DNA of 64,000 nucleotides from assembly GCA_038872135.1 (NCBI GenBank), contig JAVZGN010000002.1, forward strand, positions 1-64,000. The letters are read 5' to 3'. This document shows, piece after piece, positions 1 through 64,000 of this stretch (positions within the stretch are counted from its first letter, which is position 1; every line of letters starts with the position of its first letter). The notes under the pieces are model-generated. The model worked only from the letters and a program-made list of their open reading frames with translations. It did not search any database and was not told where the DNA came from. A program made the translations under genes and the position numbers. The DNA is from Candidatus Hadarchaeales archaeon. GTDB taxonomy: Archaea > Hadarchaeota > Hadarchaeia > Hadarchaeales > Hadarchaeaceae.

Positions 1-129
1 GGTTCCAGCTGTTCTGCCCATGTGTTTCAGAGACTCTCTTTTCTCAAGAATAAGAGGGTTTTGGTTGGAAAAATCTCCGCTTCTTAAGATATTTAAATGC
101 TTTTTCCAAATACCATCGGAGGGAGCTGG

Positions 130-666
130 ATGGGAAAGGTTAAGATTGAGGTTCAGAATATTGTTCTCTCTGTGACTTATGACGGCGTGGAATTTGACCT
201 TGAAAAACTCGCGAGATCTCTGGAAGGTGCAAGATATGACCCAGAGGTCTTCCCGGGAATAGCGTACAAGTCGGAGGATCCATCGGCTTCATTTCTGATT
301 TTCGCATCGGGAAAAATGAACTGCGTCGGGGCAAAGAGCATGAGGGACGCCAAGCTTGCAATCGAGAGGCTGACGAAGAAGCTGAAGAAGACTGGGGCGA
401 GGATAAGGGGTCCGCCAAAGGTTCAGGTTCAGAACATTGTTTCATCGTTTGACTTTGGGAGGGAGTTTGACCTGGAGACAATCGCCAGGACATTCGAGAA
501 TACAGAGTATGAGCCGGAGGTCTTTCCCGGGCTTGTGTTCAGGCTGGATGACCCAAAAGTCGTGGTGCTTCTCTTCGTCTCCGGGAAGGGGGTGTGCGCC
601 GGGGCGAAAAGCATGAGAGACATCGAGAGGGCGGCTAACAAAGTTCTTTCCCTGCTCAAAAAATAA
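130..666 (+). CDS. tbp: TATA-box-binding protein
   Basis: Two repeats of QNIV...Y[DE]PEVFPG...F.SGK..C.GAKS. ATG at 130 chosen; the ORF is open from 97. Confidence 0.95.
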   Translation: MGKVKIEVQNIVLSVTYDGVEFDLEKLARSLEGARYDPEVFPGIAYKSEDPSASFLIFASGKMNCVGAKSMRDAKLAIERLTKKLKKTGARIRGPPKVQVQNIVSSFDFGREFDLETIARTFENTEYEPEVFPGLVFRLDDPKVVVLLFVSGKGVCAGAKSMRDIERAANKVLSLLKK

Positions 667-667
667 T

Positions 668-1747
668 TCAAAAGGCTTCGGTGAGGGCTCTGCACCCCTT
701 CCTGAGAATCAGAAACATGTTTTCCCAGCGGGCACCGCCGATGTTTCTCACATATGCTCCAGGCTCCACGGTTATCACCATTCCCTCCGCCAAGATGTCT
801 CTGGAGTTTGGGGCGAGGCTTGGGGGCTCATGGATGTCTAGGCCGACGCCGTGACCGCAGCCGTGGGGCAGAAATCTCAGAAGCCCTGCCTTCTCAATTA
901 TTCTTCTCGCTGCTGCGTCAATGTCTTTTGCCCCCACTCCGGCCCTGAGGTTTTTAGATGCGGCATCGTGGGCGGCTTTTACTGTCTCAAGGAGTTTTGA
1001 TTGTCTCCTTGTCGGGGAAATCGCAAAGGTTCTTGTCATGTCCGAGGCGTAACCCTTCCAGGTAGCCCCGAGATCCACCACCACAAGTTCTCCTCGCCCT
1101 ATTTTTTTCTGCCCAGCGGTGTAGTGGGGGTGCCAGGAGTTTTTCCCAGAGGCCACGATGGTTGGAAATGGCGTCCCCTCAGATCCTGCTCTCCTCATTT
1201 CCCGCTCAATTTCTCCAGCTATCTCCAGCTCACTTCTGCCAACCGCGATGCTTTCCTCTGCACACCTCATTCCCCTCACGGCAATTTTCGCCGATTTCTC
1301 TAGACAGGCTATCTCTTCCCTTGACTTTATCTTCCTCAAATTGACAACAATTTCCGGAGCTTCCCGGTAGCCGGCGGGGTGAACGGCCTTAAGCTTTTTT
1401 ATGAAATCTCTGGAGGCGTTTTCATATCCCACAGAAAGGGCGCCGATTTCGTGCAGGGATAGTCCTATCAGCTTCCAGAAATCCATGAAATAGACGTTTT
1501 CTCCCGGAGCTTTTGGAGACTCCCAGCTGGAAAAGGCCCTGATGTCGGAAATTGCAGACTCCTCCTTTGCCTGCCAGAACTCCAGCCTGCTGCAGATGAG
1601 GATTGGGTCTCCGTCAGCTGGGATTATTGCAGCTTTTCCGGCACTCGTGAGGGAAAAATATCTCTGAGAGTGAAAGGAGATGTATGCATCCAAGCCTGTT
1701 TTTTCAAGCTCCCTCTTCAGCGCTTTTATCCTCCTGCTGGTATCCAT
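668..1747 (-). CDS. Xaa-Pro aminopeptidase/prolidase (M24B)
   Basis: Metal-binding motifs DLGA..GYASDMTRT, HGCGHGVGLDIHEPP, TVEPGAY and GGARWEN. Confidence 0.9.
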   Translation of the reverse strand: MDTSRRIKALKRELEKTGLDAYISFHSQRYFSLTSAGKAAIIPADGDPILICSRLEFWQAKEESAISDIRAFSSWESPKAPGENVYFMDFWKLIGLSLHEIGALSVGYENASRDFIKKLKAVHPAGYREAPEIVVNLRKIKSREEIACLEKSAKIAVRGMRCAEESIAVGRSELEIAGEIEREMRRAGSEGTPFPTIVASGKNSWHPHYTAGQKKIGRGELVVVDLGATWKGYASDMTRTFAISPTRRQSKLLETVKAAHDAASKNLRAGVGAKDIDAAARRIIEKAGLLRFLPHGCGHGVGLDIHEPPSLAPNSRDILAEGMVITVEPGAYVRNIGGARWENMFLILRKGCRALTEAF

Positions 1748-1826
1748 CGCTACACCTCTCTCCTCACGCTAAAAAATGAGTGGGGTTCAGCAAATCACAA
1801 AAATTCCTGCCCTCTAATTCAGAGGG

Positions 1827-2360
1827 ATGGAGAAGAAGCGAGAGATTGTGCGACTTTATGATGAGACGGCGGAAAAATATGATGCGAGGTATGCGGAGAT
1901 TCAAAGGGGGAAGCTGAGGTATCTTCAGCGGTATCTTCCCAAGAAGATTTCCCGGCTCCTGGATGTAGGATGCGGGACGGGACTTCTGCTGGCTGAGCTT
2001 GAGGAGAGGGCTGAAGAGGCCTACGGTGTGGATCTGTCTAGCGAGATGCTGAAGGTGGCCAGGAAGAGGTGCAGAAAGTCTAAGCTTTTGGTTGCGGATG
2101 CCGAGAATCTTCCATTTGAAGACGGCTTCTTTGACTGCATCGTTTCCTTCACATTACTCCAGAACCTTCCCAACCCTCCTGCAGCCGTGAAGGAGATGGC
2201 GAGGGTCCTTAAAAAGGGCGGGACCGCAATAATAACCTCTCTCAAGCACAAACATTCTCCAGAGGATCTTAGGAGGTGGGCGATGGATGCTGGCCTAACT
2301 GTTGTCGTGTATGGGGAAATGGAAGGGATGGAAGATAGCTTCTGCGTAGGTGTTAAATGA
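1827..2360 (+). CDS. Class I SAM-dependent methyltransferase
   Basis: LDVGCGTG, GVDLS..ML, DAENLPF.D..FD motifs. Confidence 0.9.
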   Translation: MEKKREIVRLYDETAEKYDARYAEIQRGKLRYLQRYLPKKISRLLDVGCGTGLLLAELEERAEEAYGVDLSSEMLKVARKRCRKSKLLVADAENLPFEDGFFDCIVSFTLLQNLPNPPAAVKEMARVLKKGGTAIITSLKHKHSPEDLRRWAMDAGLTVVVYGEMEGMEDSFCVGVK

Positions 2361-2498
2361 CTGAAAACTACCATCACCATGGGAAATGAAGCCGGATAAA
2401 AGTCACGTTTTTGTAGTCATCTATGTTCTTCGGCAATCGTCGAAACCAATTTCAACATTTAACGAGAATTTTAACAGGTGATTTTTGGAAATTTCTCC

Positions 2499-2506
2499 TT
2501 TATAAA
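2499..2506 (+). promoter_or_regulatory. TATA box upstream of the large surface-protein gene
   Basis: TTTATAAA in AT-rich intergenic DNA; SD AGGTGA at 2561-2566 precedes GTG 2571. Confidence 0.5.
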
Positions 2507-2570
2507 CTCTCAAAATGCTTAAATAGGAGGGAAATGAGTGATTTCCGCAAAAAATAGAGAAGGTGATAAA

Positions 2571-5438
2571 GTGAAGTATGGAGCATTGCTAGTGATCGCA
2601 GCCATGTTGATATCGCCGCTTGCGCTGGTGGTATCGGCTGGCACCGTAAGCGCTGCAACAGACATAAGCGTTAGCTTGGATAAGACAAAGGTGAAAGCAA
2701 ACACCGGAGTTGTGCTGTTCATCACTGTGCAGAACACCGGTACCACAGACATTGACAACATTGAAGTAGAGCTGCCGAGCGGCTTTACTCAGGTGAGCCC
2801 AACCAAGCTGATTAGGGCTGACACAGTAGTGTGGAACTGGATCGACAATGTGGTTGTCGTGCCAGCAGACACAATTGTACAAGTTGTAGGAAATAAGGCT
2901 GTCAGATTAGCCGAGAACACTGTGATTACCTTGCTTGCCGGCACTACTGTCTATAGATCTGGCACCGGCTTCTACACTGCACTGAGCACAAATGTTGATG
3001 TCAAGTTGGGAGCAGCGACAACTCCAGCCGTGTCAGAAAACACTTTTGAAAACATCAAGGTTGGGGACAACATTGCCTTCCCTGTGGAAAAGCAAGTAAC
3101 ACTCATCTTTGGTAGTGGTATCAGCAACTTTGACAATACAGTACGGCTGGCCAACGACACCCGAGTTGTGCTGGTAAAAGATAACATATTCAGACTCCCT
3201 GAGAACACTTGGGTGAAGATCATTGGAACAGATAACGCTATTGGCATTTCAGCGGGCGAGAATGTCTTGCTGAAAGTGCCAGAGAATGTTACACTTGCGA
3301 CGACTCTTGCCGACAATCGTGTTACAACAATAGAGGCGAGGAACTGGGGTGGCTTCATAGGTGATCTACCCGCTGACTCTGTCCTTGAGATACCAGAAAA
3401 TGCGGTAGTTCAGCTACCAGTGGGCACAAAAATGGCTTTGGAGAGTCCCCTTGCGATTTCTCTGCAGGAAAACACCTTGGTTATACGACCAAAAGATAAC
3501 CAGTTCACCGCAGCAACCTATGAAAACGAGCCGGACAACTGGGCTCAGTGGGTGAGCGGACAGAGAGTTCAGTGGCAGGGGCTGGGTGCTGACAACAAAA
3601 TCCCTGTAAATGGCTCCCTCGTGTTCCCGATTGCGTTCACCACACCGAACATCAACGATGAAAGGAACTACACAATAAAGGTCAGGGCCAAAGCTAAGGG
3701 TACAACCGCCTATAGTGTTGAGAAGTCCGTCACCCTGATAGTCGACGGCAAGGCCCCAACGCTGGCCATCTCAACCTCAAAGTTCTGGGCAAATGCCAAC
3801 GAGGACATCACCATAACTGTCACGGCCAATGAGCCGCTCGCAAGCCTCGACAACGTAAGAGTCAAAGAGAACAATGGTGACTGGATCCAGCTGACCATGA
3901 GCCCGGCAGACACCGAGAACAAGGTCTGGACCGGGACATACACGACAAGCGACAACGCTGCCAGAGATGGGCAGGCAATAATCCAGGTATGGAATGCCTC
4001 GGATCTCTGTGGCAATAAATCAAACCAGGATAACTGGTTTATGATCGACAGGACTGCTCCAGCAGCGATTAAACTGAGTGATGTAACGGGCTTTCCTGCG
4101 GTCTATAGCACAACTGGCAAGCGCATCACCGACAACAGCCATTACACATTTACCATCTCAATTCCCTACGAGAACTCTGTCCTCGAGCCCGTCAATGGAG
4201 ACAACGTGAGTTCCATCCAAACAGTGAGAATCAGGGTTGGCACAAGCACCACAGACATGGCCCTCATCGGTGGCCTCTGGACGGCTGAAGTAAACCTGCC
4301 GGAGGGCCTCACAGAAATTGGATTCAAGGTGATCGACAAGGCAGGGAACGAAAGCCCTGAGAACGCCGACAATGTCCTCGTGGATTTGACCCCACCATCG
4401 ATCACCATAGAATCCCCAGAGAACGGAGCCCTTCTTAACGACAACACCCCGACCTTCAGGATAATCATAAGCGACGCCACTCTCGGAATTGAAAACAGAC
4501 TTGGATTTAGCCCCGTTGACAACAGCGGGTATACAATCACCCTTTGGAGCGTGACTACTGGAGAGAACCTCGGCTGGCTACGCCCGGTAAGCTACGCTAC
4601 CCTGGACAATGTCTTCACCTGGCAAGCGATAAAGTACTGGGTCTTCGAGAACACCTGGTCGAAAGGACTCGATGGCAACGAGAACAAGTACAGGCTCGTG
4701 GTTGAGGTCGGAGACAACTTCCGCTACGAGAACAAGTGGATAGAGTTCACGATTGACACAGTTCCACCGTCGAAGAACGACATCAGCATCCTCGGCTGGA
4801 CAGGATTGATCGGTTCCCTAACTTCGCCGCAGATGAGCACTAAAACCACATGGCCGATCAGCGGAACGATTCCACCGAAAGAGGTTGGAGGCAAGCTGAG
4901 GATATACGTCAACGGGAGCCTTGTGAGCACCATAGACCTGACATCGACATCCTGGACAGCAAATGTTCCGCTAACACCAGGAACCGCAAACATGATAGAG
5001 CTTCAGCTGGTGGACAGGGCTGGTAACGAGAGCGATAGGCTGCTCTACGGCTACATCCAGCCCGATGCCACAGCCCCGACGGTTACAATAAGTTCTCCAG
5101 CCACCGGCACCGAGACTGACGCCACGGCAATCTTGGTTACAGGCACGGTGACGAAAGACCCATGGGAAAGCTTCAGTGAACTCACCCTGACGCTCCAGTC
5201 AACCACTGGAGGAGCGGTCACGGTCCCGATAGGTTCCGATGGCAGCTTCTCTTGGAGCGTTGCGCTGGGTGAGGGCCTGAACTCCATCACGGTGACGGCA
5301 AAAGACGCCCTAGGGAATGTGAGCGCCCCAGCGACCATCCAGGTGACTCGCAGGGTCACCCCGTGGATGACCTATGCGATAATCCTGGTGATAGTGGCGC
5401 TGATCCTGGCTGCGATCGCAATCTTCAGGAAGAAGTAA
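2571..5438 (+). CDS. Large secreted cell-surface protein (probable S-layer/envelope protein) with Ig-like domains and a C-terminal membrane anchor
   Basis: Signal peptide KYGALLVIAAML...VSA; Ig-like motifs D..P and D.AGN; C-terminal hydrophobic helix followed by RKK. T-rich tract downstream. Confidence 0.8.
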   Translation: MKYGALLVIAAMLISPLALVVSAGTVSAATDISVSLDKTKVKANTGVVLFITVQNTGTTDIDNIEVELPSGFTQVSPTKLIRADTVVWNWIDNVVVVPADTIVQVVGNKAVRLAENTVITLLAGTTVYRSGTGFYTALSTNVDVKLGAATTPAVSENTFENIKVGDNIAFPVEKQVTLIFGSGISNFDNTVRLANDTRVVLVKDNIFRLPENTWVKIIGTDNAIGISAGENVLLKVPENVTLATTLADNRVTTIEARNWGGFIGDLPADSVLEIPENAVVQLPVGTKMALESPLAISLQENTLVIRPKDNQFTAATYENEPDNWAQWVSGQRVQWQGLGADNKIPVNGSLVFPIAFTTPNINDERNYTIKVRAKAKGTTAYSVEKSVTLIVDGKAPTLAISTSKFWANANEDITITVTANEPLASLDNVRVKENNGDWIQLTMSPADTENKVWTGTYTTSDNAARDGQAIIQVWNASDLCGNKSNQDNWFMIDRTAPAAIKLSDVTGFPAVYSTTGKRITDNSHYTFTISIPYENSVLEPVNGDNVSSIQTVRIRVGTSTTDMALIGGLWTAEVNLPEGLTEIGFKVIDKAGNESPENADNVLVDLTPPSITIESPENGALLNDNTPTFRIIISDATLGIENRLGFSPVDNSGYTITLWSVTTGENLGWLRPVSYATLDNVFTWQAIKYWVFENTWSKGLDGNENKYRLVVEVGDNFRYENKWIEFTIDTVPPSKNDISILGWTGLIGSLTSPQMSTKTTWPISGTIPPKEVGGKLRIYVNGSLVSTIDLTSTSWTANVPLTPGTANMIELQLVDRAGNESDRLLYGYIQPDATAPTVTISSPATGTETDATAILVTGTVTKDPWESFSELTLTLQSTTGGAVTVPIGSDGSFSWSVALGEGLNSITVTAKDALGNVSAPATIQVTRRVTPWMTYAIILVIVALILAAIAIFRKK

Positions 5439-5465
5439 GGGGAGAAACGCCCAACCTGCCCCTTA

Positions 5466-5505
5466 CTTTCCCTTTTTATTTTGATTTTCATGTTTTGGGG
5501 TTTTC
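5466..5505 (+). terminator. T-rich archaeal terminator
   Basis: Several oligo-T runs just after the stop at 5438. Confidence 0.5.
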
Positions 5506-5531
5506 CTCAAGGTATGGATTATCTTGAGAAT

Positions 5532-6842
5532 TCATTCGCTCAGTACTTCCCGCAAAATCTCATCTTTAAACAGCAGAAAAGCCCAGAGCGGATAAATTAG
5601 AATTTTTCTATTCCCGATCTCCTTGGATCCAAACTTATCCCAGGTGAGCATGAGGCCGCGATTGAGATTTAATCCCGTAAGTGATTTGACGATGCTCGAG
5701 ATCTCTCGGGTGGATACTTCCGACTTGATTTCAACAGGAATTATGCGCTCGCCCTCAACTAACAGGAAATCTATCTCCCTAGAACCCCTTCGGAAATAAT
5801 ACTTCGCTCCAACTTCGCATCTGAAAAGTGACTCCATGGCTCCCCCACGACCCACCTCTTCAAACTCTACGCCCGAAGCAAAGCTCAACGCAGGAGTTGC
5901 TGGGTAAACTCTCCGGTTTTTCCTAGAAGTCGCCAGCACGCCCGGTCTGAGGTTTGCCACAAGATTCACAAGTAGCGAAAATCGCAGATAATGGGTGTAG
6001 TTCATTATGGTTCTCTTGTTTCGCCCAAGGTCCCTCGCCAAGTTTTCGATGTTCAAAAACATTCCGGGATTTTTGAGGAAGAGATCCCGAAGGATTTCAA
6101 GGAGCTCGATGTCCACGCTGCCGAACTCGAGGGGAATATCCCTGTAAACGATTCGCTCCACAACCGCGGATTTCACATATGCTCTAATTTTTTCATCGTC
6201 CTCTTCCCATAGGAGTTCTGGAAACCCCGCCTTTCTCAGGAAACTGGAGAAAAGCGGCTGGATCTTTCCCGCTAACAGCTCAGCCTCTTCGAATCTCACT
6301 TTCACCCCCTTCATTTCGAGAAACTCCCTAAAAGTCAAAGGTTTCAGCACAAACTCGTAGACCCTTCCGGCTAAGCTCTCCTTCGATCGTTTTGAAAGAG
6401 CGAGTGCGGCGGAGCCCGAGAGGAAGAATTTCAGGTTGGGGTTAAGATCGTAATAAATCTTTACCTTGCTTTCCCAGTCCTCCACCTTGTGAATTTCATC
6501 CAAGAAGATGAACACCCTTTCGCGTTTCTGGAAGTCTCCTCTCAGCACCTCGACCCGGTATGTTTCTAGCACATCCCTGAGATCGGCGCCCCTTTCATCG
6601 AACGAAAAATAAAGGATGTTTTTAGGCTCAACACCTTGGTTCAACAGGTGGTGAATCATCTGGTAAAGGAGAACCGTCTTCCCCACTCTCCTAAGTCCCG
6701 CCAAGAGGATGCCCTGCCTATCAGGGAGGAATTTGAGCAGTTCTGGAAACAGGTAGCGCTTGTACTCGCGATATTGTCTTTTGGGGACTTCTCCTGTTTC
6801 CCACCACTCATTGAATTCGAAAAGTTCCTGCGCTTTCATCAT
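5532..6842 (-). CDS. AAA+ ATPase (AAA_14 + DUF4143, COG1373-like)
   Basis: FNEWW N-terminus, Walker A GLRRVGKT, Walker B FLDEIH, SGSA, ESLAGR, C-terminal EIDF...IPVEIK. Confidence 0.9.
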   Translation of the reverse strand: MMKAQELFEFNEWWETGEVPKRQYREYKRYLFPELLKFLPDRQGILLAGLRRVGKTVLLYQMIHHLLNQGVEPKNILYFSFDERGADLRDVLETYRVEVLRGDFQKRERVFIFLDEIHKVEDWESKVKIYYDLNPNLKFFLSGSAALALSKRSKESLAGRVYEFVLKPLTFREFLEMKGVKVRFEEAELLAGKIQPLFSSFLRKAGFPELLWEEDDEKIRAYVKSAVVERIVYRDIPLEFGSVDIELLEILRDLFLKNPGMFLNIENLARDLGRNKRTIMNYTHYLRFSLLVNLVANLRPGVLATSRKNRRVYPATPALSFASGVEFEEVGRGGAMESLFRCEVGAKYYFRRGSREIDFLLVEGERIIPVEIKSEVSTREISSIVKSLTGLNLNRGLMLTWDKFGSKEIGNRKILIYPLWAFLLFKDEILREVLSE

Positions 6843-7289
6843 AGTTTATTTTAATACCCTAATATTTAAATTTTTAGTGTATTTTTATGCACTAATCAAG
6901 GGAAGATTGGGGTGTTCTATCCGCCACTGGATTGGAATCGTATGATTGCCTCGGGATTTACGAGAAGTGAGAGACTAATTACAGGTGCCTCGCTGAAATT
7001 TGGAGAGGATACCCATGAATAGTGACGACGGCAGGAGAGTAACAACCTAGAGGAGCAACCATATGTTGATGCCGGGCGAGATGGTAATGATCAGGAAGTT
7101 GCGGGAGATGCGCAGATAACTCTAAGAGTACACTTAGCATCGTCCTCCACGTCGGGTAAAAAGGATGTTGAAATCAACTGTGTTATTACTCACCACATTT
7201 CCGCTTTGGATTTATAACTACTGAAATGGAAACAAATCATCATTCGATAAGGTTAAACCCATCAAACAGAAATACTGCCGGGTGAAACC

Positions 7290-9659
7290 ATCAGGCGAGG
7301 ATGGCTGCTACTACCACTTCTCCTTCTCACCGCTCCTGCAGCGGTAGCCCTAGAAGCCCCGTCTCTCTCCATCCCTATAGAAAAAGCCCTCCTGAAAAGC
7401 GAAAATGTCGTCTTCCAATGGACAGTGGTTCCCCAAGCTGACTTCTACCAGCTCCAGTGCTCAACCGACAACTCCTTCACCTCACCAATCACCGTTGACA
7501 ACATCCGTCTAACGTCCACCAGCCTCCTCCTCATGGACGGCGTCTACCACTGGAGGGTCAGGGCAAAAAGGGAAAACGGAGATATTGGCCCATGGTCCCG
7601 GCCCCGCTACTTTATCCTCGATTCAACTCCTCCCCCAGCCCCACTCATCCTCTGGCCTAATAACAATTCCTACCTCAGAGACAACACGATTTCATTTATC
7701 TGGTCCCCCGTGGATGGTGCCTATGATTATCGGTTTATTCTCGACAACGATGAGGACTTCTCCTCCCCCATCCAGAACTTCTTCACTTTCTCTACCTCCT
7801 TCTCCTTCACCCTCTCCCCAGGGAAATATTTCTGGAAGGTGGCCTCAAGGGATTGGCCAAGGAATGAGAATTTTTCACCAGTTTCAACCTTCATCATAGA
7901 CATCTCACCCCCAACCTCTCCCCCTTTGCTATCTCCGGAGAACAACGATAACATAAACACCAAAACTCCAACTTTCTCCTGGGGGGAGTCTGTTGACGGG
8001 TGGGGCGTGAGCTTCTACAGGCTAGTGGTGGACAACCGGGAGGTTAGGGAAACAAGGGGCCTAAGCGATGACTCAATCGAGCTGGCGGAGGGACTTCACA
8101 AGTGGAAGGTGGTGGCGGTGGATCTCGCGGGGAATGAAAACTCCTCCCCGGAGTTCACTTTTTATGTTGACCTGACCCCCCCGAAAGCACCAGACATCAT
8201 TGGGCCAAAAAATGGCGCAGTTCTTCCAACTAAAGGTGTAACATTTGAGTGGACAGAGGTGAGGGACAGAAACTTTCCCACAAACTATGCGCTCTGGATA
8301 GATGAGGACGCAGACTTTTCATCTCCAACTGTGGTAGAGGATATGCAAACCACATTGACGAAAGAGTTCTCATACGGTCGCTACTACTGGAAGGTCTCAT
8401 TCACAAAAGAACTCCCAGATGGACATTACTACTGGAAGGTGAGGGCTGTAGATGATGCCGGAAACAGGGGTGATTTTTCTCAAACACGAACCTTAACTGT
8501 GGACAACACCCCCCCACCGCCTCCACGCCTTCTGTGGCCCCTTGCAAATGTAGAGGAAAACACATTTTCTCCTGTCTTCAGGTGGTCGTCCGTCGAAGAT
8601 ATCACTCCTGTTAAGTATGAAATCCAAATAGCTAAAGACAATGCCTTTTCTTCCCTCGTAGCCACAACGATCACAGAAAACTTGGAAAACAGAACAGAAT
8701 TTCTCCCGGACGGCACCTACTACTGGAGAGTTAGAGCCCTTGACAACTTCAGGGCCGGGGAGTGGTCGGAGAATCTTTCTTTCAAAATAATCTATCGTGA
8801 CTTTTCTATTGTTGTTAGCGAAAGTAGTTTCACGGTGGCGCGGGGAGAAAAAATCTTGGTTGGAATTTCTGGCGTGAAATTCGGCAGCTATGCGGAAACT
8901 GCGACGCTGAGCGCCTCCGGTGGCCCCCCAAACACAGAGTTCACATTTTTTGGCGCCGTTTCCTTCCCATTCGACACCTTCGCGATAATTTACCCTCCCT
9001 CCGACGCCCTTCCGGGAGTTTACACGATTGTAATTACGGCCAAAGACAAAAACCAGTGGATGAGAACGGCGAAGATTTTCCTCAATGTTATCAAGCGCCC
9101 AGACGCCGTCATTTCCCGAATAACCCCAGGTGAAGTAACAACAACCCAGATTTCAAAGCTGGATGTTGCAGAATTAAAAATCGTCTCCTCCGCATTAATG
9201 GAGAACGTCAAAATATATGTGGAAAACGGAGATGTCACTACCCACCCCCATGGCCCGGTCTACTCCTCCTTCAAAATAGAGCACGAAAACCTGAAGGGGG
9301 TAGAATCGGCTGAAATAAAGTTCAGGGTTGACCGGTGGTGGATGAAGAAAAACAAGGTAGATCCGAAGTCCATTACTCTCTGGAGATTCGAGGAGGGGTG
9401 GCAGAAGCTTCCGACAGCCGAGGCCGGAGAAGACGCAACTTTCGCATATTTCTCCGCAACAACACCCTCTCTCTCGACCTTCGCCATAACCTATCAGACA
9501 TCAGAGTTCCCGCTTCTCTGGATCGCAGCAGGGATAACGATGGTTGTTCTTATCGTTGGAATATTTTTCTGGATTAAAGGTGGAGAAGAATTGCCACGAG
9601 AAGGACTACCGAAAACTAAAGAGCGCCCGTCTGCCACGCCAAAGGAAGAGGAGTGGTGA
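7290..9659 (+). CDS. Secreted surface protein with FN3/Ig-like repeats, a PGF-pre-PGF-like domain and a C-terminal TM helix
   Basis: Repeated F.W...Y....D..DFSSP...G.Y.W.V.A.D units; FRV...W...N.VD...I.L.R...GW..LPT...Y.SATTPSLSTFAI; TM helix. The frame extends upstream of 7425 through a signal peptide; start inferred at ATC 7290. Confidence 0.8.
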   Translation: MRRGWLLLPLLLLTAPAAVALEAPSLSIPIEKALLKSENVVFQWTVVPQADFYQLQCSTDNSFTSPITVDNIRLTSTSLLLMDGVYHWRVRAKRENGDIGPWSRPRYFILDSTPPPAPLILWPNNNSYLRDNTISFIWSPVDGAYDYRFILDNDEDFSSPIQNFFTFSTSFSFTLSPGKYFWKVASRDWPRNENFSPVSTFIIDISPPTSPPLLSPENNDNINTKTPTFSWGESVDGWGVSFYRLVVDNREVRETRGLSDDSIELAEGLHKWKVVAVDLAGNENSSPEFTFYVDLTPPKAPDIIGPKNGAVLPTKGVTFEWTEVRDRNFPTNYALWIDEDADFSSPTVVEDMQTTLTKEFSYGRYYWKVSFTKELPDGHYYWKVRAVDDAGNRGDFSQTRTLTVDNTPPPPPRLLWPLANVEENTFSPVFRWSSVEDITPVKYEIQIAKDNAFSSLVATTITENLENRTEFLPDGTYYWRVRALDNFRAGEWSENLSFKIIYRDFSIVVSESSFTVARGEKILVGISGVKFGSYAETATLSASGGPPNTEFTFFGAVSFPFDTFAIIYPPSDALPGVYTIVITAKDKNQWMRTAKIFLNVIKRPDAVISRITPGEVTTTQISKLDVAELKIVSSALMENVKIYVENGDVTTHPHGPVYSSFKIEHENLKGVESAEIKFRVDRWWMKKNKVDPKSITLWRFEEGWQKLPTAEAGEDATFAYFSATTPSLSTFAITYQTSEFPLLWIAAGITMVVLIVGIFFWIKGGEELPREGLPKTKERPSATPKEEEW

Positions 9660-10202
9660 TCAGAAGTTTCTCCTGGAGTAGATGTTGCCCCCGTGGAGAT
9701 CGACCGCTACCACCAAGGGGCCAAAATCCTTCACCTTGAGGACCCACACGGCCTCTGCAGCTCCGAGCTCCTCCCAAAGAACCTTTTCAACCCCCTCAAT
9801 CTTTTCCGCCGCAAGGACCCCAGCCCCCCCTGGAAAGGCCAAGTAAATGCAACCGAGTTCCTTCATCTTCTTCGCTACCTCCTCGCCGACTCCCCCCTTT
9901 CCAACTATCGCCCGCACCCCTGTCTTCTTGATGAACTCTCCTTCCATTGAATCGAGACGGGCACTTGTTGTCGGACCAGCAGATAAAATCTCCCACCTTT
10001 CTCCCCTTCGAACAGCGAGAGGGCCACAGTGATAAACAACTCCTCCTTTCACATCCACTGGAAACTTTTCCTCAGAAACCACCCTTTGATACGCCTTGTC
10101 TCTGGCAGTTGCAACCACCCCGCTGATGGTCACAAGATCCCCCGCATGAAAGCGCTTCAGCTCCCCAGCAGCAAACGGGGGCCGGAGTTCAACGATCTTC
10201 AC
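9660..10202 (-). CDS. Class I fumarate hydratase/tartrate dehydratase beta subunit
   Basis: ARDKAY, YHCGP, AGPTTSAR, GKGG, DFGPLVVAVD.HG.N motifs. Confidence 0.9.
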   Translation of the reverse strand: MKIVELRPPFAAGELKRFHAGDLVTISGVVATARDKAYQRVVSEEKFPVDVKGGVVYHCGPLAVRRGERWEILSAGPTTSARLDSMEGEFIKKTGVRAIVGKGGVGEEVAKKMKELGCIYLAFPGGAGVLAAEKIEGVEKVLWEELGAAEAVWVLKVKDFGPLVVAVDLHGGNIYSRRNF

Positions 10203-11044
10203 GGCTCCACCACCTCCATTCCCTTCAACCTTGCCCTCCTGGCCACCCAGCACTGAAACGAAACTCCAACCGGAAGGGTTGCCGTATGGCAGGGGGCCTT
10301 CTCAATGTGGACTCCAAGAACCGTGCATCTTCCTCCAAGACCCATCGGCCCTATCCCGAGACCATTTGCCGCAGCCTCTATCTTCCTCTCAAGCTCTGCT
10401 GTTTCCCTGTTTCTCCTTCCAAGGGGTCTCAGAAGCGCCATCTTCGACAGGAGAAGGGCATTCTCGGGGCTTCCGCCAATCCCAACCCCAACTATCACAG
10501 GGGGGCATATTTTCCCTCCGGCCTCCTCCAGCACTCCAACGACACTCCTCAAAATTTCATCTTTGGACGCTGTTGGCCTCAGCATAAAAAGTCTTGTGTA
10601 ATTTTCGGTTCCACCTCCTTTCACGAGCAACTCAACTTCAATCTCTCCCTTCCCGGAGCCAATCAAATGAACTGTCGGTTGCCTCTCCGCCTCTCCCGCC
10701 GGGACCATCATTCTGCTTAGGGGATCAACGAGATTTCTCCTCAGCGGAACTTTCTCGGTGGCCTCCTCTACAGCCCTCCTGATCGAAGCCTCAACATCAA
10801 ACTGAAGCCCCCGCCATCCTCTGACAAAAAAGGTGAAGACGCCGGTGTCCTGGCATATGGGCGCCGACTTCTTCTTGGCCAGACGGAGATTCTCAAGCAT
10901 CATCTTAAGCTGTATCCTCCCCAAACCGCTTTTCTCCTTTCTCATACACCTGCGTAGCCCCCTCACAACATCCTGAGGAAGAGATGTCTCCGCCCGCTCA
11001 ATCATTTCAACAACTTTTCTCCTGAATTCTGCCTCTCTCACCAT
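10199..11044 (-). CDS. Class I fumarate hydratase/tartrate dehydratase alpha subunit
   Basis: PICQDTG, KGGGTEN, CPP..VGVGIGG, GIGPMGLGG, CH.A.LPV...QCW..R motifs. Confidence 0.9.
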   Translation of the reverse strand: MVREAEFRRKVVEMIERAETSLPQDVVRGLRRCMRKEKSGLGRIQLKMMLENLRLAKKKSAPICQDTGVFTFFVRGWRGLQFDVEASIRRAVEEATEKVPLRRNLVDPLSRMMVPAGEAERQPTVHLIGSGKGEIEVELLVKGGGTENYTRLFMLRPTASKDEILRSVVGVLEEAGGKICPPVIVGVGIGGSPENALLLSKMALLRPLGRRNRETAELERKIEAAANGLGIGPMGLGGRCTVLGVHIEKAPCHTATLPVGVSFQCWVARRARLKGMEVVEP

Positions 11045-11112
11045 GTGCGCCAGATAAACTCCCCCCGCAGATAAAAAAGATGAGCCCCGGTGCTCAAACT
11101 ACTGGCAAGTTT

Positions 11113-12567
11113 TCAGCCTTTGGCAACCCCTATCGGTACAAGCCTCACGACTCTCCTCGCTATCCCTGCCCTATCTGAAATCTCAGCCACTTTGTCCACA
11201 TCCTTGTAAGCTTCCGGGGCTTCCTCTGCAATCACAGAGATCTTTGCGGCCTTCACAAATATCCCCTGCCCCTCCAGCCTCCGCCTCACCTCCTCCCCCC
11301 GGTAGTGGCCGAGAGCAGCAGTCCTGCTCAAGTGCCTCCCTGCCCCATGGGCTGTCGAGCCGAAAGTTTCCTCCATTGCCTGCTGGCTCCCCACGAGAAC
11401 ATAGGAAGCCGTCCCCATGTCCCCGGGGATGAGCACAGGCTGCCCAACCTCCCTGTAAATCGCTGGAATCTCAGGATGCCCCGGTCCAAAAGCTCTTGTC
11501 GCCCCCTTTCTGTGCACAACCACTTTTCTCTTCTCCCCGTCAACCTTGTGCTCCTCAATTTTTGCTATGTTATGGGCCACATCATACACTATGTGAAGCC
11601 CCATGCTTTCTGCATCCTTCCCGAAGACCTGCTCGAAGCTCTGCCTCACCCAGTGGGCGATCATCTGGCGGTTGGCCCATGCAAAGTTGGCCGCTGCCGC
11701 CATCGCGGAGAAATATGCCTGGCCTTCGGCTGACCTGAACGGGACATTCACGAGCTCTCTGTCCGGAAGGCGAATCCCATACCTGTGCACAACCCTCTCC
11801 ATCAGTCTCAAATAATCAGAGCACACCTGATGACCCAGTCCTCTCGACCCGGTGTGAATCATGACCATCACCTGCCCCTCCTCCTCAATCCCAAATTTTT
11901 TCGCCACGTCCCGATCATAGATTTTGTCCACAACCTGAACTTCAAGGAAGTGATTGCCGCTCCCCAAGCTTCCAAGCTGAGGGAACCCACGCTGCTTGGC
12001 TTCCCTGCTCACATTCGCAGGATTGGCCTCTTTCATCTCCCCCCTTTCCTCCAGGCGCTCCAAATCCTCCTCCCATCCAAACCCATTCTCCACGGCCCAT
12101 CTCGCCCCAAGCTTGAGCACATCGTCCAGCTGAGCAGGAGTGAGCTTCACATGCCCGGTGCTCCCAAGCCCTGAAGGGACATTGCGGAAAAGGGTCTCCA
12201 CCAGCGGGCGGATCTTCGGCTCCACATCTTTCCTGTGAAAATTCGTCCGCAGCAGCCTAACTCCACAGTCGATGTCGTAGCCAATTCCTCCAGGAGAGAT
12301 GACCCCGGTTTCAGCATCTGTTGCCGCTACCCCCCCAATGGGAAACCCATACCCCTGGTGCCCATCCGGCAGGGTTATCGAGTACTTGTAAATCCCCTGA
12401 AGGAATGAAACATTCGCCGCCTGCTCCAGCGTCAAATCTTTGCGCATCTCATCGAGCATCTCCCTGTCAGCATAGATGCGGGCGGGAACTCTCATCCCAG
12501 ACTTGTAGTCCTGGGGAATCTCCCACCTGACCTCGTCCAGCTGCCTGATTTTTCCCATCCAAGGCAT
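11113..12567 (-). CDS. rtcB: RNA-splicing ligase RtcB
   Basis: [63 protein letters not shown] motifs. Confidence 0.97.
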
Positions 12568-12609
12568 CTTCTCACCATTCTTTCGTCTCGATGTCTAATA
12601 TCTTTTCCA

Positions 12610-13035
12610 TCAAATGTCAACGACCGCCTGAACCCAGCATCCGCCCGGCTCTTCTTTTATCTCCATCATGTGGTAGGTCATGGCCTTAACATGGGTTTTC
12701 TCTTTGTGCTTTTTTGGGTCAAACTTTTCCCCCCATGCTTTTGCCCTTAGCTCCAGCTCGCCGGCCTTTTCAGCTATCTCAACTTTAAATTTTGAAAACA
12801 GGAGCCCGCGGCTATCCTGAAGATAGATCAGGCGGTCCAGCCAGTCATAGAGAAGCGCTTCCCTGTCCTCGGCCTTGAGTTCAACCTCAACCTCCTCCTT
12901 TGGCTCAACCCCTCTTGTCTCAGTCATTATCTCGAAAAGGGCAACGGCTGCATTTTCAAAAGCCTCCGCCAGGTTCGAGCCATATGCCCTGAACCCTATG
13001 TCTGACGGATGCTCCACCCACTCGAACCGCTTCAT
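12610..13035 (-). CDS. Archease
   Basis: EH.SD....AYG..L.EAFENAA and VKAMTYH...VVDI motifs; directly upstream of rtcB. Confidence 0.95.
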   Translation of the reverse strand: MKRFEWVEHPSDIGFRAYGSNLAEAFENAAVALFEIMTETRGVEPKEEVEVELKAEDREALLYDWLDRLIYLQDSRGLLFSKFKVEIAEKAGELELRAKAWGEKFDPKKHKEKTHVKAMTYHMMEIKEEPGGCWVQAVVDI

Positions 13036-13083
13036 CCTCTCCTTTGAATATCTCCCGGCACGCAATAAACATTATCCACAAGG

Positions 13084-13168
13084 CGCCGGGGAGGGGATTT
13101 GAACCCCTGCGGCCCAATGGACCACGAGCTCTCCAGGCTCGCGCCTTACCTGGCTAGGCTACCCCGGC
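13084..13168 (-). tRNA. tRNA-Ser(GGA), copy 1
   Basis: Reverse complement folds as a cloverleaf: GCCGGGG/CCCCGGC acceptor stem, loop CT-GGA-GA, long variable arm, GGTTCAAATCC, discriminator G. Confidence 0.93.
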
Positions 13169-13267
13169 CCGAAAAACTTAGAATAGACAAGCATGACCTG
13201 ACGAAAAAGGATCGGTCGGCCGCGTGCCCTAACAGGTTTATGTATCGCAACCGATACTAGAAGTGAT

Positions 13268-14548
13268 ATGTTCGGATGGACGCAGAGGAGGGCCCTCCCC
13301 AAGGACATGCCCCGCCGATTCGCGCTGGAGTCCCTGAGCGAGAAGCCCGTCTCATCCTCAACGACGACTGGAGCCGGTGGTAGGGCCTCGCTAAGAAAAA
13401 TCCTGTTACTTCTGGTTTTTGTCTGCCTCTCACTCATAGTGGCATCTACATTCTTCCGCGGTGGGGAGAGAACGGAGGGGGGTCCTCCTTCGTTTGAGGA
13501 GAGGGAGAACGAGTTCTGGGGTTCCTATCCCGAGCTGGGTGAGGGTCGAGTAACCTACACCGTTGTGCCGGTAGACCTTGAATACATCGAAGAAATCGTG
13601 CCGATCGGAAAGATAGGCACCATCGGCCATCCCATCCCCACCTCGCACACCTATTGGGTATTGGCTAGGAGGGATTTGGGTTTTCCAGAAGACGGTTTCT
13701 CAAAGCCCGTCAGAGCGCCCGCGGACGGTGTGATCACAAAAATAATCTTCACGTATTGGGCGGGCTTCCCAGATTACAACATCTATCTCAGGCACACCAA
13801 CACCTTCATGACGGCATTTTACCATCTCTCGGAGCTGAGCGAGGGAGTGCTGGCCAAAATAGGCTCCCCCCTGCAGGAGGGTCGCACAAACGAGGTATAC
13901 ATTCCGGTGAAGGCGGGGGATGTCATTGGAAAAACATCTTCCAGTATGGGGCAGAGCGCCTGTCTAGACATGGGTGCCTATGACAAGAAGGTGCTGAATT
14001 TCATCCACCCGGAAAAGTATCCTCTGCCACAGCAGCACGCCATTTCCCCCCTGAGCCTCTTCTCGCCCACCCTGCAGGAGAGGGTCTATGAAAAAGTCAA
14101 AAGGACGGCGGAACCACGCGGCGGCGAATGCGACTACGATCTCAGGGGAAAGCTCTCCGGAAACTGGTTCCTGGAGGGGACGGATGGATGCACCGGTGAA
14201 AACGGGTACCAGAACTACATTTCCTTCGGTTACGACGTTTATGACCCGCAGCAGTTGAGGATAAGTTTGGGCTGGAAGTTCCTCGAAGCATTTGGCTTTC
14301 CTTCATGGCTTCCCCCTCTCTCTAGGGTGGAGGGGAATGCTCCGGACTTCAAGAACGTGGGCGTGAGCAGCGGAAGGATCGTCTACAGGCTTTCACCCGT
14401 GAGAGAGGATAACATTGCCCCCCTGCCGGAAACAACGTGTACCCTGTTGGTGGAGATGATGAACGAAGAAAAGATAAGGGTTGAGGTCTTTCAGGGCTAC
14501 ATTCAGAATCCCTCCTTCACCCAGAAGGCGCTGATTTACACCAGGTAG
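13268..14548 (+). CDS. Membrane-anchored exported protein with M23-peptidase-like motifs (start uncertain)
   Basis: N-terminal TM helix; PVRAPADGVI, YHLS and VKAGDVIG resemble the M23/LytM fold; no canonical HxH motif. Confidence 0.6.
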   Translation: MFGWTQRRALPKDMPRRFALESLSEKPVSSSTTTGAGGRASLRKILLLLVFVCLSLIVASTFFRGGERTEGGPPSFEERENEFWGSYPELGEGRVTYTVVPVDLEYIEEIVPIGKIGTIGHPIPTSHTYWVLARRDLGFPEDGFSKPVRAPADGVITKIIFTYWAGFPDYNIYLRHTNTFMTAFYHLSELSEGVLAKIGSPLQEGRTNEVYIPVKAGDVIGKTSSSMGQSACLDMGAYDKKVLNFIHPEKYPLPQQHAISPLSLFSPTLQERVYEKVKRTAEPRGGECDYDLRGKLSGNWFLEGTDGCTGENGYQNYISFGYDVYDPQQLRISLGWKFLEAFGFPSWLPPLSRVEGNAPDFKNVGVSSGRIVYRLSPVREDNIAPLPETTCTLLVEMMNEEKIRVEVFQGYIQNPSFTQKALIYTR

Positions 14549-14639
14549 TGGCGGAGGCTACTCGCGGTTTTTCCATCCGTCTGCTTTTTCAGGCGAACGA
14601 GGCCCGGCTGGGAAGGGATAGATACGGGGCCATTTGAGG

Positions 14640-14724
14640 CGCCGGGGAGGGGATTTGAACCCCTGCGGCCCAATGGACCACGAGCTCTCCAGGCTCGCGC
14701 CTTACCTGGCTAGGCTACCCCGGC
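14640..14724 (-). tRNA. tRNA-Ser(GGA), copy 2
   Basis: Identical to copy 1; AT-rich TATA-like element upstream at about 14746-14756. Confidence 0.93.
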
Positions 14725-14818
14725 CCGAAAAACACTCGGCTCTGGAGTATATTATTCTCACGCGGATGCTTCAGAAAGAATTAAAAGCCACCATCAGATT
14801 TCTAAGAGAGGTGGTTGA

Positions 14819-15028
14819 CTGAAGAGAGTGGGTGAAATCCTCGGCATGAGGATTTACTCAGACAGGGGAAAGTATGTCGGAGCTGTTGAAGATGTCGTGC
14901 TGGAAGATAGGGAAGGAACAGTCACAGGGCTGGTTTTCGGGAGAAAGGCGGGGAAAGCCCTCACAATTCCCTACAGCACTGTTATGGCGATCGGCGACAT
15001 AATCATCGTCTACTCTAAGAAGGAGTAG
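14819..15028 (+). CDS. PRC-barrel domain protein
   Basis: GM.IYSD.GKYVG.VEDVV...[12 protein letters not shown] pattern. SD GAGGTGG points to a CTG start at 14819; alternative GTG 14828. Confidence 0.85.
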
Positions 15029-15047
15029 TGAAGGGGAGCCACAGAAC

Positions 15048-15569
15048 ATGATTCAAGAGTTCAATGGGAAGAAGCCCAAGATTCATCCCACAGCATTTGT
15101 TCATCCATCCGCCACTATTATTGGAGATGTGACAATCGGTGCCCACTCAAGCGTCTGGCCCGGCGCAGTCATCCGCGGAGACTTTGGCAGCATCAGAATT
15201 GGAAAATACACTTGCATTCAGGACTGCGCAGTCATCCACGCCGGGGATGTCTACAATGGGAAGATGAGGGTGGCTCCGGTGGAAATTGGGGATTACGTGA
15301 TCATCGGCCACCATGCACTGGTTCATGGAGCGATAGTCGAGAGCCAGGCGGTAATCGGTGGAGGGGCGATAGTTTTCAACAACGCGAGGGTCAGAAGGGG
15401 GGCAATGGTCGGGCTTGGAGCGGTGGTCCTGAGAGATGCGGAGGTTCCCCAGAAAACTGTTGTCGTTGGCATTCCCGCCCGCCCATTGAGATCTCTTACC
15501 GCCAATGAAATGCGCAACATAAAGGTTCAGGCCATCAGCTATTCCAAGCTCGCGAAGCGCTACCTCTGA
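15048..15569 (+). CDS. Gamma-carbonic anhydrase family (hexapeptide repeat) protein
   Basis: [32 protein letters not shown] (three Zn-binding His). Confidence 0.9.
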
Positions 15570-16066
15570 CGTTTCTTCTCGAGCTTCATCTGGCAAAAAT
15601 CCATGAGGAGGTCTATCTCCGTTGGAAGTAGCTCCCTTAGCTTTGGAGCATGGTTGTTGACGACCTCCATCTCCTCCTCTTTGTAAGAGATCGAGTAAAT
15701 GACCTTCGTTTTCTTGGCAAACTTTGAAATGCCAGCCCCAAAAACTCCAAGGAAAAGTCTGACGGGGGCGGAGCCGCTCGTGTAGTTGAACAAAAGTTCA
15801 TCTTTGGAAAAGTCTATTTTCTTCAAAATTTCTACGAGAACATTTCTTATCGAGCGTGGATCAAAAACATCGCACCTCTTGAATACAAGATCTGTTCTGG
15901 TTTTTCTAGCGGCTTCCGTGAGTATCTCTTTATTTGTTTTCCCATTGTTCTTGTAGTTCAGCTGATAATCAGAACAAATAACATAACACACATCAGGTTT
16001 CTCGTACTTAAGGCTCAACTCTATGGGAATTGGCGATATCCCAAGCCCCTGGATCAGCACCTTCAC
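15560..16066 (-). CDS. Standalone CARF-like (Rossmann-fold) protein
   Basis: [12 protein letters not shown]...KPD..Y.I.S, D.FD and FNYTSGS match the layout of CARF motifs I and II; no effector domain. Confidence 0.5.
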
Positions 16067-16113
16067 AATTAACTCTCTAGTTTTCAAACATAAAAATATG
16101 ACCGGGGAATCCC

Positions 16114-17178
16114 TCAAAGAGGGATAACGGTTGTTTCCAGCCGATCAAAAGTTGGATACTCCTCCACCCAAGCGATCTTCAAATCAGGCTCTATCGCTGC
16201 GATTTTTTCTGCGAGGCGCCATTCCAGCTCAATCCTTTTCTTCAACCGATTGATTACAATCATCTCTCCGGGAACTCCAAACTTTCGAAGGAGACGCTTC
16301 CTCACCTTCTGAAGGTCCTCTGGTGGCACATTCATCACTACGCCTTTGAAAAGGAGCCCATCCTCTGTGATCCTTTCATGCGGCCTCGCAACATTCCTTG
16401 CCTTTCTCTTTAGCCTGTTTCTGAGCTGAACTCCATCCTTCAGCCGGCTAGGACAGTAATGGACGCTCAGCCTTGTGTTTGCGGCAGCCCATCGCATCAC
16501 TCTGATCGCAACTTCTTCACTCCCAGCGACCCCTGCAGAATTTTCTGATTTCAACCGAAGACCCCTTTTCATGAGGTTTTTAGCATTGGTTTCAGAAAAC
16601 TCCAGCTCATTCAGGTTAACAAATTTTCCCCCAGCCTTCTCAACATCTCCAAGAAGCTTTATGAGTTTCCGATATTCGCCGGGGATGGCGGGAAGCTCGA
16701 CGCCGACAAACAATCCGGCGTCTGTTGCAGCTTTAACCGGCTCGGCATCCCACGCGTGAAATCTTATTTCATCCAGTCCGGCGAGCTTCAGTTTTTCTAA
16801 TTCCTCACGGGAAAGCTTTCCGCAGACATACATGTGAATGTGATACCTCTTCCCAAATTTTTTCTTCAGCTCCCGGATGTATTTCACCGCCCGATCTAGC
16901 TTTACGGAAGGGTCTCCTCCAGTTATTCCCGCCCCGAGAGATTCCATCTCTCTCGCCTCCTCAAATATCTCCTTCAGAGAATTCGCCGGCCTCTCGTTTG
17001 CATAGACGACGTCCTTTCCCCTCCTCTTCTCAGAGAGCGGACAGTAATAGCAATTTCTCCTGCAGAGGCCGGTGATAAACAGAACCAGCTTGGCCCCTTT
17101 TATGCAGAGGCTGCACCCTTTGGGCATTTTCCCCACGAGGAGCGAGCCGGCAGATGTCCTTTTTATTTTCCTGTGCAT
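16114..17178 (-). CDS. Archaeal radical SAM protein (COG2108-like)
   Basis: PKGC..C.KG.KLVLFITG.CRRNCYYCP, ITGGDP, LDEIRFH, NLNELEFSETN motifs. Confidence 0.9.
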   Translation of the reverse strand: MHRKIKRTSAGSLLVGKMPKGCSLCIKGAKLVLFITGLCRRNCYYCPLSEKRRGKDVVYANERPANSLKEIFEEAREMESLGAGITGGDPSVKLDRAVKYIRELKKKFGKRYHIHMYVCGKLSREELEKLKLAGLDEIRFHAWDAEPVKAATDAGLFVGVELPAIPGEYRKLIKLLGDVEKAGGKFVNLNELEFSETNAKNLMKRGLRLKSENSAGVAGSEEVAIRVMRWAAANTRLSVHYCPSRLKDGVQLRNRLKRKARNVARPHERITEDGLLFKGVVMNVPPEDLQKVRKRLLRKFGVPGEMIVINRLKKRIELEWRLAEKIAAIEPDLKIAWVEEYPTFDRLETTVIPL

Positions 17179-17208
17179 CACTTCTAATCTCGATGCTAAG
17201 ATAAAATT

Positions 17209-17407
17209 TTGCGGGACGACCATGAATTACTCTGTGCGTCCGGTTTCCCGTCGCACTTTCATTCATGGTCTTTTTCCGGTAAGCCCGGTTTAGGGTCTGC
17301 ACCGCCACAGACCTTAGCTGCAGCTTTCCCCAGCAGCGCTGGGGTTTTCCGCAGCTCCCCCAAGCCCTTGGGCCCAGGTTCAGCCGAGCTTGCCGGCTTT
17401 CCCGCAA
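17209..17407 (-). ncRNA. Candidate ~200-nt structured RNA of unknown family
   Basis: GC-rich intergenic island that is almost fully base-paired: terminal stem, four-way junction, GAAA tetraloop, AGUA/GAA internal loop. G-U pairs form only on the minus strand; TATA-like elements upstream. Confidence 0.65.
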
Positions 17408-17584
17408 TATCACATTTATATACCCTTTTTAAATTCTTCTGACAGTACTAAACCCAAAAAATAGAAAATCGACATTAAACTTGTGCTTTACTCCATCAAA
17501 AGCAAAAATGCGGAAAACTGCTGAGGCAATTAAACGCAAACGCTTAACAAAACGCTTATAATTAATCATCCACGTTTAATAGTG

Positions 17585-18820
17585 ATGCCCCAGAAATTTT
17601 TGGAAGTCGTTGATTTAGAAAATGCCATGAAAAGTTTGCAAAAATGGTGGAAACCCCGGGAAAAAACTGAGGAAGTTAATATCATGCAAGCATTTGGGAG
17701 GGTGCTCGGCGAGGATCTCTTCGCCCCTGTTGATATTCCACCATTCGACAGAGCGGCGTATGATGGATATGCCGTTCGTTCTGAAGATACTTTTGGTGCC
17801 ACAGAAACTACTCCAAAAGTGCTGAAAGTTGTCGGGAGAATCGCGGCTGGCACCCCCCCGAAGAAAAAACTCAGGAGAGGCGAATGCTTGGAAATAGCTA
17901 CTGGTGCTCCACTGCCTCAGGGCGCCGATGCTGTCGTCTTGGTGGAAAACACCATCCCTGATGGTAACCGAGTCAAAATCCTTCGCGCTGTTGCTCCAGC
18001 TGAAAATGTAACAAAAAAGGGCTCAGATGTGAAAAAAGGGGAATTGCTGGTCCCACAGAGAAGGGTTCTCACAGCACGGGAAATAGGCGCAATCTCAGCG
18101 GCTGGAATTAAGAAGGTGAAAGTTTTTTCTCGGCCAAAAGTTGCTATCATTTCCACCGGCTCAGAACTTCTTGAAGCGGGAAAAAGGCTTGAGCGGGCAA
18201 AAATTTACGACGCAAACGGGCCACTTCTCTCCACCGCCGTTAGAAGCTGTGGCGGCTATCCAGTTTATCTCGGTATAGCGAAAGACGACCCACAAGATAT
18301 CCTTTCGAAACTCAGGAGGGCGCTGAAATCTGCGGATGTTGTGATAATCTCAGGTGGCACGTCTGCTGGGAAGGGAGATCTCGTCCCAGCAGTGATCCGG
18401 AAGCTTCGTGGCTCTCGCATGCTTGTTCACGGCCTCGCCGTCAAACCGGGGAAACCCACATTTCTGGCTGTGGCTGGAGGAAAGCCCATATTTGGACTTC
18501 CCGGCTATCCAGTTTCAGCTCTCATGATTTTCGATCAACTCGTTGCTCCCCATATCAGAAAGATGAGTGGGCTAGAGGAAAAAAGGAAGCTAATCGTCAA
18601 CGCTAGGCTGGCTAAAAAGGTGATTTCAAGCAGGGGGAGAAGGTCACTGATTCCCGTGAAAGTGAGGGTGGAAAAAGGGCAACTTCTAGCAGAACCCCTC
18701 TGGAAAGATTCAGGTGCAATAGTCTCGCTCTCCGCCGCAGACGGCTATATCGACATCCCCCTGGGCAGAGAAATGCTCGAGGAGGGAGAAGAAGTGGAGG
18801 TGCATCTCTTTGGTTCCTAG
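17585..18820 (+). CDS. moeA: Molybdopterin molybdo/tungstotransferase MoeA
   Basis: PPFDRAAYDGYAV, IATGAPLP.GADAV, STGSEL, SGGTSAG..D, KPGKPT, GLPGYPVS motifs. Confidence 0.95.
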   Translation: MPQKFLEVVDLENAMKSLQKWWKPREKTEEVNIMQAFGRVLGEDLFAPVDIPPFDRAAYDGYAVRSEDTFGATETTPKVLKVVGRIAAGTPPKKKLRRGECLEIATGAPLPQGADAVVLVENTIPDGNRVKILRAVAPAENVTKKGSDVKKGELLVPQRRVLTAREIGAISAAGIKKVKVFSRPKVAIISTGSELLEAGKRLERAKIYDANGPLLSTAVRSCGGYPVYLGIAKDDPQDILSKLRRALKSADVVIISGGTSAGKGDLVPAVIRKLRGSRMLVHGLAVKPGKPTFLAVAGGKPIFGLPGYPVSALMIFDQLVAPHIRKMSGLEEKRKLIVNARLAKKVISSRGRRSLIPVKVRVEKGQLLAEPLWKDSGAIVSLSAADGYIDIPLGREMLEEGEEVEVHLFGS

Positions 18821-19538
18821 AATAGTTTCGGTTGTAGGGTACAAAAAGTCCGGAAAGACGAAAATCGTTGAATCGCTTGTAAGCGAGTTGAAGTCAAGGG
18901 GATACAGGGTTGGAACAATAAAGCACATCCCTGAGCCAGATTTCGAGCCGGATGTCCCTGGAAAGGATACCTGGAAACACCACAAGGCTGGAGCAGATAT
19001 CGTTGCGGCAATCTCCTCAGAAAAGTTTGTGGTGGTCGAAAGAGCTCAAAAATCACCGATGGAGGCGATTGAGATGATGGAGGAACTCGATTTTGTGATC
19101 ATCGAGGGGTTCAGGGGGATAAAAGATATCGCCAGAATAGTTGTGGCCAGGGACGATTCTGAAATCTCCGAGCTTAAAAATGATTTTACGATAGCTATCA
19201 TTAAATCGCAGGGGGGAAAGCCAGAGTTCGATGTTTCCGCGCTGGCAGACATCGTCGAACAGAAGAGTTTCCCGATCCTCCCCGGACTGAACTGCAAACA
19301 TTGTGGTTATAACACCTGCGATGAGTTTCGTACGGCAGTTGTAAACGGGCGAACAAGAGGTGATGGGTGCCAAGCTCTAAAAAGGGAAGTGATTCTGCAT
19401 GTAGATGGAAAAGAGGTTGGTCTCAATCCGTTTGTTCAAGGGCTCCTCAGAAATCTCGTAGGGGCCATTGTTTCTTCGCTGAAGTGGGAGGGAGAGGGGA
19501 GGGAAGTTGTCCTCAGGGTGAAACGCCTTGAAAGATAG
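18810..19538 (+). CDS. mobB: MobB with a C-terminal Fe-S domain
   Basis: VVGYKKSGKT, IKH, D.PGKDT, IEGF motifs; LPGLNC..CG..TC..F Cys cluster. Confidence 0.9.
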   Translation: MVPRIVSVVGYKKSGKTKIVESLVSELKSRGYRVGTIKHIPEPDFEPDVPGKDTWKHHKAGADIVAAISSEKFVVVERAQKSPMEAIEMMEELDFVIIEGFRGIKDIARIVVARDDSEISELKNDFTIAIIKSQGGKPEFDVSALADIVEQKSFPILPGLNCKHCGYNTCDEFRTAVVNGRTRGDGCQALKREVILHVDGKEVGLNPFVQGLLRNLVGAIVSSLKWEGEGREVVLRVKRLER

Positions 19539-20454
19539 ATTTGGAAGAGAGGTGTTGGGTCTGAGGATCTCTGTGACGGAGAGGTGCAATTTGCGCTGCT
19601 TTTACTGCCACAAAGAGGGTTGCCAACCGACAGAGGACGAAATATCTGCGGAAGAGATCGGCATGATTGCTGCTGTTGCAACTTCCCTCGGAATAAAGAA
19701 GTTTAAGCTCACGGGTGGGGAGCCTCTCCTCAGGAATGATATCGCAGAGATAATTAGAAAAATCAGCCAGCACAAGGTTGATGATCTGGCACTGACGACC
19801 AATGGCGTGATGCTCGCTCAGATGGCAGATGAACTAGCGGAGAGCGGTTTGATGAGGGTCAACATAAGCCTCGACACCCTCGATAGAGAGAAGTTCAAAA
19901 GGATAACTGGAGCGGATGCCCTGGAAGATGTCCTTAGGGGGATAAAAGCTGCAGCAGAAGCAGGACTGAAACCGGTAAAGATCAACATGGTTTTACTCGC
20001 GGGAATAAATGAAAACGAGGTTGAAAAAATGATTTCTTTTGCAGCTGAACATGATGCAGTTTTGCAACTGATTGAGCTGATAGATTTGAATGGAAGAGAT
20101 TTCGATGTTTACCACAAATGCCTTGAGGAGATTGAAAGAAAGCTTGAAAGCCGGGCGATTTCCATCCAGACCAGAAGCTCGATGCACGCAAGAAAAAGAT
20201 ATCTGCTGCCTGAAGGAGAAGTGGAGGTGGTTCGCCCAATGCACAACAGTGAATTCTGCGCCCATTGTACAAGGCTCCGCCTGACTTCTGATGGAAAGCT
20301 AAAACCATGCCTGATGAGAAACGACAATCTGGTTGATGTTCGAAAGTTCCTTTCATCCCAAGATGTGGAAGAAGCCAGAAGTCTCTTTTTGCAGGCGATT
20401 GACAAAAGAGAGCCATTCTTCAGAGCAATGCCATTCACCTGCTCCAAAAGCTGA
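19528..20454 (+). CDS. moaA: GTP 3',8-cyclase MoaA
   Basis: D.FGR...LRISVT.RCNLRCFYCH, TGGEPLLR, FCAHCTRLRLT.DGKLKPCL motifs. Confidence 0.95.
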   Translation: MKDRFGREVLGLRISVTERCNLRCFYCHKEGCQPTEDEISAEEIGMIAAVATSLGIKKFKLTGGEPLLRNDIAEIIRKISQHKVDDLALTTNGVMLAQMADELAESGLMRVNISLDTLDREKFKRITGADALEDVLRGIKAAAEAGLKPVKINMVLLAGINENEVEKMISFAAEHDAVLQLIELIDLNGRDFDVYHKCLEEIERKLESRAISIQTRSSMHARKRYLLPEGEVEVVRPMHNSEFCAHCTRLRLTSDGKLKPCLMRNDNLVDVRKFLSSQDVEEARSLFLQAIDKREPFFRAMPFTCSKS

Positions 20455-20456
20455 GC

Positions 20457-21053
20457 TCAGGAGATCTCACGCTCTTCCACTTCTCCCCGAGGTGTTTTTT
20501 CTCTGAAGATTTGGGCGGTGAATTTTTTTACCCTCACGTCCCTTTCAAGCCAGCAATCTGGAGGAAGTCCAGCCTTTATACATGTGTTTGAGAGGAATTC
20601 TTCAGCATCCCAGCCCCACTCGACCGCCACCTGGGGGAGGAGCAGTCCCTCAAATCCTCTCCACTCAACTATCAGACCATCTTTTCCCACTTCAATGTGC
20701 TTTGGGTATTCTGCGGGTGCTTTTACTTTGATCAACTCCGGCTCTGTCAAAACACTCACCTCCACGATGATCTTGTCCAGTTCTTCCCGCGTCACCGGAG
20801 GGAAGCGGGGATCCCTCGTCGCGGAGGAGATCGCGGCATCCTCGACAGCTTTTATGAGGGGCAGGGTCGGAAATGGGAAACCGATGCATCCCCTAAGCTC
20901 ATCTTCTTCTGTCAGTGTTACAAAGACGCCCATGGGCTTTCTCAGCTTTTCTGGGACTTCCGGTGGCTTTGGCCTAACCCCCCTCCTCACATATTCTTCA
21001 ATGACCTCCCTTGCAAACTTCACCAGCAACTTTCCTTCATCCAAACTCAGCAT
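20457..21053 (-). CDS. AMMECR1 domain protein
   Basis: GVFVTL, LRGCIG, DPRFPP, EVSVLT, GLLLPQV motifs. Confidence 0.93.
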   Translation of the reverse strand: MLSLDEGKLLVKFAREVIEEYVRRGVRPKPPEVPEKLRKPMGVFVTLTEEDELRGCIGFPFPTLPLIKAVEDAAISSATRDPRFPPVTREELDKIIVEVSVLTEPELIKVKAPAEYPKHIEVGKDGLIVEWRGFEGLLLPQVAVEWGWDAEEFLSNTCIKAGLPPDCWLERDVRVKKFTAQIFREKTPRGEVEEREIS

Positions 21054-21529
21054 TCCACCCGCCGGTTATATTCGGTGGCCATCTCTATAATGTTTTTCCA
21101 GTGTTTTCCCTCCCAATAAATCTTTCCACATCTCTTGCAGCTCCAGAAGACCATTTGGCTCTTGAAAACTTTTTCTGGCACTCTATCCTTCACGCAGATT
21201 TTTTCTGTGACCTGAAGTTCTCCATTACAGACGGGACAGCGGGAGTTTTCAAAATCCAGTTCTATCTTCTTTCCAGCCACTTTTGATATCTCAAGCAGCT
21301 GCGACAGCACATCCCTGCTTTTTATGAGAAAACAGCGCCCCCCGGCCTTCTTGACTTTTCTAAAAAGCTGGACATCAGAGGTCAGGAGAATTCTTCCCTC
21401 ATCTAGAGCGCGTGAAATGAGAGCATTGTCATCATGAATGCCGATTTCTTCTGAATATGAAACATCGTGGCCGGCTATCCTCAGCCATCTTGAAAGCTTC
21501 CCGAGCATGCTGTCGGTGAGAAACTTCAT
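21047..21529 (-). CDS. Mut7-C RNase (PIN + Zn-ribbon) protein
   Basis: FLTDSMLGKLSRWLR..G.D, RCP.CNG, C..CGKIYW.G.HW motifs. Confidence 0.9.
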   Translation of the reverse strand: MKFLTDSMLGKLSRWLRIAGHDVSYSEEIGIHDDNALISRALDEGRILLTSDVQLFRKVKKAGGRCFLIKSRDVLSQLLEISKVAGKKIELDFENSRCPVCNGELQVTEKICVKDRVPEKVFKSQMVFWSCKRCGKIYWEGKHWKNIIEMATEYNRRVEC

Positions 21530-21589
21530 GTGCCCACCTGAAGCTACACCACCCCAACTCATTTAAATAACAAACGCAAATATATTCTG

Positions 21590-22012
21590 ATGGTGCTGGA
21601 TGTTCGTGCACCAAAGAATGTAAAGTTTGAGTGTCAGCGGTGCGCGAGATGTTGCGGCGATTCCTCCCACAGGGGACGGATAATCTATTTGCTGGAAGAG
21701 GAGGTGGAGAGGATATCTCAATATACTGGACTCAGTCCGCTGGAGTTTGCGATGCCGATATCTGGGTTGAAAAACTTCAAGTATAAAATGAAGAAAAGAA
21801 GCGGGGTATGCGTGTTTCTTAAAGACAAAGCATGCAGGATATACGACATCCGTCCTATTTCCTGCTCGATCTATCCTTTCGAAGTGAGAAGAAGCAACGG
21901 CGCCTTTGTTTTTGAGCCGTCGAAAGAATGCCCGGGCGTGGGCTTGGGTTGTCCTGTTGCGGAGTCAGAGTTCAGGAAAATGGCAGAAAATGCAAAGAAA
22001 ATATTTGACTGA
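21590..22012 (+). CDS. YkgJ-family cysteine-cluster (CxxCxxCC) protein
   Basis: FECQRCARCC, CVFL, C.IY..RP..C..YPF, CPG motifs. Confidence 0.88.
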   Translation: MVLDVRAPKNVKFECQRCARCCGDSSHRGRIIYLLEEEVERISQYTGLSPLEFAMPISGLKNFKYKMKKRSGVCVFLKDKACRIYDIRPISCSIYPFEVRRSNGAFVFEPSKECPGVGLGCPVAESEFRKMAENAKKIFD

Positions 22013-22142
22013 ACTCAGCCACACGATTTACTAAGATGATTTCTGCCAGTTAAGCGGCTATTCTGCATGACTCAAGGCATGCTAGATTCCTCGCCGAACA
22101 GTTGTAAGACTAATGCTATAAATCCAAGGCATCTCAGTGAAA

Positions 22143-23576
22143 ATGATGAAGCGGGAAAAAATGAAGGAAAACTTCAGCGAATGGTTCAATGAGGCTATCG
22201 AACGAGCGGAAATCATAGAAACAAGATATCCAGTCAAGGGGCTCTATGTCTGGCTCCCCTATGGTCTGAAGCTCAGGAACAACATTTTCAGCGTTCTCAG
22301 AAAACTCCTGGAAGACTCGGGGCACAAGGAAGTTCTCTTTCCTCTCCTCATCCCAGAAAACCTATTCAGGATGGAAGCAGAGCACATCCGGGGATTTGAA
22401 GGCCAAGTCTACTGGGTAACAAGAGGAGGTCACGATGAGCTTGATGTAAGGCTGGCTCTGAGACCAACATCGGAGACCAGCATGTACCCGATGTTTTCCC
22501 TCTGGATTCGCTCCCACGCAGACCTCCCCCTGAAGGTATACCAGATTGTCAATGTCTTCAGATATGAAACGAAAATGACCAAGCCGCTGATCAGGCTGAG
22601 GGAGGTCACAACCTTCAAGGAGGCCCACACCGCTCACGCCACCGCAGAAGAAGCCGAGAAGCAGGTGAAAGAAGCCGTGGAGATATACAAGCGCTTCTTT
22701 GAGGAGCTTGGCATTCCATTTGTCGTTACCAAGCGCCCTCGCTGGGACACCTTTGCTGGAGCAGTTTTTTCCATTGCCTTCGACACTCTCTCCCCAGACG
22801 GCAGAACCCTCCAGATAGGCACCGTCCACAACCTTGGCCAGAATTTTGCAAAAGTTTATGACATCAAATATGAGACACCCGAGGGCAGCCACAGTTATGT
22901 TTACCAAACATGCTATGGGATTTCCGAGAGGGCTGTAGCGGCAACGATAATGATTCATGGAGATGACTTGGGGCTATGCCTCCCGCCAAATGTCGCCCCC
23001 ATCCAGGTGGTCATTGTTCCGATTTACTACAAGAGCAATGTGGCGCAAGTGATGGACAGGGCAAAAAGTGTTTACAATGAGCTTGTGAGAGAGGGCCTCA
23101 GAGCCCATATTGACGAGAGGGACCTCCGACCAGGCAATAAATTTTACTATTGGGAAAGAAGAGGGGTGCCGCTGAGAATAGAAATCGGGCCGGAAGATGT
23201 GGCCAACAATCGACTGACGGTGGTTCCGCGCCACACGGGCAAAAGGATGATCATTCCCCTCAAGGATGCCGGCAAAAAAATAAAATCTATGCTCTCAGAA
23301 ATCGGAGAAGAAATGCGCGAGAAGGCAAGAAAAATGTTTCAGGAGTCAATTTTTGAGGTAGCCAATTTGGATGAGGCAAAGGGAATAATTGAAAAGAGGG
23401 GTGGCATTGTCAGGATGTGGTGGTGCGGAAAAGAAGATTGCGGAAAGAAAATCGAGGAAATTACCACTGGAAGTCTTCTTGGAGAGGAGATAGACGGCGG
23501 AGGAGGGGCTACCTCGCCCTGCGTTGTTTGCTCTGGTTCCGGGACAAAGAAAATCTTGGCCGCAAAAACCTATTGA
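22143..23576 (+). CDS. proS: Prolyl-tRNA synthetase
   Basis: FSEWF, RPTSET, FRYETK.T.PLIR.RE, QIGTVHNLGQNF, CYGISER motifs. Confidence 0.97.
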   Translation: MMKREKMKENFSEWFNEAIERAEIIETRYPVKGLYVWLPYGLKLRNNIFSVLRKLLEDSGHKEVLFPLLIPENLFRMEAEHIRGFEGQVYWVTRGGHDELDVRLALRPTSETSMYPMFSLWIRSHADLPLKVYQIVNVFRYETKMTKPLIRLREVTTFKEAHTAHATAEEAEKQVKEAVEIYKRFFEELGIPFVVTKRPRWDTFAGAVFSIAFDTLSPDGRTLQIGTVHNLGQNFAKVYDIKYETPEGSHSYVYQTCYGISERAVAATIMIHGDDLGLCLPPNVAPIQVVIVPIYYKSNVAQVMDRAKSVYNELVREGLRAHIDERDLRPGNKFYYWERRGVPLRIEIGPEDVANNRLTVVPRHTGKRMIIPLKDAGKKIKSMLSEIGEEMREKARKMFQESIFEVANLDEAKGIIEKRGGIVRMWWCGKEDCGKKIEEITTGSLLGEEIDGGGGATSPCVVCSGSGTKKILAAKTY

Positions 23577-24463
23577 ACGACTGTTATCGTCTTCGCTGCC
23601 TCTTCCACTTCCTTCTCGCTTGGAAATCCCACCGGTCCGCGAAATCTTATCTTCAATCCCGCTGCAGCAGTGCCAAACTTTGCGGCTTCCACAACGTCTC
23701 TAGTCGACATAAACCTGTGGAGGAAGGCTGCCCCAAAAACATCCCCGGCCCCCGTCATGTCCTTTGCCACGACCTTTAGGGGATTCACCTTGACCAGTCC
23801 TTCCCTGCTCAGAACTAGAGATGGCGCCCCTCCCTTTGTGAGAATAACCACCTCCGGCCCAGCTTCCATGATTTTTCTCATCGAATTCTCGGGGGTGCTT
23901 CCTAGAACTGCCGCCTCGTCCATCCCAAGCTTTACTATATCCACATATTTCAGATATCTCCCGAGATCTCTTGGTTTCACTGTGACTTTGCCGTCTGCTC
24001 CTATCTCTCTAAGAATGCCTTGAGGATCCAACATCACCAGATTTGAATTCCTCTTGAGATGATGGAGGAGCTCATGATCAACCTCATTTGCAATCGGGGA
24101 AACATAGAAGCTGGTAGCTCCCAGATACTCGTTTGGAATGTCCTCTGGGGTTATCGGCGGAGCCATGTGCCGGCAGATCTGAGTCCTCCGCCCACTTTCA
24201 TCGTAGATATTCTGAAACGTGGTCGTGTGCTCCCCTGCAACGATCATCCCTTCAGTATCAAGCCCCAGCTTTCCATAAATCGGCGGAAACTTTTCAAGAA
24301 AATCCAGCCCAACTTTTGCCGAAAACCCAACGCTTCTTTTCAGATTCACCAATGTAAAACCGCTGTAGGTCGGAGCGCCCCCCAAAATATTTTCAATGAT
24401 GCCCCAGGGAAAAACATTTACATCGATTGCCACATGCCCGACTACAACCACATCAAAACTCAT
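23570..24463 (-). CDS. PfkB/ribokinase-family kinase, possibly myo-inositol kinase
   Basis: [28 protein letters not shown] motifs; overlaps the ino1 stop by 4 bp. Confidence 0.85.
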
Positions 24464-25530
24464 CTCTCCCTCCTCCCAGCGATGAAATCTTCAACTGCCC
24501 GCCTAGCTTCTTCATCGCTCATTTGAACGGGTGGATGCTTGAAAAAGTAAGCGGAAACGCTGATAAGAGGTCCACCGATTCCCCGATCCAGCGCAAGTTT
24601 AACCGCTCGGATCGCGTCGATCACCACCCCTGCGGAATTTGGAGAATCTTCCACAGAAAGCTTCACGTCAATCGTCAGCGGGATATCCCCAAACTTTCTC
24701 CCCCGAATGTGGATGTAGCAAATTTTGTTGTCTTTCAGGAATGGGACATAATCGCTCGGGCCTATTCTCAGCGGCACCTCATAGGGGACTTGGCTTGCAA
24801 CCGCCTCGGTTTTGCTTATGCGCTTTGAGCTGAGGCGCTCCTCCTCCAGCATGTTCAGAAAGTCTGTGTTCCCGCCGATGTTCAGCTGATAGCTCTCCTC
24901 AAGCTTTACTCCCCTGTCTATCAATAGCTTCGCGAGGGTGCGGTGAAGAATTGTGGCCCCCACCTGAGATTTTATGTCATCTCCGGCGCACGGCAATCCT
25001 GCGTCGGCAAACTTCTTCCCCCACTCCTTTCCTGAAACGATGAACTCAGGTATGCAGTTGATATATCCAACTCCTGCTCTTATCGCCTCGCTGGCATAAA
25101 ATCTGGAAGCCTCATAACTCCCAACTGGAAGATAGCTCACTAGAATGTCGGCGTCGGCCTCCTCCAGGACCTTCGCCACATCAACTGGCTTCTGGGTGGG
25201 ATCAACAGGGATCACAGGCTTGAGATATTTTCCAAGACCATCTAGCACAGGGCCCTTCTGAACCTCTACCCCAAGCTCAGGGACATCACAAAATTTTATC
25301 GTGCAGTTTGGAGGAGCAAAAATCGCTTTACCGAGATCCATTCCAACTTTGTTTGCATCGACATCGAAAGCCGCCACAAATTTTATGTCTCTTATGTGAT
25401 ATCCTCCAAAATTAACATGCATGAGGCCAGGGACAAACTGGTCCTCCTTAGCATCCCTGTAATAGTGTACCCCCTGAATCAGAGAGGAGGCACAGTTTCC
25501 AACGCCAACGATGGCAACCTTTATCGGCAT
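24460..25530 (-). CDS. ino1: Inositol-3-phosphate (myo-inositol-1-phosphate) synthase
   Basis: [48 protein letters not shown] motifs. Confidence 0.96.
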
Positions 25531-25580
25531 ACTATTTCACACTCTGATATATATCCAATTCTGAAATATTTATAAAGCTT

Positions 25581-25937
25581 GTGGGTGGAGATAAAAATGG
25601 TGGAGAGGTGGGCAGAAACAACCGTGCTCTCGCCAGGCTAAAGAAAAAGACGACGACGGAGATGCTCTGGCCATATTTTCTAAAGCTTCTTACCGAAAGG
25701 CCGATGTGCGGTTATGAAATAATGCAGGAGATGAAAAAGCGGTTTGGATGGAAACCACCGACGGTCACATCCTACATTGTCCTTCACAACCTCAACCGCG
25801 CCGGGTATGTTGTTTCCGAGTGGAGGGGGAAGAAGAGTGGTCCAGCGAAGAAGCAATATGCGATAACTGAAGCTGGGAGAAAACTTCTGAAGGAGGGGCT
25901 CGAGTACCTAAAGAGCGTCTGCCAAAGCCTCAGCTGA
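25581..25937 (+). CDS. PadR-family transcriptional regulator (start uncertain)
   Basis: L.LL.ERPM.GYEI, Y..L..L...GYV, K.Y.ITEAG motifs. Confidence 0.85.
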   Translation: MGGDKNGGEVGRNNRALARLKKKTTTEMLWPYFLKLLTERPMCGYEIMQEMKKRFGWKPPTVTSYIVLHNLNRAGYVVSEWRGKKSGPAKKQYAITEAGRKLLKEGLEYLKSVCQSLS

Positions 25938-26508
25938 GTTCTCTTTTAGCAACCACCAACCTGTAAGCCGCCGTGAGAAGAGAAAGCGCCGCAACCAGAA
26001 TTATTGCATAACCAGTCAGCCCAAGTAAAGAACCGAGGCCGATGATCAGAAGTCGCTCTGGTCTCTCCGCTAATCCAACATCCATGTGGGTGGCTCCCGC
26101 GGCCTCGGCCCTCGCCCTAATGTAGCTCACGAGGAAGCTCCCAAGAAGGGCTGCACCACACCACAACCAAATGGGGAAGATGATTGTTTGAGCTCTCCAG
26201 CCGTATGCTATTGCTGCCAAGACCAAGAAATCGCTCACCCTATCAACGGTGGAGTCGAGCACCCCCCCAAACCTTGTTTTCATTCCCCCAACCCTCGCCA
26301 CGGCCCCGTCCATCATGTCGAACGCTCCAGCGATTAGCAGAGCTATGCCTCCAAAGATTTCAAGATGGAGGGAGAAGGCTGCGGCGGATACAACGGAGAA
26401 AGTGAGGCCAATCAATGTGAGGAGATTTGGTCTTATCTTTCTTTTAACCATGGCTTCCGCAAATGGATCAACTAGTCTCCCCACCCTGTCTTTGACCCTG
26501 CTGAGCAT
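25930..26508 (-). CDS. CDP-alcohol phosphatidyltransferase (archaetidylinositol-phosphate synthase-like)
   Basis: PN.LT, DMMDGAVAR...T.FG.VLDSTVDR.SD, SYIRARAE, ERPER motifs; located near ino1. Confidence 0.9.
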   Translation of the reverse strand: MLSRVKDRVGRLVDPFAEAMVKRKIRPNLLTLIGLTFSVVSAAAFSLHLEIFGGIALLIAGAFDMMDGAVARVGGMKTRFGGVLDSTVDRVSDFLVLAAIAYGWRAQTIIFPIWLWCGAALLGSFLVSYIRARAEAAGATHMDVGLAERPERLLIIGLGSLLGLTGYAIILVAALSLLTAAYRLVVAKRELS

Positions 26509-26559
26509 CGTTTCCCACCAAATTTTTAGAGGTGGCCACATAAGTGTTTCTGGTCAGGC

Positions 26560-27393
26560 ATGATTTATCTTGGTCCGGCGGGAATCCCTATCTCAAGCAG
26601 AGACAGAAGCACCGTGGGAGGTCTCAACCACCTCGCATCTCTTGGCCTCAACGCCATGGAAGTTGAGTTTGTTAGGGGGGTGGCGATGAGCAATGAAACC
26701 GCGGAGGAAGTGGGGGAAGTTGCCAAAAAGCTCGGGATAGTTCTCTCCGTGCACTGTCCCTACTTCATAAATCTCTGTTCGGATGACAAGAAGAAAGTTG
26801 AAGCATCAAAAAAGCGAATTCTAGACTCGGCCGAAAGGGCTCAACACATGGGCGCTGGAATCGTGGTCTTTCACCCCGGTTACTACGGGAAGCTTTCTCC
26901 CGAGCAGGCGTTTCAGGCTGTAAAAGAAGCAGATGAAGAGATGGTTGACAGGATGAAAGCGGCAGGGATAAAAAAAGTTCTCTTGGGTCATGAAACTACT
27001 GGAAAGGTGAGTGCATTTGGAACCCTCGATGAAATAGTCAGACTTTGCTTAGAGGTGAAAGGGTGCACGCCGGTGGTAGATTTTGCACACATTTATGCAA
27101 GACAGGCGGGGAAAATCGACTATGCGGAGATTTTCAGAAAACTTGCCCCACTAAAGCTCGACCACATTCACTCCCATTTCACCTCCATGGAGTGGTCACC
27201 TGCAAAAGTCCCAGGTCAGGGAAATGAAAGATATCATCTTCCGATTAGCTACAACAAGCCTCCATTTGAGCCTCTTGCACGCGAAATCCTGAAGAGGAAG
27301 ATAAGTATAACGCTGATCTCAGAGTCACCGGTCCTTGAGCAGGACTCTCTGCAGATGAAAAAAATTTTTGAAAGGTTAGGAAAAAGATTTTAG
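26560..27393 (+). CDS. nfo: Endonuclease IV family (TIM barrel)
   Basis: GPAG, E.EFVRG, H.PYFINL, FHPG, ETTGK, DFAH, ERYH, ISESP..E.D motifs. Confidence 0.88.
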   Translation: MIYLGPAGIPISSRDRSTVGGLNHLASLGLNAMEVEFVRGVAMSNETAEEVGEVAKKLGIVLSVHCPYFINLCSDDKKKVEASKKRILDSAERAQHMGAGIVVFHPGYYGKLSPEQAFQAVKEADEEMVDRMKAAGIKKVLLGHETTGKVSAFGTLDEIVRLCLEVKGCTPVVDFAHIYARQAGKIDYAEIFRKLAPLKLDHIHSHFTSMEWSPAKVPGQGNERYHLPISYNKPPFEPLAREILKRKISITLISESPVLEQDSLQMKKIFERLGKRF

Positions 27394-28629
27394 CTTTTCC
27401 ACCAGCCGATCGATCTTCACCTCTTCCTGCTGACCAGATTTCATGTCTTTTACCGTCACTTTCATGTTTTGAAGTTCCCTCGGCCCAACGACAACTGCCG
27501 CTTTTGCCCCAATTGCCGCCGCGTGTGCCATTGCCTTCTCCAGTTTTCTTTCAGCCAGCTCCACCTCTGTGGCGATGCCTGCTTCTCTGAGCATCATCGC
27601 TATCGCAAAGGAATTTTCCATAAGGTGTCTTTTCACTGGAATCACTATGGCGGTGGGCGGAGCAGCAGATGTTTTGATTCCTTGATTGATCAAAAGCTCC
27701 GAGATCCTGTCGATACCAAAACCAACTCCTGTCGCCGGAGTCGCGCCACCACCAAACAACCGGATGAGTCCATCATACCTCCCGCCCCCGGCAATCTGGA
27801 CTCCTCTGCAATAGACCTCAAACACAAAGCCTGTGTAATAATCAAGCCCTCTCGCAATTCCCAAGTCAACCGAATATTTCACCTTCAGAAAATTTAAAAG
27901 AGAAGAAACTTTTTGAAGATATTTTATCCCACTACTTTCTCCAATGATACTTTCTGCTTTCTCCAAAGCATTTTTCTCGCCTCTCAGCGCAAGGATCTCC
28001 TTTATCTTTACAGCGGTTTTATCATTGACCTTTGCCCGCCTAAATTCCTCGGCGATCCTTTTTTCATCCTTTGAGTCTATCGCTCTCAGAAGTGGATCTT
28101 GGAGGGATTCTTCGATTCCAGCTTCTTTTAGAAGCTCACGCAACACGCCAACATTCCCTATTCTTATCTCATATCCTTTGAGACCAGTTTCCTTCATCAC
28201 AGCATCCGAGAGAATCACAAGTTCTGCGTCAGCTTCTGGAGTGGGCGCTCCAATTATTTCTGCTCCAGCCTGCCTGAATTGCCTGTACCTCCAGGCCTGT
28301 GGCTCCTCATATCTGAAACAGCTCCCGAAGTAGCAGAGTTTCAAGGGTTTTGGGTGGGACTTGAGCTTTTGGACATAGAATCTGACCACCGGAGCTGTCA
28401 GCTCCGGCCTCAGCGCCAGCTCTTTTCCCCCTTTGTCCCTGAATGAATAAATCTGCTTTACAACATCCGCCCCGCTTTTCTTTGTGAAAATCTCCAAGTG
28501 TTCAAAAATCGGGGTTTCCACTTCCTGATAGCAGAACCTTGAGAAAACTCTTCTCGCGGCTTCCTCCACCCGCCGGATGCTCATGAGTTCTTCTCCGAAG
28601 AGATCTCTTGTCCCCTTGGGCGTCTGCAT
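27376..28629 (-). CDS. hisS: Histidyl-tRNA synthetase
   Basis: PKGTRD, LRPELT, FRYEEPQ, RGLDYYTG, GGGRYD, GFGIDRI motifs; C-terminal anticodon-binding domain. Confidence 0.96.
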   Translation of the reverse strand: MQTPKGTRDLFGEELMSIRRVEEAARRVFSRFCYQEVETPIFEHLEIFTKKSGADVVKQIYSFRDKGGKELALRPELTAPVVRFYVQKLKSHPKPLKLCYFGSCFRYEEPQAWRYRQFRQAGAEIIGAPTPEADAELVILSDAVMKETGLKGYEIRIGNVGVLRELLKEAGIEESLQDPLLRAIDSKDEKRIAEEFRRAKVNDKTAVKIKEILALRGEKNALEKAESIIGESSGIKYLQKVSSLLNFLKVKYSVDLGIARGLDYYTGFVFEVYCRGVQIAGGGRYDGLIRLFGGGATPATGVGFGIDRISELLINQGIKTSAAPPTAIVIPVKRHLMENSFAIAMMLREAGIATEVELAERKLEKAMAHAAAIGAKAAVVVGPRELQNMKVTVKDMKSGQQEEVKIDRLVEKLKSFS

Positions 28630-28641
28630 TTATTTCCTCCT

Positions 28642-30879
28642 CTATAGAAGGTCGTGATTCACCCTAATCACTTTAACATACTGGTTGGAGCTGGAAAATG
28701 CAACCACCAGCGATTCATCTCCATCGATTGCACTTCCTGTCGCAACCTCGTATGCTTTTACACCAACCATCTCCATGGGCCTGGCGACTTCTCCAAATGT
28801 CCCTTTAACGAGCCACGCCGTGAGAACATTGTTTCTCTGGTCCATGAAGATAACGAGGATTTCATTTATCTGTGGCGGCTCTGATGATGGAACAAATCCA
28901 CCAAATCCAGAAATTCTTCCATCATTTCCAACCCTAAGCATCGCATACCCATCCAGCAGAAGCCTCTGGCCGTTCTTCTGAACATAGGCGGTGCCGGGTT
29001 CCAGAACAACGGCGGATCTCTCCCCGCCAAAGTTAAATATCAGTTTGTTGTCCTGGGTGGTTGGCCTGAGCTGAGAGGGGGTGATCAACTGTCTATCTCT
29101 GTGGAGGAGGTATAGACCGATAAATTCATTGGTTGCGTAGAAATTCTTTGCCTCCCAATATTGGTCGACGGTGAAAATTATGTAATCTATTTTCACGTTG
29201 TAGTTATCTCGGTAGATTTTCAGCAGCCATTTCAGCTCATCCCGCGCGAGTTTCGGGAACCACTGAACATCGGTTCTGCGGCCGTTGATGGCCCAGGGTT
29301 TTCTGGCGACCGACATTCCATATATCTCGCCGGTGCTGTCAATCCTCCTGTAGATATAGTCTGGAGGCTTAATTGTTGCCGTGTTCTCCCACAGGCCCTC
29401 CTCTCCTGTGCCCTCGACCCCATCGCAGACGGCTGGACGACCGGTTGCCCCGGTGAAAAGGTGACCGAATGACCACTGGATGGCAAAGACAGCGTTCTCT
29501 GGAATATTCTCACGTTCTATCCACTCAAAAGCTTCCATAAGACCTGCGTCGACTCCGGGGCCGCGCCATTCGGTTGGTGGGGAAACCCTTCGTGCTTCAG
29601 CATATGCATTCAACACAAATGGTCCGGTGAACGCCAGTGTGAGGATAATAATGATGAGAGGGCTCTGGAGCTTTTTTAACCACTCCCAGGATGGATCAAA
29701 AGAAAGGTCCTTGATCCATGAGACGATGTATGCGACACCAGCCCCGGCGACCACAGCAACAAACGGCCACCACAGCCTTTCAAATCTTGCCTGCCCGACC
29801 CCCGGCCAGGTCAAACCCAACAGAATAACTATCCAGCCGAGCATCAAGAGTTCATGATTTTTCCTCTTCCACAGGAACATCAGGAGCCCCAGTGCCATCA
29901 TGAGGATTACTATAGAATTAAGAGTTCCATTTCCATACATCTTCCCAAAGACATCATTCCAGGACTCAACTTTCTGTGCCTCGGATGCGTAGATTGGAAG
30001 GGATATTCCTCCTCCGCCCCCAAAGCTTATCCCCACATAACCTAGCAGCGTCTGAGCAAACCCTGTCCAAAATGAGGGATCTCTTCCAAGTGCTAACCAC
30101 TGAACCGCGGTGATGATTAAAAACACACCGATTACCCCCCCGATAAACCACAGGTGCTCCCGGATAGTTTTTTCCAAAGTTCCCAGTGGATCTGATAGGC
30201 TTTTGGCCAGCTTTTCGAAATATCTGAAAACCAGAACGAGCACCGTTGCCCCAATAACCACTGCAAGGAGATACACGCTTCCGGGCCATGTGAACAACAA
30301 TAGACCATAAGACAGCCCACCGAGTAGTGCATAGCCAGGCATTGATTTCTTATCCGACTTGAATAGTTTTATCATCGCAAATATAAACCATGCACCAAAG
30401 AAGATTACCGAAGGTTCTCGGTCAAATGCCCCGGTCTTAACCCAGTAGATTGAAGAGACTAATGTCGCCATGAAAAATGCTGCGGCGGCTCCGGCGATGT
30501 CCCCCTTAAGCTCCCTGCCTATCAAAAAGATGGGGATGAGCGTCAAGGCGTACATTAGAGGAGCAAAAAACTTTGTTACATCGAACAGCGTCAGACTGGG
30601 ATTTAAGACATGGAGCCCGCGATAGATGACGACGGCCAGCAATGGTTGCATGGTTTCGTCCAATCCAATTGACCATCCATAGGGGGCATGAGAAAGGGGA
30701 TTTTTTTCTGGAATTGAATTGGTTTTTTCCATCTCTCTGGCAATACCGTAGACCCAGCCGCTGTCCGAGGTTGTCAAAACCTGGTATTTCTCACCAGGGA
30801 TTGTTAGAATAGAAAAAGACAGCACCATCAATGCAATCAAATATCCCGCTATCAGCCAGCGACGGTAGTTCAACTTCAC
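28642..30879 (-). CDS. aglB: STT3/AglB-family oligosaccharyltransferase with a divergent acceptor site
   Basis: Multi-TM N-terminal half: SD followed by PLSHAPYG, GAFDRE, ASE, ARF. C-terminal domain: EAFEWI...PENA...QWSFGH....TGR...DG and DYII, where the family has WWDYG. Confidence 0.8.
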   Translation of the reverse strand: MKLNYRRWLIAGYLIALMVLSFSILTIPGEKYQVLTTSDSGWVYGIAREMEKTNSIPEKNPLSHAPYGWSIGLDETMQPLLAVVIYRGLHVLNPSLTLFDVTKFFAPLMYALTLIPIFLIGRELKGDIAGAAAAFFMATLVSSIYWVKTGAFDREPSVIFFGAWFIFAMIKLFKSDKKSMPGYALLGGLSYGLLLFTWPGSVYLLAVVIGATVLVLVFRYFEKLAKSLSDPLGTLEKTIREHLWFIGGVIGVFLIITAVQWLALGRDPSFWTGFAQTLLGYVGISFGGGGGISLPIYASEAQKVESWNDVFGKMYGNGTLNSIVILMMALGLLMFLWKRKNHELLMLGWIVILLGLTWPGVGQARFERLWWPFVAVVAGAGVAYIVSWIKDLSFDPSWEWLKKLQSPLIIIILTLAFTGPFVLNAYAEARRVSPPTEWRGPGVDAGLMEAFEWIERENIPENAVFAIQWSFGHLFTGATGRPAVCDGVEGTGEEGLWENTATIKPPDYIYRRIDSTGEIYGMSVARKPWAINGRRTDVQWFPKLARDELKWLLKIYRDNYNVKIDYIIFTVDQYWEAKNFYATNEFIGLYLLHRDRQLITPSQLRPTTQDNKLIFNFGGERSAVVLEPGTAYVQKNGQRLLLDGYAMLRVGNDGRISGFGGFVPSSEPPQINEILVIFMDQRNNVLTAWLVKGTFGEVARPMEMVGVKAYEVATGSAIDGDESLVVAFSSSNQYVKVIRVNHDLL

Positions 30880-30918
30880 ACCTGATGATTATCGGTCTGC
30901 TGGTTTAAGAATAGTGCG

Positions 30919-31185
30919 TTACTTTTTTGGAGCTTCAGCGGGTTTCTCCTCTTTCTTGGCTGTTGAAGGCGGCGTGACCTCTTTAGTTGTAGCCATGATC
31001 CAGCCAAGCCAAATCATCAGACCACAGACGACTATCAGCCCCACTGTGACCGGAAGCGCAAACGCAAGTGCTCCTCGAGCCCAACTCCCCTCGCCGCCGC
31101 TGATGTACCCGAAGTAAATGTGGGCGATTATCACGAGGATACCGACGATGAGAAGCACTCCGCCCAATGCTCTTGTTTTACCCAT
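30919..31185 (-). CDS. Small two-TM membrane protein
   Basis: Two hydrophobic helices, WLGWIMATT, charged tail; SD GAGGTGA. Confidence 0.75.
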   Translation of the reverse strand: MGKTRALGGVLLIVGILVIIAHIYFGYISGGEGSWARGALAFALPVTVGLIVVCGLMIWLGWIMATTKEVTPPSTAKKEEKPAEAPKK

Positions 31186-31257
31186 CTACTCACCTCTACA
31201 CACGATTTTACATTCCCTTTTAAATAACTTTGGGGCTACCCTTATCTTGGAGCTTCC

Positions 31258-31335
31258 GGGCCCGTGGCCTAGCCAGGATAGGGCGGCAGCGTCCTAAGCT
31301 GTAGATCGGGGGTTCGAATCCCCCCGGGCCCGCCA
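31258..31335 (+). tRNA. tRNA-Arg(CCT)
   Basis: GGGCCCG/CGGGCCC acceptor stem, loop GT-CCT-AA, GGTTCGAATCC, encoded CCA. Confidence 0.92.
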
Positions 31336-31475
31336 TTCTTTAGAAGTGGTGCTCTGCCAAAAATCGAAAGTAGGGTGGTGCCTCAGCCGGGGATCCGTGA
31401 AGTTTGGAAAAGCCCGCCACACAGATTGGAATTTCGTCAACCACCATCTCCTTAGAAGCATACCACTTCTCCAGG

Positions 31476-32039
31476 TTACGAACCCGACTTCATTCTTGAG
31501 CGCAGGGCATCCAAGACTTCTAACACACCGATGCTTTTGGCTCTCTTTCTGAGGTATCTTTCGTCCAATTTTTTACACAGTTCCATCACGCTGATGACAT
31601 CGTGTTCGTCCAACTCGCTCCTGTCCGGCCTTGCAAGCTTGTTGAGGATGAAATCCTCAGGGCCTATGACCCACACTTTTAACCCAGCCGCCACATCAAC
31701 CCGCCAGCGCCTCTTCAGAGCTTCTTTGAAGTTTACTCCGTCGGGCTTGAACCAGAATTCCACATTAGTCTGGTTCTCGAGATCTCCTAGATAAACACAT
31801 GGCGCCCCCGGCTTGAGGCCTGCTGGGAGCTGAAATTTCCTCTTGAGCAGTTCTTCCTCCATTTTCCTGAAAACTTTTGGATTTTTGATGGAAATCGCCA
31901 AGTCTATATCGTAAGTTGCACGGGGCCTGCCGTAAGCGGGTAGTGCGAGACCGCCAATGAGCATGTAGTCAGCGCCCACCCCTTCCAGCACTTCAAGCAG
32001 CTTTCGCAGAGTTTCTAACAGCGCGGACAATTTCATCAA
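31476..32039 (-). CDS. Pol-beta-superfamily nucleotidyltransferase (AbiEii-like putative toxin)
   Basis: YMLIGGLA..AYG.PRATYDIDL, PED.IL.KL, R...D..DV motifs. Confidence 0.8.
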   Translation of the reverse strand: MMKLSALLETLRKLLEVLEGVGADYMLIGGLALPAYGRPRATYDIDLAISIKNPKVFRKMEEELLKRKFQLPAGLKPGAPCVYLGDLENQTNVEFWFKPDGVNFKEALKRRWRVDVAAGLKVWVIGPEDFILNKLARPDRSELDEHDVISVMELCKKLDERYLRKRAKSIGVLEVLDALRSRMKSGS

Positions 32040-32394
32040 GCTCCCAAAGCATTTGATAAGCCGAGCGCCCAGATCTTACCAGCGCCTCCACCTCTTTAGC
32101 CTGCCGAACTGCTTTCTTGACATCGAACAGGCTGGTTCTGAGGCGCAAACGCTCACACTCACGGAAGGTGGCAAGATATTTTTCTCCCAGCTTCGTTAGG
32201 CGAACTATCCTCCTTGGCCTACCGGGGCCGTGTGGTGCCTCCAGCTTGGATTCCACGAGCCCCTCTCGTTCTAACTTACTCAGTTTAACCAAAACTCTTG
32301 CGGGTTTCCAGCCGGTGGCCCCTATCAGCTCTCTTATTCCGCGTTCTCTTTCGCTTATCTTTTCCATGAGCACAACATCATCCATGTTTTCCAA
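31993..32394 (-). CDS. Winged-HTH regulator (putative antitoxin)
   Basis: L.KLE.EGLVES...GPGRPR....LT..G wHTH pattern; overlaps the nucleotidyltransferase gene. Confidence 0.75.
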   Translation of the reverse strand: MENMDDVVLMEKISERERGIRELIGATGWKPARVLVKLSKLEREGLVESKLEAPHGPGRPRRIVRLTKLGEKYLATFRECERLRLRTSLFDVKKAVRQAKEVEALVRSGRSAYQMLWELDEIVRAVRNSAKAA

Positions 32395-32418
32395 TTTGTT
32401 TCCTTAAAGTCAACAAAT
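32394..32418. promoter_or_regulatory. Inverted repeat ATTTGTT-N11-AACAAAT, candidate autoregulatory operator
   Basis: Lies between a minus-strand TTTATAT box (32417-32423) and the wHTH gene start. Confidence 0.5.
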
Positions 32419-32628
32419 ATAAATGTTTTGGGGGTATTATTTGAACCAAACACTAGCGGAAGCAACTATACGGGACAAAGAGGAATTGAAACTCAAGCAT
32501 CCTTGAGTGCTCGAGCGACTCGGACAGTCACCTGCGAGCCATCATACACAATCGGCCATGAGTTTCTTCAGATTAGAAACATCATTTCTATATGTTTATA
32601 AATCATTAGAAGTGCAATTCTATCCTAT

Positions 32629-32754
32629 AAAGTGGAGTGCATTGCTGGAGATCTAAAAGTAGAAGTGAAGGCTGGAAAGCCACATAGGAAGTATCCAAGA
32701 AATGTGAAAATATTGAATGAAAACACCCTGCAGATATTCTTGGCCGCAATCTAG
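32629..32754 (+). pseudogene. Gene remnant resembling the C-terminus of AAA_14/DUF4143 ATPases
   Basis: Translates KVECIAGDLKVEVKAGKPHRKYPRNVKIL...FLAAI* (E.D...EVK-like); no intact upstream gene; AT-rich. Confidence 0.45.
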
Positions 32755-32885
32755 GCGCCCGTTATTTCAGCCAGACCTAAGACGATGCTTGTTTATGAAC
32801 CACGCAATTTTGTATAGGGGCTGCTTATTTTCGATGCCTGCTCAGATCTTCGCTCATGTACTAACAAATTGACTCAGCGGGTCTG

Positions 32886-34187
32886 TCAAGCGAGGGACTC
32901 GTACAGCCGCTGGAACTTTAGCGCTATTTTCTTCCACGAGAATTTTTTCACAACATATTTTCTGGCATTGGCTCCCCAGGTCTTCCTATTCGCCACAGCT
33001 TCTGAAAGAGCCTTTGCCAAAAGCTCCGGAGACCTCGCATCCACGCGCACGCCAACCTTTCTGTTCACAGAGTCATCGACAACTTCCCTCAAACCGCCAA
33101 CATCCCCCACAACCACAGGGCTCCCGGAAGCCATGGCCTCCAGCGCCACTATGCCGAAAGCTTCCTCGGTGGAGGGGAAGCAGCAGATATCTGCAGCCCT
33201 GTAAAGGAGGGGAAGGTCCTGCCTCAAGTCTGCGCTCCTTATGACAACCCTCTTCCTAATGTTTTCTGGCATTGCCTCCCTTATTTTAACAAGTTCATCA
33301 TAGGTGTAGCCATCGAAGCCAAGGATGGCCAGGGAATAATCTTGGTTCTTCTCTGCAAATATCTGGAATGCTTTCAGAAGTCCCTTGTGGTTCTTCTCCG
33401 CCACAAACCTTCCAGTGGAGAGGATGAACGGCTTTGTTATCCCATATTTCTTCAGGACTGTGGCGATCCTCTCTGTATCTGCCTCTGTGGGCGGGGTGTA
33501 GAGGTTTGTGTCTACTCCATTGTAGATCACTTTCACTTTTTTCCTCGGTATCCCATATGCATTTATCACAGACTCGGCAGTCGCTTTAGAAACACAGTGA
33601 ACAATATCAGCATTCTCACACCCCTCTGCCTCCAGCAGCAGCCTCCTGTCCAGAGATCCTAGCCTCGCCCTGACCTCAGTCGACAACCCATGCCTCTCTA
33701 TCTCTTTGAGCAACTCGAGATAATCCACCCCAACTGGCCTCGAGACACTTATGTGGACGGAAAAGACACTCTTGATATCTGGATACTCCTCCTTCAGAAT
33801 TGTTATGGCCTTGGCATTCATCCAATCATGTGCGTGGAGGATTAAATTTTTCCTATTCATGAGAGGCATGAGGGGGAGAACCCTTTCATAAACAACTGTA
33901 CTCACAAAGTCGAATGCATCAATCATGTCAAATGAATGCTCTGCAACCCTGAACATCCGATCATCTTTGCTCCTCCACCTCTCAACCGGAACAGCGTGGA
34001 CATGAACATTCTTCGCGTAATTGAAAGAGATGGTTCGAGGAGAATTCAATGCCCTCACAAAAATCACGCTTTCATGGGGGAGCAGCGGATAGAGATATGT
34101 GACGACTATATCTAATCCACCTGTGTAGAGAACATTTGGGATTGGCGACTGGAACCCGAGCCCCATAACCAACAGAGTTTGCTTCAT
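32886..34187 (-). CDS. GT4-family glycosyltransferase
   Basis: TGGL, HAHDW, IYNGVD, GRF..EKN, PS.EEAFGIVALEAMASG motifs. Confidence 0.92.
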   Translation of the reverse strand: MKQTLLVMGLGFQSPIPNVLYTGGLDIVVTYLYPLLPHESVIFVRALNSPRTISFNYAKNVHVHAVPVERWRSKDDRMFRVAEHSFDMIDAFDFVSTVVYERVLPLMPLMNRKNLILHAHDWMNAKAITILKEEYPDIKSVFSVHISVSRPVGVDYLELLKEIERHGLSTEVRARLGSLDRRLLLEAEGCENADIVHCVSKATAESVINAYGIPRKKVKVIYNGVDTNLYTPPTEADTERIATVLKKYGITKPFILSTGRFVAEKNHKGLLKAFQIFAEKNQDYSLAILGFDGYTYDELVKIREAMPENIRKRVVIRSADLRQDLPLLYRAADICCFPSTEEAFGIVALEAMASGSPVVVGDVGGLREVVDDSVNRKVGVRVDARSPELLAKALSEAVANRKTWGANARKYVVKKFSWKKIALKFQRLYESLA

Positions 34188-34270
34188 GACGATACAAAAT
34201 TGTATTTGCTCAATTTAAACTCTTGGAAAAGCGTAAAAGAAATATCCCGGGCGTGCCAGATGACTATGAT

Positions 34271-34346
34271 AGCCCCGTGGTGTAGTGGTCAAGCATCCGG
34301 GCCTTTGGAGCCCGTGACGGCGGTTCGAATCCGCCCGGGGCTACCA
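34271..34346 (+). tRNA. tRNA-Gln(TTG)
   Basis: AGCCCCG/CGGGGCT acceptor stem, loop CT-TTG-GA, GGTTCGAATCC, encoded CCA. Confidence 0.95.
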
Positions 34347-35027
34347 CTATTCTAACGCAAGCCTCGCAAGCATCTCAAGGTTCCTTATACGCACGAGAGG
34401 CAAATCTTTAGATGGCGTGAAATTTACTGGCTGGGTTTCTGCTATTACGAAGCTGGTAAATCTTCCATCCGCCTTGACCGCCTCGTATTTCTCCTTGAGA
34501 TCCCCGACGGCCCCAAGCCTCCCAGTGGAATCTATCTTGGCGCTAATGACGATATCCTGTCTGACACTGCTCTCCCCGATGTTTTCTTCTTCTCTCACGG
34601 CGGCCAGCATCAGAAGGGCAACTGAAGCGCCCATCGACGGACCAGCAATGCTTGAAGCCATCCCTAGATTTTCCAGACCGATTACAAAATCAACTCTTCC
34701 GAGCCTCTTTCCAACCAACGCTTCTACAGCAGCTCTTGCATCCATCGCTGCTTTTTGAGTGTCCTCATTTTCAAAAGGAGGGACGGCAAAAAGCACCTTT
34801 CCACTGCCATCTCTCATCTCCAGCCACAAACTTCCGAGCCTCCCCCTTCCTGTCATCTGCTCCACCCCAACAATCGTGATCTCTTTTCTTCTCGCTTCAT
34901 TGCCTGAAAGGAGAAGCTCCTCGGGAGGCTCCAGAAGGCTGGTGGCAAATATAGCTCCCACAATCACACCGACGGAGAAGAATGAAACTACAAACATTGC
35001 CAGCGGAGATTTCCTTTTCCTCATCAC
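34347..35027 (-). CDS. Membrane-anchored Lon-type (S16) protease domain protein
   Basis: N-terminal TM helix; IAGPSMGA (Ser) and G.LGAVG.LKEK (Lys) dyad motifs; no ATPase domain. Confidence 0.75.
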   Translation of the reverse strand: MMRKRKSPLAMFVVSFFSVGVIVGAIFATSLLEPPEELLLSGNEARRKEITIVGVEQMTGRGRLGSLWLEMRDGSGKVLFAVPPFENEDTQKAAMDARAAVEALVGKRLGRVDFVIGLENLGMASSIAGPSMGASVALLMLAAVREEENIGESSVRQDIVISAKIDSTGRLGAVGDLKEKYEAVKADGRFTSFVIAETQPVNFTPSKDLPLVRIRNLEMLARLALE

Positions 35028-35098
35028 CCTAGATTTGTATCATGAAGGTTAAAACCGCCACACCATTAAAAAGCCGCAGGGATAGAGATTTGAGATAG

Positions 35099-35596
35099 AT
35101 GGAGATCCTAGGAATTCTGGCGGTGGCGGTGTGGTTCATTCTCCCGGCCTATGTGGCAAATGCGACACCGGTTGTCCTTGGAGGGGGAAGGCCAATCGAT
35201 GGGGGAAGGAAGTTCATCGACGGGCGCCCAATTTTTGGACCTGGAAAAACCATAAGAGGTTTCATCGCCGGGCTCATAGCTGGCTCCCTTGTTGGGCTTG
35301 TACAGGCTATTTTTGATCGGCCTGGGATGGCCACTGCCGGCTTTCTTCTTTCTCTCGGGGCCCTAGTAGGTGATCTTCTCGGAAGCTTCATTAAACGCCG
35401 ACTGGGACTTCCTAGGGGTGCCGCAGCGCCGGGGCTAGACCAGCTTGGCTTTCTTCTCGTCGCCATCGCATTTGCCTCTCCAATTGTCCTACCAGCACTT
35501 GAGACCTTTGTTGCTCTTCTCATAATCACACCAATCCTCCACCTGGGCACAAACTACTGCGGATATCTGCTTAAGCTGAAGGACAGGCCCTACTGA
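35099..35596 (+). CDS. carS: CDP-archaeol synthase
   Basis: PAYVAN..PV, PID.G, DGR.IFG.GKT.RG, GDL.GSFIKRR, LDQL motifs. Confidence 0.95.
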   Translation: MEILGILAVAVWFILPAYVANATPVVLGGGRPIDGGRKFIDGRPIFGPGKTIRGFIAGLIAGSLVGLVQAIFDRPGMATAGFLLSLGALVGDLLGSFIKRRLGLPRGAAAPGLDQLGFLLVAIAFASPIVLPALETFVALLIITPILHLGTNYCGYLLKLKDRPY

Positions 35597-35605
35597 GGCG
35601 ACAAC

Positions 35606-36574
35606 ATGAATTATGATGTTCTTGGCATCGGGACGGCACTCTTGGACCACTTTGTTAAGGTAAATGATGCCTTCCTCGTTGAGCATGGGTTGATAAAAGG
35701 GGCCACAAATTTTCTCCCATGGAAAAGATTCGATGAAATTTATGAAAAACTTGAAGGCGAAATTTTCCTCACCCTCCCAGGAGACAACGCAAGAAATGTC
35801 TGCGAGGGCATCGCATACCTTGGCGACACTCCATGCTATCTTGGCTGCGTGGGGAGGGACAGAGAGGGTGATTTTCTTTTGAGAGAGCTGAAGGTCCAAG
35901 GAATTCGCAGCATCGTGGAAAGGAAGGCTGGAAGAACCGGCAGGATAATAGTCGCCGTGACGCCCGATGGAGAGAGAACATTTCTGGTTAATCTTGGAGT
36001 CGGGGTGAACTGCACTCGCCTTCCGGAGAGAGAAATCTGCCACTCAAAATTCCTCTATCTGACCTCCATAACCTTGGCTGCCAGAGGAATGATAAAAAGA
36101 ATTGCGAAAGAGGCGATCTCGGTAGCGGAAAGAAAAGGTACAAGAGTGGCGCTGTCGCTGGAAAGCCCCCCAACCGTGGCCAGAAACAGACAAACATTGA
36201 TCAAGCTTTTGAATTCTGTAGATGTGCTTTTTTCCAACGAGGATGAGTTGCGGGCCCTGGGAAAACCCGTCCAGTGGTTGCTCCAAAAAGTTGAACTTCT
36301 CTACCTGAAAAGGGGTGGAAAAGGATCAACCGTCTTCACCGGGGGAAAAAGATGGCAGATCCCCTCTTTCTCTAGAAAAACTGTGGATACCACTGGGGCC
36401 GGGGACTTCTATGCTGCGGGGGTCCTACACGGGCTGCTCCACGGAAAACCACCAGAAAAAGCCGGGGAGATCGGGGCGAGAATGGCTGGAAAGGTTGTGG
36501 AGCATTTCGGGGCAACCATCAGAAATCTCACTTTTCCCAGGGAAAAACAATCCACCTATCGGTCTCAAAGATGA
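35606..36574 (+). CDS. PfkB-family (adenosine kinase-like) kinase
   Basis: GIG.ALLD, TPDGERT, N.DE, DTTGAGDFYAAG motifs. Confidence 0.88.
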   Translation: MNYDVLGIGTALLDHFVKVNDAFLVEHGLIKGATNFLPWKRFDEIYEKLEGEIFLTLPGDNARNVCEGIAYLGDTPCYLGCVGRDREGDFLLRELKVQGIRSIVERKAGRTGRIIVAVTPDGERTFLVNLGVGVNCTRLPEREICHSKFLYLTSITLAARGMIKRIAKEAISVAERKGTRVALSLESPPTVARNRQTLIKLLNSVDVLFSNEDELRALGKPVQWLLQKVELLYLKRGGKGSTVFTGGKRWQIPSFSRKTVDTTGAGDFYAAGVLHGLLHGKPPEKAGEIGARMAGKVVEHFGATIRNLTFPREKQSTYRSQR

Positions 36575-36962
36575 AGTAATCGGGCTTCATGGAAGAATGG
36601 GGTTTATGCGCCAGGGCTGCCGTCCTCACCTCCTTCGCACCCTTCTTTTTGAGGTGGGAAATCACAAAAGAGAGGCTAGTGCCGGTATCAACAACATCAT
36701 CAACCACCAGAACCTTTCCTTTGATTTTTCCTATGTCTTCGACCAGAACCGGCTTTTTCGCGCGCCTGCATCCCACATAATATTTCACATCGATTGCCCT
36801 GAACTGGCTAATGCCGAGAAGATGGGCTATTCTGACCGCTGGGACGAGCCCTCCCCTGGCAACACCGATGATAATGTCCGGACGAAAATTCTTCTTTATC
36901 TTCTTCGCAAGGGCCACAGACATTCTGTCAACTTCTTCCCAGCCAAGAAGGAGCTTCCTCAT
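36528..36962 (-). CDS. Purine phosphoribosyltransferase
   Basis: GVARGGL.PA, VLVVDDVVDTGTS, WIVFPWE motifs. Confidence 0.9.
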   Translation of the reverse strand: MRKLLLGWEEVDRMSVALAKKIKKNFRPDIIIGVARGGLVPAVRIAHLLGISQFRAIDVKYYVGCRRAKKPVLVEDIGKIKGKVLVVDDVVDTGTSLSFVISHLKKKGAKEVRTAALAHKPHSSMKPDYFIFETDRWIVFPWEK

Positions 36963-37053
36963 CCATCCACAATAGAAAATTTCGCTCTTCTCTAAAATAG
37001 TTTCCCGAGCTGGCACAATTCCGCTAATTTTTAAACTTCTCCTGCAAGTTTAA

Positions 37054-37350
37054 TTGATGGCAAAAAGGCCAAATCTGGTATACATAAAGCGACTCGTCCT
37101 AGATGTCCTCAAGCCACACCAGCCGATCCTTCCCGAGTTCGCCACATCCCTTGCATCCATCCCCGGGGTCACAAATGTAAATGTTACGCTTATTGAGATC
37201 GACAAGGAAACGGAGACGCTGAAGCTGATAATTGAGGGGGATCTAGACTTTCCCACCATAAGGATGGCGATAGAGGAGAAGGGCGGAGTTATTCACAGCG
37301 TTGATGAAGTGGCCGCAGGGGTTGTCCCAAAGAAAAAATCTCAGGGATGA
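37054..37350 (+). CDS. DUF211-family protein
   Basis: RLVLDVLKPH.P and GGVIHSVDEV motifs. Confidence 0.88.
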   Translation: MMAKRPNLVYIKRLVLDVLKPHQPILPEFATSLASIPGVTNVNVTLIEIDKETETLKLIIEGDLDFPTIRMAIEEKGGVIHSVDEVAAGVVPKKKSQG

Positions 37351-38138
37351 AGGAAGCATTCTTTTCTAGTGCAGCTGGAGCACGCCGGTTCAACTTTCAA
37401 TGGCCTTTCTCCCTCGATCTCCTTCAAAATTGACTTAACCTTCATGAGCTGTGGCCTCGACCCCTCTATCAAAAGAGTGACGCTCCCCTCAGCCCCCGAA
37501 ATCCCTCCCTTTCCCATGACCTGCGCCTCTGCCCCTGTCAAAATTTTCACGGCTTCGATTTCAGTTATAATTTTACCTTTTACCGGCATTATCCCCACCG
37601 CACATCCCCTTGCATAATCAAACCTGAGAATTCCGGCTTTTCTCGAAATCTCGCTCACAGACCCTGGAACAAACTTCTCCAGTCCTACAGGGATTATCAG
37701 ATCGACTCCTCTTGCGGCGATGTGGCCGAGGAGCCGGCCTATCGTTCCTCCACGCTTTGACGCTAGAAAAATTCCTGCAGTGCCACTTGCGTCGATGGCG
37801 TTGGCACCTTTTATCACTATGTCTCCCGGCTGCAGGAGATCTGCCGCCTCCTCCAACCTCATGTCAACAACTTTTCCCCTCCTGATTATCACTTGAGGAA
37901 GCCTCACCTCCTCGGGCACAACGCATGTACCCCTTGGGAGGACAACACCGGCCAGAAATCTTTCCTTCTCGATTTTATTTCCAAACAGTTCTTCAACAAC
38001 ATATGCGTTTGTGGAGCCCACGCCGATTATTACTAATCCACGCCTGAATGCTCTCTTCACCTCTGGAAGGGCAGCTACCGCTTTTCCTATTAATCTCTTC
38101 GACTCCGGAGGGGTGAGGGTGATCTGAATCTTGGGCAT
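37341..38138 (-). CDS. Conserved hypothetical protein (possible ISOCOT/CoA-transferase-like fold) with a C-terminal Cys cluster
   Basis: LTP.ESKRLI.KAV, GSTN.YV, KGANA.D, GGTIG, PVGLEK, GAEG motifs; CxxCxxxxC tail. Confidence 0.65.
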   Translation of the reverse strand: MPKIQITLTPPESKRLIGKAVAALPEVKRAFRRGLVIIGVGSTNAYVVEELFGNKIEKERFLAGVVLPRGTCVVPEEVRLPQVIIRRGKVVDMRLEEAADLLQPGDIVIKGANAIDASGTAGIFLASKRGGTIGRLLGHIAARGVDLIIPVGLEKFVPGSVSEISRKAGILRFDYARGCAVGIMPVKGKIITEIEAVKILTGAEAQVMGKGGISGAEGSVTLLIEGSRPQLMKVKSILKEIEGERPLKVEPACSSCTRKECFLHP

Positions 38139-38221
38139 CAAAAAACTTCTCCCTGGACCTGATAAAAGGCTTGAGCAATTCCCCGCCGGATTAATAACAA
38201 CCGGTGTCGATAGTTCACTGG

Positions 38222-39022
38222 ATGGAAAGATTCTGCTACATCTGCGGGGAAAAGGAAAAACCCAGTTCACCGCTCATTGAAGGCCTTTGCCAGAAGTGTT
38301 TTGCAGATAGATTCAAGATGCTGGTTGTGCCGAAGAAGATCTCTCTGACCGTGTGTAAAGGGTGCGGGATGTATTTTTGGAAAGGGGCGTGGATAAAGCC
38401 AAGTGATGTTGAAGACATTGTGAGGAGTGCTGTGCTTCAAGAAGTGTCAGTTGCCAATCTCGTGGATGGCGAAAGAGTGTTAGTACCCCTTTGCTCCGCG
38501 GATGTCGAGGCAACGGTTATCCCTCGCCCTAAAGCGGGTGTCGCAGAAGTTGAGGTGAGAGGCAAGAGTCATAAAAATCAGGCGGAGCCGAAAACTGAAA
38601 AAGCTGAGATAAAAGTTGAGATTTTCCGCAAGCTTTGCAAAACCTGCTCCCTCAAGGCAGCTGGGAGGTATGAAGCAGTTCTTCAGCTGAGGGGCGTGAG
38701 GGGGGATGAGCCGATCGAAGAGGCTGCAGGCATCATTCAAGGGGTAATAGCAACCATGGAAAGAGCAAGTCCACAGGACTTCCTCGTTAGAATTGAGAAG
38801 GAGGGAGAGGGCCTGAACCTCTACCTTGGATCGCTGAATCTTGGTAAGAGACTTTCTGAATTGCTTAGAAAAAGCGGCGCAAGAGTTGTGGAAACCGCAA
38901 AGCTAATCGGGCAGACAAAGGATGGAAGGAAAAAATATAGGGTGACAATTCTGGCAAAAATCTCAGAGGAGGCAATAAGAAGACTTGTGAAGCATTCGGG
39001 ATTTAAAGGCGGGGAAAGATAA
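38222..39022 (+). CDS. NMD3-family ribosome biogenesis protein
   Basis: FCYICG...GLC..C, C..CG, C..CS...G.YEAVLQLR, KL.G..KDG...YR.T motifs. Confidence 0.88.
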   Translation: MERFCYICGEKEKPSSPLIEGLCQKCFADRFKMLVVPKKISLTVCKGCGMYFWKGAWIKPSDVEDIVRSAVLQEVSVANLVDGERVLVPLCSADVEATVIPRPKAGVAEVEVRGKSHKNQAEPKTEKAEIKVEIFRKLCKTCSLKAAGRYEAVLQLRGVRGDEPIEEAAGIIQGVIATMERASPQDFLVRIEKEGEGLNLYLGSLNLGKRLSELLRKSGARVVETAKLIGQTKDGRKKYRVTILAKISEEAIRRLVKHSGFKGGER

Positions 39023-39038
39023 CTTTAGGGTTGAAAGA

Positions 39039-40718
39039 ATGGAGCTTCCAGGCGCCAAAATCCTTCTAGAAGCTCTAAAGGCCGAGGGGGTCAGGCACAT
39101 CTTTGGGATACCTGGGGGAGCGATAATCCCAATCTATGACGCCCTTTACGACGAGAAGGAAATCACCCACATCCTGACCCGCCACGAGCAGGCTGCCGCC
39201 CACGCCGCAGATGGCTATGCAAGGGCTTCGGGGAAGGTCGGGGTGTGCATGACAACATCGGGGCCCGGAGCAACAAATCTCACCACAGGCATCCTGAACG
39301 CATACATGGACAGCTCGCCGGTGGTGGCCATCTCGGGGCAGGTCACAATGCCGGCGATAGGTACCGATGCCTTTCAGGAGGCCGACATGCTGAGCGTGAT
39401 GCTGCCGATAACAAAGCATAACTTCATCGTCAAAAGCCCAGGGGATCTCCCAAAGATTGTCCGTCTGGCATTTACAATCGCCACGACGGGAAGGCCCGGG
39501 CCGGTCCACATAGATATCCCAAAAAATGTTCAGGTGGAAAAGGCCGATGTGAAGATACCTGCTGAGATAAAATATGAAAAGATTCCAAAGCTGGAGCCCA
39601 CCCAAACTGAAGTTACGCGGGCGGTGGAACTTCTTGTCCACGCCAGACAACCCGTAATATATGCGGGGGGCGGGGTAGTCCTATCTGGGGCATCGCCTGA
39701 GCTAATTTCACTTGCCGAGACCCTTCAGGCCCCGGTTGTGACCTCGCTGCTCGGGAAGGGGGTCATCCCTGAAACCCATCCCCTCTCCCTCGGGATGTTA
39801 GGAATGCATGGGAGAATTGCCGCAAACCTAGCAGTTACCGAGTGTGACCTGCTTCTAGCCGTTGGGGTGAGGTTCAGCGACCGCGCCACCGGGGATGTTC
39901 GCCATTTCGCCCCGAGGGCAAAAATCATTCACATAGACATTGATCCAGTGGAGATAGGCAAAAATGTGCGCGTGGATTTATCCATTGCTGCCGACGCAAA
40001 GCTGGCCCTGAGGAAAATACTTGAGGGATTGAAAATTCATGCCCAGAAGGGGAGGACAAGTGAGTGGCTATCGCGAATAAAGAAGCTGAAAGAGGAGCTT
40101 GCCCCAAAGATGGACTACGATGAAGTTCCTACAAAGCCTCAGAGGGCTATAAAGGAGATCATGAATGTGCTGGGCGATGAAGCAATCGTTACAACAGAGG
40201 TTGGGCAGTGCCAGATGTGGGCGGCCCACTTCTTCCTCGTGAAGAAACCCAGGCATTTCATAAGCTCTGGGGGTCTCGGGACGATGGGATTTGGATTCCC
40301 GGCTGCAATCGGAGCAAAAGTTGCACGCCCGGATGCAACAGTGGTAAACATTGCTGGAGATGGGAGCTTTCTGATGAACTCTCAGGAGCTTGCGACCGCT
40401 GTTGAAAATGGGATAAATGTTGTCTCATGCATATTCAACAACAGATATCTGGGAATGGTGAAGCAGTGGCAGGATATTTTCTACTCAAAGAGGAGGTCTG
40501 CGGTGAGTCTCGGGAACTCTCCAGATTTTGTGAAGCTCGCGGAGGCCTATGGGGCGTGGGGGGACAGGGCATCCAGACCCAGCGAGATCGGTCCAAAGCT
40601 TAAGGAGGCTATAAACTCTGGAAAACCCGCTGTGCTGGACATCCCAATAGACCCGGACGAGCATGTGCTCCCGATGGTGCCGGCGGGTGGGAGGCTAGAC
40701 GAGCCGATCTTGACCTGA
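39039..40718 (+). CDS. ilvB: Acetolactate synthase large subunit
   Basis: FGIPGG, RHEQ, TSGPGATN, FQE, GMLGMHG, SGGLGTMGFG, GDGSF.MN motifs. Confidence 0.96.
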   Translation: MELPGAKILLEALKAEGVRHIFGIPGGAIIPIYDALYDEKEITHILTRHEQAAAHAADGYARASGKVGVCMTTSGPGATNLTTGILNAYMDSSPVVAISGQVTMPAIGTDAFQEADMLSVMLPITKHNFIVKSPGDLPKIVRLAFTIATTGRPGPVHIDIPKNVQVEKADVKIPAEIKYEKIPKLEPTQTEVTRAVELLVHARQPVIYAGGGVVLSGASPELISLAETLQAPVVTSLLGKGVIPETHPLSLGMLGMHGRIAANLAVTECDLLLAVGVRFSDRATGDVRHFAPRAKIIHIDIDPVEIGKNVRVDLSIAADAKLALRKILEGLKIHAQKGRTSEWLSRIKKLKEELAPKMDYDEVPTKPQRAIKEIMNVLGDEAIVTTEVGQCQMWAAHFFLVKKPRHFISSGGLGTMGFGFPAAIGAKVARPDATVVNIAGDGSFLMNSQELATAVENGINVVSCIFNNRYLGMVKQWQDIFYSKRRSAVSLGNSPDFVKLAEAYGAWGDRASRPSEIGPKLKEAINSGKPAVLDIPIDPDEHVLPMVPAGGRLDEPILT

Positions 40719-40728
40719 AGGTGACATC

Positions 40729-41208
40729 ATGAAGAAGAGAATATTCTCGATTCTCTGCCAGAACATCCCGGGGGTGATGATGAGGATAACGAGGGACTTC
40801 ACGAGAAGGCAGATAAACCTCGACTCAATAACCGTGGGTCTAGAGCCCTCTGGGCTGGCGAGAATCATCTTGATGTTCAACGCAGACGACAAAATGGCAG
40901 AATTCATGAGGAAAATAATTGCAAGGCTTGAGCCGATAGTTTCTGTTGAGGTGATCGATCCAGAAAAAAGTGTTGTCAGGGAAGTGGCCCTCCTGAAAAC
41001 AAGGAGACTAGACAATGAAAAGCACTGGAAGGTTGTGGATCAGATAGAGCGGGCTGGGGGAAAAATAATCGATTCCAGCGAGGGGGCGATTATCGCTGAG
41101 ATAAGTGGAGATCATGATCTAATAGAGAATTTGATTAGCTCGCTTGGGGCAAATGTGATAAAAGAAATCGCTCGCTCCGGGCAGGTCTACATCTCCAAAG
41201 AGCTTTGA
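40729..41208 (+). CDS. ilvN: Acetolactate synthase regulatory subunit
   Basis: ACT domain N.PGV..RI...F.RR.IN.DSI.VG, REVAL, EIARSG; follows ilvB. Confidence 0.9.
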   Translation: MKKRIFSILCQNIPGVMMRITRDFTRRQINLDSITVGLEPSGLARIILMFNADDKMAEFMRKIIARLEPIVSVEVIDPEKSVVREVALLKTRRLDNEKHWKVVDQIERAGGKIIDSSEGAIIAEISGDHDLIENLISSLGANVIKEIARSGQVYISKEL

Positions 41209-41210
41209 GA

Positions 41211-41684
41211 CTAGAGGTATGGCTTGTCCAGCTCCAGGAGCCTCCTCAACTTCTCAACTTCCGACCTCAGCTTCTCATCTGCCTTTCTCATCGATTTTGG
41301 GAAATGCTCCTTCAGTGGCTCTGTTTCCTCCCGGTAGCTGCTTACCCCGGCTGCAAGAATTGCCCTGTCTTTATGCTTTGGATGGGGCGCCATTAGGCCA
41401 AAGGGAACTGGGATTCCCCCCATCATCTTTGCGATTATCTCATCGTCGATTCTTCTAGCTGGAATTCTCGCACCCTTCCCAACTATCTCATAGGGGGACT
41501 TCCTCTCTCCCTTTATCTCCCAGAGCCCGATTCCCGGAGCAAAGAAATAGAACTCGTCAAACCCATAATCGTCCCTTCCGATGACGGCCCTCCATTTTGA
41601 CCTGAGGTTTGGGTGCTTCTGGTATAATTTTCTCATCTCCTCCATGACTTCCGCGAGAGAAAGAATCTTCATCTCCTCACCCAT
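41211..41684 (-). CDS. Hypothetical protein
   Basis: 157-aa ORF coupled to the acylphosphatase gene; no recognised motif. Confidence 0.65.
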   Translation of the reverse strand: MGEEMKILSLAEVMEEMRKLYQKHPNLRSKWRAVIGRDDYGFDEFYFFAPGIGLWEIKGERKSPYEIVGKGARIPARRIDDEIIAKMMGGIPVPFGLMAPHPKHKDRAILAAGVSSYREETEPLKEHFPKSMRKADEKLRSEVEKLRRLLELDKPYL

Positions 41685-41958
41685 ATCTTATTTTGAAACC
41701 GGAGAATTCGCCCGTGTATTTTTCCATCTTCACCTCAACGTTGGAGACGACGGCGGCCGGAGGCCCTCTCCTGCAAAATTTTATCATCTCCTCCACCTTT
41801 TCTTTCTCTCCCTCAAAAACTGCCTCCACCCTTCCATCTGGAGTGTTCCTTACCCATCCACTCACGCCTAGTCTCTCCGCCAGCTCCTTGACATGGGCCC
41901 TGAAGAAGACCCCGGTTACCTCTCCGCTCACATAAACATGCGCCCTTGTCTTCATCAA
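41677..41958 (-). CDS. acyP: Acylphosphatase
   Basis: VSG.V.GVFFR, GWVRN..DG.VE, GPP.A.V motifs. Confidence 0.93.
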   Translation of the reverse strand: MMKTRAHVYVSGEVTGVFFRAHVKELAERLGVSGWVRNTPDGRVEAVFEGEKEKVEEMIKFCRRGPPAAVVSNVEVKMEKYTGEFSGFKIRYG

Positions 41959-41982
41959 ATCATCTTTTGCGGAAAAAGTTTT

Positions 41983-43041
41983 CTAACTTACGGTTATTAT
42001 CTGCCCGCCCGCAGCCTTCCTGAGGCGGTTCATTATCGCAAGCCCGATCCCTTTCGCCTCAATCCCTTCGACGGCGATGAAGGAAACCCCTGCCGCATCA
42101 AGGGCTCTGAGGGCCCCAAAGAGATTTTTGGCTATCGACCTTAGGTCCTCTCTTCTTCCCAGAACCCTGATCTCGTCCGCGCGGTAGAGGTCGGCTGTTT
42201 CTGCTGTGGCGATCACCGCTGTCTTCTTTCCATTTATTTTCTTGAGATCCACGAGCTGCTGGATTTTCTCCACGACCTTTGATATTTCGCCCTCCACCAC
42301 CACAACCTCCGCGGCGGGGGCATAGTGGCGGTATTTCATCCCAGGAGATCTAGCCACTGCCTCCTCTTCATCCACCCTCGCCTCGGCTACAGGGTGAACC
42401 ATAACCTCTCCCACCACCTCTTTCAGCTCCTCAACCGAGATCGGTCCGGGCCTCAGAAGCACCGGGGGAGTGGAGGTGACATCGAGGACCGTCGATTCTA
42501 TGCCGTGGGTGATTTCCCCGCCATCGATGATGATGTCCACCCTTCCCCAGAGGTCCTCCACAACATGCTGGGCTGTCGTTGGACTGGGCCTACCGGAGAG
42601 GTTGGCGCTTGGGGCGGCCACAGGTACCTCTGCCTTTTTTATCAGAAGGTGAGATATCGGGTGAGACGGCATTCTTACCGCCACCGTCTCGAGGCCAGCA
42701 GTAACAGCTTTTGGGACCGCTTCTGATCTCGGGAGGATGAGGGTTAGAGGGCCCGGCCAGAAGCGCTGGATGAGGGGGGTTGCTATTTCTGGGACCTCCT
42801 CGGCTAGGAGATGGATGTCCTCCTTCTCAGCTATGTGGACGATGATGGGGTTGTCGGGGGGCCTTCCCTTCGCCGCAAATATTTTTTTCACAGCAGTTTC
42901 ATCAACGGCGTTTGCCCCCAAGCCATAAACAGTTTCAGTTGGAAATGCCACAAGCCCTCCTCTCCTTATCACCCCTGCCGCGAGCTCCACCTTCTCGATA
43001 TCTGGATTTGTGGGGTCTATCTTCAGGAGGATGGTGGTCAT
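41983..43041 (-). CDS. sua5: Threonylcarbamoyl-AMP synthase Sua5
   Basis: VAFPTETVYGLGA, KGRP.DNP, WPGPLT, APSANLSG, PGMKYRHYAP motifs; SUA5 C-terminal domain. Confidence 0.96.
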   Translation of the reverse strand: MTTILLKIDPTNPDIEKVELAAGVIRRGGLVAFPTETVYGLGANAVDETAVKKIFAAKGRPPDNPIIVHIAEKEDIHLLAEEVPEIATPLIQRFWPGPLTLILPRSEAVPKAVTAGLETVAVRMPSHPISHLLIKKAEVPVAAPSANLSGRPSPTTAQHVVEDLWGRVDIIIDGGEITHGIESTVLDVTSTPPVLLRPGPISVEELKEVVGEVMVHPVAEARVDEEEAVARSPGMKYRHYAPAAEVVVVEGEISKVVEKIQQLVDLKKINGKKTAVIATAETADLYRADEIRVLGRREDLRSIAKNLFGALRALDAAGVSFIAVEGIEAKGIGLAIMNRLRKAAGGQIITVS

Positions 43042-43092
43042 CTTTTCACCTAACACTCTCAAACAACCCTTAAATCATGAAGAGGATATTTC

Positions 43093-43494
43093 TTGGGGAA
43101 GGATATGGAGAACCAGCTGATAGGAAAGAGCGTCAATGCACCGAAATTTCTCGGGATTCTTGAGAAGGAGTTTGGATGGTTCATATCCTATACTATCCTC
43201 CTGGCCGAAAAACACTTTGAAGACCCGGAGACGAAAAAGATCTATGTTGCCGTGGTGCTTCTCGGGGATTATCTGTGGAACATTCAGACGGTGAGGTTTG
43301 AGGAAGTCGTCTATGAAGCCGAGAGAACTAGGAGGAAGAAGGTTGACCGGCCCCCCCAAGCCATCCTGGAGAAAGCAATGAGCGACCTCATGTCTGCATA
43401 TGAGAAGGCCAAGGAGCTGCCTCTGAAGATAAAGAAAAGGCTGGCCGAAACCCAGGAAGTCCACGAGGGGGCACCGGAGGAGCTACCCCGCTGA
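43093..43494 (+). CDS. Hypothetical protein (start uncertain)
   Basis: Fills the gap between sua5 and proC; composition typical for this genome. Confidence 0.55.
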   Translation: MGKDMENQLIGKSVNAPKFLGILEKEFGWFISYTILLAEKHFEDPETKKIYVAVVLLGDYLWNIQTVRFEEVVYEAERTRRKKVDRPPQAILEKAMSDLMSAYEKAKELPLKIKKRLAETQEVHEGAPEELPR

Positions 43495-44268
43495 CAGCTC
43501 CCTGGCTCTCCTGATTGCAGCCTCAACTGCCCCCTTCACTGCCTCCGCAACCTTCCTTTCCTCCAGAACCTTCATCCCCTCAATGGTTGTGCCCTTCGGT
43601 GTGCAGATCTTCTGGATTATCTCTTCTGGGGAGCTCTCGGAAGAAATTGCCAGGACTCCCGCCCCAATAGCAGTCTGCGCCGCCAGCTTGAGGGAAACTT
43701 CTTCAGGGAGCCCCGCTTCCTTCCCGGCGGCTGCCATCGCCTGGATCACATGGAGGAGAAAGGCTGGCCCACTCCCGCTGACCCCTGTGACGGCGTCCAT
43801 GAGCTTTTCATCGATTTTTAAAAACAGGCCGAGGGGGGAGAAGAGCTTTTTTGCCACCTCCTCATCCTTCTTCCCCGCCCTTTTCCCCAGAGAATAACAG
43901 GCTGCCATCTCCCCCACCCCCGCGCAGAGGTTTGGCATCACCCTGATTGCCCTCCCGGAGGAGTTTTTCTCTATGAATGATGTTGAGATGCCGGCGGCGA
44001 TGGAGATGAGAAGCTTGTTTTTTGCCGGCTTCAGCTCCTCTAGGACCTCCTTGACATTTGCTGGCTTGACGGCGATGATGATCACATCTGAGTTTTTTGC
44101 CAGCTCCTGGATGGTGGTTGGGGTGGCGCCGAGTCTTTTCACCTGTTTTGCTTTTTCTGGGTCCTTTTCTGCAACCAAGATGTTTTTTGGGGGAAGGGCG
44201 TTGGTGAGAAGGAATCCTCTGATAAGGGCCTGCCCCATGTTTCCCGCGCCGATTATCCCAACTTTCAT
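43483..44268 (-). CDS. proC: Pyrroline-5-carboxylate reductase
   Basis: GAGNMG, AVKP, SIAAG, RVMPN, SGSGPA, P.GTT motifs. Confidence 0.95.
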   Translation of the reverse strand: MKVGIIGAGNMGQALIRGFLLTNALPPKNILVAEKDPEKAKQVKRLGATPTTIQELAKNSDVIIIAVKPANVKEVLEELKPAKNKLLISIAAGISTSFIEKNSSGRAIRVMPNLCAGVGEMAACYSLGKRAGKKDEEVAKKLFSPLGLFLKIDEKLMDAVTGVSGSGPAFLLHVIQAMAAAGKEAGLPEEVSLKLAAQTAIGAGVLAISSESSPEEIIQKICTPKGTTIEGMKVLEERKVAEAVKGAVEAAIRRARELSAG

Positions 44269-44350
44269 CTTCCCAAATTCTATTGAAGCCGAGGGTTAAA
44301 TCGCTGCCGAAGGGGAAAGTTTTAGAGTTTGAGGGGAGAAGTTGGTTTGG

Positions 44351-44427
44351 GCCTCGGTAGCTCAGTCGGTTAGAGCGCACGCTTGGTAAGCGTGAGGTCG
44401 CGGGTTCAATCCCCGCCCGGGGCTCCA
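44351..44427 (+). tRNA. tRNA-Thr(GGT)
   Basis: GCCTCGG/CCGGGGC acceptor stem, loop TT-GGT-AA, GGTTCAATCCC, encoded CCA. Confidence 0.94.
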
Positions 44428-44648
44428 CTTCTCGAGCCTCTTGTGCAGGCCCCTCTCTAGGTGTGCCCAGGCTATTCACTATGCAAAAAAACAAACTAAT
44501 CTCAGGGCACAAATGAAGGGATGCCTTTAACCTACCACCCGGCTCGGCATTTGTCTGAAACTTTTTCGGCAAACTCTGGCATTTCGAAAGGTATTTAACC
44601 GCCGCCCCAAACTAATTGGAGGAAAAATAACAAAGGAGGCGAGAATGC

Positions 44649-44939
44649 ATGGCTGAAGCAAAAGGTGCCGCGGAAAATACCGTCTTCATAGGGACGAAGC
44701 CGGTGATGAACTATGTGCTGGCAGCGATAACCCAGTTCAACTCTGGGGCAAACTCAGTGACCCTGAAGGCACGCGGTAGGGCCATCAGCAGAGCTGTCGA
44801 TGTTGCAGAGATCCTCAGGAACAGGTTCTTGCAGAATGTGAGTGTGAGCAACATAGCAATCGGGACCGAGCAGGTCCAAGGTGAAGGCGGCACGGCAAAT
44901 GTGTCAATAATTGAAATAACGCTGGGCAAGGGCAAATAA
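44649..44939 (+). CDS. albA: Chromatin protein Alba
   Basis: [32 protein letters not shown] motifs. Confidence 0.97.
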
Positions 44940-45016
44940 ACTTGCCCCATTTTTTTATTTTTTGACGGCATTTCCAAAATCTCTAAATAACTGCTGCCGG
45001 AGTCTCTGGTGAAACG

Positions 45017-46336
45017 ATGGAGCTGGATGAGCTAGGCTCACTTCGGAGAACTCATCTCTCCCGGGAAATCGATGGAAGCTTGGCGGGGAGAGAAGTTGTG
45101 GTCATGGGGAGAGTGGGGGCGATCAGAGATCTCGGTGGGGTAAAATTCTTCGTTCTTCACGATGTGAGCGGGACAATTCAAATCACTGCTCATGAGAATA
45201 GGGTTGAGAGAAAAACTTTTGAAAAAATCTCCGCCCTCACCCAGGAGTCCTCGGTGGCGGTAAGGGGAGTTGTTGTAAAAGCTGCACAGGCCCCAAGAGG
45301 AATAGAAATCGTCCCATCTGAGATTAGAATATTAAATCTCGCCGAGGCCCCTCTCCCGCTCGACCCTCTAGGGAAGGTGAAGGCAAACCTGGACACAAGG
45401 CTGGATGCCAGAGCCATCGACCTGAGGAGAAAAGAAGCCCTGGCTATCTTCAGGATAAGAAATGAAGCACTTCAGGCGGCAAGAAATTACCTCCTTTCAA
45501 AAGGATTCATAGAAGTCCACACACCAAAGATAGTCGCCACGGCAACTGAAAGTGGGGCGGCCCTTTTTCCAATCTCATATTTTGAAAGGGAGGCATTCCT
45601 CAGCCAGAGCCCCCAGCTCTACAAAGAGGTTTTGACCGGAGCTTTTGAAAAGGTCTTTGAGGTGGGGCCGATTTTCAGGGCTGAGGAGCACGACACTCCT
45701 CGCCATCTCAACGAGGCGATTTCAATTGACATTGAAATGGCCTATGCCGCCGCGGAGGATGTGATGAAGATCCTGGAGGAAATTCTGAGGGAAGCCTTCA
45801 AAAGGGTGGTGGAGAACTGCAGGGAAGAGCTTGAAGCTCTGAATGTAAAGTTGGAGGTCCCTTCACTTCCCCTCCCAAGAATCCCCTACTCGAAGGCTTT
45901 GGAGATGCTGGAGAAGGAGGGAGTGAAAGTCCCCTGGGGCGAGGACCTCCCAACGCCGGCTGAGAAAAAGCTGGCGGAGCTTGTGGATGGGGCCTATTTC
46001 ATCACCGAGTGGCCGATTAAAATAAAGCCCTTCTACACAATGCCGAAGAGCGACAACCCTGAGCTGGCGGAAGCCTTCGACCTCATGTACAAGGAGATAG
46101 AGCTGGCGTCCGGGGGGCAGAGGATCCACCAGCCAGACCTCCTGGTGAGGCAGCTAAAGGCAAAAGGACTGAACCCAAAAAATTTTGAGCATCACCTCCT
46201 CAGCTTCAGGTTCGGGCTGCCCCCCCACAGCGGCTGGGGTCTCGGCCTCGACAGGCTGACGATGGTGATGACCGGGAGCGACAACATCAGGGAATGCGTG
46301 CTTTTCCCCCGGGACAGACGGCGGCTTACCCCCTAG
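45017..46336 (+). CDS. aspS: Aspartyl-tRNA synthetase (archaeal type)
   Basis: [50 protein letters not shown] motifs. Confidence 0.96.
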
Positions 46337-47052
46337 AAAAACTGCTCCAGGCCGACCTTCATCGGAAGATCTACCACTGTCACCCTCCCCGTCGCTGGAA
46401 GGGAAACATTGAAAATTGCTGTTTTTCCCATCATCGCCTTCAACCTGGTGCTGTTGTGGGCATGACCGTGAAACCATGCGTCTGGCTGTCTTCTCTTTAT
46501 GACCTCCTCCATCTTCCTGCAGCCCATCTCTTCAAACACCCTTCTCTTTTCCCCCTCGAGCGTCTGGTAGGTGGGGGAGTAGTGGGTGACGACCATTTTT
46601 ATCTCAGAGGCAAGGGATGAGAGAAGAGAATCTATTTTCCCAACCCTATCCTCGTAAATCTTCGAGATATTTGGGATGTGCGTGCGCTGCCAGAAGGTTG
46701 GCCTGTCCAGGGAGCCGCGGGAAATAACCACTCCCACCCTGACCCCCGCAATCTCAAGCTCCACGGCATCATCATTTATCCATCTTATGTCCTTGAAGCC
46801 GCGGAATATCTCCCAGTGATCGTCATACTCCTCGTTTCCAAAGCAGGCAAGGATTTCTCCCCGATGGCGGCTTCTGATGGCCTCAATCACCGGCGGCAGA
46901 CTCCTCCAGTCGTTCCTCTCCACCAGATCCCCCGCCAGAAGAAAAATATCGCAGTTTGATATCTCTTCCATCGCTTTCCTGAAGAGCTCTATGCCGAGGG
47001 GGGAGTGGATGTCTGAAACTGCTGCTACCCTCACCACAGCCAGCGTCACCAT
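46333..47052 (-). CDS. Calcineurin-like metallophosphoesterase
   Basis: SDIH, AGD, FGNEE, THY.P, HGHAH, N motifs. Confidence 0.9.
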   Translation of the reverse strand: MVTLAVVRVAAVSDIHSPLGIELFRKAMEEISNCDIFLLAGDLVERNDWRSLPPVIEAIRSRHRGEILACFGNEEYDDHWEIFRGFKDIRWINDDAVELEIAGVRVGVVISRGSLDRPTFWQRTHIPNISKIYEDRVGKIDSLLSSLASEIKMVVTHYSPTYQTLEGEKRRVFEEMGCRKMEEVIKRRQPDAWFHGHAHNSTRLKAMMGKTAIFNVSLPATGRVTVVDLPMKVGLEQFF

Positions 47053-47054
47053 CT

Positions 47055-48659
47055 CTATTTTTTCTTCTTCAGCAGCTCCCGGTAGGTTTCGATGATGTAG
47101 GGCTCTCTTTCGAAAAGCTGCCGCTTGATTGTATCCAGCGCAGCCATGTGCATTTCTCTCACCCTTGGTGGAACGCGTTCGATTTTCTTCTCTTTCTTCC
47201 AGGTGCGGTAGATGTCCTCCAGCCTCCTGAGAATCTCGATCCTCTCGGCTTCCTCGGCTTTCTTCATCGCCTCTATGTTCACGATGATTCCGCGAACGCC
47301 GATAAATTTCCCATCCACCACAATCGGCCTGCACCGGATGAGCGCCGGGAATTTTGTCCCATTTTTCCTCACGGCTGTGAACTCTCCTTCCCAGGTCTTG
47401 GGCTTCCTCAGGAGGGACTTCAGCCGGCCCTGATCCCTTTTTGCCAAAAGCCTTGAAATTGACATCCCAGCAATTTCTCTGTCGGAAAATCCAAACTCCT
47501 TCTGGCCGGTGGAGTTAAGAAAAGTCAGCTTTCCATCGGCCCCCACCTCGAACACAGTTTCTGGAAGGAGATCAACTAGCTCCCGGTACCTCCTCTCACT
47601 CTCCCTCAGCCTCCACTCTGCTTCTTTTAACTCAGCAACCGTCTTTTCCAGCTCGGCTGTTCTTTCTCTGACCATCTCCCCCAGCTCCTCCCTGGAAGCC
47701 GCCCTGAACTTTTCATCCTCGAGAAGTCCCGGGGGAAGGCCAACCGCCAGCCTGGAAAATGCTTCCGCCCCCACCGCCTGCTCCTTCACCCTGTAGTAGA
47801 TCTGAGAAAACTTTTTTTCTGCAAATTTTGGAGAGGTGAGCGCCCCAAGGAGATATATCAGCCTTGAGTTCAAAAGTGAGAATGCCGGCGCCAGTTTTTC
47901 CATCGCTTCCTCCAGCCCCATCTTTGAAACCTTTGGCGCAAGCCTGCTGCAGTCCAGCCTCCCTCTTTCTGTTATCTCACAATCCTCGAACACGTTGTGG
48001 TCGCGCGAGCACTCAATAAATATCTCTCTGACAGGTTTGATGCCGGAAATCTTTGCGATGACGCTCAAAAACATGTTTGTGAGCTCGGTGTAGGCGCGCA
48101 GAAGTCCCACGCTATCCTTGAGAAGCAGTTTCTCCTTCGGGAGCAGAATTGCGCCACCTATTTTACTGTGAAGTTTCCTTTCCCCAAAAGCGATGCCCCC
48201 AAGGCCAAAGCTGAGGAGCACCTGTGCAACCGCTCCATGGGGATATACCTCTGAAGCAGGAAGAAAGAGGATCAAAAAGGGCAGCGCCAGAAGGAGGGAG
48301 AGTGCTCCCACGAGCCTATATTTTCCATGCTCAAAGGCACGGAGCATTGTCAACCACGGAATCTTCTTAACCTTCCTTACCACAACGCCTGAATAGACCA
48401 GCCCTGAGAGGGTGACCGCAAAAGCTGCTAAAAACAGGAAAAATGCGAGATACTTTCCACCGATGACCGTTAAAAAGATGTAGCCTATGAAAGGTGCAAC
48501 CGCCGAAAGGACAAAAAGGATTGAGCCGGCAGAAATCATATACTCGGCGTATGCTCCTTTCAGAAGGGTGGAATTCTTCCAGGCAAAGTACACGCATAAA
48601 ACCGCGAGAAGGGAGTCCACCGCGGCGAAAAACACAAAAACTAATGCAGCAACATCCAT
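47055..48659 (-). CDS. Multi-TM sensor-like protein with coiled coil and PAS domain, no kinase domain
   Basis: About 5-6 N-terminal TM helices; V.ERTAEL...LRESE.RYR.LVD..PE; N...FG; RK.G..FP; G.RGI..NI; short helical tail. Confidence 0.8.
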   Translation of the reverse strand: MDVAALVFVFFAAVDSLLAVLCVYFAWKNSTLLKGAYAEYMISAGSILFVLSAVAPFIGYIFLTVIGGKYLAFFLFLAAFAVTLSGLVYSGVVVRKVKKIPWLTMLRAFEHGKYRLVGALSLLLALPFLILFLPASEVYPHGAVAQVLLSFGLGGIAFGERKLHSKIGGAILLPKEKLLLKDSVGLLRAYTELTNMFLSVIAKISGIKPVREIFIECSRDHNVFEDCEITERGRLDCSRLAPKVSKMGLEEAMEKLAPAFSLLNSRLIYLLGALTSPKFAEKKFSQIYYRVKEQAVGAEAFSRLAVGLPPGLLEDEKFRAASREELGEMVRERTAELEKTVAELKEAEWRLRESERRYRELVDLLPETVFEVGADGKLTFLNSTGQKEFGFSDREIAGMSISRLLAKRDQGRLKSLLRKPKTWEGEFTAVRKNGTKFPALIRCRPIVVDGKFIGVRGIIVNIEAMKKAEEAERIEILRRLEDIYRTWKKEKKIERVPPRVREMHMAALDTIKRQLFEREPYIIETYRELLKKKK

Positions 48660-48737
48660 CTACTTTGCCTCCCAAACAGGCATTCTCTCATCCTCTGTTA
48701 AAAATTTATGATTAAAAAACTGCCGCTCCTAAACGCT

Positions 48738-49931
48738 TCAAATCAGCCCTTTCAGCTTCCAGAGAAGCTTCGGGTGGGCCTTCATGAGAACCTTGAGCAT
48801 GTCTGTGAGACTGATCCTGTCGAAATCTACGCTGCTGAGGACTTTTGCCAATTTGTCCAGCTCCTCATCACTCAGCTCCAGCAAGACATCCTTTGCCTTG
48901 AGATATCGCTCGAGCCTCTTCCCAATAGCCTCCCGCCACCTCTTCTCATATTCCTTCAACCTCTTCTCCGAGGTGTTGCCCTCCCTCACCGCCTTGGCGG
49001 CGACTTCCCCAGCGATGTTTCCGGCCCTCATCGCAGAGTCTATGCCGCCCCCCGTGAGTGGATTCACCTGCCTCGCCGCATCCCCGACTATCAGGAGATT
49101 ATCCCCAACCGTCTTCTTAGCCGGGCCGCAGACTGGGACGCCCCCAACATTTATTTCCACCACCCTTCCCTTCGAGAGGTTGGGCATCCGCGCCACAAAA
49201 TCCTTGAGATACTCCAGCGGCCTGCGCTCGGCCCTGCTCCCGATAACTCCAAGACCAACATTTGCATAATCCTCTCCCTTCGGGAAAACCCATGCATAGC
49301 CTCCAGGAGAAATCCTGCTCCCCAGGTAGAACTCCAGCAGTTCCGGTGACTCTAGGTCAACATCAACCATCTGAAACTGGGCGCACGTTTCGATGTCTGA
49401 GGGGCGAACCGTTGTGTTTATTCCCGCCCATCTCGCCACCCTCGAACCAACACCGTCGGCGGCGATTATCACCTTGGCTCCAACTTCTATTTTCCCGTGG
49501 ATTCCAGCTCCCCTCACCCCCGCCGGCTTCCTATCCTTGAAGATGATGCCGTTCACATAAGTGCCCACCATCATGTCCGCCCCCGCTTCCACTGCTCTCA
49601 ACGCCAGAAACTTGTCAAACTGCTTCCTGTTCAGAAGGTATCCAACCTTCCCCCCGGCCCTCTCCGCAATTTTTATTTCTATGCCCCCCGGAGAAACTAT
49701 CTTCACAGCTCTAGTCCTGTTTACCGCCCAGATCTCGTCTGGTTTTATCTTCAGCTCCTTCAGGACATCCTCGGCGAGAGCCTCCCCACATTGAACCGGA
49801 ACTCCAAGCTCCCGCCGCCTGTCTATCATCAACACGCTCGCTCCATTCTTCACGGCAGCATAGGCCGCCGTGGACCCGGCAGGCCCTGCCCCCACAACCA
49901 CAACATCATAATCTTTTCCTTGCAATTTCAA
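48738..49931 (-). CDS. Digeranylgeranylglycerophospholipid reductase (GGR)
   Basis: VVGAGPAGS, PVQCGE, ADG..S, PGGYAWVFPK, GDAA..VNPLTGGGI motifs. Confidence 0.93.
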   Translation of the reverse strand: MKLQGKDYDVVVVGAGPAGSTAAYAAVKNGASVLMIDRRRELGVPVQCGEALAEDVLKELKIKPDEIWAVNRTRAVKIVSPGGIEIKIAERAGGKVGYLLNRKQFDKFLALRAVEAGADMMVGTYVNGIIFKDRKPAGVRGAGIHGKIEVGAKVIIAADGVGSRVARWAGINTTVRPSDIETCAQFQMVDVDLESPELLEFYLGSRISPGGYAWVFPKGEDYANVGLGVIGSRAERRPLEYLKDFVARMPNLSKGRVVEINVGGVPVCGPAKKTVGDNLLIVGDAARQVNPLTGGGIDSAMRAGNIAGEVAAKAVREGNTSEKRLKEYEKRWREAIGKRLERYLKAKDVLLELSDEELDKLAKVLSSVDFDRISLTDMLKVLMKAHPKLLWKLKGLI

Positions 49932-50082
49932 TCGCCCCCACAGGGCATATCCTGGCGCACAACCCACACTCTGTGCACTTCTCCGTAGCCCAGACCGAGC
50001 CGTCAGTGGCCTCTATCGCATCCACGGGGCAGACGCTCACGCACGCCCCGCACCTCAGACAGAGCTGACCGTTAACCTTCAT
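49906..50082 (-). CDS. 2[4Fe-4S] ferredoxin (58 aa, not in the ORF track)
   Basis: Manual translation MKVNGQLCLRCGACVSVCPVDAI...CTECGLCARICPVGAI; directly upstream of GGR. Confidence 0.92.
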   Translation of the reverse strand: MKVNGQLCLRCGACVSVCPVDAIEATDGSVWATEKCTECGLCARICPVGAIEIARKRL

Positions 50083-51319
50083 CTTCCCAGAACTCCGTCA
50101 GTTTTTTCTGGACGCCTCCGACCACTTTTGGCATCCCAGGAAGTTCAATGTGACCATACTTTCCGCCTCCACCTGCGACAACCTTTAGATTTCCCTCCCT
50201 AAATGCCTTTATAACTTCCGCCACGCCATCCCCCGCCACTTCTCTCAGCTCCTCCAGCTGGGCGTTCACCAAGACTGAGATCTCGCTGCCAAACCTCGTG
50301 ACAAGACTCCGCCACGTAGCCTGCACCTCCTCATCGTGCGGGTCTTTCCCACCTTTGGAGAGCGCAATGATCTCCGCCAGGGGAACTACTCTGAAATACC
50401 TTGGCCTGTGGGGTGGGTGCCTCGGCTCCGGGTAGCTTGCAAGCTCATTCACCCTGTCCCACACACCCTTCTTTATCCATCCCCCGCAGCTCTCGCACCT
50501 CCACTTCAGAGCTCTTGCCCTTTCAATGGAATACTGGTTAAAGCATCTTGAGCATGCAGTTCGGTGATATTTTCCCAGCCTCGGGTCGAAGCCGACATTG
50601 AGAGAGATGCGCCTGCCTTCCTTCCTGAGAATCGCCATTTTCACCTCATCGAAGGTTGGCTCCTGCAGCTCCATTCTATTGAACTCCCTCCCAAGCTTGT
50701 CTGGCCAGGGGCTGTGGGCATCGGAGCATGAGAGGAAGGTGACCTCCTGAAGCTCCGCTATCCTGTCAGCCATGTCTGAATCTGCGCTCAGCCCGAGCTC
50801 CAAGAAGCTCACCCGATCGCGCATATCCCCATAGCAATCGCCCATTGAATCAAACTCTTTGTAAAGGCTGGTCCAAGGGGTAAAAGCATGCGCTGGACCT
50901 ATGAGGCAACCGGCAGATGTGACAATTTCAGCTATTTCTGGGGCGCTCAACCCAACGGTGGCCCTTCCATCGGTGGCAATGTCCGGGGAGTGGCTCGAAA
51001 ATTTTTCCCTCACAGTGTCCACCGCGCTCAAAGATGGAAAAATTATGAGATGGTGAACGCGGCTTGCGTCCTCAACCTCAGCCGTGAGAAGAAACCTGAT
51101 TCCTGTCTCCTCATGCTCAAGTGTTCCGTCATCCACCAACCGCAGGGTCTCCTCAACCTCCTCGCGCCAGGAGGGGTGGAAGATATCCCCGGTTCCGACT
51201 ATCTCCAGCCCCTTGAGCCTCGCCTGTCGGGCAATTGTCTCTATATCCATCCTTGAGGAGGTTGCGCCGGAAAACCTTGAATGGATGTGGAGATCTGCAT
51301 TGAATGGCTGGAGGTCCAA
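50072..51319 (-). CDS. endoQ: Endonuclease Q (PHP domain)
   Basis: ADLHIHS.FS..TS, GTGD, PAHAFTPW, ELGLSAD, SDAHS, LGKYH.TAC, KGV..RV.EL, GGGGKYG motifs. Confidence 0.9.
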   Translation of the reverse strand: MDLQPFNADLHIHSRFSGATSSRMDIETIARQARLKGLEIVGTGDIFHPSWREEVEETLRLVDDGTLEHEETGIRFLLTAEVEDASRVHHLIIFPSLSAVDTVREKFSSHSPDIATDGRATVGLSAPEIAEIVTSAGCLIGPAHAFTPWTSLYKEFDSMGDCYGDMRDRVSFLELGLSADSDMADRIAELQEVTFLSCSDAHSPWPDKLGREFNRMELQEPTFDEVKMAILRKEGRRISLNVGFDPRLGKYHRTACSRCFNQYSIERARALKWRCESCGGWIKKGVWDRVNELASYPEPRHPPHRPRYFRVVPLAEIIALSKGGKDPHDEEVQATWRSLVTRFGSEISVLVNAQLEELREVAGDGVAEVIKAFREGNLKVVAGGGGKYGHIELPGMPKVVGGVQKKLTEFWEDEG

Positions 51320-51323
51320 GCTA

Positions 51324-52088
51324 TCATCCTATGTAGGGAGTCTCCTCACCCGCTCTTTTTTCCTCCTCCCTTGCCCTTCTCTCCATCTCTTTCTTGAGCT
51401 TTTCCATCAGCTGCTCTGTGGCTCTGGCCTTCTCTTCAAGATTCTGCATGCTTATCTTCAACTTTAAAACTCCCATCAGGATTTCAAGAACCTCTTTGGC
51501 CGCCCTGGGATCAACCATCATCCCGTGGGTCTCGCCGAGAAGGCAGAGCCCCTTCATGCCCCTGAGCCTTCCCTTGGCGATGAGAAGGCCCGCCGCCCCT
51601 ATGATGGGCCCTCCTGTGATCTCCGAGGATATTGCACCGTAGGCCTCCGCCTCCCTCACAAGATCGATGTCGCCTAGAGCTATTACCTTCGGCTTCTCGG
51701 GAGTGTATCTTCCTGTTGCAAAGCCTCCGAGGGTGAAGAGGTACTGTGTCTTCATCTCCCAGACAAAATCTAGGACCCTCTCGACGATCTCATAGTGGCC
51801 CTCGGGAGTGGCAGACTGGACATCCCCAACCCAGATAAGGAGATCCCTTCCATCGACCTGGACGTGATAGATTTCATTTCTAAGGGGCCTCATTATCCCT
51901 CCTGCGCCAATAGAAACGTGATGGGGGAAATGGGGGGAGTAAAGCTCTGCAATCACCTTCCCCCTGAACTGTGAGAGAATGTGCTCCGCAGCAAGCTTTC
52001 CCACATAACCCATTCCCGGGAGCCCTTCGATCAGCACAGGTTGGGTGAGCTTCGGCTTCTCAAGCACCCTTAGAATTGTCGTCTTCAT
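51324..52088 (-). CDS. Proteasome assembly chaperone (PAC2) family protein
   Basis: EGLPG.G.VGKL, TLGG, I.GAAGLL, CLLGET.G..VDP, YIG C-terminus. Confidence 0.92.
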
Positions 52089-52249
52089 TGATAAACACCA
52101 GCCTCCGCCTTCATCCTCCTCCTGTATTTCCCATAGGGATCCTGCGGTGAGAATCTTGGTGGGTGGGGCTGTCCTGTGGGGCTCTTGCAGGAGGGACAGA
52201 GTTCTTTGAAGGTGTAGATGTTGCAGGACTTGCACTTCCTCATCTTCAT
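52085..52249 (-). CDS. nop10: H/ACA RNP protein Nop10 (not in the ORF track)
   Basis: Manual translation [21 protein letters not shown]...[16 protein letters not shown]; canonical position after aIF2-alpha. Confidence 0.95.
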
Positions 52250-53037
52250 TCCTCTCCCCTCACCAGCTCCCCTTTTCCGCCACTTTTCGAGATTTCTTCT
52301 ATTGCTGTCTCCGCAAACCTCTTCAGCTGCGCCTCCCCAACCTTGTAAGAGGGTGCAACAATCTTTATCATGTATCTTGGAGCCCCGAGATATTGGATCT
52401 CCACCTTGACGCTCTCATCGCTCACAGCTTTCTCGGCCATCATCAGAGAAGATTTTATTAATTCAATGCCGTTGGGAGCAAAAGAGGTCAGCGAGAGTGT
52501 GCCGCTCACCATGAACCTTGGCTTTTCCACAGTTGCCGCGGCCTGTTCCTCTATCAGCTTTGCCCACTTCTTACCGACGACCTCCTCGAGGGAGCCTGGC
52601 CTCTGAATTGCGGCCTCAAGAGCAGCATAGAGGTCGCCGAACTTCTCCTGGAGGGGGAATCCAGCCTCGGCATAAGCCTCATCCAAGGTTTTCCCAAGCT
52701 TCTGAGCCACTAGCTCCAGGAGCTTCTCCGCGCGCTGCTCAAGCTTCAGACGCTCCACCTTCCACCTTCTCTCGCTGTCCTTCACCCTCCTGATCGAGAG
52801 ATCAACGCTCCTCCTCTCAGGGTCGGAGAAGAGAACCTTGCAAACCACCTTCTGCCCCTCCTTGATGTGATCGCGGATGTTCTTTATCCACCCAGATGCC
52901 ACCTCTGAGATGTGCACCATCCCCTCCTTTCCCCCATACTCATCCAGGGAAACAAAGGCCCCTTGGGGGAAAATTTTAGTCACGGTGCAGAGAACTAGCT
53001 CTCCGGCTGATGGCCACTCAGCCCTACGCCTTACCAA
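52246..53037 (-). CDS. eif2a: Translation initiation factor aIF2 alpha subunit
   Basis: P..GELV..TV, LDEY...[22 protein letters not shown] motifs. Confidence 0.96.
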
Positions 53038-53212
53038 AAGGCTCAGCCTCCCCGATCACTATCCCCTTCACCTTCGCTTTCCCTCCCGCCGGAACTGCCA
53101 GAGTCTTCTCGCACACCCTACATCTCACGACAGTTGTGGCGTGGCTGAAGATCACCTGCTCATTGCCGCAGCCGGTGCATCTCACCTTGATGAACCTTCC
53201 TCCCAAGGCCAT
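53024..53212 (-). CDS. rps27e: 30S ribosomal protein S27e
   Basis: [17 protein letters not shown]...LA.P.GGK pattern. Confidence 0.96.
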
Positions 53213-53490
53213 CACTCCTCAAACTTTATCGCCTTGCTCCTGAACCCCTTCCTTGGGTGGGATTTCCCGCAAACAGAGCATTTCAGGAGGAGGGATATTT
53301 TCTTCGCCGTCTTGAAGAATTTTCTCTGCTCCGACCTTGGCTGGCTCCCGTAGCCCCTCATGACCCTCATGAACTGGCGCTGCCCCCAGCTTAGAGGGCT
53401 CGCCGAGCGCTTCTTCACCTGGGAGACGGTGTGCTCGGTGTGCCTTTTGCATGTGGGGCAGTATGTTTTGATTTTTTTCGGGACCTTCAT
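53212..53490 (-). CDS. rpl44e: 50S ribosomal protein L44e
   Basis: MK.PK...TYCP.CK.HT.H, WGQR, GYG, C..CGK motifs. Confidence 0.96.
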
Positions 53491-53598
53491 CGATATCACC
53501 CAGACTTCTCAATCCTGGGGATAAAAACTCTTCTTCATCGGAAGCTTTCAAGCTCTGGACTGCCCGCATTCTCCTGAAAATTTATGGAATCTAGTCGC

Positions 53599-54153
53599 TC
53601 AAGTCTTTATCTTTATCCTCTTCAAATACCCGTGCCTTTCGAGGAAGCTCACATTCCACTCAGGCAGATTGACCAGGTCCCCCTTCTTGAATGGCCCGTA
53701 GAATTTGGCATCTGCTCCAGCAATTTTCTCCTGAAGATCTGTTAGGAAGATGGCGGGGGCTCTCGTCTTTGTCGGTGGTGCAGAAAGATCTATTGCTCCG
53801 CTCAGGGCCGGCTCAAGAGTCTTCGCAGTCAGACCCTCCAGGATCTCTCTTATTCCCATGAAGCTCGCCCTTTCCTGCTCAAGAGCTGCTGGAGGAATTT
53901 TGCCCGCTGCGATTTCCTTCAGAGCTTTCGAGACCCTGACCACATGGATTCCCCTGAGGAAAAATGATGCTGCCCTCAGCTCTCTATCCGCAAGCTCCTT
54001 CTGGAGAAGCTCCCCCCTGGCCAGCTCCTGCCTGAGATATGCTATGAGCTTTGCCGCATCCCGGTAGAAATGCTCGGGAAGCTCCGTGAGGTCCTTCGAG
54101 GAGAGCTCCCGGTTGTAAACTTCAATCAAGGTTTCGATTGTTATTTCCGTCAT
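53599..54153 (-). CDS. GINS complex subunit (Gins51-type)
   Basis: E....L..LP..FY, G.D...YGPF..GD.V.LP..N motifs; located between priS and rpl44e. Confidence 0.85.
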   Translation of the reverse strand: MTEITIETLIEVYNRELSSKDLTELPEHFYRDAAKLIAYLRQELARGELLQKELADRELRAASFFLRGIHVVRVSKALKEIAAGKIPPAALEQERASFMGIREILEGLTAKTLEPALSGAIDLSAPPTKTRAPAIFLTDLQEKIAGADAKFYGPFKKGDLVNLPEWNVSFLERHGYLKRIKIKT

Positions 54154-55103
54154 TCTCTCCTCTCCTTCACAAATTTTGGGATGGCGTCCTCGAGCCTGAA
54201 GCTTTCGAGATTCTTCACAACAATGCACTTCATGCTGACTCCTGAGTGGAGGGAAGATGGAAGGCGCAGAATTCTCTTTGTGTCGACAGTGACCTTTCCA
54301 TCTGTGAACTCTGAGTTGAGCCTCGCCAGAGCAGAAAGGAGCTTTGTGATCGTTTCCGCGCCAAGGCCCTTCAGGCTGAAAATCTCATCGGTGTTGCCAC
54401 TTCTGAGACAGTTTATGATGTGCTGCTTTTCCTCCAGGAGCCTAGCAAGAGTTCTCCTGACACCCACCTCCGCCGCCAGCCTCTTCTCATCCATCTTCTC
54501 AAGGGTTCTCGCCGCCCTCTCCCTGAAGACCTTTGAATATCCAAGGAGAAGGGAGAGATTTGACGGGACCACCCCGCCAGCTACATATGTCACAAACTGG
54601 CTCCTCTCCGTGGTCTCAAGATGCATGGCTGCCTCATCCAGAATCCTTATGTGAAAGCCCCTGCCTGAATAGGAGGTCACGATGTTTCTGAATCCCAGGT
54701 CGCCCTTTAAGGTATCGATGAACTCCAGCGCCACATCCCTCGCCTGGTAGATGCATGACTCGCACACCTTTCCCTCGGCGCAGCCGCAGGATTTGACGGG
54801 GAGATCTTTTGCATCTATGTCCAGGGCCAGCTCCGCCTTCAGCCACCCCTCGCGCTTTGTGGGCCTTTCATAGAGGGCGACGCTGGTGTAGGCGGAGTAG
54901 GGGGCCATGTTTTTCAAAAATTCCTCAAGCTGCTCGACCGTCATGAACTGGTTGTATCTGTGGCTGGGGCCGCTCCCGTCAAGGTCAAAACCGAACTCTC
55001 TGAGGGAAAGGGTCTGACGGACGAAATCTGGGAGGTCCCGCTTGTTCCACTCTTCCCTGTAGAAAATCTGCCGCTCATCTCTCGTTGCCTCCCTCATCAG
55101 CAT
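54150..55103 (-). CDS. priS: DNA primase small subunit
   Basis: REFGFD, ELALDID, YSGRGFH, D.KVT.D.KRILRLPSSLH motifs. Confidence 0.96.
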   Translation of the reverse strand: MLMREATRDERQIFYREEWNKRDLPDFVRQTLSLREFGFDLDGSGPSHRYNQFMTVEQLEEFLKNMAPYSAYTSVALYERPTKREGWLKAELALDIDAKDLPVKSCGCAEGKVCESCIYQARDVALEFIDTLKGDLGFRNIVTSYSGRGFHIRILDEAAMHLETTERSQFVTYVAGGVVPSNLSLLLGYSKVFRERAARTLEKMDEKRLAAEVGVRRTLARLLEEKQHIINCLRSGNTDEIFSLKGLGAETITKLLSALARLNSEFTDGKVTVDTKRILRLPSSLHSGVSMKCIVVKNLESFRLEDAIPKFVKERRE

Positions 55104-55253
55104 GATGTCCCCATCTAAGTTAAGGTGCGAAGGAAAAAAGCATCACTATTTGGGGGGCCACGGTCATCACCACATCATCCTGCAAAGGCAACCGGTCGGG
55201 ACAGGCGACCACCCTCTATTTTAACCCGGTCTGCGACTTTCTTACGGTGGGGC

Positions 55254-56132
55254 ATGAAAATCTCCGAGACAAGCGCAAGGGATGTGGGGCTGGCGATCCC
55301 CCAGCGAAAGCCAGAGGCTCACAAAGGGGACTTTGGGAGGTTGCTTGTGATCGGTGGCAGCCCTAGATATGTGGGCGCCCCAGCCCTAGCGGCTTTAGCT
55401 GCCCTCAGAAGCGGGGTGGACCTCGCGATTGTCGCCGCCCCGGAGAAGGTAGCCTGGATGATAAACTCCTTTTCCCCAGATCTCATCACGGTAAAGTTGC
55501 CCTGCGAGGAGCTGGAGCCCTCAGTCATTCCCTCCTTAAAAGAAGAACTCGCAAAAGCCACAGCTCTTGTCATCGGGCCTGGGCTCTCTGGCTCACAAAA
55601 AGTTTTGTCGGCCGTCCGCGAGATCATCGAGATCCTAAAGGGAGAATTCTCATCGTTGCCCGCGGTCTTCGACGCAGACGCCCTGAAACCATTTGCAGAA
55701 ATTAAACAGCGCCTCGAGATGCCCTGGATTTTAACCCCTCACGCAGGAGAGTTTAGGTTGCTCACCGGTGAAGAACTCCCTGGCTCCACTCAGGAAAGGG
55801 CAGAAGCTGTTGCCGCCCTCTCTCAGAGGATGGGAGTTACCGTTCTCTTGAAGGGCCATGCGGACATCATTGTATCTCCAGATGGGAGGGTAAAAATAAA
55901 CAGGACTGGGAATCCGGGGATGACCGTCGGTGGTACCGGGGATGTCCTTGCGGGGGTGGTTGGGGCCTTCCTCGCCCAGAAGAACCTTCCATTTGCCGCG
56001 GCTGCCGCCGGGGCGTGGGCCTGCGGAAGGGCGGGCGACCTCTGCCTCAAAGAAATCGGATATGAGTTCACAGCCTCAGATGTAATAAATATGCTCCCGT
56101 ATGTCTTTAGAGAGATTAGGAGGCGGAGATGA
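55254..56132 (+). CDS. nnrD: ADP-dependent NAD(P)H-hydrate dehydratase
   Basis: [45 protein letters not shown] motifs. Confidence 0.93.
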
Positions 56133-56278
56133 TGGCTAGGTTTGAGGTGGCCGAAAAGAGGCTCTTCAATGTGCTGATATGCATGAAGTGCAATGCCAGA
56201 AATCCCATCAAGGCTACAAAATGCCGGAAGTGTGGATACAAGGGGCTCAGGCCAAAATCGAAGGAGCCGAAGGGATAA
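56132..56278 (+). CDS. rpl40e: 50S ribosomal protein L40e (not in the ORF track)
   Basis: Manual translation [45 protein letters not shown]. Confidence 0.96.
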
Positions 56279-56282
56279 ACCC

Positions 56283-57050
56283 ATGACTGAGAAACCTGTT
56301 GAAAAACACCTGAAAGATGTTATCAAAAGGGATGGAGTGGCTCACCTCACGCTGATAGACCCTGCAAAGCAGAAGCCCGAGGTGGCCGGGGAGATGGCCA
56401 GAGATGCTGAGATAGCCGGCACAAATGGAATAATGGTCGGGGGATCCACGAAAGCTACAGGGAAGATCCTCGACGAAACTGTCCTAGCAATCAAGCGCAG
56501 GAGCAGCCTGCCGGTCATCCTCTTCCCAGCCAGCGAAGGGGGAATAACTCACTATGCTGATGCAATCTTTTTCATGAGCCTCCTGAACTCCCGAGATCCC
56601 TATTTCATCACAGGGGCGCAGATGAGGGGAGCACCTCTGGTGAAGAAGTTTGGGCTGGAGCCGATTCCGATGGCCTACATTCTGATTGAGCCTGGGGGAA
56701 CTGCCGGGAAAGTTGGGAAGGCTGAGCTAATTCCCCGCGACTCCCCCGAAACCGCTGCTGCCTATGCTCTCGCCGCCCAGTATCTTGGAATGAGCTTTGT
56801 CTATCTTGAAGCCGGGTCGGGGGCGGAGGAACCGGTCCCAGTCGAGATGGTCAGGGCTGTGAAGAAGGAGATAGAAATCCCGCTGATAGTTGGAGGGGGG
56901 ATAAGAGAGCCTGAGGCCGCGGAAGAGATAGTGAAAGCTGGAGCAGACATCATAGTTACTGGGACTGTTGTTGAAAAGGCGACGGACAGGGCCACAGAGC
57001 TGAAGAGGATCATAGACGCTGCAAAGAAGGTCGGAAGGAAGCCTACTTGA
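56283..57050 (+). CDS. Geranylgeranylglyceryl phosphate synthase
   Basis: TLIDP, MVGGS, LFP, FMSLLNS, YLEAGSGA, VGGGIR, GAD.IVTG motifs. Confidence 0.94.
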   Translation: MTEKPVEKHLKDVIKRDGVAHLTLIDPAKQKPEVAGEMARDAEIAGTNGIMVGGSTKATGKILDETVLAIKRRSSLPVILFPASEGGITHYADAIFFMSLLNSRDPYFITGAQMRGAPLVKKFGLEPIPMAYILIEPGGTAGKVGKAELIPRDSPETAAAYALAAQYLGMSFVYLEAGSGAEEPVPVEMVRAVKKEIEIPLIVGGGIREPEAAEEIVKAGADIIVTGTVVEKATDRATELKRIIDAAKKVGRKPT

Positions 57051-57267
57051 TGAGCCCCCTGTGCTTTGCGCAGGAGATGCAGGCGTAAGCCTTCTGGTAG
57101 GGGAGAAAAACCCTTCTCCTGTCGATGCCCGGGATATTTTTCAAATCTATTCCAGGGCCCCGTCTCACCTCAACTGCCTTCACCCTCGGGGTGAGGCGCC
57201 CGCAGTAGACACATGAGACCGGTTGGCTCCTTCCACCCACCTTGTAAAGTCCCCATTTCTTTCCCAT
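57043..57267 (-). CDS. Ribosomal protein eS26 (S26e)-like Zn-finger protein
   Basis: GR.QPV.C..CGR..PR.KA ... Y.C.SCA.H.G. matches the eS26 pattern CxxC...CxSCAxH. Confidence 0.75.
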   Translation of the reverse strand: MGKKWGLYKVGGRSQPVSCVYCGRLTPRVKAVEVRRGPGIDLKNIPGIDRRRVFLPYQKAYACISCAKHRGLIK

Positions 57268-57436
57268 GACTATCGCTACCTCTCTTCTTTTGCCGCTATA
57301 ACTGTTGTGCTTTGAGAAGAATCATCAGCTATTATAACCCTGAGAGTTTCACAGACTCCATTCTGAAAAAAGCCTGAAATTTAGTGATGCACAAAGATGT
57401 TATAGAGCCGCAGACAAAGGTTCATCTGGGAAATCA

Positions 57437-64000: not shown

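Follow-up and report, generated by a model that had tools for sequence, protein, structure and literature searches.

Acidic residue–asparagine dipeptides in Hadarchaeota surface proteins and their possible recognition by an oligosaccharyltransferase homologue that lacks WWDxG

Introduction

Why should a surface protein of a Hadarchaeales archaeon place more than half of its asparagines directly after an aspartate or a glutamate? The question is raised by a stretch of 64,000 nucleotides (hereafter the window) and by the 955-aa protein encoded close to its beginning (Table 1). A sequence-only reading of the window had drawn attention to the dipeptide, written [DE]N below, and had offered two kinds of explanation: a post-translational modification motif, perhaps for glycosylation by a divergent AglB, or a turn that recurs for structural reasons or to bind calcium. 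The literature regards both the N-X-S/T sequon and WWDxG as universal to N-glycosylation across the three domains of life (PMC2952790, PMC11407970). Each of the two explanations gains concrete support from the analysis described here and neither is proven. On the reading favoured here, selection maintains [DE]N as a unit of two residues wherever Hadarchaeota surface proteins face outward.

Table 1. Coordinates of the features discussed, in positions of the window
Feature	Position	Strand	Details
Surface-protein gene	2571..5438	+	955 aa; GTG start; signal peptide, ectodomain, C-terminal membrane anchor
Putative Shine-Dalgarno-like GGTGAT	2562..2567	+	3 nt upstream of the GTG start at 2571
Signal peptide	2571..2654	+	residues 1-28, end ...VSA/ATD; sequence reading; hydrophobic segment detected
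Solenoid-like region	2820..3536	+	residues 84-322; AF2 DSSP/pLDDT, repeat register, family consensus
Ig-like domain array	3537..4775	+	residues 323-735; Big_12; OmpL47-type match
Two membrane-proximal Ig-like stalk domains	4776..5360	+	residues 736-930; Glucodextran_B / Big_13
C-terminal transmembrane helix and basic tail	5361..5435	+	residues 931-955
Second exported protein	7257..9659	+	fn3/Ig-like repeats (Big_13, Ig_Rha78A_N, SusE-like); C-terminal anchor
STT3/AglB-type oligosaccharyltransferase homologue	28642..30879	-	745 aa; multi-pass membrane domain and external globular domain
QWSFGH at the WWDxG position	29461..29478	-	residues 468-473; MAFFT column
GT4-family glycosyltransferase	32886..34187	-	Pfam Glycos_transf_1, 3.9e-32; 2 kb from the AglB homologue

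The surface protein

The 955-aa product is probably an S-layer or major envelope protein. A signal peptide, a large ectodomain and a C-terminal membrane anchor give it the layout of archaeal S-layer proteins, and the S-layer label is a plausible one. Its homologues bear the names Candidatus Hadarchaeum or Hadarchaeaceae, and the family is kept across about 45 clusters. The SVSA motif of the signal peptide is invariant in the homologue alignment, and the membrane helix, placed at residues 932-952 by an AF2 model (built from 66 sequences; pLDDT 85.8), is nearly invariant. The homologues likewise start just ahead of the hydrophobic core; an alternative, longer GTG start lies at 2538.

Foldseek searches of the PDB with the model returned generic multi-Ig chains only and left the N-terminal solenoid unclassified. 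One of these chains is NmSLP, the multi-Ig S-layer protein of Nitrosopumilus maritimus (PDB 8c8m; E 2.3e-12, TMq 0.22), which is likewise a chain of Ig-like domains; the TM-score is low, many unrelated multi-Ig proteins score alike, and the likeness is one of fold only. A multi-Ig resemblance at low TM-score is seen with SbsC as well as with NmSLP.

The [DE]N excess acts at the protein level

The earlier count of about 39 of about 71 Asn was accurate. From the start at 2571, 39 of the 70 Asn (56%) stand directly after an acid, 20 after Asp and 19 after Glu, and from the start at 2538 the count is 39/71. Random expectation had been put far lower, at about 10-15%; Asp and Glu make up 10.3% of the residues, so that 7.2 pairs are expected. 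None of 20,000 whole-protein shuffles reached 39 (mean 7.2, SD 2.4, maximum 19), and when blocks of 10-30 residues were shuffled so as to keep local composition the means were 8.5-10.0 and the maximum 22; with four block sizes and 5,000 shuffles apiece, a count of 39 was never attained. An artefact of global or local composition is thereby ruled out, and ND, NE, DD, EE and NN are also without enrichment. No other dipeptide of the protein is as over-represented as EN (5.3-fold) and DN (4.5-fold), the next-highest reaching 2.3-fold. QN, KN and NN occur at about 0.5, ND at 0.7 and NE at 1.4 times expectation. A general Asx or hydroxy-residue site is ruled out by the values for [DE]D, [DE]S and [DE]T, which lie at 0.4-0.9. 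A cause at the DNA level can be discarded as well: the pairs are encoded by seven different hexamers, GANAAY is frame-specific, with 39 occurrences in frame 0 against none in frame 1 and 4 in frame 2, and a search of the gene for a tandem DNA repeat found none. The excess acts at the protein level, is directional and is specific to Asn.

Its distribution along the chain is uneven. [DE]N accounts for 16/22 Asn in the solenoid (2.6 expected), for 22/38 in the Ig-like array (4.4 expected) and for 0/7 in the stalk. The last pair is at N721 and the final 234 residues have none, slightly more than the roughly 220 membrane-proximal residues first reported to be free of it; family-wide, the stalk domains hold 31 pairs vs 47 expected among 464 Asn. 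There are 11 N-X-S/T sequons in the protein, and only the two singled out at the outset, N239 (ENVT) and N545 (DNVS), coincide with the dipeptide, so that 2/39 pairs fit N-X-S/T. The cytoplasmic control chosen at that time, ProRS (22137-23576), indeed has 2 of 15 Asn after an acid.

Across the family the dipeptide has the character of a motif. Asp and Glu replace each other at most conserved columns (e.g. 13/14, 25/14, 11/11), and Phe, Gly and Pro are favoured at position -2. Pro follows 8 of 1603 [DE]N sites at +1 vs 55 of 1121 other Asn. Ser or Thr is found at +2 after 10% of the 1603 sites vs a background of 18.6%, and N-X-S/T as a whole occurs 391 times vs 486 expected (0.8-fold).

Conservation and turnover of the sites

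Over five homologues with identities of 38-43%, 18 of the 39 sites stay [DE]N in every sequence, and among 41 aligned sequences 29 columns are conserved as [DE]N at 50% or more. At least one [DE]N is found in 248 columns of the same alignment. When the columns with 50% or higher occupancy are deleted, 643 pairs are left vs 148.9 expected, and when those with 10% or higher occupancy are deleted, 221 are left vs 74.5. At rare columns an acid at -1 is about as frequent in the remaining sequences as the background predicts (0.11-0.16 vs 0.129). Read from the alignment, [DE]N sites turn over while the excess is maintained, and acid and Asn appear jointly. A different behaviour is seen at some conserved columns where Asn has been lost and the acid kept: column 716 has Asp in 40/40 and Asn in 31, column 434 has Glu in 36 and Asn in 31, and column 212 has an acid in 34 and Asn in 26. 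Since the acid often outlasts the lost Asn, it has a role of its own at such columns.

Occurrence in other exported proteins

A genome-wide comparison of secreted with cytoplasmic proteins had been suggested as a check; the comparison made here extends over about 127 kb rather than the genome, namely the window and four related Hadarchaeota loci (L001-L004), and it comes down on the side of secretion. In the ten large exported ORFs, defined by a signal peptide and an anchor, 388/688 Asn follow an acid (81.6 expected; 4.75-fold) vs 82/635 (77 expected; 1.06-fold) in the 100 other ORFs, and no large exported protein of the five loci is without the excess. Asn without a preceding acid makes up 2.8% of residues in exported ORFs vs 2.05% in the others; because these values are about equal, the surface proteins owe practically all of their additional Asn to [DE]N.

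The second exported protein of the window has 20/37 (4.8 expected, counted from 7425), and its orthologues have 28/47 in L001 and 30/50 in L003. Elsewhere in the exported set a Kelch region has 14/32, a CBM96 region 5/11 and a subtilase catalytic domain only 2/10 (0.9 expected). The expectation that other secreted folds would share the excess is thus borne out for several of them, weakly for the subtilase and not for the stalk. The excess is export-specific and is spread over several folds rather than tied to one. It is not a general trait of Ig-like (Big) domains either. The ratio is roughly 2-7, in most cases 4-6, for family-like proteins of about 900-1300 aa, and mostly 0-1.9, with two exceptions, for giant proteins of 2000-7800 aa with the same Ig-like domains, which rules this out; bacterial proteins made of these domains are mostly without the excess, although here, as in the other lineage comparisons, two lineages of related, non-independent sequences are being set side by side.

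The N-terminal solenoid and strand positions

In the AF2 model (DSSP) the solenoid is built of repeats of about 23 residues with three short strands each and the consensus.DN.VvLPAGT.V.L..n.nv.l. About 12 [DE]N stand in register in a LxLxxNxV-like pattern, one per repeat and ahead of every third strand. In these 12 columns 24-39 of the 41 sequences have Asn, about 90% of the residues ahead of it are acidic, and the replacements of Asn are Asp, Gly and Thr, as would be expected at left-handed turn positions. The parity of N-x-V-x-L suggests that the Asn faces inward. In known solenoids, in-register Asn form a buried ladder. The resemblance to leucine-rich repeats (LxxLxLxxNxL) and to pectate-lyase-type beta-helices extends to the repeat length of about 23 residues, the in-register Asn after hxLxx and the three short strands per turn. 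It differs in that the solenoid has no Pfam LRR or beta-helix match and that the dipeptide is enriched outside the solenoid too; nor are the LRR and beta-helix families known to require an acid ahead of the ladder Asn.

Database searches otherwise yielded little for this region. Residues 84-322 have no Pfam or NCBIfam match at E ≤ 1 except DUF7372 (E 0.085). With residues 84-345, phmmer against the PDB gave only weak, non-significant matches of E about 1, including the GPIb-alpha LRR, and an Atlas search gave no usable feature match and structural matches of TM < 0.3. In the model of the whole protein, 24 of the 39 [DE]N lie between two residues before a strand and its second residue; 14 of the 31 other Asn occupy similar strand-start positions with no need for an acid. 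The protein also contains PEN strings and a nearly invariant NDNTP (residues 623-627), which resemble cadherin Ca2+ motifs; it has no Cadherin or RTX Pfam match and a weak match to Ca_tandemer. Ca2+ sites of the cadherin or RTX type have Asp/Asn ligands in a fixed geometry (DxNDN, PEN, GGxGxD).

An oligosaccharyltransferase homologue without WWDxG

The 64-kb window holds one STT3/AglB homologue only, and a second, canonical AglB may be encoded elsewhere in the genome. Pfam STT3 (PF02516) matches its residues 74-259 with 49.8 bits vs a cutoff of 24.5, and phmmer relates it to human STT3B and STT3A at E 1.8e-7 and 1.3e-6. WWDYG together with DK/MI forms the Ser/Thr pocket according to a section of PMC8342417; all AglB, PglB and STT3 are said to contain WWDYG or WWDXG in sections of PMC2952790 and PMC11407970, the former adding that glycosylation is abolished by WWDYG mutation in the enzymes studied. 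The homologue from the window lacks WWDxG. Its QWSFGH, between conserved flanks, falls in the same alignment column as WWDFGH from two outgroup AglBs. In the HMMER alignment it stands opposite WWDYGY in human STT3A/B, a local stretch that alone is not significant. The typical form in its clade (the window homologue and 90 relatives) is [QE]WS[FY]GH; xWSxG[HS] is found in 91/93 aligned sequences, one of them being EWAIGH, and WWDFGH in the two outgroups only. No WWD.G was found elsewhere in the 91 clade members. The AglB had been called divergent, aptly so in that WWDxG is replaced in 91/91 members.

Other motifs of the family appear to be retained. The putative catalytic acidic motifs LTTSDSG, FDRE (vs FDNE in STT3) and YASE, assigned by alignment to the first-loop Asp, DxD/DxE and the EL5 Glu of TIXE/SVSE, are conserved, the set SDSG, D-R-E and A-S/x-E being kept in the clade. 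A conserved I-N-G-R-R-x-D (residues 531-537) lies about 62 residues past the WS motif and, by its spacing, may correspond to DK, the other half of the Ser/Thr pocket. The neighbouring GT4 gene is, by its location, a possible glycan-assembly gene.

All five [DE]N of the AglB homologue are in its external domain. Over 90 clade sequences this globular domain has [DE]N at 710/1828 Asn (245 expected; 2.9-fold) and 190 N-X-S/T vs 221 expected. The corresponding values for 120 canonical WWD[FY]G AglBs are 435/4462 Asn (1.38-fold) and 1858 N-X-S/T vs 930 expected (2.0-fold). The two motifs are reciprocal between the Hadarchaeal clade and the canonical AglBs, as far as the sequences of the enzymes go. 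In the literature we found no description of a [DE]N motif or of a WS-type AglB.

A possible glycosylation signal

The likeliest of the explanations considered, though short of probable, is that [DE]-N is the glycosylation acceptor site, or the core of it, of the lineage's own oligosaccharyltransferase. The enzyme would retain the STT3/AglB catalytic acidic motifs and would have exchanged WWDxG, the normal reader of Ser/Thr at +2, for [QE]WS[FY]GH, so that Asn would be chosen by a negative charge at -1 in place of a hydroxyl at +2. Some 40 glycans would then be spread over the distal 700 or so residues of the 955-aa protein, its two stalk domains would have none, and at about a dozen solenoid sites the Asn would have to face outward. 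The excess, its specificity, its restriction to exported proteins and the replaced enzyme motif are observations, whereas the activity of the enzyme, its reading of [DE]N and the modification of the Asn are inferences. More tentatively, the Hadarchaeota and their MSBL1-type relatives may have re-coded N-glycosylation, with [DE]-N-{P} as the sequon and not N-X-S/T. The whole AglB clade would have dropped the WWDxG Ser/Thr pocket to select Asn by the acid at -1, which would give one glycan per about 17 residues, an in-register row of glycans along the solenoid and a bare stalk.

Glycosylation is favoured because the excess is export-specific, lineage-specific and spread over several folds, because [DE]N is motif-like and its sites turn over with the excess maintained, because N-X-S/T is not enriched, so that the canonical code has left no trace, and because the enzyme motif is replaced and the homologous OST domain shows the reciprocal pattern. 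Several points count against it. The conservation of the sites is high for glycosylation sites, the solenoid Asn stand in register as in a buried ladder and would be kept from burial by an OST that glycosylated them before the chain folds, the acid persists without Asn at conserved columns, the subtilase domain is weak and the stalk is at zero. As WWDYG mutants of the enzymes studied are inactive, a WS-type enzyme could itself be inactive or use another acceptor.

Known systems offer partial parallels. Canonical archaeal AglB glycosylation shares the STT3-family enzyme with its catalytic acidic motifs, a nearby glycosyltransferase gene, S-layer-like or exported targets (predicted here) and the exclusion of Pro at +1; it differs in that here WWDxG is replaced, N-X-S/T stands at 0.8-fold and Ser/Thr at +2 is depleted. 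Negative charge upstream of Asn is a recognition element of Campylobacter PglB, for which Asp and Glu are equivalent, according to sections of PMC2952790 and PMC4894442. The PglB sequon D/E-X-N-X-S/T resembles [DE]N in the upstream acid and the interchange of Asp and Glu, but the acid is at -2 there and at -1 here, where no Ser/Thr is needed at +2; PglB also retains WWDYG (PMC2952790, in part). A precedent for archaeal N-glycosylation without Ser/Thr at +2 is Asn-2 of the Halobacterium salinarum S-layer glycoprotein, the modification of which tolerates loss of the sequon Ser, a variation described as unexplained in PMC2952790; this is a single site, and an acid at -1 is not reported for it. 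The reference list of the same paper has a title on the Asn-2 case, Zeitler et al. 1998.

For sugars in register along a solenoid, densely glycosylated beta-helical bacterial adhesins would be a precedent, with the N-glycosylation of HMW1 and the heptosylation of AIDA-I/TibA, which use cytoplasmic glycosyltransferases and N-X-S/T or Ser as acceptors.

Other explanations

The main rival to glycosylation is a structural or cation-binding motif, which we regard as a serious but less than probable alternative. Asn would be left-handed or capping at the starts of beta strands and would form the buried in-register ladder of the solenoid, and the adjacent carboxylate would lie on the surface, giving acidic stripes for Ca2+/Mg2+ or for lattice contacts; the dipeptide would be a building habit of the lineage's beta-rich ectodomains and the AglB change would be unrelated. 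The register of one site per solenoid repeat, the replacement of Asn by Asp, Gly or Thr there and the retention of the acid after Asn loss all speak for this. So do the 18/39 invariant sites, the 24/39 pairs near strand starts, the cadherin-like strings with the weak Ca_tandemer match, and the weakness of the motif in the alpha/beta subtilase domain. Against it, the free exchange of Asp and Glu at most columns is unusual for metal ligands, the lack of [DE]D enrichment means that there is no general Asx site, and other Asn at strand starts do without the acid. The motif is mostly missing from the homologous bacterial Ig-like domains, is absent from the protein's own Ig-like stalk, and is only slightly raised in the OST domain of canonical lineages. 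At non-conserved positions a 3-4-fold excess holds, with acid and Asn arriving as a unit. A structural motif also gives no account of the target of the WS-type enzyme or of the unenriched N-X-S/T.

It is unlikely that some enzyme other than AglB carries out another modification or chemistry on [DE]N, such as modification of Asn or of Asp/Glu, cross-linking, or protection of Asn from heat damage. The same motif-like statistics that suit glycosylation would suit this too, but no candidate enzyme was found within the window and the AglB change is the only lineage-specific enzyme feature found. Lys-Asn isopeptide bonds were dropped, the repeat consensus having no conserved partner Lys. Deamidation is little influenced by the residue at -1, and protection from it would be expected to favour Pro at +1, where Pro is depleted tenfold, so that this variant too was judged unlikely.

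Inheritance without present function, in which duplicated repeats or domains happened to carry [DE]N and were copied through the surface-protein repertoire, is very improbable: the solenoid does consist of internal repeats with one common consensus, and Big_13, Ig_Rha78A_N and Glucodextran_B modules are common to the surface proteins, but there is no DNA-level repeat, sites are conserved at about 40% identity while their surroundings have diverged, the excess holds at lineage-specific, non-homologous positions and in non-homologous folds, the OST globular domain included, and the stalk domains, of the same domain type, are without it. The patterns of conservation and turnover in the alignments point instead to a dipeptide that is kept by purifying selection where it has been gained independently.

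Implications

If a whole archaeal phylum uses a WS-type AglB and marks its surface proteins with [DE]-N, a natural sequon independent of Ser/Thr could for the first time be assigned to an identifiable clade of enzymes. The prediction of glycosylation sites in uncultured archaea would change, and glyco-engineering would gain an orthogonal two-residue acceptor tag. If the dipeptide is structural instead, the heat-stable, beta-rich ectodomains of the whole lineage would follow a design rule not reported before, in which an acidic stripe runs beside an Asn ladder.

Acid-asparagine pairs in the surface protein

The probable S-layer protein contains 70 Asn, of which 20 are directly preceded by Asp and 19 by Glu ([DE]N), against 7.2 such pairs expected from an Asp plus Glu content of 10.3%. 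None of 20 000 shuffles reached 39 pairs (mean 7.2, maximum 19), and block shuffles of 10-30 residues, in which loop and strand composition are kept separate, averaged 8.5-10 pairs and never exceeded 22. The enrichment noticed in the sequence-only reading is thus borne out, as are its details: only N239 and N545 among the 11 N-glycosylation sequons (N-X-S/T) coincide with [DE]N, the membrane-proximal end carries none (N721 is the C-terminal-most) and the cytoplasmic control ProRS has 2 in 15 Asn. The signal lies in the protein rather than the DNA. The pairs are spelled by seven hexamers, frame 0 of the ORF holds 39 copies of GANAAY against none in frame 1 and four in frame 2, and a search of the DNA for tandem repeats found none.

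In this protein Pfam recognizes no families other than Ig-like ones. The AlphaFold2 model (mean pLDDT 85.8 with a 66-sequence alignment, 62.3 with six sequences) predicts the architecture given in the table, and its Foldseek matches are multi-Ig chains, among them SbsC and the Nitrosopumilus S-layer (8c8m, TMq 0.22). To call it a probable S-layer protein is reasonable, though unproven. Homologues likewise start just ahead of the hydrophobic core; those with names are from Candidatus Hadarchaeum or Hadarchaeaceae (BLASTP identity 35-40%; 38-43% in alignments), and the genomic loci related to this one belong to Hadarchaeota MAGs, which points to a Hadarchaeota archaeon as the source of the window.

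Features of the surface proteins and oligosaccharyltransferase homologues, with [DE]N counts
Feature	Position	Strand	[DE]N/Asn	Expected	Source or remark
Surface-protein ORF	2571-5438	+			955 residues
GGTGAT ahead of its GTG start	2562-2567	+			sequence reading
Signal peptide	N-terminus				AlphaFold2 model
Small Ig-like domain	residues 31-81				AlphaFold2 model
3-5-residue strands, one every ~8 residues	residues 84-322				AlphaFold2 model
Solenoid region	residues 84-322		16/22	2.6
Ig-like array	residues 323-735		22/38	4.4
Big_12	residues 392-485				Pfam
Big_13					Pfam
Ig-like domains	up to residue 927				AlphaFold2 model
Stalk	residues 736-930		0/7	0.6
Glucodextran_B	residues 836-927				Pfam
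Transmembrane helix	residues 932-952				AlphaFold2 model
Distal part, 66 aligned sequences			2787/4319	568
Stalk part, 66 aligned sequences			31/464	47
1448-aa protein (L003), Kelch region			14/32	3.9
1448-aa protein (L003), CBM96 region			5/11	1.5
1448-aa protein (L003), stalk			1/6	0.5
2302-aa protein (L001), Ig-like parts			50-79% of Asn
2302-aa protein (L001), Peptidase_S8 domain			2/10	0.9
STT3 match, AglB homologue	28642-30879	-			49.8 bits
External globular domain, WS-type enzymes (n=90)			710/1828	245	2.9x; N-X-S/T 190 vs 221 expected
External globular domain, canonical WWD[FY]G AglBs (n=120)			435/4462	315	1.38x; N-X-S/T 1858 vs 930 expected (2.0x)

Spread of the enrichment

The observation is confirmed and extends beyond the one protein: the enrichment runs through the whole family and lineage, and it is specific to exported proteins. 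Five of five close homologues carry 30-45 [DE]N each (51-69% of their Asn). Among 39 pooled family members, EN stands at 5.3x (780 vs 147) and DN at 4.5x (757 vs 170), and the next dipeptide reaches only 2.3x. A profile search found 9097 proteins at E <= 1e-3; the best 150 matches include ~45 full-length family representatives. In these 150, family-like proteins of ~900-1300 aa have [DE]N ratios of roughly 2-7, mostly 4-6, and giant proteins of 2000-7800 aa that match through shared Ig-like domains mostly 0-1.9, with P0051 (3.1) and P0055 (1289 aa; 2.7) as exceptions.

The sequence-only reading had proposed comparing secreted with cytoplasmic proteins. In a crude ORF set pooled from the window and four related Hadarchaeota loci (L001-L004), 388 of the 688 Asn in ten large ORFs that encode a signal peptide and an anchor are [DE]N (81.6 expected), whereas in one hundred others the count is 82 of 635 (77 expected). 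Asn without a preceding acid makes up 2.8% of residues in the exported set and 2.05% in the others, so [DE]N accounts for practically the whole Asn surplus of the surface proteins. The second exported protein of the window (7257-9659; fn3/Ig-like) has 20 [DE]N in 37 Asn. Small numbers leaning toward excess were seen in an M23-peptidase-like anchored protein (13268-14548; 3/13) and a membrane-anchored 226-aa protein with a weak Lon_C-like match (34347-35027, -; 3/6).

As to whether other secreted folds share the enrichment, Kelch, CBM96 and fn3/Ig-like domains do; the Peptidase_S8 domain shows it weakly and the stalk not at all. Domain by domain, therefore, no single fold owns the motif, yet not every exported domain has it.

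The surface-protein genes are clustered (window 2571-9659; L001 1352-15255; L003 2286-12253). In all three, an S-layer-like gene precedes one for an fn3/Ig-like protein of ~800 aa, and the window has an AAA_14/DUF4143 ATPase gene (5532-6842, -) between them. Giant exported proteins lie close by, a 2302-aa subtilase fusion in L001 and a 1448-aa Kelch/CBM96 protein in L003. The second surface-protein ORF of the window has, within 7257-7424, a clear signal-peptide-like stretch, RRGWLLLPLLLLTAPAAVA, upstream of its first ATG/GTG/TTG at 7425. No standard start codon lies between the stop at 7254-7256 and this stretch, which suggests an assembly error, a frameshift or initiation at a non-standard codon (candidates ATA, CTG and ATC all occur). 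In a different frame, an ATG at 7226 opens a short ORF. Elsewhere in the window lies a riboflavin cluster, in which two adjoining DMRL_synthase-family genes (61781-62675, +; 158 and 137 aa) have DHBP synthase and CTP-dependent riboflavin kinase genes ahead of them.

Anatomy of the motif

Unless otherwise given, values are for 41 full-length family sequences. Asp and Glu swap at most conserved [DE]N columns (e.g. 13/14, 25/14, 11/11, 23/14); the acid is fixed at a few, namely column 694 (E in 40/40) and column 716 (D in 31/31). The acid-Asn pair itself is specific: [DE]D stands at 0.6-0.9x, [DE]S/T at 0.4-0.7x, QN, KN and NN at ~0.5x, ND at 0.7x and NE at 1.4x. Pro at +1 is found after 8 of the 1603 [DE]N and after 55 of the 1121 other Asn, and Ser/Thr at +2 after 10% and 21.9%, respectively (background 18.6%); N-X-S/T totals 391 against 486 expected. 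In the family alignment Gln (2.5x), Tyr (1.9x) and Arg (1.7x) are favoured at +2, where Ser/Thr is halved, and Phe, Gly and Pro at -2, a possible extended context of the motif.

Of the 39 [DE]N of the surface protein, 18 are kept as such in each of the five close homologues, against 5 of 31 invariant among its other Asn. At least one [DE]N occurs in 248 alignment columns. Dropping columns at least 50% occupied leaves 643 against 148.9 expected, and dropping those at least 10% occupied leaves 221 against 74.5; part of this excess may be alignment slippage. The acid is often retained where Asn is lost from conserved columns; in rare columns the remaining sequences have it at -1 at background rate. 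By DSSP of the model, 24 of 39 [DE]N lie in loops immediately ahead of strands or at strand starts, as do 14 of 31 other Asn, so that location alone does not set the motif apart.

A structural alternative

The main rival, a real possibility if a weaker one, is a turn-and-ladder role for [DE]N, either structural or in cation binding. The solenoid (residues 84-322) is built of ~23-residue repeats with three strands each (family consensus.DN.VvLPAGT.V.L..n.nv.l), with the conserved [DE]N immediately ahead of each third strand. Their hxLxxNxV pattern resembles the asparagine-ladder signature of LRRs, and in known solenoids the Asn of such a pattern is a buried ladder. By analogy, this would be the strongest point against glycosylation at about 12 solenoid sites. 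Phmmer with the solenoid gave non-significant LRR matches only, and Pfam gave no LRR match in the protein. In the conserved columns Asn gives way mainly to Asp, Gly and Thr. A plain ladder, however, leaves the acid at -1 (~90% of cases) unaccounted for.

A divergent oligosaccharyltransferase homologue

The only STT3 match in the window is the AglB homologue, which the sequence-only reading had rightly called divergent. Its clade has 91 members, labelled where named Hadarchaeales, Hadarchaeota, Hadesarchaea or MSBL1 apart from two stray labels; matches outside are far weaker (E 2e-5 and worse). The WWDxG position holds [QE]WS[FY]GH in 91 of 93 aligned sequences, minor variants included, whereas two outgroups have WWDFGH there with conserved flanks (N-TP.N...FGHLF...R). 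HMMER places QWSFGH of the window enzyme opposite WWDYGY of human STT3A/B. The first-loop Asp, D-R-E and EL5 Glu motifs are kept in this WS-type clade. The Ser/Thr pocket is described as WWDYG plus DK/MI (PMC8342417), and reviews describe the WWDYG/WWDXG motif in all enzymes of the AglB/STT3/PglB type and loss of glycosylation on its mutation (PMC2952790, PMC11407970).

Some 62 residues C-terminal to the WS motif the clade conserves I-N-G-R-R-x-D (residues 531-537). It seems to occupy the rough position of the canonical DK/MI motif, which is a lead only, and its pair of conserved Arg might, in principle, serve to recognise an acid. Many Hadarchaeal homologues carry fused C-terminal Ig-like domains; about half (P0163-P0238; 1000-1190 aa) have Ig_Rha78A_N plus Big_13, domain types shared with the second surface protein of the window. 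The homologue encoded here (745 aa) is without such a fusion. Between it and a GT4 gene lies a DUF6036 nucleotidyltransferase ORF overlapping a small upstream ORF (31476-32394, -), a layout resembling a toxin-antitoxin-type pair.

The external globular domains of these enzymes offer a reciprocal control. The domain is homologous in the two sets, yet N-X-S/T accumulates in the lineage that has the canonical pocket (Methanobacteriaceae-type where named) and [DE]N in the one that lacks it; as sequences within each set are related, two lineages are compared, not 210 independent points. A literature search on Hadarchaeota S-layers, archaeal AglB/WWDxG and non-canonical sequons turned up neither the [DE]N motif nor the WS-type enzyme. 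Some other modification acting on [DE]N is improbable, and inheritance of the pairs without function more so. The best single explanation, a tentative one, is that an oligosaccharyltransferase specific to the Hadarchaeota has lost the Ser/Thr pocket and would take [DE]-N as its acceptor motif.

Follow-up and report, generated by a model that had tools for sequence, protein, structure and literature searches.

What occupies the roughly 200 nt ahead of a radical SAM gene in the genome of a Candidatus Hadarchaeales archaeon, and does it serve that gene? We analyzed a stretch of 64,000 nt, referred to as the window (GenBank assembly GCA_038872135.1, contig JAVZGN010000002.1, positions 1 to 64,000 of the forward strand). 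A sequence-only reading of the window had drawn by hand a multi-helix RNA on the minus strand and had proposed that it is a novel non-coding RNA or a riboswitch-like leader. To our knowledge, new classes of large structured RNA with good support seldom appear, and recent ones are almost all bacterial. We know of no cultured member of the Hadarchaeota, which are subsurface archaea.

Fold and surroundings of the window copy

We computed the minimum-free-energy fold of window positions 17205-17410 on the minus strand and used 200 dinucleotide-preserving shuffles as a control. The fold reached -110.5 kcal/mol, compared with -70.9 +/- 5.0 kcal/mol for the shuffled sequences (z -7.9), and none of the 200 shuffles was as stable. 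Every helix that had been named by hand was recovered (Table 1). P4 of the window copy reads AGCUGCGG-AAAA-CCCCAGC/GCUGGGG-AAAG-CUGCAGCU. The P2 helix folds as drawn in this copy, but its inner part (AAGCUCGG/CCGGGCUU) is copy-specific; family-wide, a 3-bp helix closes an internal loop in its place.

The plus strand also folds similarly far above chance (-98.3 kcal/mol, z -8.4). Because thermodynamics alone leaves the strand undecided, we assigned the RNA to the minus strand by its promoter, its T-run and the orientation of all homologues. The minus-strand assignment of the sequence-only reading therefore holds on these three grounds, but not on folding energy. The box that had been placed about 20 nt upstream of the first G corresponds to the TATA-like TTTAAAAA, and transcription is predicted to start at about 17408. 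The TTTT run beyond P1 is likely an archaeal terminator.

Table 1. Predicted features of the RNA locus, in window coordinates
Feature	Positions	Strand	Remarks
TATA-like box TTTAAAAA	17426..17433	(-)	18 nt upstream of the first base of P1; read from sequence
Predicted transcript, ~205 nt, short-arm (S-type) family member	17203..17408	(-)	fold z -7.9; R1 240.9 bits
P1, 5' strand UUGCGGGA	17400..17407	(-)	pairs with 17209-17216
5' domain	17276..17396	(-)	P2 closes a four-way junction with hairpins P3, P4 and P5
P2	outer 17393-17396/17276-17279; inner 17384-17391/17281-17288	(-)	CCGG-C-AAGCUCGG with CCGGGCUU-A-CCGG
P3	17371-17378/17359-17366	(-)	hairpin CCUGGGCC/GGCUUGGG
P4	17349-17356/17316-17323 and 17338-17344/17328-17334	(-)	AAAA/AAAG internal loop
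P5	17306-17313/17294-17301	(-)	hairpin GGUCUGUG/UGCAGACC
Purine-rich joiner GGAAAAAGACC, P2 end to P6 start	17267..17277	(-)	near-invariant in the family consensus
3' arm P6	17218..17270	(-)	base helix 17261-17270/17218-17227, GACCAUGAAU/AUUCAUGGUC
P6 loop-E/bulged-G-type internal loop	GAAA 17257-17260 opposite AGAGUA 17228-17233	(-)	
P6 upper helix GUGCG/CGCAC	17252-17256/17234-17238	(-)	
P6 cap CGG-GAAA-CCG	17241-17250	(-)	
P1, 3' strand UCCCGCAA	17209..17216	(-)	MFE fold and covariation
T-run TTTT	17203..17206	(-)	2 nt past P1; read from sequence

The radical SAM gene follows on the same strand. Its start is most likely the ATG at 17178, which gives a protein of 354 aa, since orthologues align from residues 1-3 of this version. 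P1 ends 30 nt before this ATG, as had been described. The stretch around the T-run, AAAATTTTATC, might also serve a leaderless radical SAM mRNA as its TATA box. A longer radical SAM ORF of 369 aa, listed mechanically at 16114-17223 (minus strand), has its ATG inside the P6 arm of the RNA. The radical SAM orthologue in the relative G011 (G011:C16:8666-9686) is apparently split or broken by an in-frame TAA. On the other side of the RNA, moeA, mobB and moaA lie on the plus strand, divergent from the RNA as the earlier reading had it.

We also noted two identical 97-bp direct repeats elsewhere in the window (13081-13177 and 14637-14733). Each contains, on the minus strand, a complete tRNA gene of 85 nt whose variable arm is long. 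The repeats bracket a 1.46-kb segment with a 426-aa ORF (13268-14548, plus strand; weak Peptidase_M23 match), and the whole may be a duplication or insertion scar at a tRNA gene.

Members, covariation and subtypes of the family

We searched for relatives of the 206-nt element by BLAST. Its own genome (G000; 1.08 Mb in 34 contigs, 91% complete) gave the self match only, and among 40 relatives the one true homologue was that of G011, which is 70% identical. A match in G033 was rejected as a chance match within a coding region. The G011 homologue folds alone into the same architecture (z -6.3) and carries many compensatory changes. From this pair of sequences we built a covariance model (R1), which found full-length matches in 42 of 61 relatives and, across the phylum Hadarchaeota, matches in 51 of 66 genomes. 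Among high-quality genomes (at least 90% complete and at most 5% contaminated), 20 of 26 were positive. By family, the counts were 39/45 in f1, 6/6 in f2, 1/1 in f3, 1/9 in f4, 3/3 in f5 and 0/1 in f6. Positive genomes hold one to five copies with lengths of 203-245 nt. The window copy scores 240.9 bits with R1 as one of its training sequences. R2, a 137-position model of the 5' domain made from 47 members, matches the 5' domain of the window copy at 106.4 bits, and its training set likewise includes the window copy.

G000 itself has a second copy, a long-arm form of 241 nt (G000:C9:11344-11584, plus strand), which was recognised only by the covariance model and not by BLAST (55.8 bits with R1; fold z -8.2). 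This copy lies head-to-head with a DRG-type GTPase gene, is convergent with an S8e gene and ends in ...CCCCGCCAUUUUUAUUUU. The element had been treated as a single one; it is instead a member of a multi-copy family. In some genomes, two subtypes (~216 nt and ~242 nt) form a same-strand tandem pair separated by about 75 nt, and each of the two has a TATA-like box of its own (G049:C85:7872-8404, G052:C168:6058-6590, G043:C64:45627-46159, G023:C14:13064-13595 and G046:C10:21735-22266).

We extended the search with an exact degenerate pattern from the P2-P3 region, which recovers 27 of 55 aligned members. A scan of one genome per species for 185,579 prokaryotic species returned 48 loci, all 48 of which were confirmed by the covariance model. 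Their titles name Hadarchaeota, Hadesarchaea, Hadarchaeales, Hadarchaeum or Hodarchaeaceae in 46 cases and "uncultured archaeon" in the other two. The same pattern found 72 contigs in metagenomes, each with a covariance-model match (72/72), and gave no match in the viral contigs scanned. Model searches of about 190 genomes outside the phylum were negative (0/4, 0/38 and 0/151), the last with 21 first-look candidates scored per genome and hence with limited sensitivity. As far as searched, the RNA family appears to be specific to the phylum Hadarchaeota (Hadesarchaea).

The proposed fold was examined for covariation in a model-fitted alignment of 55 members (53 distinct), with 500 shuffles and with partners slid by 1-3 columns as controls. 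Standard pairs filled 81.2% of pair cells, compared with 64.1% in shuffles (none of the 500 reached the observed value) and 35-42% after sliding. The covariation score was 0.435, compared with 0.164 for shuffled and 0.07-0.08 for slid alignments, and both-side changes occurred at 59 of 69 pairs. An independent metagenome set of 70 distinct rows gave nearly the same result (81.5% paired, 64.7% when shuffled); slid controls for both alignments together were 34-42% paired. P1 was paired in 95.7% and 97.4% of cells in the two alignments, with both-side changes at 7 of its 8 pairs.

Because covariance-model alignments lean toward the structure of the model, we added a structure-blind check with a MAFFT alignment, which is fitted to no structure. 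RNAalifold on 47 non-redundant 5' domains aligned in this way recovered P2, an inner closing helix of 3 bp, P3, P4 in both its parts, and P5. Of the 31 pairs, 30 carried compensatory changes. The top 14 column pairs by APC-corrected mutual information were all pairs of the model, and the same scan gave no convincing non-nested pair that would indicate a pseudoknot or tertiary contact. P1, outer P2, P3, P4, P5 and the base of P6 are well supported by these comparisons of sequences. Across more than 100 homologues, the covariation test thus backs the fold that had been proposed from one.

P1, a G+C-rich closing stem of 8 bp, makes up the conserved core together with a three-way junction, the 5' domain and the 3' arm P6. 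The joiners of the three-way junction are purine-rich (..GGAAG.., ..GGGAAAAAGAYC.. and ..CGAA..). Throughout the family the 5' domain is a four-way junction closed by P2 and carrying P3, P4 and P5, and P4 contains a conserved 5x5 purine loop (GAAAAAC/GGGAAGG). The base of P6 and its GAAA opposite GAGUA are also conserved family-wide, and we take this loop to match the loop-E/bulged-G consensus; the distal arm is type-specific. The most conserved parts of the family are single-stranded. Unpaired conserved segments are ..(G)GAAG.. before P2, GAA before P3, GGAG before P4, AUAAG before P5, GGGAAAAAGAYC between P2 and P6, and CGAA ahead of the 3' strand of P1. We define the family by P1, the three-way junction, the P2-closed four-way junction and the P6 arm with GAAA/AGUA, and the window copy spans the whole model.

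The lengths of 78 unique full-length members fall into two main groups, with 32 members of at most 219 nt, 4 of 220-235 nt and 42 of at least 236 nt. Short forms, including the window copy, occur only in family f1, and long forms occur in all RNA-bearing families. Short forms have a short P6 arm with a GNRA cap and a short P4 tip. Their P3 is mostly fully paired in the S-type, to which the window copy belongs; in the intermediate M-type it contains one G.A mismatch. In long forms, the distal P6 has extra helices and a conserved 10-nt loop (GUGGUCGAGA), P3 has a tandem GA/AA mismatch, and P4 ends in an 8-nt loop (GCGAAAAA). The alignments show that arm type co-varies with the motifs of P3 and of the P4 apex. 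RNase P and group I introns suggest, by analogy, that such coordinated peripheral swapping around a fixed core would be the pattern of RNAs with a compact tertiary fold.

The distribution of the RNA is patchy even among close relatives. None of three other genomes of the same genus (G001-G003) had a match, even at E<=1 or with R2, and none of the seven genomes of genus g15 had the RNA. It was also missing from 6 of the 26 high-quality genomes. In G003, the place of the second G000 copy beside the DRG gene is taken by an ORF that abuts this gene, and the DRG protein of the other same-genus genomes shares only about 60% identity with its G000 counterpart. Since several complete relatives are without the RNA, it appears to be dispensable for growth, with losses apparently frequent. 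This distribution argues against a core housekeeping role.

Transcription unit and mode of action

We compared the flanks of the family members. Under a strict rule, 65 of 77 unique members have a TATA-like A/T-rich box at a fixed upstream distance; in the remaining 12 the boxes are weaker. Four or more T in a row within 12 nt of the end were likewise present in 65 of 77 and absent from 12; both signals occur together in 53. On the downstream side, 54 members had a flank of 300 nt or more, and for these we identified the nearest mechanically called ORF of at least 100 aa. It was convergent in 34, on the same strand in 18 and absent in 2. No gene was consistently adjacent to family members. Their neighbors, housekeeping genes, vary by subtype and lineage and include DRG-type GTPase/S8e, glnA with GDH or topoisomerase IB, AFOR, PolB and a GGR-like oxidoreductase. 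The G011 homologue, for example, sits between genes for topoisomerase IB and glutamine synthetase, both on the opposite strand. From the RNA's own TATA box and T-run, the varied neighbors and the mostly convergent downstream gene, we conclude that window positions 17203-17408 (minus strand) are a free-standing gene for a structured non-coding RNA, not a leader.

Two observations concern these flanks. The topoisomerase IB gene that adjoins the RNA in G011 (L009:1-1356) is of the eukaryote type (Topoisom_I_N and Topoisom_I, E 1e-59 to 1e-66). In addition, a palindrome, TGGAnATATnTCCA, stands upstream of long-arm members (at G000:C9:11293-11306, for instance), immediately before the BRE/TATA. It was found in 26 of 78 unique members (at most 2 mismatches), 36-41 nt before the model match in most and 54-55 nt before it in three. 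We rejected the palindrome as the start of the DRG coding sequence, as that frame is closed by stops at most loci. We also rejected it as the operator of a genome-wide regulon, as the genome has 6 sites, compared with 0-4 in shuffles, and only one of these lies at an RNA gene. The palindrome may be where a dedicated transcription factor binds.

Taking these lines together, we consider it likely that the element is an independent RNA gene of about 205 nt that belongs to a family confined to Hadarchaeota, is dispensable, and acts in trans as a compact RNA, probably as the core of an RNA-protein particle, rather than as a leader. In our model, the RNA would work as a compactly folded molecule whose interchangeable arm tips may fold back and dock onto the core, in the manner of the peripheral elements of RNase P and group I introns. 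The mutual-information scan gave no tertiary or pseudoknot covariation in support of such docking. The invariant purine-rich loops and the loop-E motif would form a functional surface, most likely one to which one or more proteins bind. Proteins commonly bind at loop-E motifs, and stable RNAs of about this size mostly work as RNA-protein particles. We favor a particle on these two grounds, the purine loops also being sites of the protein-binding type. Provided that the element is a real RNA gene, the particle is the leading reading, at a strength of about one half. Gene adjacency pointed to no partner protein, and TROVE/Ro60 is absent from G000. An antisense guide is unlikely, as the loops are short and conserved, not variable.

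The strongest competitor is an RNA that works without protein, either as a ribozyme or as a ligand-binding or self-assembling molecule. The conserved purines of the junctions and internal loops would then form an active site or a pocket or make contacts between molecules, with the swapped arms as stabilizing peripheral elements. The size, the several junctions, the conserved unpaired nucleotides and the swapping of modules are hallmarks of complex-fold RNAs, and no gene for a partner protein is linked. There is also precedent in the bacterial orphan RNAs ROOL, GOLLD and OLE, which are reported to form RNA-only assemblies (10.1101/2024.12.08.627333). Against these points, the loci offered neither a cleavage site nor an intron-like context and gave no clue to a substrate or ligand, and the alignment gave no pseudoknot covariation. 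The loop-E motif and the size of the RNA also speak for a particle, on the grounds given above. We therefore regard a protein-free mode of action as unlikely, though it is the best of the alternatives. A broader formulation, which we hold only tentatively, is that of a new archaeal RNA class with a compact tertiary fold that could be a ribozyme, a trans-acting sensor of metabolites or stress, or a Hadarchaeota-specific particle core. Its arm-swapped paralogues might then be condition-specific isoforms.

Leader, known-RNA and mobile-element readings

The window copy taken alone does resemble a leader. It lies on the same strand as the radical SAM gene, close to its ATG, and 18 of 54 members have a same-strand ORF downstream. 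This arrangement speaks for a cis-regulatory leader or riboswitch controlling the radical SAM gene, but the convergent majority (34 of 54) does not fit such a leader, nor does the second G000 copy, which is followed by the convergent S8e gene. G011 and G044 each carry a radical SAM orthologue as well as the RNA, but on separate contigs, and G001 and G003, of the same genus as G000, have kept the radical SAM gene without the RNA. The downstream genes share no function and point to no single pathway. Finally, the T-run directly follows P1, and no alternative pairing was seen. We consider the riboswitch-like leader of the earlier reading very improbable.

We compared the locus with known RNA families. 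At gathering thresholds, Rfam 15 matched only five tRNAs in the whole window. At E<=10, the region gave three sub-threshold matches, to suhB (on the other strand), PVT1_2 and RNaseP-T, all of which were judged noise. Twelve loci of other family members gave no match at E<=0.1. RNaseP-T (type T), the best match on the right strand, reached 10.2 bits with a degenerate alignment, compared with a cut-off of 60. G000 has its canonical archaeal RNase P RNA elsewhere (162 bits, on C18, the only RNaseP_arch match above the cut-off in the genome). The same is true of its SRP RNA (RF01857, 161 bits, C1:31288-31600, the only match in the genome) and its 5S rRNA (RF00001, 97 bits, C12:11879-11999), and neither family matched at the RNA locus. 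R2 did not match the RNase P, SRP or 5S loci of G000. The earlier reading had seen no signature of SRP, RNase P, 5S, C/D or H/ACA RNAs, and none of these matched here. These results, with the covariation across more than 100 homologues, agree with its proposal of a novel non-coding RNA.

The remaining likenesses to known RNAs are superficial. The closing helix, three-way junction and loop-E/bulged-G arm recall 5S rRNA, which is also separately transcribed in few copies per genome. 5S rRNA is about 120 nt, whereas the Hadarchaeota RNA is twice this size and its other arm is a four-way-junction domain. The loop-E strand order is also opposite: GAA precedes AGUA in the Hadarchaeota RNA (5' and 3' strand, respectively), and 5S rRNA has the two in reverse order. 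RNase P RNAs of type T (Thermoproteaceae) and type A are similarly archaeal, about 200 nt long and variable at the periphery by lineage around a kept core. GGAAAGCCGG and CCGGGCUUACCGG recall the strands of RNase P P4, a likeness that we take to be superficial. The Hadarchaeota RNA has no P4 pseudoknot and no CR-I/CR-V alignment, and the locus did not show the features of RNase P RNA (RF00373, RF02357), including the conserved regions of P4. For H/ACA and C/D RNAs, there was no Rfam sRNA match, and inspection of the alignment revealed no conserved C/D box or K-turn and an ACA after P1 in some S-type copies only.

Y RNAs and YrlA, the partners of Ro60, also come as several paralogues with stem-closed ends and are dispensable and patchy. 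The Hadarchaeota RNA is larger and more elaborate and has no match to a Y RNA in Rfam. TROVE/Ro60 (PF05731) had no match in G000 (91% complete), and controls matched in two genomes. We rejected a Y RNA identity, as G000 has no TROVE/Ro60 gene. The idea of a highly diverged or rearranged known RNA, whether RNase P (including type T), SRP, 5S, tRNA-like, H/ACA or Y RNA, thus carries very little weight. A closer parallel in general character is offered by raiA motif RNA, OLE, ROOL and GOLLD. These are likewise free-standing, multi-junction and lineage-restricted, with conserved unpaired purines and a genomic context that is uninformative on function, and raiA motif RNA is of similar size (~200 nt). 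The Hadarchaeota RNA differs from them in being archaeal, in having one to five diverged paralogues and in its swapped arms, and Rfam 15 gave no match to any of them.

Least probable of all is a mobile or repeat element (a MITE, an intron or an integrated fragment) or a chance cluster of hairpins: P1 forms an 8-bp terminal inverted repeat and the genomic position differs between G000 and the G011 orthologue, but the many dispersed copies expected of a MITE were not found (one BLAST copy in 1.08 Mb), the paralogues are old and diverged (55.8 vs 240.9 bits), subtypes hold syntenic positions across genera, viral contigs gave no match, no transposase, reverse transcriptase or Cas gene lies near family members, and compensatory changes preserve the helices.

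Among the papers listed on non-coding RNA in Hadesarchaea or Hadarchaeota, none appears to describe such an RNA; one of them (PMC6125680) names Hadesarchaea in its reference list only. The matches listed for novel structured RNAs appear to deal with bacterial, human or fungal RNAs or with methods, and none with an archaeal family. We rate the family as a new RNA class, which may prove to be the analogue of a known kind of particle. It is fit for an Rfam entry and would improve the annotation of Hadarchaeota, where mechanical ORF calls overlap the RNA, such as the 369-aa call that begins within it. The presence of the RNA in 51 genomes and its absence from 15 provide a phylogenetic-profile route to a partner, and the RNA is small enough for chemical probing, cryo-EM and crystallography. 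The family is archaeal, phylum-wide and multi-paralogue, and its complexity is on par with that of small ribozymes and riboswitch aptamers, yet its members are free-standing.
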